Made by a program: the position numbers and the translations under genes. The notes below the pieces were generated by a model that saw only the letters and a list, made by a program, of their open reading frames with translations, was not told the DNA's origin and searched no databases. A DNA stretch of 55,692 nt, filler included, from Sphacelaria rigidula (Eukaryota): NCBI GenBank assembly GCA_964200075.2. It is 5 parts of 5 records of this genome, joined end to end, with 100 filler letters (N's around TTAATTAATTAA, not from the genome) between each part and the next. Parts side by side here need not be neighbours in the genome. Positions count along the whole stretch, not along the records: positions 11,161 to 22,219 come from CAXNAA020005461.1; 4 more parts are not named here. One strand, written 5' to 3'. Below, in pieces: positions 1 through 55,692 of this stretch. The first letter of the stretch is position 1. Each line of letters starts with the position of its first letter.

Positions 1-503
1 TCACGCTGCTCGCTCGTCATACGCGAATAACACCCCTTTGCAGCTTCGAGCATGCAAGACGTGTCCACAGCTACGCGCTGCTCCGGCGGCATTTCCGTGA
101 ACTCGGCATCCACCTGTCCTTCAAGCAGACACCCCTGCGAATCATCTGAAGGATCTCCCGCCATGTCACTGGCGCAGATAGATTCACCATGAGCAGGGCA
201 AGCTCCTAGCTCACGCTGCTCGCTCGCCATACGCGAATAACACCCCCATGCAGCTTCGAGCATGTAAGGCGTGTCCACAGCTACGCGCTGCTCCGGCGGC
301 ATTTCCGTGAACCCGGCGTCCACCTATCCTTCAAGCAGACACCCCTGCGAATCATCTGAAGGATCCCCCGCCATGTCACTGTCGCAGATAGATTCACCAT
401 GAGCAGGGCAAGCTCCTAGCTCACGCTGCTCGCTCGTCATACGCGAATAACACCCCTTTGCAGCTTCGAGCATGCAAGGAGTATCTCCAGCTACGCGCTG
501 GTC
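1..503 (-). repeat. 210-bp tandem repeat (about 2.4 units) encoding a 70-aa unit on the minus strand; second copy of the array at 5384-6005
   Basis: Units start at 1, 211 and 421 (tcacgctgctcgctcg...). They are near-identical to each other and to about 5500-6005. The array is cut by the contig start. Confidence 0.95.
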
Positions 504-879
504 AACCTTTGGAGATACTCACGTTATACTTGTTCACATATAAGCCTACGTATTCGGTAGTTTCCGCCCATTTTCACGCCAGCAGCGGCAATCACCATCG
601 CCCACAGTCAGTTTCTGCAAACCGCACGAAGATGGTTCCACTTTTTGCGCGAACAATAATATACGAGCTTTATTTCATTCAGCACACAGCAGTGTATTGA
701 AAACTGCCTCACTCTGACTCTTCATCAGACATCAGGCATATCTGTCACACCTGCATGCTCATATTTCACTCAGCAGCTTCTTTGCGGAAATAACCATGTA
801 TCATGCGTGCCAACCAGCGCAACACAACAGACAGGTCCAGGAACCATACCACCACCACCTACAATCGTCCACATAACGA

Positions 880-2040
880 TTCAGGTATACAAGTCACAAT
901 GTGCTTCCTCATTCTCAACAAGCAATTCGACTAGTACTTGCTCCTTAACATCACCCAACCCGGCGCTCACCGCATTATCGAGCACCTCAGGCAATGCCTG
1001 CCTTGTAATTCTCCTGCACTCCTCCTGAGAAACAGCAGCTCTCCGGCTACAATCTCGTCCACAACGTAGAGTGGCATTTCCACTCTAACAGTCGCTCCTC
1101 GCATCGATGCAGCTACAGCTCTCACAGCTGTCCCGAAAACCAGTGTGCAATGCCCACTGCACGGCAGGTACCAAACCCACCCAAGCGTTGGCATCGAGTC
1201 TTCCTCTCTGCATTACGACCTTCAAAGAAAATGATCATTCGCTCACATTCACGATGTGACAACCGCGAATTGGCCACCACAAATCTGCGATCCATCAGCG
1301 CCTTCTTGAGCACTCTCACCACACGATTCTCATATTGCAATATCGTATCGCTGACCCATCCCTCCTGCGGCCCCAGCGCTTTGCACCATATCAACAGATG
1401 CTTCACCGTCGTTGCCGCCGTACACGACTCCGCGGGCTCCAACCGCACGAAGTCGCCCGGGTCATCCATCCTTACCAATATGTACTTGACCCGATCTCCT
1501 TTGTCCAAGCCATTATCTCCCAACGGACCACCCTCGTCAACACTGAGAAAATTGAAATGAAAAGCCTTCCCTGGGCGAGCACCATGCACCACCTCCTTGT
1601 GGTGATGGGACACTTTCTCCCCCGCCTTGTATGCACTCATCCAGCGAAAACAGGACTTCTCGGGTGTTGAAATCGCCGCTCTCGCCCACTCTACCTGCAA
1701 ACTACAGTACACGAGCCCGAGCGCCACCAATGTTGCGATGCAGCGTGCCAACCACGCCATTCTGATCGGAAAGTACGCCCTCGGCCGAGCCTTTGCCTCC
1801 ACAGCAACAGGTTTGAATTTCATCTTCCAGTGCTCGACGCGAGCAGGCGGATAACCATGCAGCACTCGCCTAAAAATGCTCGCTCTGTTCCGTACAGGCT
1901 CACGAAGCTGGTTACGTCGCTCTCCGATATGCCGTTATCCGCAGCGGCTTGTACTGCCTCCTCCGGCGCAACATCAAGCTTAGCAAGCTCTTGTTCCGGG
2001 GATATGCTCATCGCCGGACTTCTCGACAACAATCGCTTGA
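880..2040 (-). mobile_element. Degenerate Ty3/Gypsy pol fragment: pre-RT region and RT N-terminus fused to the integrase core
   Basis: ORF 1122-1865 begins with LHGYPPARVE...KARPRAY...GLVY (RT N-terminus). It continues directly into HFNFLSV...YILVRMDD...FVRLEPAESCTA...LLIWCKALG..WVSD (rve integrase), homologous to 7747-9133. Confidence 0.85.
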
Positions 2041-2099
2041 ATGAGGAATAAACGGACTCCGCCGGGGTATTTCAGTGTGTTTGCCTCGAATGACATGTA

Positions 2100-4100
2100 C
2101 CCTGAAACCCCACGAAAACCAGTGTAGATGTGTCAAGTATTCTGGATCTATGTGAGTGACAAATGGTGATGGCGGATATTTGGGACATGAGCAACATCCA
2201 TGAGCTTGGCCACCACGTCCTGCCTGTCACATCTAAAAGCAAGAGACAAATTTCCTCCGCCTACGATCGGGTAATTACTACCACCTGCGCATCGTAGTAC
2301 CCTACCTTGACACTTTTTATACTCCGTCCCCCTACTGGAATCGGGGGAGGAATGCTGGGTAGCCCCCATGCCGAACACCCACGGTCCGCCTTCACCCTGC
2401 TGTGTATCGCCCCCCTGCCGATCATACAATGCGTACTCGCCTATTCCGTCTTCGATGGTGGTGTCGAAAGAGGTGAAAAGCCTCCCCATCCGCGTCCGAG
2501 AAAACTGAGAAGTTGTCGCTGTCGTCGACCGCACCCATGGCAATCACCACATCCTCTTTCTTCCATCTCGATCTCGGACAGTCCCAAAATTTGTACCCCG
2601 ATTGACTGCCCTCGCACAGTATATCTTTGGGCAGTCCTTGGCGCGATGTGTCATCCTCTTCGCAAATGTGGCAGTGGACCAGCTTCACAGTCGCCGGTTT
2701 GCCATCCGGCGATGTCGACCCAGAGCTCTCGAAGTCTGTCTCCCGCCATTTTTCTGACCAGAGCCTTGGGGTATCCCCTGTTTTCCTTTGCGGTGTGCAC
2801 CGCTCGGTTTTCCGGTCCCACCCCTGGCGAGGAGAGCCTGATCGCTGAGGATGTATTCTCTCCCCGGGCAAGTTCCTGCTCGAAAATGGCAAACTCGAAG
2901 CGCTTTCGGACCGAGGTTATCTCAACCTCTCGTGAATGCGACCCCTTCCGATCCCCCAGCAATTGCTTCTGAATATTATACTCGTACGGCAGGGTGTTAA
3001 CAAATTTCAAGAGAATATATTTTCCGCTGAGGGGTTGATGCTACTCGTATGAATTCAGGTCTCTTGCAATGTCTTACATCACCAGCTGCTTCTGCTCTGG
3101 ATCGTCACGAACACTGATATTGACTCCATCAAACTTTGCCAAGAACGCTCGTCTCGCCTCATTTGTGTTGGGGCGAACGACATCTACAAGTTTTCTCCAG
3201 ACTGCACCAGGTGAGTGAAGTCTGAGCAATAAATACATCTCGCTCTCCCTTGCCTTCGAGACCAGCAACAATCATCCGTCTTGCCCTCACTTGGGCTGCC
3301 ATAATGTCATTCCCGTGTCTAGTCTCCAGATATCCCAGTGATAGTTCAGGGTCGCCAACATCTACGTCGTGCAAGAGTCATCCTACGATAGGGGGGGGGG
3401 GGTATTTGATCGCACAATAAAAGAGGCTCAAAAGTGTGTCAGACTACCTGCCACACTCGCGGTGCGCTTGTATTTGGTTCAACACGCTATCAATCGGTAT
3501 CAACGAGCGTTATATATCTATAACAAGCTCGTTCGAGCAACCGTTGCTCCTTTCAAGGACGATTTGATCTGGAATTTCGTGCAAGAAGTGACCCATAATA
3601 CCTCCCCCCCTATCGTAGGATGACTTGCAAACTGTCGCCGGCCATGGTAAACACCCAGTCAATTCCTTCGTCCCTCGCGAAGTTGATAAGCTTATCATGC
3701 TTGAACCGTTCGAACTCTGAGTTTTTCCGTGAAAATTTGGGCACGTTCTGTCGAGAAACGGGCACCAGAAACATTTCCACTGCATCGTACACATAGACTG
3801 CCTCACGTTAGGGGACAGAGCCCCTACGTCCGTCGTCTCTGGCTCCGATGTCCCTGGCATCGCGAGCTCCTTCCTCTGGTCTGGCTTGAGTCCAGATGTA
3901 CTGGCGGTTTCGTCGAGCCCAATTCGTTCTGGAATCCCACTGTGAACCATGGAAACCATCACTATCGAGGACGTCATTGCTTTCAACCCCCCCGGACCCT
4001 CCCACTACCCTCATTCCATTCACTTGACCCAGTAATGCAGTATTGTTTGACTTCAAGTCACGCAGTAGCTCAGCCATGGAACTCAGCAGGCTAGTCACTT
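2100..4100 (-). mobile_element. Degenerate Ty1/Copia gag-protease region
   Basis: Frameshifted pieces: a UBN2-like gag segment (VWRKL...NEARRAFLAKFD...DDP; FVNTLPYEY), zinc-knuckle remnants (CHIC...; FWDCP), and a protease/Pol_BBD-like segment (WVFGMGATQH...GGSNYPIVGGGNL...DVAHVPNIRHHHLS). Confidence 0.8.
3375..3626. mobile_element. MITE (about 252 bp) with G-rich TIRs and 4-bp TSD GCAA, Sola2-like termini, inserted in the Copia gag
   Basis: Left end gagtcatcctacgatagggg...gtatt; right end aatacctccccccctatcgtaggatgactt; flanked by (t)gcaa on both sides. Removal rejoins the gag reading ...AGDSL-HDVDVGDPE. Confidence 0.85.
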
Positions 4101-5383
4101 ACTTTCCCCAACTTTTCAATAGCACCCTGTTCACTGACTACTGGAGAAAATCCACCACATTGATCTGCCATTTTGCCCAACCGGTTGTATTTCGTTTGTC
4201 CTCCTCCTCAAACAAAATCAGAGCTTCAAAAACGGGATGAGATCACCGTCCGGTGCTTACCCACACCAAGTTTCATGCGGTGATATGTATTTTGGGTTAG
4301 CCGAGGAAGCAGTGCGGTTCGGGGCCTGGCACGCACAGTATGCCTGTTCAGCCCGAAGATGGTCACCAGTTGGAATACGCTTATTTAGGTACAGCTCAGA
4401 TGCTTGGATCTTGGTCGTAAGGCTAGCTATTTCGATGATACCCAATGCTCGCTCTGCAACGCTGTTGAACTGGGGTGAGTCTGGAGCTGTCTTTTCCTAT
4501 TTGATCTTTTCCCTGTCACACAGTCGACTGAATGCGCATTCCGACCGAGTGCTAACTAAATGGCTAAATGGCGGCGTTCGTTCTGACGAACAAGATGTAG
4601 ACTGGCGTTCAGAATAGAGTGGATGACAACACAATGCACGACATGAACTAGGTGTCGTTCCAAGACGTGTGTGTCCTCAAGCCCCATTCAGCTGCCCTGC
4701 ATGTTGTTTTTTTCGCTGAAACAAAAGATAGTTACTCACTTGATTACAAAATGTGGCTTACAGGCAGTTTCCGCCCAAAATCAGGTTTAACCCATGTACT
4801 TGTATAGAGCCTACATCAAACAACTTTTTTGTGACATTGAGTGCCCAGGATACGATCAAGATTGAGAAGCGATTAATTATTGAATAGGATAGCTTCAATT
4901 CCGAAATCCCCCCCCAAACCTTTGACGAGGCCCGACACCCTCTCTGTAGTGGCTTGCCACTGAATCCTTCGATATCCCTGTGTAGGATATTGACGTGTAG
5001 CTGTAAGCCCTCGACAGTTAGAGTCAAGGATAAATTGGTCACGTTAGAGTCAAGGATAAAACTCACTCTCAATCAGCGCTAGACCATCAACCTCCCGAAA
5101 CATTGTTATCAACCGCATTTTCTTGGGGATATATATGTGCCAACATATGTTACAAACATGCGGTATAGGCGGGTTTGTTCTCAGCATTACGCCGCGATCA
5201 ACGCCGCCAAATACGCCAAACCTATCCATGCATACATACAGTAGTGCACACGACCACCTCAACACCACGCGACGCTCGTCGTCGCCGCCAGAATTGTGAT
5301 CGCTAACAGCATCACGAGCTTGTAGCTCGCTCTGCGTACCCGCTTCACGCGGGTCACACTCCCCTATTATTTCGATCATACAT

Positions 5384-6005
5384 GGCGTGTCCACAGCTCA
5401 TCCACCTATCCTTCAAGCAGACACCCCTGTGAATCATCTGAAGGATCTCCCGCCATGTCACTGGCGCAGATAGATTCACCATGAGCAGGGCAAGCTCCTA
5501 GCTCACGCTGCTCGCTCGTCATACGCGAATAACACCCCTTTGCAGCTTCGAGCATGCAAGACGTGTCCACAGCTACGCGCTGCTCCGGCGGCATTTCCGT
5601 GAACTCGGCATCCACCTGTCCTTCAAGCAAACACCCCTGCGAATCATCTGAAGGATCTCCCGCCATGTCACTGGCGCAGATAGATTCACCATGAGCAGGG
5701 CAAGCTCCTAGCTCACGCTGCTCGCTCGCCATACGCGAATAACACCCCCGTGCAGCTTCGAGCATGTAAGACGTGTCCACAGCTACGCGCTGCTCCGGCG
5801 GCATTTCCGTGAACCCGTCATCCACCTGTCCTTCAAGCAGACACCCCTGCGAATCATTTGAAGGATCTCCCGCCATGTCACTGTCGCAGATAGATTCACC
5901 ATGAGCAGGGCAAGCTCCTAGCTCACCCTGCTCGCTCGCCATACGCGAATAACACCCCCATACAGCTTCAACCATGCAAGGAGTATCTCCAGCTACGCGC
6001 TGGTC
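5384..6005 (-). repeat. 210-bp coding tandem repeat array (about 3 units)
   Basis: Three successive units are visible in both the DNA and the protein. Confidence 0.95.
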
Positions 6006-6707
6006 CGACGGCAACAAGCAACTGGGACCTCCGCCCACCAGTACTTGCTCATTGGCCCATATAGGCCCCGCCCTCTCAACATCGCCAGCAGCAGTAGCAG
6101 TATCACCCATACTCGCTGCGGCCGCCACCTTCTGTCCGGCTTGCTCCTCGACGGCAATAGCGGAAACGCTTCTAGCCCTCTCGTGCCTGCGCACTTGGAC
6201 AGGCCTATGTTGTGTCGCCTTCTTGCCCGTCAAAATGTCTTGCCTATCTCCACCGCCGCCGACCTTCACACTATCTTGCACCACACTCGGCGATGCATAA
6301 GATGCATGCCTGCGCAGCGCAAAGAACAATTTCTCTTGCCGAACATCCTTCGCACCATCCAAAAATGTGTCACATAGACAGTCCTCGATATGTGCGGGCA
6401 TGAGGTCAGAGACCGCTGGCTCCTCAACAACGTGCCAGCGTGCTTGACGCTTGTTGGTTGCGTGCATCTCACGAAGGTAGTCCTCATACTTCCGCAGAAA
6501 CTGAGCAGATTTTTCACTTGAGAGCTTGCGACCGTAGTAGGGCATATCCAGAAATCCTACACGGACAGCGCGACCATCGATGACAACATATTGTTGCGGC
6601 GCACGAACAACATGGCCATCCACCGCGACATACTCCTGCACCTCGTACATTTCGGTCAGCAGTACAGCACTCCACACGCCTTTCTTGGAAAACAAAGTCG
6701 CCTCCAA
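5406..6707 (-). CDS. Gypsy-type Gag-like protein (433 aa) with about 3 C-terminal 70-aa tandem repeats
   Basis: The N-terminal FLRKYEDY..EMHATN...VSDLMP..I..CL...ALRRHA aligns by eye with the neighbouring gag (EYKKRVEHAN...MAQLVP...AAIKKHA). The C-terminal repeats read CYSRMASEQRELGACPAHGESIC... Confidence 0.65.
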   Translation of the reverse strand: MEATLFSKKGVWSAVLLTEMYEVQEYVAVDGHVVRAPQQYVVIDGRAVRVGFLDMPYYGRKLSSEKSAQFLRKYEDYLREMHATNKRQARWHVVEEPAVSDLMPAHIEDCLCDTFLDGAKDVRQEKLFFALRRHASYASPSVVQDSVKVGGGGDRQDILTGKKATQHRPVQVRRHERARSVSAIAVEEQAGQKVAAAASMGDTATAAGDVERAGPIWANEQVLVGGGPSCLLPSDQRVAGDTPCMVEAVWGCYSRMASEQGELGACPAHGESICDSDMAGDPSNDSQGCLLEGQVDDGFTEMPPEQRVAVDTSYMLEAARGCYSRMASEQRELGACPAHGESICASDMAGDPSDDSQGCLLEGQVDAEFTEMPPEQRVAVDTSCMLEAAKGCYSRMTSEQRELGACPAHGESICASDMAGDPSDDSQGCLLEG

Positions 6708-7126
6708 CTCACAGGAACAACAACCCTAACCTCATACCAAGACGCGCTGTACCACCTTACAACGACGACCACACACGACTTGTCTTCCTAGCCGTACCTG
6801 GCCAAGCGTGGAACACGCAACCCTCGCTTGCTCCACCAGGCAGTAATCGCCGCGTTTCTGGAATGTGCACAGGCTCGGCAGCTGTCGGTTAACCCCCCGC
6901 ACATCTCGCACGAGCGATACCACAGCCCACCCTAGCACTGCCTCAAAACCTCCTCGGCTCTACTTCTCCAACTCCTCGCGACGTTAGCACGCCTTGAGCT
7001 GGTCTTGTTTGCTGCAAACTGATCAGGCCTGCAGACTTCCCTATCTTGAAGTGTCAGCTGCTTTTTAGCGGATCTACCGCCATCAGCGGACCTCATGAAC
7101 GTTCATTTTAGACTTCTGTCACTCAA

Positions 7127-7139
7127 GATCAGATCGCCA
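7127..7139 (-). promoter_or_regulatory. Putative primer-binding site (TGGCGATCTG..., possibly tRNA-Arg)
   Basis: TGG directly follows the CA end of the LTR. The tRNA identity is inferred only. Confidence 0.5.
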
Positions 7140-7365
7140 TGTGGACTTCTCCCATCACGGGCACATGGGCTTCAGCAGCTTTAGGTATCCACATATTAAC
7201 CCTTAGCATAGTACAGGAGAACAGGACCATAGCCTCTCTCCACCAGAGTGGCAAAACCGGCTCTACCTGTCATGGAGGTCACCATCACAGAGTCCGGCAA
7301 TCAGACCCGCAACTCCACCAACAAATGCCCCTAACCTTAGGTAACAATGATGGCTAGAGTCTACA
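7140..7365 (-). repeat. Putative 5' LTR (226 bp, TG...CA)
   Basis: The minus strand begins TGTAGACTCT and ends AGAAGTCCACA (imperfect terminal inverted repeat), immediately followed by TGGCGATC. It starts exactly where the host integrase reading breaks (...LKDVFQH|). Confidence 0.65.
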
Positions 7366-10300
7366 GTGCTGAAACACATCCTTTAAGTCCGCTGTTATAT
7401 TAAGCTGTGAGTCTGCCTAAAAGCGCAGACGAGCTATATGGGCGGTCTGAACACGACCCGAAACAATGTTTTGGATCTCCAACACATGCGAGTGATGAGC
7501 ACCAACCACTCTCCACTGACAAGTTCACGTCGCGATCAATTTCGGCGTAACTCCCAGGCGACGCACGCGTGCATACAAAATATAATCGCCTACCTCGAAA
7601 TCCGGCAATTCCAGCCCCGACGAAGACCCCTGACGTCTACGCGCACGTTCACCGGCAACACGTTTCTGTACTCGAACGTGGAAACGTTCTTGCAAGTCCA
7701 ATACTCCTTGCAATGAACTCTTAATTTGAACATCGTCCAAAACATCTCACTTCCCTTCCCCCGCCGACGAAGACGCCAGCACCGAGAAAGACGTCCGAGG
7801 TGCACGACCAAAAATCACGTGATACGGCGTACTACCGTACCGACGGCGATATGCTTTATTTAGCGCAAATTGCACAGCCGGCAACACGTCCACCCATCCG
7901 AAAACCGCCCTACGCTGCTCGAGAAGAATAGATCGAAGAGCACGAACTACTTCCTTGACCATGCGTTTGCACGTACCATTAGACCATGGAGAATACCCTA
8001 CCGCAAACTTGTGATCAACGCGCAAAGCCTCCCGCAATGGAGCCAATTTGCGCGGCACCCCCAAAGTTTTGCACCAATGTAGCAGAGATGCAGTAGTCGA
8101 TTCAGCAGTACACACTGCTACTGGTTCCAGAGCCACAAATTTGCTCAAATCACCCATGACTACAAAAATGTATCGAAACCCAGCATCCTCCGACAAACCT
8201 TGGACAGCTAGCAACCGACTCTCGCCCACGTATAAGAAGTCAAAATGAACGACTTCATTCGGCGTGGTCCCATGGACCATTTCGCCGAGTGGGCGGGGAA
8301 CAACATCGCCCGCCCTCGAGTCAGTGAAGACACTGGCGGACAAATTCATGCTCATGAGTTTCTATCCCCTGCCAGACACAATACTCTTGCATGCGCACGA
8401 GCGTCGCAGCCACACCACGATGCCCGGCGTCGTGCATGTGCGCGCAATTCATCAGACGTACTTGCAACTGCTGGTCAGAAGTCGGAATGATTAAGACGTT
8501 TCGGCCACACACATGCACACAAAACAGACCTACATTGTCCAAGATAGCAGTACTAACATCCGACTCGAAAGATTACACATCCGCAACTTCGGCCCCAAGG
8601 TTTTTTCGTTTCGCTTGGCGGATAACAGATTTGGACGGCATCGAGTCATCAGGTTCACACGGACCATAGACAGCCACAGCGCGTACAGGCATTTCAATTT
8701 CAACTGTAGCCGCCTGCATGATCAACCTACCCCGATGGCACTCAAATTCATTCGGAAACATGAACGCCTCACAATCAGAACGAGGATGGAGCAGCGTCAC
8801 GGCATGAGCCACCAGATCCTTCGCTACCCCCCACGCCTGCAGCCTGCCCCCCGTCCACGATGCAGCCTTCTTCGGAAATGCTATATTTCGTAACACCAAC
8901 CCGAGCGCCAAAAAAGCCGCCATTAACAACGCCAACCAACTCGACTTCACTGGATCGTACCGCCGCGGCTTCGTCTTCGCCGCGGACGCCCCAAGTTTCT
9001 GGCTGGACACGCTTGAACTCCACGCGCGCAGGGGGATCACCCCGCAGCGCACGACGAAACGCGTTGACGCGGCAATGCAAGATGCCGCGCAGGCGCTCCG
9101 CTTTTGAGACGCTGAGGCTTTTCGCCCCAGCATCCGCCACGCTCTCCTCCAGCGCGACCTTCCGAGCGGACTCCTCTTCCGTCGGGTCCATGAACATATC
9201 CGGCCCGCGCTTTACTAAGCATTCCACCGCCTCAGCTGGGGTCCCACCTGCACCACCCGTTGCGGGGCAGCAGCCCCTGCGACTGAGCCGGACCCAGAAC
9301 CGGACGCCAGCTGACGCTGCTGGGAGCTCGACTGCACACCTCCACCGCTGGAGGATCCGCCTCCGCCACCACCCCAATCACCTTTTCCTCCTTTGTGATT
9401 ACAAGGGCGCGCGGAACTTGCCTGCCCAGAATTTCCCTCGGAAGGCGTTGGGTACTTGCGTGCGTAGTGGCCTACCTGGCTACACTGAAATCAAGTGATA
9501 TTGGCCGCGGCACTGCCTGCGGATTTTGGTCCGCGGTTACGCGAGCTCGAAAACTGCGGCGACGAAGTGGATGATTTCCCGAATACTTCAATCTTCCGCC
9601 ATACCTGAGCCTCGGCCACCACGGTATCCATAACTAAGTACGGGTGTGACTTCCGATTGGTTTCGTGCTGTAATTGCATAAGCACGACCTGTTTGAATTC
9701 CGCCGGTGCCAGACCCTCCAACATCGCTTTCGTGATCACCACAGCGGGCCCTTGATGGAATTTCCCATCGGAGCAACGATAAACCATCTCGACGTTGGGA
9801 TTTTCCGAAAAATATGTCTCCAACTTTCCCATGATTGGCTCCACCCTCTCTCAAGCATGGTCTTCCCCTTGTGGTGTATGACGACAGCCTTCGCCACGGC
9901 CGCGGACGCGTGGGTTAGCTCTACCTCAGCGCCCGCCGCATGCCTTGCATGCTTCTTGATCGCTGCAGCCAATTTCAGCTGCGTTTTTGTGTTTTTCTCA
10001 TGAAATCTTCTCGCAAAAAAGCGTTTGAGGGTGTAGACTCTAGGCTAGAGTCTACAAGGGGGGTAGGCACGAGCTGCGCCATGGAAACCACCTGACCTTA
10101 CCGCACCCCCCGCATTCGCATGCTCCACCCGCTTCTTGTATTCCACACTCAGAATACAAACTCCCGTCACTGTGAGGCCGCAACTCTTTTCTCAGAACAA
10201 CTGGGGTTACGGTCGTCTCCGCTGGCTCTTCGGGCGGTACCTCTGTAGTCGACATTTACCAGCGGACCTAATCGAAGGCTTCTGAGCCTTCTCGAACTCC

Positions 10301-10850
10301 ACAGTTCACACCTGCCTTCGTCGCCGCACCACACAGCCGTGGGGCCCCATAAACTCCTGCTGCACGCAGCTCGAGCAAGTATCCAGTCTGGATCAATCAC
10401 GGTTCAGCCGCCTTTGCAGCTACCTCAGCTTGAACCCTCCTCACGCGTCTGTGAAGCAATATGTTCAAAGCTGTCCAGACTCCTTTCTACTGAAAAATTT
10501 CCAGCAGTCATTAACGACAGCACAACAAGCACGACTAGCACTAATATCGATATTGTGACGCCAGCAGATTGCTAGTACTGCAGCGTCTGATGCTGTTGAG
10601 GGATTCCTCAGTTCCACTGGCCTCAGGTTTCAGTTGTTAGCCTTCACAACACCTTTTATTTTTTTTGAGTGCCAACCAGGCGGCTCCATCAACCACATCA
10701 GGGTATCACCCCTGTGTCCATGTCATCATCCATATCATCCCTACAGATCCCAAGTCATCATCCAATCATCACTGTATACTCAACATGACGGCGTGATTTC
10801 ATCACACGCTCGAGAGACTGGCACCAGGTGTACACGCGTGTCGATGACGA
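7366..10850 (-). mobile_element. Degenerate Ty3/Gypsy LTR retrotransposon (gag, deleted RT/RNase H, integrase)
   Basis: Gag at about 10255->9491. RT N-terminus LRGDPPARVE...KPRRYDP...GLV. Integrase H2C2 zinc finger (CAH...GHRGV...FVRQCLH), rve core (VVHFDFLYVG...YSPWSNGTCKRM...WVDVLPAVQFALN) and C-terminal WRVV...EIQNIVSG...H.ARLRF. The 5' boundary is uncertain; a possible PBS TGGTGCCAG lies at about 10826. Confidence 0.9.
10032..10056. mobile_element. 25-bp palindromic micro-insertion with 4-bp TSD (AGGG)
   Basis: aggg-TGTAGACTCTAGGCTAGAGTCTACA-aggg. Deleting the 29 bp restores the gag frame MAQLVPTPLKRFFARRFHEKNTKTQLKLAAAIKKHA. Confidence 0.8.
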
Positions 10851-11060
10851 CATCACCAGAGATGGAAGCAACGACAGAGAGGAAGGTCCTCGCTCGTGTC
10901 CTTTGTGTGTCTTCGCTCGGCAATTACCAATCGCTCGAGAGACTGGCACCAGGCGTTTTAGCAGCATGTACCCAATTTCTCATGTGCTGGCAGGCATGTC
11001 ATATTGCTGTGCACAGTCCCCCAAAGAACATCGACGTGTGGAGGGATCTCGTTTCGTCTT

Positions 11061-11160
11061 NNNNNNNNNNNNNNNNNNNNNNNNNNNNNNNNNNNNNNNN
11101 NNNNTTAATTAATTAANNNNNNNNNNNNNNNNNNNNNNNNNNNNNNNNNNNNNNNNNNNN
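11061..11160. other. Artificial contig linker (N44-TTAATTAATTAA-N44)
   Basis: Six-frame-stop spacer, identical at four sites. Confidence 0.98.
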
Positions 11161-11356
11161 AGCCGGGACGGAGCACGCCGGGTTTTCGCCGGACCAGGCT
11201 CGCACCCAATTACCAAGTGCCAAGCGCCGTGATGTGTCCGGCGAGTCGCATGAAGGGTGAGCTGTATCCTGCTAAGATTGTTCGGTTCGAAGCGTACTGA
11301 TTCATCTTGCATTTAAATGACAGCCTCCAATAAGTTGCTTTATTTTCTGGTATCGG
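11161..11356 (-). mobile_element. Partial copy of the ~320-bp LINE-tail-related repeat
   Basis: Matches 29370-29700, 43225-43531 and 50484-50802. Cut by the contig start. Confidence 0.85.
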
Positions 11357-12346
11357 AGGGAAGGGAGGGAGGGGGGAAGGCGGAGGGGGGGAGGCTCCGT
11401 GTCCGAAAACCTTCTCCTGACAGACCCTTGGTCTACACCATCTATTCTACCGCCATGTTTTTGTCACTTCTCTCCAGGGAGAGTTTCCGTACTCTTCACC
11501 TCGAGTGCGTGTATCATTTAGGCACCGCTACATTTATCGTTGATAAAGTGATGTGCAAGAACCACGACGGGAAAAATCAAGGCCGTGATACAAATCGCGC
11601 ATCTCTCTAGTGGTACAATATACGAATGCTGACAGTTACCGGCGAATATTTCGATGCCTAGGCAGGTATGCAAACACCGACACACACTGGTGCACACACA
11701 CACGAGCAATGCGCGATTGGTTGATTGCTTTTTTGAAACAGCGAAGTGTGGCCGCCCTGCGTGAAAGGTAAGGGTGGTCGCCGTGATGAGAACGGTCGCA
11801 AACATGCAGGGGTGAACGCGCGAAACGCTGGAGGAACCAGCCAGCAATCGGGTTAGAACAAGCTAAACATACGTGCGGAAACCACCCGCTTCACAACCCC
11901 GGTGGCTTTGCAGAAACCAATCGACATGCGTGCTACAAGAGCGATGACTTTCTATTTGCACTATCAACGGAGCGCGAACCACCAACAACATTAAAACATG
12001 TTAGCGAGGGACACGATCCCACAAGACAACGCTAGCACGAATGAGCACTGAAGTCCACCATGCCGTATTCGTCCCATTGTGCTTCAGCCGGCATCCCTAC
12101 GATGTACTATTGGAGAGATGAACGATTTGCACCACGGCTTTGGGTATTCCCGTCGTGGTTTGCGCACATCAATTAATCAACGATGAACGTAGCCTTGCCC
12201 ACATGATACTAGCACCCGAGGTGATACACCGGAAACTCTCCCTGGGGAGAGGTGACGAAAACATGGAGGCAGAACAGATAGTGTAGAGACTGCAACATAA
12301 ATGAAGAGGAAGGGAAAGGGAAATAGGAATGGCCGGGCCCGTCAAT

Positions 12347-12500
12347 TAGTGTTGGATATCGTATCGAAAGCTCCGATATATCGTATCGAGATATCGTCAT
12401 CGCTTTGGAATCGGAAACAGTTTGATATAGCGATAACGATTACGACAGCGATAAGTTCGGCACGATATAATACGATACGATACGACAAATCCTGTCTTTA
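12347..12500. repeat. ATCG-rich MITE-like repeat fragment
   Basis: gatatcgtatcgaaagctccgatatatcgtatcg...; a similar tract lies at about 22800-22890. Confidence 0.45.
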
Positions 12501-12749
12501 TCCCGATGAATGAGCGATTATTTATCATAATATAGCTGTTGAAGTGTAATTATCCGGATACTACCCGTTCCGCTTTTCGTGTCGGCTTTTTCTGCTCCCA
12601 ACTTACGGCAAGCATATGCCTCGAGTAGGCATTTCCGCTCATTGACCATGCTACTTTGAGTTACAATTATATTTCTTGTACCTCTGCCCGTTTACATCGG
12701 CCAATCATGCTTCTTTTCCTTCGCCTTTTGACTTCTAGTTTTATAATAT

Positions 12750-13430
12750 TTTCTGCCCTCTCAACTTTATTTCTCATGTCTCGGGGTTTCTGTAGTGTAT
12801 GATTCAAACCACCCACTTCAACAAGTTAGCCTTTTGGGAACCCTCCCCTTCCTTCTCCGGGCCAGGCGCCTCATTATTTCGAGCCCTGACAAAGAAAAGG
12901 TGGGAACAGCAAAGGTCGACGGCAACAATATGTTTGTCGGAAGGTCAAAGAATAATCGACCGGCAGCACACGTTATGAACGCACCAAAAATGCCACCCCG
13001 GTACGGTCGGAATAGTTTTGTCCAATGAGGGGACACAACGGGTCAAGCGTGTTCAACTTTGTGCACACAGTCACAACACTCATCACTTGCGTGCCTGAAC
13101 TCTACATACAAAAATCGGCACCACTTGTCTATCTTCTATATATTGAGTCTCATGGTGCACATAGGCAGAGTTTTATAGGGAGCTTAAAAATGCGCCTCGC
13201 GCTAACAATTTCACGTGAAATCCGGAAAAAAGTCGACGATGTCATTAAAAAACAGCACCTCGAAATCCACACTTTTCCATTGCCTATGCCAAAAGGGTTG
13301 GACGCCAAGATGATTTGCACACCAATCACATACTCATATTTAATCCAATACCGGGGTGCCCTCATACCCTCTTTGAATCTTTTGACTTAACTTTCTCCTC
13401 AGAATGAAGGTGCACGTAGTAGCATGTGCT
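12750..13430 (-). mobile_element. Highly decayed RTE-like LINE RT remnant
   Basis: Weak by-eye resemblance to the RT GFRP...L.KAYD...GWF..QG motif spacing across several frames, with many stops. Confidence 0.3.
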
Positions 13431-13599
13431 CGTTTTTTCGGTCATGACGCGAAATTTTACAAATATGATGCGGATGGATTTTTTCAAGGATCAGCCTTGG
13501 GAACGTTCACAAGCGAGCATCGAAATACTTGCGGGGGGAAATACAAATGCATTCTCCGGCCGTGACGTGTGACCTCGCTCACTCGAAACAACAAAGCAG

Positions 13600-16500
13600 C
13601 TTGTTAAATCCCGTGTTTTTCCCAGGAGAGCGGGGAACGAAGGACTTCTTTGTAGGTAACGTCTACATGCCCCCAGAAACGAAGAGTAGGGCAAACGATA
13701 TACAGCGTGCGTTTGGAGAGATAGCAGCAGATGTAAATAAGTATGAAATGCAAGGAGAAGTAATGTTAGTGGGAGATTTCAAGACAAGGGTAGGAAGAGC
13801 AGGCTCACCTGATAATATCATTGAGCAATACGGGGAAGGTGGGAACACGAATGCGGTAGAAATGCTCAAGTTCCTTAAACATAACGAGATGAAGACGCTG
13901 AACGACAGAGCACTAAAGCCAGAGGCGCAATGGAAATGGACTCGAAAATGCAAAGACGATAGAACGCTCCGTTCTTGACTATTTAGTGCTAGGGCATGGA
14001 AATAGTAAAGAAATGGAAGTACATGTATGCGCGGAGGACGTGGGAACCACAGATCATTGCCTAATATGGACAGAAAGCCATCAGACGAGAGCTAAAACAA
14101 ATAGGCAGACTAGGGAGTTGTAAAAATGGAGAATCGATAAACGAGATATGCAAAAAAAACCAGCAAGAGTTCCAAGAAGAGATGTTCAAAAACGTAGACA
14201 AATATTCCGAGCTGTTGGAACGCGTAGGTACAGTTGATACCGGAATGGGAAGAAATCGGGCAGGAGCGAAGGTCATAGAAGGGCGGGAGTAGTTGGTCAA
14301 GAAAACAGCGAGTAAAGTCGTAGGGAAGGAACTGATAGTATGAAACAGAGCAGTGAAATGGTGGGGTGAAGAAGTAAAGAGGCTGTAAGAGCAAGGAGAG
14401 AGGTACACGCGAGATGCATATCGAGTAGAGCTACTGCAGGATGGGAGGAGTGTACTAAAGCTCGAAATAAAGTGAAGAAGATGGTACAGAAGAAGTAAAA
14501 GGGCCTATGGAAAGATGTAGTGAAATAAACAAATGAAGATTTCGATGGCGGGGTCAAACAAACGTGGGTAGGCATACAACGGATAACGAGAAACCAGGCA
14601 GAGAACATGGACAAGGGGATAGCCACACTCCGGGCACTGAACGGTAAAATGGCCAGGAGTTCGGAGAGGAAGAGAGAAGATCTAGTCGAGCACTACCGTA
14701 AACTAGGAAAATCAAAAACTGACACGAAGTTCGACACGGAATTCGAAAAAGAAATCAATACGTGGGCAGAGGCAGGTGTAGAGAAGTCAAAACGGAAGGA
14801 TAAAGGCTCGAAATAATTGCAGCAAGAGTTTACCAGAGATGAAGTGAAGGAGCGCGTAGCTAAACTCAAGAAGACAGCAGGGGCAGACGGAATAGTGAAC
14901 GAAATTGCGAGGTAGGGGAGAGAGCCGATGGTTACCGTGATGGTTACGCTATGTAACTGGATCTGGGAAAACGAGTACACACCCAAGAGGTGGAGAAAAG
15001 GAGTAGTCGTCAACCTTTTCGAGAGAGGAGGCAAAGCTGATCCAGGACATTGTAGAGGGATGGCGGTACTGAGCACGGTAGGGAAAACCTTCTGTGAATT
15101 CTGAACGATGGAGTAGGAACGATGCTAGAAACGGACGAAAAAATCAGCGAGGGGCAAGCAGGATTTAGACCAAACCGTAGTTGCGTAAACCGTGTGGACA
15201 CACTAGGTAAGATTATTCAAGGCAGGAAAGGCACCAGGCTGACAACGTACTGTTTCTTTATGGACGTGCATAAGGCTTATGGCACAGTATGGAGAAAAGG
15301 ACTGTGAAACAAGTTGTGGGAAGTTGAGATCAGTAAAAGATGTGGTGAATGGTAGAGAAAATGGCAGAATGTGCCAAAAGCCCTATGATGCTAGACGGGG
15401 AAATATCGAAATATTTTGATATTTTACGAGGAGTTGCACAAGGATGTACGTTATCACCCACTTCGTTCAAGATATGTATCAATGACTTGATGATAGCAAT
15501 AGAAGCAGCAAAGCAAGGGATCAAGGTGGGTAAAGATACGGTATCAGGATTGACGTTCACGGATGATTTTGTGGGCATTTCAGCAAGATCAGAAGCATTA
15601 TAGACACAGATAGGCAAGGCGCTAGAATATAGTAGAGAATGGAGAGTAACAGCAAACGCAAACAAATGCACGGTACTTGTCCGTGACGAAGATAAGAAAA
15701 ATCCGGTTGAGTTCAAATGGAAGTAGGGAGAAGAGGAACTGCCGATCGTAGACCAGTGCACATACCTTGGCGTAGAGGTCGAGGAAAACTGTTCTGGAGA
15801 TGCACACATAAACAGAGTAATAGGAAAGGGTGAGGCACAGATAGGCGGGATGGACGTGATCCTCAGAGACCCGCACCTAGACACTAGAATTATAGGGTGT
15901 ATCCTGATAAACGTGATTCTACCAAAGCTGGAATATGCAGGAGAAGTATGGGAGGGGAACGTGAAGTTGGTGAAGAAGTTAGAAACACAGTACAGATGGC
16001 AGCAGCTAAGAAAATACGTGGATGCTCGAAAACGACGAGTAGTACAGCATTAAGAGCAGAGTTGGGAATGTACTCACTTGAAGCAAACAGGAACATGAGG
16101 AAATTGCGATGGCAATATAGCGTAAAGAAAATGCAGAGAAAGAGATTGCCAGCTATAGTTGATAGGGCTGTAAGGAAGAAAACGAAAGAGCGGGCTGGGA
16201 AAAGGTGGGAAAGAGAGGTCGAGAAAGTGTGGAAGGAGGTAGGAAAAAAGCAAGACGAAATACTGTCTATAGATGAAGGTGCGGGGTACAAGGCAAAAGT
16301 AAGAGATATGATCGAAATAAGGGAAAAAGGAGCGCTCAGACGCAAAGTAAACGGGGAAGAACACCTGGCGATATACGGGGGGTTGAGAGAGGGGATAGGG
16401 ATGGAAGCATATTTATTTGCATGGCTCAACGGACGCCGCGAAACATTCGAGATTGCGATTTCGGGTGGGGGATCTGGACCTGCCAGAAAGAAGGAAGAGA

Positions 16501-16903
16501 TTCACCAGTAGTCGAGAGGAGGAGAACGTAGACACACAGAATTGCACCTGTGGCAAAGCAATAGAGAGCAGAACTCATATAGTGGCAGAATGTGAACTAC
16601 ACAAGGAGGAACGGGGCGTGCTAGAGGGGGAAATGCCGGATGTGAAAGAAGGTGGCATGGCATCGTTTGATGCATTAGGCAGAAGCGAAAAAACTATGGC
16701 TATACTAGGAGATAGATGGTGGCCAGAGACGGCGAAACAGGACGGGAATAAAATATGCAAAAGGTTTTTGTGCAACGTAGACTCTAATGAGCGCCGGAAT
16801 GTTGCAGGTGTCTCTGTTAGGAGTAGAAACGGTGCTCCGTCTCGAAAGGGATTCGTCGTCAATGGTCAAACGACTAAGGCAAGCAACAAATGGGTACGCC
16901 CCC
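13600..16903 (+). mobile_element. Non-LTR retrotransposon (LINE), near-complete ORF2 (APE endonuclease, RT, CCHC finger), 5'-truncated and pseudogenised
   Basis: APE: VGNVYMPP...LVGDFKTRVG...LDYLV...TDHCLI. RT: QAGFRPNRSC...FMDVHKAYGTVWRKGL...GVAQGCTLSP..F...INDL...FTDDFV...YLGV. Zinc finger: CTCGKAIESRTHIVAEC. Many stops and frameshifts. Ends ...aaatgggtacgccccc. Confidence 0.95.
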
Positions 16904-17129
16904 ATTTCGCGCCCGCCTCCTGCAAAATAGGGAGTGTGGTGGCGAGAACAGTGGAACTAAACCGAGGTTCATGCCACGAGCTTGTGAAAGACGAACTTGA
17001 TGTGACCATGGCTATGGCACATGAAAGGTGACCTGTTTTCGATGAGACTTCGGAATGTTGATGCGCAACCCCCTCCGGCCTCCAAGCACCCTTGCCGCTT
17101 CTTAGGTTGCAGGGAATATTAAGGGTCTG

Positions 17130-18200
17130 GTGCCGGCTGTGATGTGTCCAAGTCTCCTCATATTTTTCGGCATATCCCCGAGTATCATGTACGGTACTGC
17201 TCGAAAAAGGGGACTAGTACCTCTGTCTTCGTTCCACCCGGCCGCCTGCTGCATCGCGACATATCTGGGCACTCTGAACTACAACGAGCGAACTTGTGCC
17301 ACAGTAGGACCAAAACACCACTTGCAGTAAGTCCGATCCGCGAGAGTATTTTCTCGAGCAATCCCACCACGCGAGGAGTCTTTTTGCCCTCACCATGTTG
17401 TAGTCATGTCGGATTGATGACGCATACATATCTTGGCGTCCGCGCGGTACGTGTCCCCCAAGACTTGGAGGACATTGAAGAACGGTATCGCTACACGAGC
17501 ATCGTCTTCGAAACATATCCACGGCGAATGTATCGTTCCTCATCGTCAATATTTGTTTCCCGTTGATCCTGATTGTGTGCGTACCACAATTGATCGTCAG
17601 CCATTCATCACATATCCACCTGCCATGGTCACTTTGTTGGCGCTTCCTCGCATATCGGAGGCGCGTCGTCGATGGCTGTTTTTCGATTCTATTCATCTCG
17701 GCTTACAAGAACATTCCCTTTTTTTCCTGTCTCCCTTTGTTTTTTCACTTCCCATGTTTCTCCTTCTGATGCCTGATATAATATGGTTCTCTACTATCCT
17801 ACGACCTCGACGATGAAACCGAAACGAACAAGCCGACAGTCGGCCAGCGTGTGTGGCAATGCATTTCAATATTTTACCCCCATGAGATTTCACACCTCTT
17901 GGCAACACTAGATAGTGATTGCCTGAGGTCATGGAGTATATTTATCACCAGAGGCTTTGAAAACGCCGGGACTTCGTGTTCGTACAAACGCGGATTCCGC
18001 ATTACATCAGCAGGTACCGTTCACTCAAAGATTCTGACGGGGTATTTCATCGCGCGACAAGATATTTCGTCTTTCGGCGGAATATTTCGCCGATTGACCA
18101 GATATATTTCGACGTGATGTTCAGTCTCTCGACGAGAGGTGTCGTTTCTGGACGAGATATTTCGATCGGCATCAATGCCGGTGGCGTAGCCGTGACCTTT
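17130..18200 (-). mobile_element. Possible decayed RTE-like LINE C-terminal remnant
   Basis: Weak resemblance to the RTE C-terminus (...IDDEERYIRRGYV...VVGLLEKILSRIG...) with frameshifts. Confidence 0.25.
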
Positions 18201-19224
18201 TACAACAAAGTTGAGGTGAGATCATTGAATCGTCCCGAGTGATGTACTCCTCAGCCTCCAGCAAGTGACCTTGGTCTCGTAGATGCTTAGTTGGCCTTCC
18301 CTTGCCCCTAAATTCTTGTACTATGGGTTCAATCTCTCGAAGTAAACGCCATTTTCTCGCGTGCGATTGACTGTGTTCAAGCGATTATCAGCCCTGAATT
18401 CATAGTAGTTGAGTTCCATGCCCTGGTGAGCAAAGGTAGGGAGGGCAAGTGTGGGGAGGACGTTCCTCATTCTCCTGGTGTTTCGTAGTCCCCGCCCTCC
18501 GGTTGACACACGCGAGAGTTTGTTTCCCGCAACAAATAGCATACAGACTGTTAACTCCCCAACGAGGGACGTAGAACGGTCGCCCCGGTGGTTCAGTTGG
18601 TCACATCGAATACCTTGTGATGGTTAGGTCGTGCTGTTGAGGCTCTGTGGAGTGACAAGAACCGTGTTCGCTTCTGCACAACATGATTAGCAATATAAAT
18701 CAGTTATCTCATGAACGAGCAAATAAAGCCCTGCACTTGTCTTTTGTCGCAGGCAGGTGCAGCTCTCCTGGAATGGAGCATGGAGTGTTCAATAACATGT
18801 GTGCCCTGGTATTCTGAGACCCCCCACGCATGTGTGGATATGGGTGGAGAAAATGCACAGCTGGGGTAACCCCAGCGGGTAATACACCCCGGCTTAGTTG
18901 AGGTACAAGGATAGAACCTCGCGATTTGATTGCAATGTATGGTGATATTTGGTTCTTGATTCTGGCTTTATTTCTTCTTGACTGCGCGTATTGAGAGGGA
19001 GTGTTGGGCTCCATCACGATGAGTCCGAAAGGTCGCCTGTGGCACAGGGGGTTATGGGGGTATTATCATTTAGTTTAGTTGTATCGCGTTTGTGTTGATT
19101 TTTTTTGTCTTGTTTTACGTTTTTCAATATTTCTCACATGACCAAGGAAGGCGTTCGCATCAGATGCCTAATGCGGGATTAAGAGGTACAACGCAGACAT
19201 CGGAATGAAGTCGATTGTGAAGAC

Positions 19225-19260
<36 letters not shown>

Positions 19261-19277
19261 CCACAACCACAACGACA
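19225..19277 (+). repeat. (CAA)n microsatellite, likely a retroposon tail
   Basis: Direct repeat run, preceded by a 3'UTR-like stretch. Confidence 0.9.
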
Positions 19278-22219
19278 AATTCGCTGTAACTACGATGGAG
19301 GAAGGGACGACCGAACCCCCCTGCTAACAACAAAGAATCCAAGCGCAAAAATATGTGAAGAAACGAAATACCTTCTTCTCGGCCATCCTCATGTGTGAGT
19401 CCGGACCATCCTCGTGTGTGACTCCAGCTTGTGCGCCCCCACACCCGGACGGTGTTCAGTAGGCGACTAGAATAAATGGGACTTAAGGACCCCCTATCCC
19501 CCTCTCTCTCAAACTATTAGCCTTTGTGTGATGTGCACTACATACACGAACGCACACTCTACAGCGAGAGTATCAACACAGCGCTCGAGGTAGTCAGTCT
19601 TGCCTGGGAACGTGGTGCTTTCACGGCTACCGTCTTATCGTGCGCATTCCCGCCCGCGCCTGATATTGTTTCAGTTTCTGTTCTCTTCATGAGGGAGCTA
19701 TTCGGAAGATTTCTGTCGCAGGGTTCGACAAAAACTGTGGCGACCCGCCGACCAGAAGTCCCTCATTCGAAGAATCGAGACTCGTTTGATCTTAAAATCG
19801 AGGCGCTTAGCTCTCGGTCTCACAGGTATTCCTTTATCTACGCATATAGTACTCATACCCTACGAGACTTGCATGTTGGATGATGCAACAAAAAAAGTGT
19901 CCAAAGCGTCGCGCCAAGATATATAGTTCTTCGTAGTCGGCTGCTATTGTACATGCTTTAGCAACTTCTGACGAAACCCGAAACAAAACGAGTCTGACAA
20001 GTCGGCGGCAATTTCTTGTCCCGTGAAAACTACGGCCAGGTGGACAATGCCACCCCTGGATGACCCGCTCAATGGTCTCAAACAGGATTCCGACACACTT
20101 TCGGTGGCGACTTTTGTTTGTCGCAGTCAGCCCCCGAACCATGTTGAGGGTTTGTTATCGAACCATGACACTCTTCGAGTCGTTAAGTGTCCTCGGGTGT
20201 TTTTGTCAGCTTTTGGAATGCCTGTACGCGATTTTGTTCTCCTCAATCTAACGGCGAACTACGTGCACAACAAGGACCTGCAAAGGTGAGCGGAAATTCC
20301 TCTCACTTGCAGACAGTAGAGATCGTCATTCCGACCCGAAACAATTTATTTGACCGTCTTTTGCGCCACAACTGTGGCCGTTGGACATGTCGTGTTGTTC
20401 TTCCAGCATTTGTGTTCCCGCAGTCCCTTCACATCCAGGGCATCCGATCAAAATACGAATGAAGGAAACGTGGTGGTTTCAAGGCAGCTCGTGGTCTTGC
20501 ATCATTGTGCAACGTCTGTCGGGGCTATGGATGCCCGTCCGAGATATTAATCGGGGGCATCCGATTCATCCGGGATATCTACCGTTTTTGTTTTCCCAAC
20601 TGAGATATCTATCGGGGGCATCCGATTCATCCGGGATGTCCACCTTTTCGTTTATGCTCTCATTCATGACCCTCCCCCTTCGTCGTGACAAGGCTGAGTA
20701 CGGGGTGAACGGAACAAAGGGGCCCTAACCAGGTGAGATGGTAAAATCATCAGTTCGAAACGTGTTCAAAATTATCAGATCAACCTGTCCGAGGTACACA
20801 GCATGTTTTCCTCATGTAACAAACGTACAGTAGCACGGATATTTAAAAATACTGCTGTTTTCCTACTTTTACACGTACCATCGTACGTACACGCTCGTAT
20901 TCCGTTCCGTTTCTTTCGTCTTGCTTGTTGACTCTCCCGATTGCACCCCCCTGTCATTCACGCACACCGTATGGTATGCCGTATATCGGTATTTCGGCAT
21001 TGTCTCCTTTGCTCTGTTGATCTTGAGGCAAACCATTAAACGTTTGTACAGAACTCGGTGGTGTCAGAGTCACCCCGAGGCTGCCCCTTCCCCTTCTGGA
21101 CGTCCGCTCCCTCCCGTGCCCGTAATGTAAATCTAGGGGAATGAAAGCTTGGTGGAAACACTGAGGAGGTGCTTGACCAGGATTACCTCGACACGACTGC
21201 CGATCCCGGGTGTCGATGGACTTTCGGAACATGAATACTTGTAGCCAGTGCCTAGCATGGGTGAGTGCCTTGTGTAGTCGCTTTTGATGATCAGTATGGC
21301 TTTCTTGATTTCGTGTCCTACTTTACAGTGCTTACTTGCTCACCCTGTCACCTCCGCTGTGTATGAAACGCTACAATGTTAACCGTGAAGATTTCCACAT
21401 ATTGAAGAATTGACGCGGAATCCGTCGGTTTTTTTTTTTTTCATTTCCCCGTGAAACCCGTCACATCTCTGTTTTGTTTTGTTTCTCTCCATTTCCCGGT
21501 GAAGTCCGTCACATTCTTGCTTTCTTTTCTACTTTCCGGTATTCCCCACTCCAGAATACTCCAGAGGGCGAAGCCTTCGATCGACATTTCCTGAAGAGCA
21601 CGAGGCCGATCTTTTCTGTTCGATTCCTCGTATGCAGATCGCATGCCTAATCGAACGACAAATTCCACTGTTTCCAACCCGAACAAACGAACATATCGGA
21701 GAGGTACCTTATTTTACCATCTTCAGAACCATATTTGGCCCCAAACGAGAGCTGGGCGGTTTTGTGCACCTCAAAAAAGCTTGCTGTACTGCTTGAGAGG
21801 GTTCCGGGACACCTTGAATTTTTCTCCAGCGGGCGTTGTTTGATTGTGGGACGGACTAGTGTTTTCCTAGACAAAACAGTCGAGGTCCGCAAAGAACCTG
21901 ATACTTTGTCATATTTTCCACAAACTCGATGGTACCGGGGTCCAGCGCAACAGAATTAGCATACGCGTCAAAGTCGAAGTCCGTGCAATTTGTATAAAGC
22001 GAAAGTGTACCGGAGGCCTCTCGAACAGTGGAGATAGTGCTCCCCCCGAGGTGGTGAAAATCTGTCCATTGTGTTCCTATTCTCGGAGCGGCAAACGCGG
22101 TGGGAGAACCAGAAAGTCATTCTTCTCGCCAATTTTTGTCGGATGATGCGAGGCGTTCAGAACCATCGAACCCATCTGGCATTGCCGATGTGCCCTTGCT
22201 GCATGTTTATGGGTATCGT

Positions 22220-22319
22220 NNNNNNNNNNNNNNNNNNNNNNNNNNNNNNNNNNNNNNNNNNNNTTAATTAATTAANNNNNNNNNNNNNNNNNNNNNNNNN
22301 NNNNNNNNNNNNNNNNNNN
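22220..22319. other. Artificial contig linker
   Basis: N44-TTAATTAATTAA-N44. Confidence 0.98.
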
Positions 22320-24048
22320 CCCCCCCCCCCCCCCCCCCCTCCTCGGGATAGCGCCCGTAATCTCGAGGGACCAATCCAGCTGTCACCACCCACCCACCCC
22401 CGGTGTTGGCCCGATGTAATGGTTATTTTCGCCCCTTGGAAGCAGCCTAGCCTTCCCTCCACCGGGAACCCCCCTCCCGTCATTTGTCGGGATCACTGGG
22501 AAAAGCGTTGGTTGTTACGCTGCTGGAGCAGAGGTTTCCCGGCCGTGCCACGTTTTGCTGGATTCAGTTGCAAATTTTTAGCTTTGACTTTGACTTTCGC
22601 TTTGGCCCGTTCCTCCTTTTTTCGTTTGAACCAGGGAAGCCTATCCAAAAGAAGAGTGATTGTAAGTTTATTTTTGGCGTTAAAGATATGACCCGCATGC
22701 CGTTTGTATATGGCCTGTGATGGATTCAACTTGCGGAATAACCATGGGGGTTCGGTCCGCGTGTCTTTCAGCTTCGTTGACGTTGAGTTGTACATCGGCA
22801 CTCATGTTTTATCGATATGTCGTATCGCGTCGGTAATTGGCATCGATATCACCAAGTTGCCGATCCCAGCTATTAGGTATGTATAGATCATTATTCAATG
22901 GATGAGTACCGAAATACGAGCGGGGTAGGGTAGCGCTATTGCCTGGCGTCTCGAGGCGTGATCAAGCGGTGAGATTTTCGCGATATGTGGCCATGATTTC
23001 AGCATTTCCCACTGGTGCATGACGCTACAGTATACGCATCACGCTTCACTAAAACTAAAATGAAAACGCGGAGGGGAGAAGGTTATCTAAGGCGAGGGGA
23101 CTAGTCCGTCAACTCTGGTAGGGTCTCTCGTCTGAGATGGGCCAAAGGGTATGTGGCCATGTACCGTTTTTTTCAAGTTTTTTTTGCGGAATTCGGCCGC
23201 GAGTCGGGGGTATCGACCTCAGGTAACGACTGAAAAGAGAACGAAAGGCGTAACTGAGCCGCAAGAGTTGCCTGGAAACCATCTCCACACCCCCTCACGG
23301 AGCAGGATAGATGAGGTAATTTCACGAGTATTCATGCGTATAGGGTCGCCGGTACTGCAGTTGTGTTTGTTTGCACAAAGTTTTCAGGTCTATTTCGAGG
23401 GAGAAGAACGTAATATATGCCTCGGTACAGAAATGAGTACAAATCATTCTGCGAAAACATAAGGCGGATATCCATTACGAGTATTGCACTTTTTGATTCG
23501 TGATACTGTACAAGTGTCATAATCCTGTTGGCAGTTTGTGTTAGCCTATATTTTTCTCACTGTGTGGTACGGTACACTGCTCTTTCAGCCTGATGTGGAG
23601 CAGTTGACGGAATAGTTTTATGTGCAGTACGTTTCGTTCGAACAGTCATTCTCATGTCATTCCTTGCATGGACATTGTGGTGTATTGTAGTTTGTGATTA
23701 CATACGCAGCAGGCGTCGATCTCATGTAAGGAATGGTTATGGTCGGTGCTTGAAAAGGCGAGTCTACGCTTATGACCACGGGTTGGAGAAATCGGGCTAA
23801 TGTGCGGAAATTATGACGATCACCAGGGCGACCACGCTAGAGGGGGCTATATGAGCGAAGTAGGTTACAATCGCTACAAGCGCAGAGCGCGGAGGTTGAG
23901 GAAGTCGCCGGACCGCGCTGTAGTGGGACCCCCATCTATGTATCAAGTTCGCATCGTGATATTGTTAGTCACCCAGTGTTTTTTTTCTTCGTCCCGTCCC
24001 ATCCCGTCTCGTCCTGTTCAATTTATTCGGTGCTTGTCTGTTTTGCAG

Positions 24049-24131
24049 GGTTTGCGATAATCCTTTGGGAGATGGCCACCATGACCAAACCCTTCGAAGC
24101 CTTGGGACGGGAAGAGTTCTTCCGTGACGTG
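24049..24131 (+). CDS. Internal exon of a TKL-type Ser/Thr/Tyr protein kinase (subdomain IX)
   Basis: ttttgcag|GG TTT GCG...GAC GTG|gtgagg encodes (G)FAIILWEMATMTKPFEALGREEFFRDV. Confidence 0.88.
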
Positions 24132-25139
24132 GTGAGGCATGCTCACATGGTCACATGCACATTAACGTGGTCATGTGCACGTTGAAGACGGGGAATAGTC
24201 GGGACGTTGATCGTTTCGTGTGCATGTTTGCTCGAGTACAAAATTAAGCGCCGTGGCCCGGTAATATAACCGATGATTGATCGATTTCGACTGGTGGATT
24301 GGTTGAACGCTTGATTGTCGCGCACTACTGAACAATAACTGATAACTGATGAGCTCCGTATCCAGCCGAGTCACAAGGCAGACGCAAGCGCCCAAGGTGA
24401 AACGACGGAAATACCGCTAGAGGAACTTCTATGGTACGCCCCCTTTCGAGACGGAGCACCAGTTCGGTCAAGGGGGAGGGTAAAGGAGCAAATGCGGAGT
24501 TACCTAGCCTTATTTTTCACGTATCGCGGACGTTCGTGTGGCGTGCGTTTTCGTGTACATTTGTCACACAAATAACCATGTCTTCGGTGAGCTCAAACGT
24601 CTCGTGCCATCAAGATTACGTGGGCATCCTGCTAGCATGGCCTGTCCATCTCCGTTTCGTCGCAACTGCCCTCCATAGATGAACATGGCGAGAAACACCG
24701 CACAACTTGTATGACAGCATGCCACAGGTCAAGCCTACCACACAACACAGATGGAGACACAAGACGGGTTGACGGATTTCATGAAAGGAATGACCAAGAA
24801 ACACGTACCGTATGACAGCTGAAACGGTAGATGGCTGTCACCGCGTGTTGATCAGTGATGGTTGAAGATTGGGTATCCCTGAATGCTATCCAATGATACT
24901 TTTAAGTCCAATTTGCACTGAGCGTTGTGCAGTGATACTGGATAAACTGGACCGTCATGGAATGCTGTGCACGTGAGGAGAAGGAAGTACCTCGATTATA
25001 CGGAACATTTTCCAGTGCTCTTTTCTCCTATCCACATCTACACACATACACACTGCGGTTCACGCAAGTTCGTCGTCAAATCACCCCGGTTGAAGAATAA
25101 AGGGTTCTCGTGTTCGTACGGCCACCAGATTCAGATCTT

Positions 25140-25355
25140 TTAATGGCTGACAGTCTCGGGTGCTCCCAATTTGCACAGCACGCATTTTTGACGAACATTT
25201 ACGCCTTGCCGATTTGGCTCTGACAAACGCTCACTTCGCGAACTACATTTCATGATGCACATCGCTTACCCGAGGCTTCTTGGCATGCGTTGGGGTGGGG
25301 CTAGCTAGGGTTGGGGTTCGGGTTAAAGTCATATCCAGAATGAGTCAACCATGGA
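25140..25355 (+). mobile_element. Degenerate copy of the TCCATGGTTGAC-TIR MITE family
   Basis: ggctgacagtc...cttacccgagg...tagggttggggttcgggtta...gtcaaccatgga matches 55081-55348. Confidence 0.55.
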
Positions 25356-25405
25356 GATTTTCGAGGAGCTCACGTGAACTTGCCTCCATACACCCGTTCG
25401 ATCAG

Positions 25406-25536
25406 GTCGGGAGAGGCGTCCGACCCTACTTGAGCAAGAAGTGGCCGCCGGAGTTCTGCAAGCTGCTCACGGCGTGCTGGCACGCGGACATGAACCAGCG
25501 CCCATGCTTCAAGGAGGTCAAGGCAACGTTGGGCAG
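25406..25536 (+). CDS. Next exon of the same kinase (subdomains X-XI)
   Basis: atcag|VGRGVRPYLSKKWPPEFCKLLTACWHADMNQRPCFKEVKATLG|gtgaac, in phase with the previous exon. It could alternatively run to the TGA at 25540. Confidence 0.88.
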
Positions 25537-28500
25537 GTGAACAGCACAAGCAAGGCCATGGTACACGCTGGAAAACATATGTATAGCTGCGGGGCCCTAC
25601 AGTACTACGGTAGTCGAACGCTACATTGCGCCCGAATTCGAACCTCATTTCGTGCAAATTCCTCACTCAAAAGATAATACACTGTTGATTTTTTTGTAAA
25701 AAATTATCAGCCGTGCTTTCAATCCCTTCCCCTGCCCACTCCGGGATGGGTCTATCGTATAAAAGCTCCACGAATCCATCGACCACCTCTGCACTCGGTG
25801 CGCAACTGATCTTGTCGGATACTTTGCTATCACGGATTGGGTCGGTACTATCCCTCAACCCTTAGACTGTCGTCAAATATTGTTTACTACTGAAGTGCAC
25901 TTCCGCGGATAGATGAGCCAAGAATTCCGATTTTTTTGGGTGCAACACACTGCCAAAACCCATCAAGATTCTGAAACATGGCCCATTATACCGCCGAACA
26001 TTTATAAACAACGGTGGTCGAGTTGGATCTTGATGGGAGGTACATGGTGGGGCAGGGGACGGAGCAAGAGCGATTCCCGAGGGTGGTCTCTATCGCCAAT
26101 TTTATTCGTGTTGGCTTGTAGAAAACGAATAATGATGTGCCTGGTTTTGATAGATTCGAGTTTGGAATATTCAGGCTTAGAGATGCAGAAGAAATGAGGA
26201 AGTATTTTACTAAACGGCAGTGAAATCAACGCTTCCCCCACCCCCAAGCATGCCCACACTCACAGGTAAGGGTGTTATCTACCGTTTCGTGCTGTTACAC
26301 ACTAATGACGATGCCCTTGGTCATGTAAAATGTATCTCTAGAACGTGCAAACTTTGCCCTGCCCAGTTATTCTCCCATCCCGCCCCACCCGGGGATGGAA
26401 CCGTTTTATAACCTACCCAAATACAATATGAGGTGTCATCTATCGTTTCGGTCTGTTCCATATGAATTGCAGTACAAATTGCGATGCTCCCGAACACGCG
26501 AGAGGCATCGTTTAAACATGCTTACCTTACAGTGCTGGTTTGTATCACCTCCCCCGCCCCCCTTTCCCTCCCCGAGGAAAAAATCAGGGCGTCCCCTGTC
26601 CAATCATACCACGGTACGGACGAATCATCGCCGGTTCGCGTCACCAAATCCACTTTTTATTAGGCCTGATTGCTCGAAAGAGAGGAGAAAGTCGACCGCT
26701 GGTCAAGCAGGTCTCCACGCAACTTTTGCGCCATTCCACGGGCCTGTGCTGCGCGTACGTGGGTTGCAACGCTGAAAACAAAGCCTACGGATTGATTCGT
26801 ACGGTACGAATCAATCACACTGAAATCAAGTAATTTCCGCATGAATCATAAATTCGTCCGACCCTTGAAACATACCCCCGCGGGGGCAGGGTGTTATTCG
26901 ACGTATTAGCCAATTGCGGGCGAATGATGAATCTCATCACGTGAAGTATAGTGGTCGATCGTACATCCTCCCCAACTCAGTTATCCCTCCGATTTTCACT
27001 TACAGCATTGTATACCGGGATGAAGCCGCACCATCTCCTCCCGAAGCACCCTCAGGAACTGACATCTACCGTTAGGCCCGTTTATCACAATTGATGTTGC
27101 TGAACACGTGGGACGATCAGTAGAAAATATTCGCACCAGAATACCTCCTTCCCCCTTCCTCCTCCTCCCCGGGGATGGAATCAAAGCATCCCCTGCCCAA
27201 ACATCCTCACTGGCAGGGGTGCTGTTCAATGTACGTCAGCTGTTTGCGAGCGGACGAAACGTTTCGTCGAAACACTTGAACGGAATCACGAGCACTTCGA
27301 CATCGTATTTTACGTATCTTGAGGATACTTAGGGGCACATCATTCGTAGACGATAGTCCGAAAAGGTAAATGCCACCCTCGTTGGAGACCGCTATCGTCC
27401 CCATCTTCGCAAGTATCATCAAACGTTAGCTAATAAGGGGAAAGGTTAGCCCGCAAGTGCTTCCGGATTCGAAAAAAAATGGTCGGGACCCGTCGGTCGG
27501 ACTGCTGGAACCTCCGGTCGGCGTTTACCCCGGAGGGGTTGACCCAATCCTCGCGACAGTTGTACCTGCCCTGCCCTGCCCCCCTCCCCCCCTCTTCCCG
27601 GATTCGATGACGTAGAATCGTTTTTTTTGTTCTCTGCGCGCAATGTGCCGAATTGGCCGAATAGGGTGTATACTGTGTCATAATCCAGTAAACCGGTGGT
27701 TGGAGAGTCGATGTAGAAAGAACACCCCGGATTCGGTGTCTCCGACGAACTTCCAGTCGGAGTATGTCATTGTTTTCTCTGTTGTAGCAAGAATTGCCGT
27801 TGCCGGCGCGAGAGTTTGGCCTCATTTACCGTCAAGTGACCCTCAATTCAAGTCTTTGCATTTTCAAGAACGCAGACCAATTTTTATGCTCGGAAATACT
27901 CTCATCTGTGGGATTCGAACTCGCATCCGCCCGCCTTATCTGGCGGTGTTGTCGTAGTGGGATCGCCGCGGCGTGGCAGCAAACCGTAAGGTACAGAATT
28001 AATATAGAGACCCCATGTGTTGCCTAACCCGCTAAAAAGTCGACCCGAGATCGTTGCAAACGTCTTTTCTACGAGCGGGTCACTACTTCATCCGACTGTG
28101 GAAGGGCCGAATGACCCCCAATGAATGTTCCTTTCATCACTCTACAAGAGTCAACGCTATAAATAAAGAAGAAACCATGGTTGGTATGGATTTTTCCGCG
28201 TAAGATTCATCTTCATCCGAATGCTCTAGAACCGGCATACGCGGAAGAACGGGTCGTGTACGGCGAACTATTCCCAAGCTTGTGTCGTCGAGGCCGCAGG
28301 AATCCAAATCGATTGTGGGTACTATATTCCGGGAACATGTCTCACGAACACTATATGCGTAAGACCACTTCGTATGGCAGGCAATCCCGAATCTGGCGGG
28401 ACCCGAACCTGTGCCAAATCGGGGGGACCCAGATTCGTGAAACTCAGATTCGTGTGTACCCCTGTATGGCTTCACAGATTTGTTGAAATTACTCTGTACA

Positions 28501-29369
28501 CAAACGGTCATTTTCTGCGCGGGTGTGGTATCACAGTCAGTGAAGCCGAAGAACAGGAAGGCAGGAAATCATCCTTCAAGAGCAGCGTTGTACCGTGGTA
28601 CCCTAGGGTATAATGCAGTGCAGTACACTGCATTTTCACAGTACACGATAATGCCGTGTGGTAATACATGATGGCACAGTCGCTATTGCGAGAACAGTGC
28701 ACAGTGTGCGACGAGAGTTCACGAGTGCAATGTCATTCATCACCCTGCACCAACCGCGACAGCAAAGTGTAGGAGAGTACACTACCGTTCGTCATGATGA
28801 CACATACAGCTGCACAGTGCAGCATGAAAAATTGCCATCACCGCAAGGTACGGCGTCAACACTTCTCATCCGCTTGTCAAACCCCATGCGGCGCTGCTCC
28901 AGCAGCCGGCCCCCTGGCACTGTCTGTGCTGCCACGAGACTCCCTGCTGCTGTTGTTGCAAAAATACCAAACGCCTGTTGCCCCATCACTGTACGTCGAC
29001 ATACGTACGTCAGTTGCTACAGATTGGGGGGACCTCGATTTCCCAAGGATCTGCGCTCAGATTCGTGTAAAACCGTTCTCAAATCGTGACAGACGAATCT
29101 GAGCTTCCCCGATTTGGGCCAAATTGGGGTTCATACAAAGCGTTTTCGGACCTGAGGTTCCCTGATCTGCGTACAGATACGTTTTTTCGACTGCAGTACA
29201 AAGTGGCCTAAGAACTAGATCGTAGTCGGGCGAATCATACCAATCAAAAATACACGTGTCACCTAAAAATAACCACCTGGCTCATGTGAAATATACTATA
29301 TATATGGTACATATCTTCAAGCCTGTGTGTGGTCGGTGTTGAGATGATATTGTTCCTCATGATAACTAG

Positions 29370-29700
29370 TTTTAGATCAGTGGGTGTACTCATGATCATG
29401 CATGCCATAGTCATGAGATCATTGACCTCGCATCCCACAAATATATAAAAGAAACATGGATCATGCCGGGTTTTCGCCGGACCAGTCTCGCACTCAGTCA
29501 CCAAGCGCGAAGCGCTGTGGTGTATTCGGCGAGTCGCATGAAGGGTGAGCTACATCCTGCTNNNNNNNNNNTGTTCGACCCGAAGCCTACTGATAATCTT
29601 ACATTTGGATGACAGCCTCCAATGAGTTGCCTGTTTTTGTGGTATCGCCACTTCCAGGGAAAGCCACGGATTATACACTGCCTCATGGGTGTCTCACCAT
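29370..29700 (-). mobile_element. ~320-bp LINE-tail-related repeat (SINE-like)
   Basis: Colinear with 43225-43531 and 50484-50802. The sense 3' end is ...atcatgagtacaccc. Confidence 0.85.
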
Positions 29701-30559
29701 TCCAGATCAGTGGATGGAAACTCTTGGTGCACCAGTGTCCAGTTGCTGTATTACTCGGGAAGCACACGCCCCCGAGCTGCCACCCCACCTTTACAGCCAT
29801 TGTGAAGATAACAAAACAAGAGCACGAACAGCAGCACTTGTGGACACCACACACCAACGTAACTGCAGTGAAAGGCGTGCCTGACAAAGTGCTAGAACGA
29901 GAAAGTACAGGAACTTTGAGACCATGAGCTGCAACGTCGCGCATATGGAAACTACTGAGAACGATGTTGATGATGTTGACGTGCAAGAGGTTCACGCTGT
30001 GCAGATTGACTGCGCGCTGCATGCTCTACACATAGCTGTGACTGCAGGATTGGAGAGTCAAGTTTTCATGGGCCCTATGGGGTCAGGGTCATGGCATGAG
30101 TGGGAGGAATCCCATCTCGTCATTCGCTTGGGCACGCATTCTCGCACACAGATGGGTGTAGAACACCACCCAGTATATCGCAACTGGCTAGGTTCATCAG
30201 GCAGTCGCCCACTAGGACCAGCAACGTCATGTCCATGTTCAGCAACTCGTGGTCAATGTTGGTCAGTGGTGTGGCTTTCTTCAACTCCGACTACGTGCCT
30301 GAAGATCACTCTGATGGGTGCGACATGCTAGGTATGAAGGCCGTGGGTCTGGTACACTCTGTCCAGACCAACATATTCAACGTCAATTTTCCCCTAATTT
30401 CAAAATCTGGTAAGGGACAAAGTTAGACACACGTGTCAAATAACAATTGTGAGGCCGGCAGAGACGAGATGGATGGTGATATGGGAGAGAGCGACGCTCC
30501 CCAAATGAGGTGAATTGGTTAGTCACCGACTGCGCTCCTTACCGCCTCTTATAGTACCC

Positions 30560-31080
30560 CGTTTAAACAGCAAGTTGGCCAAGGTCGCACAGCTTACATG
30601 TTCTTTGCAGTATGTGCAGGCAGTCACGTGAAAGATCGTTGCTCTGCTGACCCGGTCATACATGGCCAGTGCGTCATCGAAAGTAAAAATCGCTTCAGAC
30701 GCCTTGGGTTCTTCCTCGGAATCGTCTGCGAGAAGACAATCGTTTTTCATCTGTGAACTCGTCCTCGACAATTGAAGGGATAAAAGGGTATTCGCTCATG
30801 ATGCGTGAGGTTGTCCTTTGTGCACATCCCCACAGAACAGAGCAGCACATGGCGGACCGCCACCGAAGCAAATGTCATGACATTAATGAGTGCCAAAAAT
30901 AACATTTGGTCGAAGATACAAGTTGGATTAAAATGCATGGTTTTCATCTATTTTGCAGTATGTACAGGCAGTCACTCGAAACATCGTGGCTCTGCCGACC
31001 TGGTCATACATGGTCAGTGCTTAGTCTAGAATAAAAATCGCTCTTCGTGCCTTGGCTTCTCCGCTGAAACCCTCGGACAC
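30560..31080. repeat. Degenerate direct repeat with period about 350 bp
   Basis: tttgcagtatgtgcaggcagtcac...ggtcatacatggccagtgc at about 30604 recurs at about 30952. Confidence 0.7.
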
Positions 31081-31881
31081 AACAGCCGAAGTTCATGTGT
31101 GGCCCCGCCCTCTGCAACTCAATACATGAAGGGTACCCGCTGTTGGAAGGCGAATTTGCCCTTTCTGCACACCCGTGCAAAACGAAGCAGCACCTGGTGG
31201 CACGCCACAAGGTGAAGTGCCGTCACAAACTACTCGCCGCAAGAGGCAAGCAGCCCAAAACGAAGCTTGTCGAACGTCGCATAGTTGGCACCCCATTCTT
31301 ATATTAGCATACACGGGTAGTTACTAAGCATTTTCTCTGGTCCACCGTAAAATAAGCCCGATTCGAGGAAAAGTGGAATATCGTGTGCTCTTCTGCAACT
31401 TTTCTGGACGTTTTTTTTTGCCGCTTTTGTAATCTCCTGGAGTGGAGCCCAAAACCGATGCCTTTGCAGCACCCTCAAGATGGATCCACGAACACCTACG
31501 GTAAGCGGAGGGTAGTCGCCGCGAAGGACACGAATCCACCGGTTGACTGCCTTCCCATCGATTTTTTGGACACCGTTTTTTCGTGGTTCTCGAGGCGTTT
31601 TGTAGAACTTCCCGAAACCAACGTTTTCGCTGAGCCGATCAACACAGCACTAATTACGCCCACAATCCTGAGTCCTGAATACGTTCACTGCCTCCAGAGA
31701 CGATGTCATGTCACCCTCGGGTCCCAAATTACTATTTTTTTTTCATGATACCAGCCATATTGCGCAGGTCTGCTGGTGGGAAATAGCGTTCAATTCACGC
31801 CCCGCATCGCATATCGTGCCAAACCTTGGCGATATCTCTTGCTCTACTTGCAAGAAATCCGTTGTATAAGGCCGGATATTG

Positions 31882-32428
31882 TGGCAAACAGATTTTGGCC
31901 CACAGATTGTTCACCTTTGGGACGTTTGACCCACCTTTTGACCCCCAAATCAAGAAAACCGCCAACACGCGTCTCGGACACTTTGCATCACCCCACAGAG
32001 ACGACGAGCCTAGTCTGCTTCTCAGATTCGCTCGGCTCCAAGGTGTCGAGATTGGCCGCTCAACAAAAATCTGTGCTTGCCGACCCCAACAGTTTGGGCA
32101 AACTGGCGGGGGTCGGCAAGCACAGATTTTAGCGCACGAATTTTTTGTTGAGCGGCCAATCTCGAAACCTTGGAGCCAAGCGAATCTGAAAACCAGACTA
32201 GGCAAACTGGCGGGGGTCGGCAAGCACAGATTTTTGCGCTGTTCTTGTTCAGCGGCCAATCTCGAAACCTCGGAGCCAACCGAATCTGAAAACCAGACTA
32301 GGCTCGTCTCTGTGGGGTGATGCAAAGTGTTCGAGACGCGTGTTGGCGGTTTTCTTGGCTCGGGGGTCAAAAGGTGGGTCAAACGTCCCAAATGTGAACA
32401 ATCCGTAGGCCGAAAATCTGTGTGCCAT
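31882..32428. mobile_element. Foldback/palindromic MITE with an internal ~100-bp duplication
   Basis: Arms tggcaaacagattttggcc... and ...ggccgaaaatctgtgtgcca. The right arm carries two copies of ggcaaactggcgggggtcggcaagcacagat. A related truncated element lies at about 51180-51490. Confidence 0.85.
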
Positions 32429-33244
32429 AGCATCCGGCCTCACCAGACCACTTTTTGTAGCGGATGCGAATACTTTCGAATGGATGTTCAAGCATTGGGG
32501 GTATCAATTAGCACCATTTCTGACCCTGGAGCACGAAATAACGCCTGCACACGTCTCAGACACTGTGCAACAGATCACCGTGAGAACTCTTGCCCCATTT
32601 TTCCAACTCGCTGGGCTTCGACGTTTCGGAATGATCACTTGCCAAAAGTCAAAACTCCAACTGGATGGGTATGGAAATATGTGGAGAGAGTATCAAAATC
32701 ACGAAACTATCGTATAATAGGTGGCATTCTGTTTCACCATGTCCAACTGGAGTTCGGCGAGTGGTCATTCGCGAAACTCCAACCCAAGAGCTTCGCGAGT
32801 TGGAATAGTGAGTTACTCCAGTCTGCTCGAAGTGACGTGATGCTTTCTGTCCGCAACACCTGCGGCGGCGACATATATTTCCTGTTTTGAGGTGAACAAC
32901 AGAACGGAGAAAAAGTCTCAGCTGTTTCAAGACGCAAATTTTTCGATTCAAATTTTCGAATGCCTGGAAACAAAGGAGCGAGCGGCCTCAGGTACCTGAA
33001 GAATATATTCTTCCTTTTCCTTCTTTTACTCCATAAATTTTAGAGTATATCGCCCGTCCTTACCTTCCCTCTGTCCGTCCCTCTGTTAGATAAGTTTTCA
33101 ATATTCCGACTGATTTCTTCCTGACCCTCAGACCGCGATGCAGGTAGTCCATTTGAATCACACTGTTTACAAATGAAATTGATGCCGATTCAGCAGGTGA
33201 CCTACCCTCGCGGTCAAACGGTGATCGAGGCACTTTTTTTCAGA

Positions 33245-33305
33245 GAGAGGGGGGGAGGGCGAGGCGTACTCATTTGTTGCATGCCTTAGTTGTTTGACCA
33301 TTGAC
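33245..33305 (-). mobile_element. Extreme 3' fragment of the LINE family with a C-rich tail
   Basis: The sense strand reads gtcaatggtcaaacaactaaggcatgcaacaaatgagtacgcctcgccctccccc. Confidence 0.85.
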
Positions 33306-33309
33306 ACGG

Positions 33310-33378
33310 AGGACGGAGGGGGGTGTACTTATGATCATGCATGCCATAGTCATCAGACCATTGAACTCGCATCCCTAC
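33310..33378 (-). mobile_element. 3' end of the ~320-bp repeat, abutting the LINE fragment and cut by the contig end
   Basis: gggggtgtacttatgatcatgcatgccatagtcatcagaccattgaactcgcatccctac. Confidence 0.85.
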
Positions 33379-33478
33379 NNNNNNNNNNNNNNNNNNNNNN
33401 NNNNNNNNNNNNNNNNNNNNNNTTAATTAATTAANNNNNNNNNNNNNNNNNNNNNNNNNNNNNNNNNNNNNNNNNNNN
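33379..33478. other. Artificial contig linker
   Basis: N44-TTAATTAATTAA-N44. Confidence 0.98.
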
Positions 33479-33479
33479 G

Positions 33480-33670
33480 ACTTCTTCTCTCTATTGCTTT
33501 GCCACAGAGGCAGTTCTATGCATCTCCTTCCTCCTCCACACGACTACTGGTATATCTCTTCCTTCTTTCTGGCAGGTCTACGTCCCCCACCCGAAATCGC
33601 AGTTTCATTTTTTCGCCGCGCCCATGGGGCCATGCAGATATGTTTTCATCCCTATCCCCTCCCTCAACCC
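33480..33670 (-). mobile_element. LINE ORF2 C-terminal fragment (same family as 13600-16903)
   Basis: Matches 16380-16570 and 48270-48460. Confidence 0.85.
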
Positions 33671-33711
33671 CACCGTTCGTCCAAAATCCCCATGTCTTCG
33701 TCTACCGTCAC

Positions 33712-33818
33712 CTCACGATGGTGTAAGCAAGACCGCTTTCAACCAGGGCCTCCTCCGCCCTCTTCTCTTCCGCTAACCCGCCAGACAGCAGGTTCATCGC
33801 TGACGCCGGCAATCCAAA
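33712..33818 (-). CDS. Exon of a Tic62-like NAD(P)-binding (atypical SDR) protein
   Basis: acacag|FGLPASAMNLLSGGLAEEKRAEEALVESGLAYTIV(R)|gtgacg resembles the Tic62 segment FGFPAAILNLF...KRKAEEAL..SGL.Y.IVRPGG. Confidence 0.9.
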
Positions 33819-34699
33819 CTGTGTGTACATGTATATTTTCCACGAGTTGTTGTCACACAAAATAAGGACAGACGTGATAAGGATGGACAAGACGAGAAAG
33901 AAGCAGGTAGAGTAAGAGGACCATAGCGAGGAAACACGATGTTCTAGAGGCTGGAGAAACGGCGGTGCCGTGAGAATCAAGACGCGAAAAAGTGGCATGC
34001 TGCCGCACCGTACTGATTGATCCTCTTGGCGGCCAGGCGGTCAAAGGTGTACCCAGTCAACGTGTCCCAAATGCGAATTCTTCATGAGCAGTAGTTCCAT
34101 GTACACATGCCCAGTACAGCAACGATGTCCCCCCAGCAACGTCCCCGAATATCTCGATGAAAAGACGCCGGATGATTCTCCCGCCGCGACCGGGTCATCA
34201 TCCACGACATCGATTGTTTCTGGCAGGCTGATTTCACTCGTTTCCGTCACTGAATTCATCTCCCGTGTTATCTGCTTAATTCTCGTTACTTGTGTTCGTT
34301 ATCGGCGGTTTGTTCTGGTTGTTTTCGAATGTGTTTATCGTGATATGGCTGTATTTCCTTCTCCATATTCTTCTCCATTTCCCAACCCTCTCTCCCTCCC
34401 TTTTTTCCTTCTTTCTTGGTTTGCCTCTACTTCTATCGACCATTGATGTCTAGAATGTATACAGTATTGGCATAATTTTGCGCTTGTGATTCCATGATCA
34501 TTTCCACTGCGTCGCAATTGCTTGTTTTCTATTCCTGACCCGAGTCTTTCCATACCGATGGCGTGTTTCTTTAGCGCGAGGAAATTTCCTACCGCAGGCA
34601 ATCACTGCTGTGGGATACTACCCGCTAGAGGAGATACTTTTTTTTGCGTGGCTACGGGAATCCTCGGTCTTTCGACCGCGGGTCGGAACAGAAGAGTTA

Positions 34700-35000
34700 A
34701 TGAAATGGTTGAAAAACAAATACATGAAGGGCGTCCGAGTGAACACGAGGAGCAAAAAGTGGAAAATTCAGGGTACGCATGGTGGAAAAAAGGAATTCAC
34801 GCTCGATCAGGGAAAAGGACGGCCGAGCTCTTCTCGCGGTCAGAACTCAGGCACGCACCGCAGGAGGGAGGTGGAATGAGAAAAAAGATGACACTGTGTG
34901 TGAGCTTCCTCTTCCTCCTGTGTGACCCCTGCCGATATATCCATACACGCCAAAAGGTATAGACTGAGGTCTAGAATAGAAGGGATGATAACACACGTAA
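34700..35000 (+). mobile_element. Degenerate SINE body/tail (family of 41258-41610)
   Basis: gcaccgcaggag...cctcctgtgtgacccc...ctagaatagaagggatgataacacac. Confidence 0.6.
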
Positions 35001-35719
35001 ATATATATATACATATATATATTCATCGATCTACTCAGGAATGAAACAGTCAGCGCCTGAGTTATCGAGTATGCTGTAAGCTAACGTCTAATCGCGATTC
35101 ATCTGCCCGTTTCTGTATATGACATATACATTAAATGAGTACGAAAACGCAATCCCAAAACGTTAACGCCTAGCTCGTGCAGCAATTATTAAACGTTGAC
35201 TCCTTCCAACTACCGTACCGTCGGCCGCGCCTTCACATCTTGGAGGGAGAGGTGAGTGCGCCGCGGGATTCATGCGAGTATTTTTGTACCACCTCCAGGT
35301 TGATTGTTGCCATTATTAATATTCTTTGACTTGGGTGATTGATTGGCGTACCTTAACTGGTGTTCTAGGAATACAACCGTCTCAGTATCCACAAGATAAA
35401 CGAACTCGTGCCCAATGCCCAAGGTAAATAAACACGGAAACACTTGCTCAAGGACACTCGCAATAATGGGGGAAACGAACATGAACACAACAGAGTAAGC
35501 TGAAACCGACTGAACAGCATGTTAGTCCTGTGCTGGTGTCACTTGAGAGAGTATTGAAAACATTTCTTTTTGTCGACGTGACCTGTCTCAGCAAGAAGCC
35601 GAGAAGCACACACACACAAACGTGCTATTATACATGCGAAGAAATTTCAAATAATTCAAGGGGAAAATATTCGTTGAGAAAACGGAGTGAAGTCCGGAGC
35701 TAACATTAACATTCCACAA

Positions 35720-36068
35720 TGATTGCGCAGCCGTCTTTTTGTCTTCACCCCGTTGAACTCGGGGAAGATACTACTCATGTTTTTCTTGGTGTCTCTCTTC
35801 TTATTTTCATTTTCGTAGCATTTTAGTTGATTGCGTTTGTTTTTGTAGTTAGGCTGGAGTAAAAAAAAATGAGGGCGGGCTCCATGTCTTTGTAAGGAAT
35901 AGCAGGGATGGTAAAAGTTGAGCCTATGTCTGTGACCATGGGTTCGAGAGATCGGACTAATGTGCGGAAATAATCACAAAAATGATAATAATGATAATAA
36001 TGAAAATAATGATAATAATGGTAATATTGAAAATAATAATAATAACAATAACAATAATAATAATAATG

Positions 36069-36135
<67 letters not shown>

Positions 36136-36142
36136 TAATAAT
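35720..36142 (+). mobile_element. Retroposon 3' end with a long (AAT)n tail
   Basis: tgtgaccatgggttcgagagatcggactaatgtgcggaaat (also at about 23771-23815) runs directly into about 160 bp of AAT repeats. Confidence 0.6.
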
Positions 36143-36155
36143 AAACTTCACGTAC

Positions 36156-36254
36156 CTTTCCACCGCTCGGCCTGGCCGAGACGAGAACGAGATGTTTCAC
36201 CGATCCCGTCTCTTTCGCCGCCTGCACCACATTCGCAGACAGCTGTCCGTCCAC
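36156..36254 (-). CDS. Exon of the Tic62-like protein
   Basis: ccccag|VDGQLSANVVQAAKETGSVKHLVLVSARPSGGK|gtacgt; 99 bp, phase 0 at both ends, in frame with its neighbours. Confidence 0.9.
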
Positions 36255-36601
36255 CTGGGGTAATGTAGGAGAACAGGAAGGCAATGAATGGGACGTCAAA
36301 ATACCTGAAAAAACGCCACGAGACATAGTAGACATAGTAGAGCAGTGGGATCTATCGCTTCGGAAGGGTGTGATCGATGCAAGCACAGTTGTACATGTGC
36401 CGGGGCGGAGGGAGAGGAGGGGGAACAATGGACCCCAAGTGCTATGTCACTGGGCAAATAAACGGACTGACTGCTGTACTGTGCTCGGGTTAACTGATCA
36501 ATTGATTGTTAGATAGATTATTGATTGACGCACACTAACCTGGCCAGAACCTCGGTACTACGCCGAACGTGTCAAGGCTTTACCTCACGAGGGGGGGTAT
36601 A

Positions 36602-36807
36602 TCCATGGTTGACACGTTCTTGAACCCTCGGGTAAGGCGGGTGCAAGGGGTGTCCTCGGCCACGTGCGCGTCGGCAGACCTCAAATATACGCCAATTTGG
36701 ACAAAAGCGTTTCTTTGCGCCCCCTAGTAAGCACTTGGGACGGTCAGCCCCACTGAAGATTCGAATATCGGTGTTTACACTGAAATCAAGGAATTATCAA
36801 CCATGGA
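36602..36807. mobile_element. MITE with TCCATGGTTGA TIRs and TA TSD
   Basis: ta-tccatggttga...tcaaccatgga-ta. The internal sequence is the reverse complement of part of 55081-55348. Confidence 0.75.
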
Positions 36808-37594
36808 TAGAATGGTGCCCCAAGTACGGCAAACCGTGCTGTACCTAACAAGCAGCAGCGACAACGACAGCAGCAGCAGTAGCCAGGACGATGACGCCAA
36901 CGAAAACAAATCTGAGCGATAGCATGTACACTGTACCACAGCTATAAGGCCATAGCTCAAGGGCGCACTGGATACTTATTCTTCCGTATCCCCAACAAAC
37001 AGCACTACAAATTCCACGAAAAAATCCAACTCCAGCATCGCAATTGAAAAAAGTACTTTCCCTAAGCAATGAATGTTTGGATTCCAAAAGCGAACCTTCC
37101 GCCTGTGGTATTGAAGGGGTGATACACAACGTACCACAATACAGTACTTGGGGTGCTGGCATTGCCCCAACAACAGTCGAGATCCATCTCCCGCGGGTGC
37201 CAAGCAAGCCACCATTGCTGCACATGGTACTGGTATGACGCCGTGTAGCCAACAGAATCCAACCTCAAGCCATTCCCCGACTCCTGCACGACTTACGACT
37301 ACGGTATGCAAGATCATGAGTACACCTCCACGACCAACGTTTCAGTCCCCGTTTTGCACTCGAAAAACCGACAAACCTTGGGTTGTGTCCCGCTGTCTGC
37401 TAAGATATACCCTAAACTCTGACCTGAAACCTCTCCACTCCGACCTTAAATCTCAGCTAAACCCGCCCCAGACACAGGAAGAAAAAAAGGTTGATACAAG
37501 CATGAATTCATGCAGGGTAAAAAGGTGGAACCATGGGTTCGCCTGGTCTCATGATATGACACATCTAACCTTGGATATCGCTAGTGAGAAATAA

Positions 37595-37916
37595 AAGGTA
37601 CCCGGTCTGCCACCCGAAGGGAAACATCAGTGGCAGTTCGGTTAAAGTAGAGTAAGCGGAACGTGCTAGGGCCGAAGCAGCTCATGAGAGTAGGCCGGTG
37701 TGTGCACTAGGCCAAATGGACACGGGGTTTGAGTGGGGTCAACTCAAACACTGCGTTGAGCAAAGCTTTCCGAACGCTCGAGGGGCTTACCCCACATGAC
37801 TGCCGTCAGGCGATCTAACCGAGCCTCCGGGTGATCGGCGCACAAACCTGCTTGTGAGGTAAGAGTTGGGGGAGGTTTCCTCCTTCCTTCAATGACAAAA
37901 ACACACACACACACAC
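37595..37916 (+). mobile_element. Probable SINE-like repeat with a (CA)n tail
   Basis: GC-rich body ending tccttccttcaatgacaaaaacacacacacacacac. Single copy in this window. Confidence 0.35.
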
Positions 37917-38330
37917 GGCAGAATGCCCCTTGGGGTCCGCACACTGTACCGCAGGTTTAATCCTGAGTGCAATCGGCAGAGGATAGATACCCCGGCGGGG
38001 TATTTGATGGATGGATCGATTGATTGATAGGTCGCTGCACTGTGATTGATTCCCCAGGAGTCATGATCCAGCTGCGGTGCGGTCATTTTCCACATAATGG
38101 ACGTACCAGAGACAAGAACAAAACTGAAAAACTCGCTGGACGAAAACGAAGAAAAAACAGAAAAGGTAAATCAGGCCGGCACGGGTACTACGTAATAGTC
38201 AGAATGTCGGCAGTCTATACTCCGCCATACTCGGTGGGCTGGCGACTCGCATATCTTGAGGTATGCTATCTAACAAGTGATGCAATCTTTGGCGCCGCAC
38301 AAAACCCACTAAGGGTGAATGGACAGAGTA

Positions 38331-38844
38331 CTTCCTCTGTCCCATTAGTAAAGGTACCTAAACTAGCACGGGCCCTTAACGATGTCCGATCGTTTATTTT
38401 TTATTTTATGAACTTCACGGTGTTTTTTGGGTCAAGAAAATGTGTTCAAAATTTGCAGCTCGTGCTTGAACCATGCCGCCGAACGGCTGCAAAAACAGTA
38501 GGCGGCCCAAAAATGGCCGTTTTTTGCCCCCTTTCCGAGGGGAAAAATAGTGTCGTTATTTTTATTTTGAATCGCCCCCGCCTTCACTGGGCCTTGCTGC
38601 CAGCGAGTCCTGCGCGATTAAAAAAAAAATCGACACTTTTTTCCCCTCGGAAAGGGGGCAAAAAACGACCATTTTTGGGTCGGCTACTGTTTTTGCAGCC
38701 GTTCGGCGGCATGGTTCAAGCACGAGCTTCAAATTTTAAACCCAAAAAATACCGTAGAGTTCATTTGAAAAAAACAAACAAACGATCGGACATCATTAAG
38801 GGCCCGTACAAATTTAGGTATCTTTACTTACGGAACAGAGGAAG
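38331..38844. mobile_element. Stowaway/mariner-like foldback MITE (about 514 bp, near-complete hairpin)
   Basis: ta-CTTCCTCTGTCCC...GGAACAGAGGAAG. The arms are reverse complements over about 250 bp. Confidence 0.88.
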
Positions 38845-38919
38845 TTGAAGCTTTATCAACAACAAAGAAATGCGGCGACTACGAGCTGGGGAGCTTGGGC
38901 GCGTAACTGTAGGCTGTAG

Positions 38920-39665
38920 GCTGTTAGCAGCTCACTCGTTTCAAGAGTGGTGCCTTGTGACATTTGGTGTGGACAATCACAGGGGCAGAATAAAAAAGCT
39001 GCGCCAAGACATTGAGATTATTCTTCATGGGATAAGGCCGCTCCTTGAAACAGACAATAATAACAATCTGGAAAAGTGCTTTTTTGGAGCTTCAAGGTCG
39101 TTTTACGCCCCAATAGAGAGCTAGGCGGAGTTTGACACCTTGGAATGACTTACTCTACTAGTTGAGGCGGTTCCAGGACATCTTCCCGTTTTCCGGTAGC
39201 CGCAGTTTTTTATTTTTCGCCAAACAAGCATTTTTGTCCAAGACCGGTAAAAAACAGCCAAGTTCAGAGAAAAGTGGCGATTTTTTCTCCAGATTTACAT
39301 GTTTTTTACCGTTCTTGGACAAAAATGCTTGTTTGGCGAAAAATAAAACTGCGGCTACCGGAAATCGGGAAGATGTCCTTGAACCGCCTCAACTGGTAGT
39401 AGAGCAAGTCATTCCAAGGTGACAAACTCCGTCTAGCCCTCTTTTGGGGCGTATAACGACGTAAAAGCACCACAACGGCACTTTTCCAGATTTTGATTTT
39501 TGTCTGTAAGGAGCGGCGTAAGGACAAAAAAAAACATTTTCACAAAAACGTCATCAGTCTATGGAAAAATAGCGCAATGTCTTGGCGTAGCATCTTCATT
39601 CCGCCCCTGCGAATTTCCAGATCAAACTTCCAAGCACAGCTCTCAAACTGAGCTGCTGAATCCGG
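38920..39665. mobile_element. Long palindromic (foldback) element
   Basis: The core 39097-39460 is a near-perfect hairpin. Degenerate arm pairing extends outward (gcgccaagacattg / caatgtcttggcg; caggggcagaa / ttccgcccctg). Confidence 0.85.
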
Positions 39666-39852
39666 ATGTAGTAAATTTTGTGCAATACCTTGAGCCCAGT
39701 ATGGGATGCTGCGCACGCCACATCTATTGGTAAATGACGAATTACGTGAAGGAGAGGGGTATCGACCATTTTCCCGTACCCCAAGGAACGTTCACACCAA
39801 AAACCAACGCCATCCCCTGATAACAATATGACAGGGTTTCGTATAGACTTCA

Positions 39853-40216
39853 GTGTGTGTTGTCGTCCCATTCATCCTGGACGCTGGCCTACATCTCTCG
39901 GTATATGTGGACGCACCAGCCGGGGTCACACAGGATGAAGGCCAAAACAGGAGCTTTTTTTCTTTTTCGTTTGTTTTTGGTTCTCCAGCTTCCTCCTGCG
40001 GTGCTTGCCTTTGTTTTTGAACGCGAGAGGGGTTCAGCAGTTTCAGCAGTCCCTTTCCCTCGTCGACCATGAGGTCGAATTTTGTGTACCCACGACATAG
40101 TCGCTCTCCACTGTTGGGCATCGTGTGAGAAAGAAAACCCAGATTGCTCCAAGATTTGAACCTACGACCCAACCGTCAGAAGGTGTCGAGGTTACCAAAT
40201 GAGCCACCGGGTCGAC
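39853..40216 (-). mobile_element. tRNA-derived SINE
   Basis: The sense head has an A-box-like tggctcatttggt and a B-box-like ggttcaaatct, with a (CA)n-like tail. Homologous to 41258-41610. Confidence 0.85.
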
Positions 40217-41257
40217 CACTTCAGTATCGAGATATCTCCGCACGACACCGGATTTGCTCGACATGGCGTCTCACTCAACGAGAGAGCACCTGACCGGGCT
40301 GTTGGGTACATGAGCACCTTCCCCTTGATCACACGATTCAAAAATGTGCGGATCACGACCAAATTCATCCGCGTCAATGAGACATGGCTGCGAAAGTTGA
40401 AATCCATTTTTTCAGGCTGGCCCAACCTCGTACAAAGCCAAGATCTGTTCCCATACGGATCTTTCATCAGTCAGGCAAAACCGACAGCAAGTCCAAGCCA
40501 CAGCTACGGATATTGACAATGAACAAACCGGAACCAACCCAATCCTGCTCGGTACTGCGGATTTTCCGGTCAGGTGAACCGAAACACACTTTACCTTACA
40601 TCGGCAGAACCGTTTCCAATGCACCCTACCCGCAACTCTAACCTTGCCCCTAACAACGGCAGACTTTGGACTCTCACGACAGCACGGGGGTCCTCCCCAT
40701 CTGCGCTGGGAACACAGTGCTGGCCCGCTAATAAGAAGCATCTTTGTCAAAATTTGAGTCTCAGTTTTTCTAAAAACTGAGGAGACTACCGCAAAGAGTT
40801 GAGCTCAAAATATGGGACATAATAAGAAATGAAGCGGCAGGAAATCAATGAATACCGTACAACGAAAGTCCGTACGTAGGAAGAATAACTGGAGTAAGAA
40901 ACGTGAAGAAACTGCTGGATTGGGAATAAGAAGTAGATGCAGCTTTCTTTGTCAGACAGAAGAAACGGAGAAACAGGAAATAACGTTCATATCGGCTGCC
41001 AAAGTAAGGTTTTGAGTCATGCTCAAAATAACTGTTTCTCATTTGTGGGCCGGTACTGTACCGTGTAGTGCGGCGTGATGTGCAGTTGTTGCCGACAAGC
41101 AAGTGGAACAAGGGTGGTCCTGACGGCAGGGAGCCCGGAGGCGCTCAGTCGAGTAAAAATCTTGCATAAACATCGGTAAACATGAAAAGTCATTTTCCAC
41201 AATTTTTTGTGTTTCGTTACATTCCTACCCTACTCCATCTGTTATAGCGCCTTGCCG

Positions 41258-41610
41258 GTCGCCCCGGTGACTCAGTTGCTAACCTCCAAATTTTCTGATA
41301 TTTGGGTCGCGGGTTCGAGTCTCGGAGCGATCTGGGATTTTTTCTCACACAATGTCCAACAGTGTGAGCGACTATGTCGCGGGTACACAAGACTCGACTT
41401 TACGATCGACGAGGGAAAGGGACTGCTGAACCCCTCTCGCGATAAAAAATAAAGGCAAGCACCGCAGAAGGAACCTGGGGAATGACAATAAATACAAAGA
41501 AAGGAAAGCTCCTGTGTTGGCCATCCTCCTGTGTGACCCCGGCTGGTGCGCCCACATATACCGAAAGGTGTAGACCGACGTCCAGAATAGAGGGGATAGC
41601 AACACACACA
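41258..41610 (+). mobile_element. tRNA-derived SINE
   Basis: gccccggtgactcagttgct...ggttcgagtct head; tail aacacacaca. Confidence 0.85.
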
Positions 41611-41862
41611 TACTTCATTATCCATCATGTAGCGAGCAGTTTGGCCGTAAATACACCTTGGGCACATCACCGACCACCTCTTATTTGACCCGGGCTGAGT
41701 TAGTGGAGGATCAGCTAGTGCGAGACAGTCCATCAAATCCACCTTTTGTGCCACCCTGCCTCTCATTTCTTCCTCCCCTTATTGTTCTCCACTGTTGCCA
41801 GGCCTCCTTCACTAATAGCGACTATTTCCCTGTTATTTTACATTGAATACGCGCATGTTGTA

Positions 41863-42456
41863 CTTCCTCAGTCCTATAAGTCTGTGCAGTTATGTTTGTA
41901 TCAGCCCTTAACGATTTCCGATTTGATTTTCGATTTTTTGGTTGCATTCGTTGGCGTTTTTCGACCTAAAAACAATACTCTTTCTGCAAGGTGGGTGCTT
42001 GACTCGTGCAGCCTCGGGACCGCAAAAAAGTGGGTCGGTCAAAATATGGTCATTTTTCGCTTTTTGCCCAGTAAAGCATAGCAGACCGGGGAATCGCGAA
42101 AAATCGTGAACAAAATGGGAAAACCGCAAAACCACCACTGATTTGGATATCTCTGTGACGTTAACCTACGCATGCCCCATCTAACAAATTTTCAGCATGT
42201 AAGTGCTAGTGCTCGCCGTAAAAACGTCCAAAATTGGTCAACATCGGGGTTTAAGTGGACCAAAAAGGGCCAAAATGAGGTATTTTTTTTAACGTAATTT
42301 CAGTATTGAAAGCGATTTTTTTCTTCTCTTTACTTTTGAGTCAGCTTCGTCTGTGCGTTATCTCTCTAACGAAACCAACTGTAGGATGATCGTCAGCGTT
42401 GAAATACCCAAACGATTAAACGTCCATAACTACACAGACTTATGAGACAGAGGAAG
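41863..42456. mobile_element. Stowaway/mariner-like MITE with TA TSD
   Basis: ta-cttcctcagtcctataagtctgtgcagttatg...cataactacacagacttatgagacagaggaag-ta. Confidence 0.88.
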
Positions 42457-42924
42457 TATCTACTGTAATGACCATGGCTAGACTCTCGAATCGGGGATCA
42501 CTTCGTGTACGACACTTTATCAACGAACCAACGAACCAACGAATCCATCAAGCAACCAATGTACAACCCGCCAGCATAGAGGCGACTTTTTTCTACTTGA
42601 TATATAGACACCATCTCCAACAAACAGCGAACGTTCTATAATATATCTTGTACTCAGTTACTGTGAGAAGGCCATTGCATCGATCTACCAATAATACATG
42701 ACTTGTCCACGTTAAGGTCATTCTCTCTTGACCTGAAATTAGCTGAAAAATACGTGTTCGATGTCTCGTCTCGTAACCAGGGCTGGGTTCGCAGTAGATC
42801 AGCGAGCGTGAGACAATCCATCAATCAAAAATATCCAAACGGGCAAATAAATAATCAAAACAATCGATATTTTCCTGCCTGAGCCGGTAAACTGTACTGC
42901 TGAACGGTTTCAGGGTCCGCGCAC

Positions 42925-43085
42925 CTCCGAAGGGCCCCGGATAAATCCGCCACGAGACTTAGATGAATCCTCAGCCGGCCCCTGAGCACATACCACCGCC
43001 CCTGGCTGACTTGTGAGCATGGCCTCGCAGAGCTCGCCCACGCTCTCTGGATCCGCCGCCACAACGTCCAAATTTCCCACCAAAT
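42925..43085 (-). CDS. Exon of the Tic62-like protein
   Basis: ttttcag|(D)LVGNLDVVAADPESVGELCEAMLTSQPGAVVCAQGPAEDSSKSRGGFIRGPSE|gtgcgc splices to give ...GPSEVDG..., like Tic62 ...GPYRID.... The 5' GxxGxxG exon and the 3' exons were not found on this contig. Confidence 0.85.
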
Positions 43086-43224
43086 CTGAAAAGTTCACAA
43101 TGGATAGCACAAAGCTGTCTTTTGCATTACCGTTCGCATTGGCACCGGAGCTCAGGATAACGAAAATAGAGGCCTTTGGGGGCTGGGTTGACAAACTCTT
43201 GAGACTACCGACCCTTCCCGAGGA

Positions 43225-43531
43225 CGGGGGGGTACCTCATGATATTATATACCGTGGTCATATGATCATTGATCTCGCATTCCTACAAAGCCGGGACGGA
43301 GCACCCCGGGCTTTGGCCGGACCAGGCTCGCAATCAATCACCAACCGCGAAGCGCCGTGATGTGCCCGGCGAGTCGCAGAAGGGCGAGCTGCATCCTACT
43401 AATTGTTGGACCCGGAGCGTACCAATGATCTCGCACATGGACAATAGCCTCGAACACTTTGCTTAATTATCTGGTATTGCCACTTCCAGAGACAGCCACG
43501 GCATACACACTGCCTCCATTGTGTCTCATCA
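43225..43531 (-). mobile_element. ~320-bp LINE-tail-related repeat
   Basis: Full copy; the sense 3' end is ...atcatgaggtacccccccg. Confidence 0.85.
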
Positions 43532-43891
43532 CTTTACACTACGTAGTACAATGACCCCGTTTGCGCGCTCAGGAGGGGGACGAGAAGAGGGGGGGGGCGG
43601 GGCAGGTCAAGAGTGCAACGATGGCAAAGAGGGAAAATGTATCCTCACCAGATGGCATAAAACCTGCATCCGAGAATAATGATTTCGCTTCCTGCACCTT
43701 CGATGGAGTAACGGTAGCGGTTACCCTGACACCTTCCGCGAGAAGTTCTCTGGGTCGAGGAAGTGAACAATCAGAAACAAAACATCAACGAAAAAAACAG
43801 TGTAGGTGCGTGTTCAAACGAGGTTTGCGCGGGCAAAGTGCTGCCGTTAGTATCGAACGCCCCTTCCTGCCCCCCGCCCACCACCCCCGAT

Positions 43892-44087
43892 AGACGGCGA
43901 AACAGTAAGGAGATAAGAGCTGTAAAGGGGTTTTGGTGCGGTGTATGGAAGAAACATAATGAGCGCCAAAATGTTGAAGGTATCTCGAATAGGAGTAGAA
44001 ACGGTGCTCCGTCTGGAAAGGGATGCGGGGGGTCAGTGTTAAATGACAAAGGCAAGCAACAAATCAGTACGCCGTCGCTCCCCACCA
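43892..44087 (+). mobile_element. LINE 3' fragment flanked by C-rich tracts
   Basis: Matches 16727-16903 (gacggcgaaacag...ggtgctccgtc...ggcaagcaacaaatcagtacgcc). Confidence 0.85.
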
Positions 44088-44239
44088 CAAAACCAGTACT
44101 ACACTTTCTTGCTCGCGCTCGTTTTAGCAGTAATAATAGTAGGGATGGCGACAGGGCTAACGACCGTTTCTGAAGAATAAGCCCTGGCCGATAAGGCATG
44201 CCTTACTTTTTGCCCTAGAGCCCCTCTTCGAAAAGGGGT

Positions 44240-44536
44240 TGCCTGATCAGGTGTTCTCTGTCTGTGTGTGTTATGTGTTGTCGTCCCATATATTCTGGGC
44301 ACCAGTCTGCACCCTGATCAGGTGTTCTCTGTCTGTGTGTGTTGTGTGTTGTCGTCCCATATATTCTGGGCACCAGTCCTCACCCTTTGGGTATTTGTGG
44401 GTGCATCGGCCGCGGTCACACAGGAGGAGGGTGGACATAGGTGCTTTTTTTTTTTCAATGCCCCACCTTCCTTCTGCGGTGCTTGGCTTTTTCTTTGTTA
44501 TCGCGAGACGGGTTCTGGAATGCTTTTACCACGTCG
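44240..44536 (-). mobile_element. SINE 3' part with a duplicated tail segment
   Basis: Homologous to 39853-40040. cctgatcaggtgttctctgtctgtgtgt...gggcaccagtc occurs twice in tandem. Confidence 0.7.
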
Positions 44537-44636
44537 NNNNNNNNNNNNNNNNNNNNNNNNNNNNNNNNNNNNNNNNNNNNTTAATTAATTAANNNNNNNN
44601 NNNNNNNNNNNNNNNNNNNNNNNNNNNNNNNNNNNN
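44537..44636. other. Artificial contig linker
   Basis: N44-TTAATTAATTAA-N44. Confidence 0.98.
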
Positions 44637-45904
44637 CCCTGTGTATATGGGGTGGTTTTTTTCCCCCTCCTCGGCTCCCCCCCTGGTGCCCCCCCCCCCC
44701 CCCCCTCTCCCCCCAACCTAACTCTCGAACATGAATGTATATTCAAGAGTAGTCTGAAGGCGTTCCACCGCACGTGAAGCGCGTGGCTCGTCGTGCAGCA
44801 CTTCGGCCGATGACTTTGCTTTTTTCCGGGTGTCGTTTTATCTATTGGTGTGTCATATGCACATACCGACCATTTTTTTGTGGTGACCCCGTGTGACCGT
44901 CTCATCTGCCTGTGGTGAAAAAAACAACAAAAAGAGCTCATGTGTGCATTTGATTTTCCATGCGAAATGTGTCATCTCAGTGACTACGTGCACAGGGGAG
45001 GATCCCGCTACAGTGCGGTCCTTCAGAGTCCGCGGTTCCACCGCAGTGCGGTGAAAATCACATGTCACACTAAATACCAAGTGATGAAACTATTTTACCG
45101 GTACAGCACATTTTATGCATGCTGCGATAGTTGCTGAAGCCTCGCGAAACCTGTTCTCATTACACACGCGTTCGTATCGATGTTTCTCTCGGGTGCTGTG
45201 TTCCGTCCACCTTGGTGCCATGTATATACATATATTACATATGAAAAGGTTCGAGAGCATTTGTTGAAGAGCTCCGTTCCTTCCCAGGACGGCGAAGAGA
45301 CTGGAAGGCGAGGTCACCGTCGCCATACTTCGGCTGTAACTTCAAGCGGGGAAGGCGCTGATAGCAGTAGACGGGCGGAGACGACGGCAGGAACGGAGTG
45401 TCAACCGGGCGTGATATTTTCCGTTTTCCGAGGTCGTGGTACATAGCATCTCATGTCGGTGAAATGAGTTTTCATAGTGTTGTTTAAATATGGTGCCATG
45501 TTGGGAGGTGAAACGTTCGTGATTGGCTGACGGGGAGATGCGTGAACTTGACTGCTGTACGGCGCTGTGTCATGTTTGCACGCAGCCATTTGATGTGGGA
45601 GGTCGCCCTTTCCCTTCCTCTCCCCTTCCTGAAAATTTTGTTTTGTCGGAAGTTTTTTTCTTTTCTTTTTTAGGCTGTGTCCATTTTCGGAGGCGGGTTT
45701 TGAGTATCGTGTTTGCCTGCTGGCTCTGTTTTGTGTAGGGTTGAAAATCACGATGACGAAGGGATAATGCTGCACGTACCTTTTTTAATTTATTCATGGG
45801 GACAGAGATGGTGGAAGGGGAGATCGGAAGGATAGGGGGGGACGGGGGGGAGAGGGGGGGGGGGAATGTTGGNNNNNNNNNTGTATTTGTTTTTTTTTGT
45901 TTGG

Positions 45905-45924
45905 TGGGGGGGGGGGGGGGGGGG

Positions 45925-45976
<52 letters not shown>
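45905..45976 (+). repeat. Long poly-G tract
   Basis: About 70 nt, almost pure G, next to a small N gap. The length may be unreliable. Confidence 0.8.
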
Positions 45977-45978
<2 letters not shown>

Positions 45979-46539
45979 AATGTTGGAAGTATCAGTACTC
46001 TCGTGCGTGAACCCTCATCCTGCAACTGAGGGGGGGGTTAATGAAAAGAGATGAGGTGTGCGGTAAATGTGAGGGAATGGGGTTGGGAGGAAACAAGCGA
46101 CCACTATGCGGATAATTGGAAGTCATTCGCCTTGTTCCCTGTGCCTGGGTCAGTGTTGTCGACTCGTTGTTGGAGTCCCTACGCACCTTGGAGCAGTGAA
46201 TTGGGCCGCTAGTTGTGTCGTCTTCTGTGGGATGATATATTGTGGGCCGTTTTTTGTGTTTTTTGTCACGTCCCGGGGGGTGATGCGCACAGTCGGGTCC
46301 GAGACAGGAGAGATTTGGTACGACTGGACCATTTGTGGTCGATATCCACAGGGTCGCGGTTGCTGCGGTACAGCAAAACAGACTGTGGTCTATTGAGAAT
46401 TACCCTAGTCGTACTTCGGAATATTTTTCTTCCGTTTTTTTTCCCCTTCTCCTCCTACCCCCGGCCATTGATTTGTCGTGGTTTATATTGTAGATTCAAA
46501 GTGTCACCGAGTAGTTGCGAAGATAGGATAGGGAAGATA

Positions 46540-46851
46540 TTGCAAGTTTCTGTGCGGTAGGGCATGGGATTTCTTGAACTGACAGAGCTGTCGGGTACCG
46601 GTATGGAAGTCTTACAGGGCTTGCAGAACCTGTCGGGTACGGTATGGAGGTTGTACAGAAACCCTTACCCGCAACCGGGAATTTGTGCAAGGGTATACCC
46701 GTACCACCGGGTAAGGGTGGGAATTTCGTACAGTGATTTACAGCGCTATCGGGTACCGGTAGGAGAGACTCACAGAACTGTCGGGTACCGGTGATACCCG
46801 GGTAGATATCCCAGGTATGCAGAAAATCGTACCCTACAGAACACGATCTTG
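46540..46851. mobile_element. MITE-like repeat with internal CAGAACTGTCGGGTAC subrepeats
   Basis: Repeated tcgggtaccggt/cagaa units; termini ttctgtgcggtaggg... and ...gtaccctacagaacacgatcttga. Confidence 0.6.
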
Positions 46852-47897
46852 AGATACTCAATCACTACCGTGGAGTCATGGCCACGGTTTTGAGGGAGCA
46901 CCTGCAACCCCGTGTTGTCAAGTTTCAGAATGGCCTAGTAACGCGGGGGCAGGGGGTTGGGGGGGTGGGCACAATGATGATTTAGGGAGATTGAAGGTTG
47001 GGTGAGGGATCCTAGTGGAGACGCTGGGAATTCGCGACCTTTCGCATGAGAGTCATAAATACGCCATGAGAAAGTTCCGCCACGTGACATTACCCGGTAT
47101 ATAGCTTGTGTGGCGGACTAGCCGATCAACTTTGCGATAGGCATATTATCTCATCTCCCATTTAGTTTTTTGTTCACCACAGACGTTTGCCGAGGGCTAA
47201 CCCTTAGCATGCGTGAAATGAGCGCCTTCCGCTTCCCCCCCCCCCCGCTTCCCCTGGGCTTGAGGGTACAAGTATGTCGTGTTGAAGTCGAGAATGAGGG
47301 TCGTCCTGAGACTTCTCCTTTAGGCTTCCTTGGGGACGGCCATGGTTGTTTGGATGTTGAAGATGCGATTTTTGTAGTGAGGATGAAGACGAGACAAGAA
47401 AAAATCTTGCACGAAAATTGGCCGGCCCTTCGATGTTGTGTAGAAAGGAAGGAAAAAGAAATGTCTTCCTAGAAGGAATGAGAAGGTAGGTCCTACTGAA
47501 AGTGAAGAAGGATGAATTTGGCTGTTCTGGGTCTTATTTGATTGGCGTGATATTTTGGTATTTTTGTTTTGTTTTGTTGATTGTTGGGATAGGTAGTAAT
47601 ATCCTTGTTTTAGTAGCTGGGGATGTAGCGCGATTATTACCTCTGTGTTTGATTATTTTATCCCAATGTTGCACGTAGTTGTTGATGTTACTGTCGCATT
47701 GCGACTGGGGGGGGGGGGGGGGGAGGGGGAAGGTACGGCTTATTTAGACATAGTACTAGGATATTATCACCTATCCGGTGTCGCGCGGTTCACAGTCCGT
47801 CGTATTTACACGAGTTGTCGATGCTGTACATAACGGTAATAGCATAAAAGGGAGTCAAGTAGCAAAAACGTTGTTGTTTGAGAGTCATGCTACAATA

Positions 47898-49590
47898 GGG
47901 GAGGGGGAGGAGAGGGGGGGGGGGAGGGGGGGCGTACTCATTTGTTGCTTGCCTTGGTCGTTTGACCATTGATGATGCATCTTTTTCGAGACGGAGCACC
48001 GTTCCTACTCCTAATAGAAAAACCTCCAACATTCAGGTGCTCATAACGTTTCTTCTAGTACACTACAGAAAAACCTTTCACATACTGTATCTTATCCCCG
48101 TCCTGTTTCGCCGTCTGTGGTCGCCATCTCCTAGTATAGCCATCGTTTTTTCGCTACTGTCTAGTGCATCAAACGATTTCATGCCACCCTCGTTCACGTC
48201 CCGCGTTTTGCTCTCTAGCACATCCCATTCCTCTTTGTATAGTTCACACTCTGCCACTAAGTGAGTTCTGCTCTCTATTGCTTTGCCACAGAGGCAGTTC
48301 TGTACATCTACTTCCTCCTCCACATGACTACTGGTTTATCTCCATTTCTTCTTTCTGGCAGGTCCAGGTCCCCAACCCGAAACGCCGTTTCAATTTTTTC
48401 GCCGCGTCCATTGCGCCATGCAGATATGTTTTCATCCCTATCCCCTCTCTTAACCCCCCGTGTATCTTCAGGTGTTATTCCTCGTCTACTTTGCGTCTGA
48501 GCGCTCCTTTCCCCCTTGTTTCTACAATGACTCTTAATCCATACTTTTGTACTACTTTGCACGCCGCGCCTTCACTTGTGGATAGTATTCCGTCTTGGTT
48601 TCCTTTCACCTCCTTGAACACTTTCTCGACTTTTTTATCCTACCTTACTTCAGCCCGTCCTTGAATAATTTTCTTCATTACAGCTTTATCAACTAATATA
48701 CCTGACAATCTCTGTGCATACATGTTCTTCAAGCTACGTTGCCATCGTTATTGTCTCGTGTCTCGTTAGATTTAGGTGAGTACCTTCCCGACTCTGCTCG
48801 CAATCCCCCATGTATCTTCAGGTGTTCTTCCTCGTCTACTTTGCGTCTGAGCGCTCCTTTCCCCCTTATTTCTACAATGTCTCTTACTTCATACTTTTGT
48901 TCTACTTTGCACGCCGCGCCTTCACTTGTGGACAGTATTCTGTCTTGGTTTCCTTTCATCTCCTTGAACACTTTGTCGACTCCTCCTTTATCCTGCCTTA
49001 CTTCAGCCTGTCCTTGAATAATTTTCTTCACTATAGCTTTATCAACTATACCTGACAATCTCTCTCTGTGCATACATGTTCTTCAAGCTATGTTGCCATC
49101 GTTATTGTCTCGTATCTCTCGTTAGATTTAGGTGAGTACATTCCCGACTCTGCTCTCAAAGCTGCAATATTATTTGTCGTTTCGAGCATCCAAGTATTTT
49201 CTGAGCCGCTGCCATCTGGGCTCTTTTTTCCAACTTCTTTACCAACTTCACGTTCCCCTCCCATACTTCTCCTGCAATTCCACCTTTTGGTAAGATCTCA
49301 CGTTCATCAGAATACATATCTTGACTGACTCTAGTATCTAGGTGCGAGTCTCTGAGGATCACGTGCATCCTGCCTATCTGTGCCTTACCCTTTTCTACTA
49401 ATTATTATTTCATGTGTGCATCCCAAGAACAGTTTCGTCATATCCTCCTCACGCCAAGGTATGTATCCTGGTCTAAGATAGGCGATTCCTCTTCTCCCCA
49501 CTTTCGTTTGAACTCTACTAGATTTCAATTATCTTCGTTACAGACGAGCACCGCGCATTTGTTAGCGTTCGCTTTCATTCTTCATTTCCT
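47898..49590 (-). mobile_element. 5'-truncated LINE copy with an internal ~350-bp tandem duplication and a C-rich tail
   Basis: CLCGKAIESRTHLVAEC; ILRDSHLDTR; duplication 48455-48800 / 48805-49156; the sense end is aaatgagtacgccccccctccccc. Confidence 0.92.
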
Positions 49591-49614
49591 ACGAGCTGGG
49601 CCAGCCTAGAGGCG

Positions 49615-49925
49615 GATTTGAAGTTTGCAGGCCCATGCTCCCGCCAGTACTTAGAGTTGGACCCTGAAATTTGGCATGAACAATAAATAGGGCATGAAAA
49701 ACAAGATACATCATCGGCACCAAAAAAAATATTTCATTTTTTTCATGAATTGAAGGCATTTTACTGATACCTGAAAACTGATTATTGCTCAAAACTCATG
49801 AAAAAAACAAAAAAAGTGCTGGTTCCGATTATATATTTTTTCATGCCCTATTCGTTGTCCATATCACATTTCAGGGCCCAACTCTAAATAATATTGGCGG
49901 GAGCATAGGCCTTTCAAAAACCGGG
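49615..49925. mobile_element. Palindromic MITE
   Basis: ggcccatgctcccgcca...ttagagttggaccctgaaat...tagggcatgaaaaa pairs with tttttcatgcccta...atttcagggcccaactctaa...tggcgggagcataggcc. Confidence 0.8.
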
Positions 49926-50483
49926 TCAGTAGAAATTCGGAACAGTATTTCGCAGGCCACTTACCGGCCCGTGTATGGTTTTCGTGTATTGAAATTTTGT
50001 GTGGGCGCTCTCTAAGGCATAATTATCAAAACAAAGTGGGTCAGGTTTCTTTTTTTCATTTTTTCACTGGTTTACGGCGTTCTACTGTGTGGTAAAGACC
50101 ATTTGTTCACGAGAACGCCCTAGCCTCTATGAAAGAAAAAAAATGAAGGCCCATTTTTTTTTATTCCACACTCTTTTTTTTATGGTTCTCCACACCAAAA
50201 TCCGTCGCCGCCATCCGCTAAATGCATCGATCGGGAGTTTCATAGAGATTTTAGTACTGGCGCTATCTCCCTCAGGTATAGGAATTACTAGGCATGGGGT
50301 TTAATCAACGAGAAAATATGGGCCCAAACTTTTGAGCAGATGGGCACCTTCCCCTTGATTATTAGACGATCAACACGATATGCGAATCACGGCCCAACTC
50401 GTCTGTGTCGATGAGATATTGCTTTTAGAGCTTGAATCCGTTTTTAGGCTAGCCCAGCTCGTAGTGTGTTCTACTGTAAATAA

Positions 50484-50802
50484 ATGGTGAGACACCCATG
50501 CGGCAGTGTATAAGCCGTGGCTGTCTCTGGAGGTGGCGATACCAAAAAACGAAGCAACTAATGGGAGACTGCCATCCATGTCCAAGATAACCAGTACCCC
50601 TCAGGCCGAACAATCTTCGCAGCATGTAGCTCACTCTTCATGCGACTGGCCGAACACGTCACGACGCTTCGCGCTTAGTGACCGCGCGAGCCTGGTCCGG
50701 CGAAAACCCAGCGTGCTCCGACCCGGCTTCGTAGGAATGCGAGGTCAAAGGCCATATGACTACGGCATGCAAGATCGTGACTACCCTCCCCCCTCCCCCC
50801 CC
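50484..50802 (+). mobile_element. ~320-bp LINE-tail-related repeat
   Basis: atggtgagacaccc...gtgctccgacccgg...gcaagatcgtgactaccctccccctccccccc. Confidence 0.85.
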
Positions 50803-51509
50803 GTTTATCATGGCGAGCCTATTTGTACCCGATCAATCTTCGAGTTCATCATGAGGGTTTGTGCTTTCAATCACGTCTCCCAAGAGACGTTTACTCGCAT
50901 GGTCTCCCCGACTCGAAGCAGCCTAATCGACGAAGAAGGATATCATGGGGTTCATGACAAGATAACGCTTATCATGTACTGTTTCCGAGTCTCTCCTGAG
51001 CAATTTTTCGGTAGCATGGCCAAGCACCAGGGCTACTTTTGTTTTTCTTCTTGTGGGATGACCCTCATAACGTTGCTCGAGCTTGCAGCTTGGACTTCAC
51101 TTGTCCATTCATTATTGTAAAAAATATCGATGTATATATCACGTTACCGAGCGTAGACGTCACTAATGCGCTCGAGTTAAGACCGCTCCTTAGGGTTTGT
51201 ATTTTTGGGGGGTCGTGCTTTCCACTTTTGGGACGTTTGACGCCTGTTTTGGTTCCCAAACAGGGAAGAATGTTGCCATCATATGCCTTGGGAACTTTGC
51301 ACCACCCCACTGAGAGGAGTTCAGACCCCTTTTCTGGTTCGCTTGGCTTCGAGGTTTCGAGAACGATCTCCGGAAAAAAATCCGGCTGGCAAAAAAAAGT
51401 CCTTCACAAAACTCCAGACACCGCCTTGTTTTTCCAGCCGGATATGTGGTCAGAGGTCGCTCTCGAAACCTCGATGCCAAGCGAATGAAAAGTGGGCTAA
51501 ATTTTTCCC

Positions 51510-51567
51510 GGGGGGCGGGGGGGGGCGTACTCATTTGTTGCTTGCCTTAGTCGTTTGACCATTGACC
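51510..51567 (-). mobile_element. Extreme 3' LINE fragment between G-runs
   Basis: gggggcggggggggg-cgtactcatttgttgcttgccttagtcgtttgaccattgac, with another G-run at about 51585. Confidence 0.85.
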
Positions 51568-51799
51568 ACGACTAAGACTAAGGCGGGGGGGGGAAATGTC
51601 CAAGACGTGCGATGGCGATATTCTTTGTTTGGGCAAGGCTGAACACACCACAGTACGCAGCGACAACTATTATATAACAGCACATCAAAGGGGCGTGGGT
51701 GTATTTGTGCTGCAGTGCTGTAAAACATGACATGTCCCACAGTTTACTTCTTTATACCCAATTGTGACCGGCTCATCAAAAATTTGGTCGGGCGTTCAA

Positions 51800-53400
51800 A
51801 AATTGGGTGCTTTCGATTTGAACGGGTCCCGTGAGAGAGATCATTTCCCTTGACAAGAAAATGGTGAAAAACATATACAGCTTGGGATTTGGAACGCCGA
51901 TGAAACTCGTCGGATTGACTCGATTTGATATCTAAAATCTGGACTCCACTGAAGGGCCACGACATCGATTTGCAGCCCAAAGGGTACAAGGCAACAAGAC
52001 AACAATTCATATCTTTACCAGCTTTTGAAGGCTTTGTGCCTGCTGGTGGTGATCATTGTCCGCCAGCTGAGCAATGCTACGGTAGGGTTGCACTTTTTGC
52101 GCGAAATCTTGTCTGGTTCAGGAGCTCTCAAAGATTATATTTGCCCAAGAATATGGGTCAGGGCACCACCGTTTGCAAATTCATTCGGGACATCCCCGGC
52201 ACATTCGAATAGTAGTCCTGGCGTACTCTCACATTCCATAAGTCGTGTATTGGATGAGATTGAGGGCTCCTAACAATTCTAACCTCAGAAAATATTTGTG
52301 CACCCCTACCGTGGCATCCCTCAGCTGCTCCACTTTGCGGCATGTGCGGAGCTTGCTTCTTCGCGATTGATCCCGTTCTACTGTAGGACATACATGTATA
52401 CTGATGGTTGAATTGGATTACTCCGCCGTACCGGCTCAGCGCTATTAACGCCGGAGCGAGTAAATGGCGGCATGCAAATAAATAAAAAGAGCACGAGAGC
52501 AATTGGATCAAGCACGGTGATCAATTTTTTTTTTGTGGATTGAAACCTATTTTGCGCCTGAAGAGTGTTTTGTCACTACTGTTCATCCATCCACTCACTG
52601 TAAAAAACCACCGAAAAACAAACATGAGCTAAATCGCCAGTTTCACCAAGATTGGAACACAATACACGCCAAGGTGGACCTCATGTCCGACACACTCACG
52701 TCTCACCAACTCTTCCCACATACAGTAATGAACGCACCCCCATCGAACCCACCTGAACCCTAACGTATCACATGCCCTCCACTGACTCACATCACCCACA
52801 AGGACCCCCACTTTCCCGTCAACTGAATTCCCTTCCTTGTCACCATCCATCACCCGCCGCAATGCACCATGTAAGTTTTTGTCCTTTTGTTGTCCATTTT
52901 TTTTCATATTTCTATCGATAGACTCAGTCAAACAGCCTTGTACGATGACTCGCCCACCGCTTTTTACGAAAAAATCAAATCGACCAACCTAATATTTCCG
53001 CTACATACAGCAGAGCCATGCCATGCATCATTCGGAACATATAACCATGCTTGCCCTCGCACCCACTGACGAGAGGGGGGGGGGGGTCATCAAAAACAGC
53101 CCCGCGCCAGTTTGTATTTCTGTTTTGATCCTCTTCACTGCAGTATATTTGTAAAAAAAACAACGTTACAGCATGCCTGTCAACCCTTCTATCTCGATGT
53201 TCTTCCTCCGCGCCGAACATGGTGGGGAACAAGCAAGAAGAGTGTGGAGAGCACGGTTCTCATTTTCCCGAAGTTCGATAACTCTGGTCCCCAAGCTACT
53301 TGCACAAGGGGTTTTGCCCCCATTCATCGGGCAGCATGCTGTAACTGACCCGGTTCCGAGGAAATACTGTTCTCTCGACGCAAGTAACCTGTATGTCCTT
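51800..53400 (-). mobile_element. Possible very old RTE-like LINE remnant
   Basis: Faint motif order: ...RALHTLLAC..., HGMALLYVAEILG (like WGMLYADDAG), VHLGVY (like VYLG). Confidence 0.25.
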
Positions 53401-54566
53401 CACACTACATCCACGAACCCAGACTCTACGGCTAGGGCATGACCAACGCGCCCGCGTAGCCAGTCTTACATGGAAGGATAGTGTTGTCAGAAGGACACGT
53501 CGTAAAGTCTGGCCTTGTAATATAGCAGCGCTCTCCTCCCCCCTCCCCGACTCAACAACAGAAGCACGAGTGCATGGTGAACTGCAATAATGCAAGCTTC
53601 AAGAAACCAACAAACGTTCCACACACCCGGAGAATAATCGAATCGCATACGCAACACTACTTCGAAAGCAGGGGCTCTCGCCTAGAAGCGTTCAAAGGAG
53701 CGCTTCTTCCCGAACACAAAAAGAGACGCTATTTTGTATAGCGACACGCACAACAGACGTCCCACGATCTAACATAGATGTTGAATAAATCGTAAAAACG
53801 GAATACTTCTGGAGAATGACTGATTCGTAGAAGGAATAATATTCCGAGAATTCAGGGTACGTGGTTATCGAAGGGAAGCACAGATACACGAATGAATGCG
53901 AAAAGAGACATCGCGTTTCTCATTTTTGCTTCATCTTGAATGAAATAAACATGAGCAGCTGGCATATCAGACACAAGAGCCGATTTTTGCCACCTTGAAA
54001 ATCATACAAAATCATCCTATCAGTAACACTGGAAAATCACACGCCGAGAGTTGGTGTCGTCCTCGCACTATAGTACACAGGTGTGGACCAATTCGCTGAC
54101 ATGAGCCCGTCATTTTCAGCCAACAGTAGTACAGTAGTACAGTAGGATTGATATGGCACACGTACCATACAACACACGTCATCACCAAAAAAAAAAGAGA
54201 CCCGAAGCAAGATACAAAGCCATCAAATCATAAAATTGAAAAAAGCATAACATAAAAAAACGAGCAAGAGTGCTACTAATACTCTTCATCATCATAACTT
54301 GGTACAGTATCTACTATAAAGGAAAAAAAGAAAGAGGAGAGGTGTACTGGAGGGGGACGATAACGACGACGGCGACGACGACAAAAAACGAATAAAAAAT
54401 AAAATGAACAAACGCAACACATCACAACACATCACAACACAACACAACACAACACAACACAACACAACGGTTCCTTCATCTCACACTTTTGCTGTGATTC
54501 GTGCCTTGTCTTCATTATCTCCTTCAGTGTTTTTATACATTCTACACCCGACAGAAAAATCCTCCT

Positions 54567-54821
54567 TCAACTCGGGTGAAGGTGGGGTGGGCTGCTACTA
54601 CTCACACTAGTCATTCCTCCTTGACCATCACGCCGTGCAGGTGGAACATACTCCGACAGGTCGAGCGGGGGAGGCGAAGCTTTTCCCCAGCCACCACCGC
54701 TACCACCGCCGCCCCCGCTGCTGCCATGCAGACTGCAGGGTAGGCGCTGGCTACTGGTCACAGGCGAGGGGGCGCAGTTGACCAGCTTGTCGTAATCGAT
54801 GTCCATCTCTCTCAACTCAGC
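54567..54821 (-). CDS. Probable terminal exon of an unidentified protein-coding gene
   Basis: ccctgcag|AELREMDIDYDKLVNCAPSP...GGGGGSGGG...HLHPS*. GC-rich codons, followed by an AT-rich UTR-like tract. Confidence 0.65.
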   Translation of the reverse strand, partial: AELREMDIDYDKLVNCAPSPVTSSQRLPCSLHGSSGGGGGSGGGWGKASPPPLDLSEYVPPARRDGQGGMTSVSSSSPPHLHPS

Positions 54822-55080
54822 CTGCAGGGACTTGGAGTTTATTGGGTTCCACCTGGCACATCGGCGCGAGAGGGAGGAAGAAACGGTTTGGATACAGTAC
54901 AGTAGCGCGCGTACATGATTTTTTGTCTGTTTCTCCATGTGCCGCAGTAGACAGGCAGGAACCCTTGCCACGTACTGCGCCATCTCTAGTATCGTACAGC
55001 GCGATTGACCATCGCGGCGGTTGCGATTCGCTTCCCGCCCTCCTCTCAGCAGTAGAGTTAACCGGCGTTGGGCTACGAAG

Positions 55081-55348
55081 TCCATGGTTGACACATCACT
55101 TGATTCGATTGTGTACAATGAGAATTGGATCTTTAGTACGGCTGACAGTCCCGTGTGCTCCTGGCGTGCGCAGAACGCGTTTTCGTTGAAATCGGCGCCA
55201 AAGAGGGCCGATATGGGGTCCACTAAGGCCGCACTTTGCCTAGAGAATACCATGCACCGCCCTTACCCAAGGGTTCTCGGTATGCGTTGAGTTGGGGTTA
55301 GGGTTAGGGTTAGGGGTAGCGATGCTTGTAAAATGTGTCAACCATGTA
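55081..55348. mobile_element. MITE with CATGGTTGACACAT TIRs containing (TTAGGG)3
   Basis: tccatggttgacacat...ttagggttagggttaggg...atgtgtcaaccatg. Family members lie at 36602-36807 and 25140-25355. Confidence 0.75.
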
Positions 55349-55692
55349 TATTTGTAGCCCGACGCTGGTTAACAAACCTTCCTCTCAGGGTCTGCCCTCA
55401 ATCATACCTGTGAAGATGCCCAATTCGGTGTGCAGGTGGGCACCAAGGCAGGGTATACTCCCCCCTTCCCCCTGCTAGACGCGACCAGACTCGTGAAGCA
55501 TCAAATTCGGTAATTCACGTGTTGAAACAAAGTTCCTGGTGCCGGAGCAAGGGTTCACATTGTTCGCGAGACTCCGGTACGAGTTGAAAGCTAGTCAGAA
55601 AATCGAATTAATGGGGGGGGGGGGGGGGGGGGGGATTAATTTTTTGTTTGCGGTGTTGTTTGCCTATTCCCCCCCCCTCCCTTCCGACGCGG

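Follow-up and report, generated by a model that had tools for sequence, protein, structure and literature searches.

C-rich sequence behind the 3′ ends of a brown-algal LINE and its non-autonomous partner

The segment at 13568-16898 (+) of the window, the 55,692-nt stretch of Sphacelaria rigidula DNA analyzed here (five pieces of ~11 kb each, with N spacers between them), is a dead, decayed and 5′-truncated copy of a brown-algal LINE. The window contains five 3′ ends of this LINE, each of which terminates in ...AAATGAGTACG, with at most one base changed, and passes at once into C-rich sequence. Target-primed insertion at the edge of a C/G-run is the most likely origin of this trait, with a probability of about 0.6. 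The trait is already known from the curators' comment column in a supplementary table of PMC12477816, and what is added here is detail rather than discovery: the positions of target-site duplications (TSDs), the arrays and a 66-nt module common to the LINE and a non-autonomous partner.

LINE copies and the sequence behind their 3′ ends

The LINE consists of a single ORF of ~1360 aa that encodes an AP-type endonuclease, a reverse transcriptase (RT) and a C-terminal Cys/His motif. Exo_endo_phos and RVT_1 are both present in the full-length relatives P0002 and P0004 and in the ORF of the public locus L007, and the proteins end in ...KASNK followed by the stop. L007 is an intact copy, in which the ORF (116-4192) is an open frame of 1382 aa without stops, 88% identical to P0002, and the stop codon (115-113), GTACG (112-108) and C13 (107-95) occur in that order. 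The stop codon (TGA) resides inside the terminal ...AAATGAGTACG, 5 nt before the LINE terminus; thus, the LINE is almost without a 3′ UTR and lacks poly(A). The L007 element is at least 5152 nt long where its contig ends, and the absence of a 5′ C-run and a TSD there is uninformative. In G001 the only copy of the LINE 3′ end is that of L007, and a search of viral contigs for the LINE family gave no matches.

Copy 1 (13568-16898) aligns with the relative P0002 (1360 aa) from residue 248 to residue 1360 and carries several frameshifts, being recovered by tblastn against this protein as six pieces in frames 2, 3, 2, 1, 3 and 1 at 54-73% identity; RVT_1 matches were obtained from its ORF pieces. 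Its stop codon has mutated from TGA to TGG, its terminus reads directly as ...CAAATGGGTACG, and C5 followed by C-rich sequence (CCCCCATTTCGCGCCCGCCTCC) occupies 16899-16920 (+) right behind it, 12 of the first 20 nt being C. A short LINE 3′ unit of ~53 nt at 33265-33317 (−) (nhmmer E = 9.7e-11 and alignment) starts with ...TCCGTC directly behind C6, lacks an internal segment that the other copies have, and is followed by a C-rich tract (CCTCGCCCTCCCCCCCTCTCTCTG) at 33241-33264 (−). Also on this strand, at 33479-33676, is a LINE fragment covering residues ~1190-1253 that is truncated where a piece begins (82% identity across 203 nt by blastn; tblastn). Copy 3 comprises the last ~183 nt at 43889-44071 (+) (blastn 76.5%; nhmmer E = 5.8e-18), and its stop codon is likewise mutated (TCA). 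Copy 4, found by blastn and tblastn at 47933-49592 (−), is 5′-truncated and decayed, and it contains an internal tandem duplication of ~335 nt, visible as two blastn pieces that overlap at query positions 16054-16389; behind it is a C-rich tract of 35 nt (C7 T C11 TCTCCTCCCCCTCCCC) at 47898-47932 (−). Copy 5 retains the last ~49 nt at 51526-51574 (−) (blastn 96% versus copy 1; nhmmer E = 3.7e-14) and is followed at 51510-51525 (−) by C9GC6, whose first 12 nt are the TSD CCCCCCCCCGCC.

The pattern CAAATSRGTACG, allowing at most one mismatch, matches the window six times compared with 0.93 expected, a count reached in none of 100 shuffles. Five of these matches are the LINE ends (16887-16898 +, 33265-33276 −, 44060-44071 +, 47933-47944 − and 51526-51537 −). 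The sixth (35132 +, one mismatch) was set aside as a chance match, being neither preceded by LINE sequence nor accompanied by a C-run. Behind the terminal G, the five ends have 6, 7, 6, 9 and 9 C in the next 10 nt and 12, 15, 11, 18 and 15 C in the next 20 nt. By comparison, the mean for the 10 nt behind 737 TAC(G/A) control sites of the window is 2.44 C, and only six of the 737, the element ends themselves included, have at least 7. The sequence-only reading had reported five ends on four unlinked pieces that run into C-rich sequence and carry no A-rich tail, and the counts, the pieces and inspection of the sequence all bear this out, with neither a poly(A) nor a trinucleotide tail at the five window LINE ends.

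Taking LINE and non-autonomous-type ends together, the junction is exact in 14 of 14 cases, with the same last base of GTACG and the run starting immediately. At least CC lies directly behind the terminus in 9/9 LINE ends and 5/5 non-autonomous-type ends, 5-10 of the 10 nt behind it are C, and the leading C-run varies from C2 to C13 between copies. An A-run adjoins the terminus at 0 of the 14 ends, so these ends do not carry the L1-type poly(A) tail.

The association extends beyond the window to four public LINE ends and, genome-wide, to thousands of contigs of four sequencing runs. Public contigs were queried with an unbiased 21-nt pattern whose last position is the stop codon. Six loci were returned, two of which (L004 and L006) are unrelated chance matches and four of which are LINE ends in independent assemblies; all four continue with (G/C)TACG and then C8, C11, C10 and C13. 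At L001, L003 and L007, a pure run of C8-C13 ends abruptly, with unrelated sequence beyond; L001-L003 are metagenome loci known from the 3′ side alone. When Logan contigs of the four runs were compared with the intact copy, the best-supported loose ends among the matches listed fell at the C-run, with 1690 and 484 contigs in X1, 756 and 336 in X4, 1570 and 447 in X2, and 14, 101, 50 and 56 in X6. Among the same listed matches, the loose-end consensus is further C (G on the mapped strand), with no T/A run. Because k-mer assembly collapses long runs, these contigs give no distribution of C-run lengths. In X1, depth in the bin holding the terminus and C-run was 9.8 million compared with 0.0004-2.2 million in other bins, a value that is not a measure of copy number or abundance, as the G13 run may draw unrelated contigs.

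Separately, a short A4-A7 run is found 17-25 nt downstream of four of the five window LINE ends. A-runs downstream of the C tract occur at 6 of the 14 ends versus 14.5% of random 30-nt windows, a weak excess (binomial p ~0.01), and behind all C6+ runs they occur in 12 of 58. A motif resembling TATCGTAGGATGACTC behind three C-runs (3391, 47898 and L003) was dropped from consideration, having no significant BLAST match.

The non-autonomous partner and head-to-tail arrays

The LINE is accompanied by a non-autonomous element of ~310 nt that shares its last ~60-66 nt, from ...GTGCTCCGTC onward, and likewise has C's behind its end. A copy of ~316 nt at 29386-29701 (−) ends in ...GATCATGAGTACA (blastn 72-75% versus two other copies; alignment). 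Those identified by blastn and alignment at 43228-43534 (−) and 50482-50784 (+) end in ...ATCATGAGGTAC followed by C6GTCCTC and in ...GATCGTGACTAC followed by CCTCCCCCCTCCCCCCCC, respectively. A fourth, 5′-truncated copy at 11161-11355 (−) (blastn 80% over 195 nt) has its 3′ end cut by the start of a piece and bears a C-rich tract of ~40 nt directly on its 5′ side. There is also a short 3′ fragment of this type (...GATCATGAGTACA) at 37294-37329 (+), followed by CCTCCACG (blastn, alignment), and a 3′ end (...GGCATGCATGATCATAAGTACA) at 33324-33378 (−), followed by C6 and cut by the end of a piece (nhmmer E = 7e-06).

The last of these belongs to an array at 33378-33241, in which a non-autonomous-type tail, C6, a LINE-type tail and a C-rich tract are arranged head-to-tail. 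Since the two units derive from two different subfamilies, they represent two separate insertions. Head-to-tail arrays of the 66-nt tail plus a C-run are common and are seen in the window as well as in the Logan contigs, and short, heavily 5′-truncated copies are frequent in the latter. Among the matches listed, array joints in the Logan contigs step back by 73-81, from L007 positions 171-175 to 95-101; the joint from 173 to 95 is carried by 43 contigs in X1, 13 in X4, 33 in X2 and two in X6, and loose ends behind 173 with a long G-run consensus are represented by 354 contigs in X4, 394 in X2 and 69 in X6.

A 3′ module common to a LINE and its partner is typical of LINEs that recognize their own tail, as exemplified by UnaL2 and UnaSINE1. 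The consensus fold of the 3′ end here contains 11 pairs with only 2 compensatory changes and a covariation term of +0.2, and the single-sequence fold has z = −0.17, values that give no clear support to a conserved, UnaL2-like 3′ stem-loop.

Target-site duplications and the origin of the C-runs

Eight copies with both flanks available were scanned for TSDs; two gave significant duplications, two marginal ones and four none. The 12-nt CCCCCCCCCGCC flanks LINE copy 5 (51526-51574), with the tract on the 5′ side at 51582-51593 (0/500 shuffles), and the 10-nt CCACTGATCT flanks the non-autonomous copy at 29386-29701 (1/500 shuffles). Both begin with C's, CCCCCCCCCGCC starting 0 nt and CCACTGATCT 2 nt behind the last base of the element, and this position leaves space for an element tail of at most 2 C in those two copies. 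Because the duplications start only 0-2 nt behind the last base, the C-run in these two copies is target DNA. In addition, copy 29386 has only CCC behind it, two of which lie within the TSD; as CCACTGATCT starts with just two C's, a long C-run is not required. The marginal duplications are 8-mers, equalled in 54 and in 68 of 500 shuffles, the former being CCCACCAC, which is common to the 5′ flank and the 3′ flank (44072-44088) of LINE copy 3.

The sequence-only reading also described C-rich 5′ sides on three short LINE copies, and these are indeed present as C6 (33318-33323), a C-rich flank at approximately 43859-43888 (+) in front of copy 3, and C9GCC (51582-51593). Flank comparison revealed no TSD at LINE copies 1 and 4 or at non-autonomous copies 43228 and 50482, and no C-run adjoins the 5′ boundary, as placed here, of any of these copies. 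These are old copies with uncertain 5′ boundaries, which weakens the test for a two-sided target repeat. A target repeat on both sides of nearly every copy was not found (four of eight lack it), and this points to a preference rather than strict specificity.

Insertion at the edge of a C/G-run would be a case of target-primed reverse transcription, with C's at the start of the top strand of the site. We infer that a nick in the bottom strand leaves a 3′ end of G's, which would prime cDNA synthesis right at ...GUACG, probably aided by pairing with a few C's acquired by read-through of the parent copy's own C-run. As the C-run would start the TSD, every copy would receive C's behind it and frequently also in front, and a C-run would be duplicated at each insertion. 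Head-to-tail arrays would then build up as new copies entered the C-runs that follow older ones, and the ~310-nt element could be mobilized by the same route via the common last ~60-66 nt. It had been proposed from the sequence that the endonuclease nicks G/C tracts or that the RNA ends in oligo-C; the two TSDs, the C-rich 5′ flanks and the arrays favor insertion at C/G tracts, and C's at the 3′ end of the RNA may act jointly with such targeting. A stronger version is conceivable, although we consider it less probable than its negation: that this is a true homopolymer-directed LINE whose AP endonuclease nicks the edges of G-runs, whose G primer pairs with C's on the RNA, and which together with its partner would be a main engine making and lengthening brown-algal G/C homopolymers. 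C/G runs of up to 50 exist in the window. The idea that the family contributes to them draws weak support, as just four of the 24 listed window C-runs of at least 8 adjoin a recognizable end. Were the family to duplicate and seed G/C runs, its influence on structure-prone DNA would extend across the genome.

The C-run could instead be the element's own (C)n tail, templated by its RNA and altered in length by RT slippage at initiation, as in RTE, CR1 and L2 elements with their short repeat tails. The insertion sites would then have no preference for C, and the 5′ C's and arrays would arise through template jumps or later unequal crossing-over. This main rival is rather unlikely. In its favor are the variation of the leading run from C2 to C13, the common 3′ module of the LINE and its partner, the four of eight copies without a C-run at the 5′ boundary, and the clean C8-C13 followed by unrelated sequence at L001, L003 and L007, since the same picture would result if a templated tail preceded a TSD not made of C's. 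The curators' label of “(C)n 3′” for RTEX-1a_Ec32 agrees with it too, but the same curators describe the TSD as “C-rich” and RTEX-2 as having “(C)n termini/TSD” (PMC12477816). The two significant TSDs also argue against such a tail, as they start 0-2 nt behind GTAC(G/A) with the C's included, and at copy 29386 the TSD accounts for two of the only three C's behind the end. The array at 33378-33241, with its two subfamilies, is more readily explained by separate insertions than by a single template jump.

It is still less probable that C/G homopolymers serve merely as fragile or broken sites, such as structure-prone G-runs, that are used as primers in an endonuclease-independent or opportunistic manner. 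The 20 of 24 listed window runs of at least 8 that are unattached to the LINE family (the longest being 50) would be expected of such sites, as would the frequent arrays and short, strongly 5′-truncated copies. However, the exact junction at GTACG in 14 of 14 ends and the endonuclease domain intact in the ORF argue against this scenario, and the regular 10-12-nt TSDs point to staggered nicking rather than break repair. Finally, homopolymers are error-prone and one long C-run in the window adjoins an N9 gap (45873-45881), but chance or an error of sequencing or assembly at repeat edges is refuted by independent data sets: the same junction is shared by five copies of the window, four public assemblies that are independent of one another and contigs of four runs, and a curated library from a near-complete genome has it too (PMC12477816).

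Published families and related systems

The sequence-only reading named no poly(C)-specific family, but one with this property has already been described. The Ectocarpus RTE-X LINEs RTEX-1/-2_Ec32 are annotated with “(C)n 3′”, “(C)n termini/TSD” and a “C-rich” TSD in supplementary file 1 of a 2025 paper, and RTEX-N1 is stated there to share the LINE 3′ end (~60 bp) and to be one that “can be present in tandem” (PMC12477816). The window family resembles RTEX-1/-2_Ec32 in its single EN-RT ORF with the endonuclease preceding the RT, its (C)n 3′ end and its brown-algal origin, and it resembles RTEX-N_Ec32 in having a partner with ~60 bp of common 3′ end and tandem occurrence, both of which are found here. 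The published consensuses of 5.5-5.9 kb are compatible with the length of L007 (at least 5152 nt) (PMC12477816). The non-autonomous element in the window, at ~310 nt, differs in length from RTEX-N1_Ec32 (604-607 nt) and RTEX-N2_Ec32 (188 nt), which may reflect another species or subfamily (PMC12477816). RTE-X is therefore used here as the published label of the matching Ectocarpus families, the match being one of description and protein homologues rather than of consensus nucleotides. RTE-X elements are among the most abundant in Ectocarpus, with 16,418 copies and 3.41% of the genome (Table 1, PMC12477816), and RTE-1/-2_Ec32 carry “(CAA)n 3′” (PMC12477816). Apart from the Ectocarpus supplement, our literature search returned no paper describing or testing a (C)n- or (G)n-specific LINE mechanism; a “poly-C” match in a Blepharisma paper proved to be the TIR of a DNA transposon.

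Like RTE LINEs that have short repeat tails, the family has one EN-RT ORF, hardly any 3′ UTR, a simple repeat rather than poly(A) at its end, and non-autonomous partners with a common extreme 3′ end. It differs in that the repeat is mononucleotide C and that at least two TSDs reveal target sequence rather than an added tail. Waldo, Mino, Kibi and Koshi are microsatellite-specific LINEs of the R1 and Tx1 clades. Nothing here supports the earlier comparison with these clades, and the matching Ectocarpus families carry the RTE-X label. In mode of action there are resemblances, namely one simple repeat flanking the element at either side and repeated insertion that leads to head-to-tail arrays. 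Besides the clade assigned by published label, the differences are that the target here is a homopolymer and that specificity looks loose, with one TSD starting with just CC and four of eight copies without a C-rich 5′ side.

In mammalian L1, the poly(A) tail pairs with the T-rich nicked strand. The logic proposed for the C-linked LINE would be similar, in that the nick primer would pair with a homopolymer at the 3′ end of the RNA and the element would tend to insert into that homopolymer, also where it forms the tail of an older copy; the letter, however, is C rather than A. C's cannot stem from polyadenylation, so either read-through must template them or the target must provide them. A LINE linked to C homopolymers is a natural counterpart of the A/T logic of L1, and it would permit primer-template pairing to be weighed against endonuclease choice in site selection. 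For annotation of brown-algal genomes, a C- or G-run behind ...GAGTACG marks the end of the LINE or its partner, and no poly(A) should be expected. Lepidopteran RTEs with short repeat tails are reported to seed microsatellites (PMC2887409).

At the protein level, human L1 ORF2p is no more than a distant match to the RT region of P0002 (~390 residues, E = 6.6e-21), and clade placement by PDB matches (L1 ORF2p and R2) was discarded as too distant to be informative. The best blastp matches of the Ectocarpus RTEX families are RTEX-4_NV and RTEX-1_BF (PMC12477816). All named homologues of P0002 come from Ectocarpus sp. CCAP 1310/34, the closest of them being 71% identical to P0002 over residues 900-1360.

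Structure of the LINE and its C-followed 3′ ends

The piece-wise ORFs of 13400-17000 match RVT_1, and with a 207-aa piece as query two relatives of full length were found: P0002 (1360 aa) and P0004 (1328 aa), each with Exo_endo_phos and RVT_1 domains. In a tblastn comparison, residues 248-1360 of P0002 correspond to window positions 13568-16890 in six pieces with five frame changes, and so this copy (copy 1) is 5′-truncated and dead. The C-terminus of the relatives reads ...KASNK*, and the TGA within ...AAATGAGTACG serves as the stop codon, which places the LINE terminus 5 nt past the stop; the codon is mutated to TGG in copy 1 and to TCA in the copy ending at 44071. An internal tandem duplication of ~335 nt is present in copy 4 (47933-49592, minus strand), where two segments correspond to 16054-16389 of copy 1, one at ~48797-49073 and the other below it.

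The five pieces of the window, each ~11 kb, are separated by N44-TTAATTAATTAA-N44 spacers (11061-11160, 22220-22319, 33379-33478 and 44537-44636), and features at piece edges are cut, examples being a LINE fragment (33479) and a copy of a non-autonomous element (11161). With at most one mismatch, CAAATSRGTACG is matched six times in the window versus 0.93 expected; five matches are the LINE ends named by the sequence-only reading, and the sixth (35132) was judged to be chance. Behind the five LINE ends, 6-9 of the next 10 nt and 11-18 of the next 20 nt are C; over 10 nt, the mean at 737 TAC[GA] sites in the window is 2.44 C, and just six of these sites, element ends included, are followed by at least 7. 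The association with C-runs proposed by the sequence-only reading is confirmed: the ends are spread over four pieces, as it had stated for contigs, a poly(A) or trinucleotide tail is absent from all five ends in the window, and the C-rich 5′ side attributed to three short copies is seen in all three.

Runs of A4-A7 lie 12-25 nt past the element ends at 16898, 33265, 44071, 51526 and 29386, and also in the public-contig locus L002. Such runs occur behind the C tract at 6 of 14 ends versus 14.5% of random 30-nt windows (p ~0.01), and behind 12 of 58 C6+ runs overall; this excess is a weak signal.

Public copies and head-to-tail arrays

A 21-nt pattern ending at the stop codon, and therefore blind to the sequence beyond it, matches four loci in metagenome contigs and two in prokaryote "genome" contigs. 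Two of the six are unrelated sequence; the other four are LINE ends, all reading (G/C)TACG and then C8, C11, C10 or C13. Among these is L007 (G001:C43, in a bin labelled bacterial), which has an intact ORF on the minus strand (116-4192, no stops, 88% identity to P0002) and a terminus consisting of the stop at 115-113, GTACG at 112-108 and C13 at 107-95. The contig contains at least 5152 nt of the element and ends short of its 5′ end. Upstream of the ORF, at the contig edge (5135-5259, minus strand), lies a direct repeat of ~62 nt in ~2 copies (...gacatagacat.aaa.tact.aactaaccagttttttttt); the joints at 5190 could reflect a variable repeat or the boundary of an element. This bin is catalogued as an uncultured bacterium; besides the intact LINE of brown-algal type it contains a second, distant RT gene (L008, G001:C51; 33% identity), and eukaryotic contamination is the probable explanation.

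Logan contigs of four sequencing runs (X1, X2, X4 and X6) were aligned to L007 at 80% likeness, a contig-based comparison that gives no readout of the C-run length distribution. The best-supported loose ends among those listed lie at the C-run of L007 in all four runs: positions 95-96 in X1 (1690 + 484 contigs) and X2 (1570 + 447), 95 and 97 in X4 (756 + 336), and 94-98 in X6 (14 + 101 + 50 + 56). In element orientation, the consensus continues with further C and then becomes unalike, and no A-run appears in it among the loose ends listed at the C-run in the four runs. Other loose ends, whose consensus is a long homopolymer, form a second class behind 173 of L007 (354 contigs in X4, 394 in X2, 69 in X6). 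In addition, at least 12 joints step back 73-81 nt, from L007 171-175 to 95-101; that from 173 to 95 is found in 43 contigs of X1, 13 of X4, 33 of X2 and 2 of X6. These joints are head-to-tail arrays, the unit being the last 66 nt plus the C-run. The preferred array start, at ~173, falls within the C-rich patch nearest to the terminus on its upstream side (GCTCCGTCTC), which would fit microhomology joining to a C-ended target strand.

A non-autonomous partner and the origin of the C-run

A profile built from the terminal ~64 nt of the LINE gave weaker matches in the window that led to a non-autonomous partner of ~310 nt, present at 29386-29701 (-), 43228-43534 (-) and 50482-50784 (+), with a copy cut by a piece start (11161-11355, -); 33324-33378 (-) and 37294-37329 (+) are fragments of its tail. 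Over its final ~66 nt the partner is alignable to the LINE tail, from ...GTGCTCCGTC on, which is also the starting point of the array units. At all five partner 3′ ends, CC comes directly after the terminus, and 5-8 of the first 10 nt are C. The stretch 33378-33241 is a head-to-tail arrangement of a partner-type tail, C6, a LINE-type tail and a C-rich tract, in that order; the tails represent two subfamilies and thus two insertions. A conserved 3′ stem-loop is unsupported (consensus fold of 11 pairs with 2 compensatory changes; single-sequence fold z = -0.17). At 24441-24456 (-), 16 nt match the beginning of the 66-nt module (CTCCGTCTCGAAAGGG), and C-rich CCCTCCCCC lies ~20 nt upstream; with an nhmmer E of 0.07, this match may be chance. 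A separate repeat ending ...TTTTTAGGCT(G/A)GCCCAGCTCGTAG (40250-40432, +; 50281-50463, +; about 49598-49680, -) abuts LINE copy 4 and the partner at 50482, at the 5′ boundary in both cases, and is solitary at 40432; it may be a preferred neighbour or a coincidence.

The main rival to insertion at pre-existing C-runs is that (C)n is a templated or slippage-made tail of the element, as might be read from three public copies in which clean C8-C13 runs give way to unrelated sequence, their 5′ ends lying outside the data. Target-site duplications were sought as words shared between 45 nt on each side of the eight copies with both flanks, relative to 500 shuffles. CCCCCCCCCGCC borders the LINE copy at 51526-51574 on both sides, starting 0 nt past the element end (0/500 shuffles), and CCACTGATCT the partner at 29386-29701, starting 2 nt past it (1/500); two copies share marginal 8-mers (54 and 68 of 500), and for four the search came up empty. 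Because the two clear duplications begin 0-2 nt past the end, the C residues there belong to the target, leaving room for an added tail of at most 2 nt. These duplications, the arrays and the C-rich 5′ flanks jointly favour insertion at the 5′ border of C-runs, and the duplication at 29386-29701 indicates that a long C-run is not needed. Of the two mechanisms offered by the sequence-only reading, targeting is better supported than an RNA ending in oligo-C. In a targeting mechanism, the nicked strand would supply a primer ending in G that begins cDNA at ...GUACG, perhaps paired with C residues borne by read-through RNA.

Known relatives and other C-runs

The named homologues of P0002 are all from Ectocarpus sp. 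CCAP 1310/34, and a 2025 study of transposable elements in Ectocarpus, published in Genome Biology, describes comparable families in its supplementary file 1 (PMC12477816). RTEX-1a_Ec32 (5867 bp) is annotated there as "single EN-RT ORF; (C)n 3'" with a "C-rich" TSD, and RTEX-2_Ec32 as "(C)n termini/TSD"; the non-autonomous RTEX-N1a_Ec32 has a "60 bp 3' end 83% RTEX-1_Ec32/RTEX-2_Ec32", a "C-rich" TSD and "can be present in tandem". The term "C-rich" is absent from the main text, the examined passages of which leave the trait undiscussed, and a literature search on poly-C tails or targets in LINEs found nothing apart from this paper. In a comparison based on the published descriptions, the window LINE agrees with these RTE-X families in the features tested, a C-starting TSD being clear in two of eight copies. 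The (C)n trait of these brown-algal LINEs is therefore already on record, though a curator's remark is its sole mention; the insertion mechanism is put forward here as a proposal.

The suggestion that the family contributes to the many G/C runs of the genome finds little support in the window, where only 4 of 24 listed C-runs of at least 8 nt (50795, 51593, 51525 and 47924) adjoin a LINE or partner end. The 20 without a detectable tail of either include 3391-3402, 22320-22339, 44689-44705, 47235-47246, 47707-47723, 53075-53086 and 55613-55634, the last a C22 with ATTAAT words on both sides. Very long C-runs (C50, C21 and C11) cluster at 45854-45977 (-), beside an N9 gap at 45873-45881, with no recognisable LINE-family tail upstream. 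Here CCAACATT(A) directly precedes a C-run twice, and the cluster may mark the terminus of a different repeat family with C-ended copies, or it may be an assembly error.
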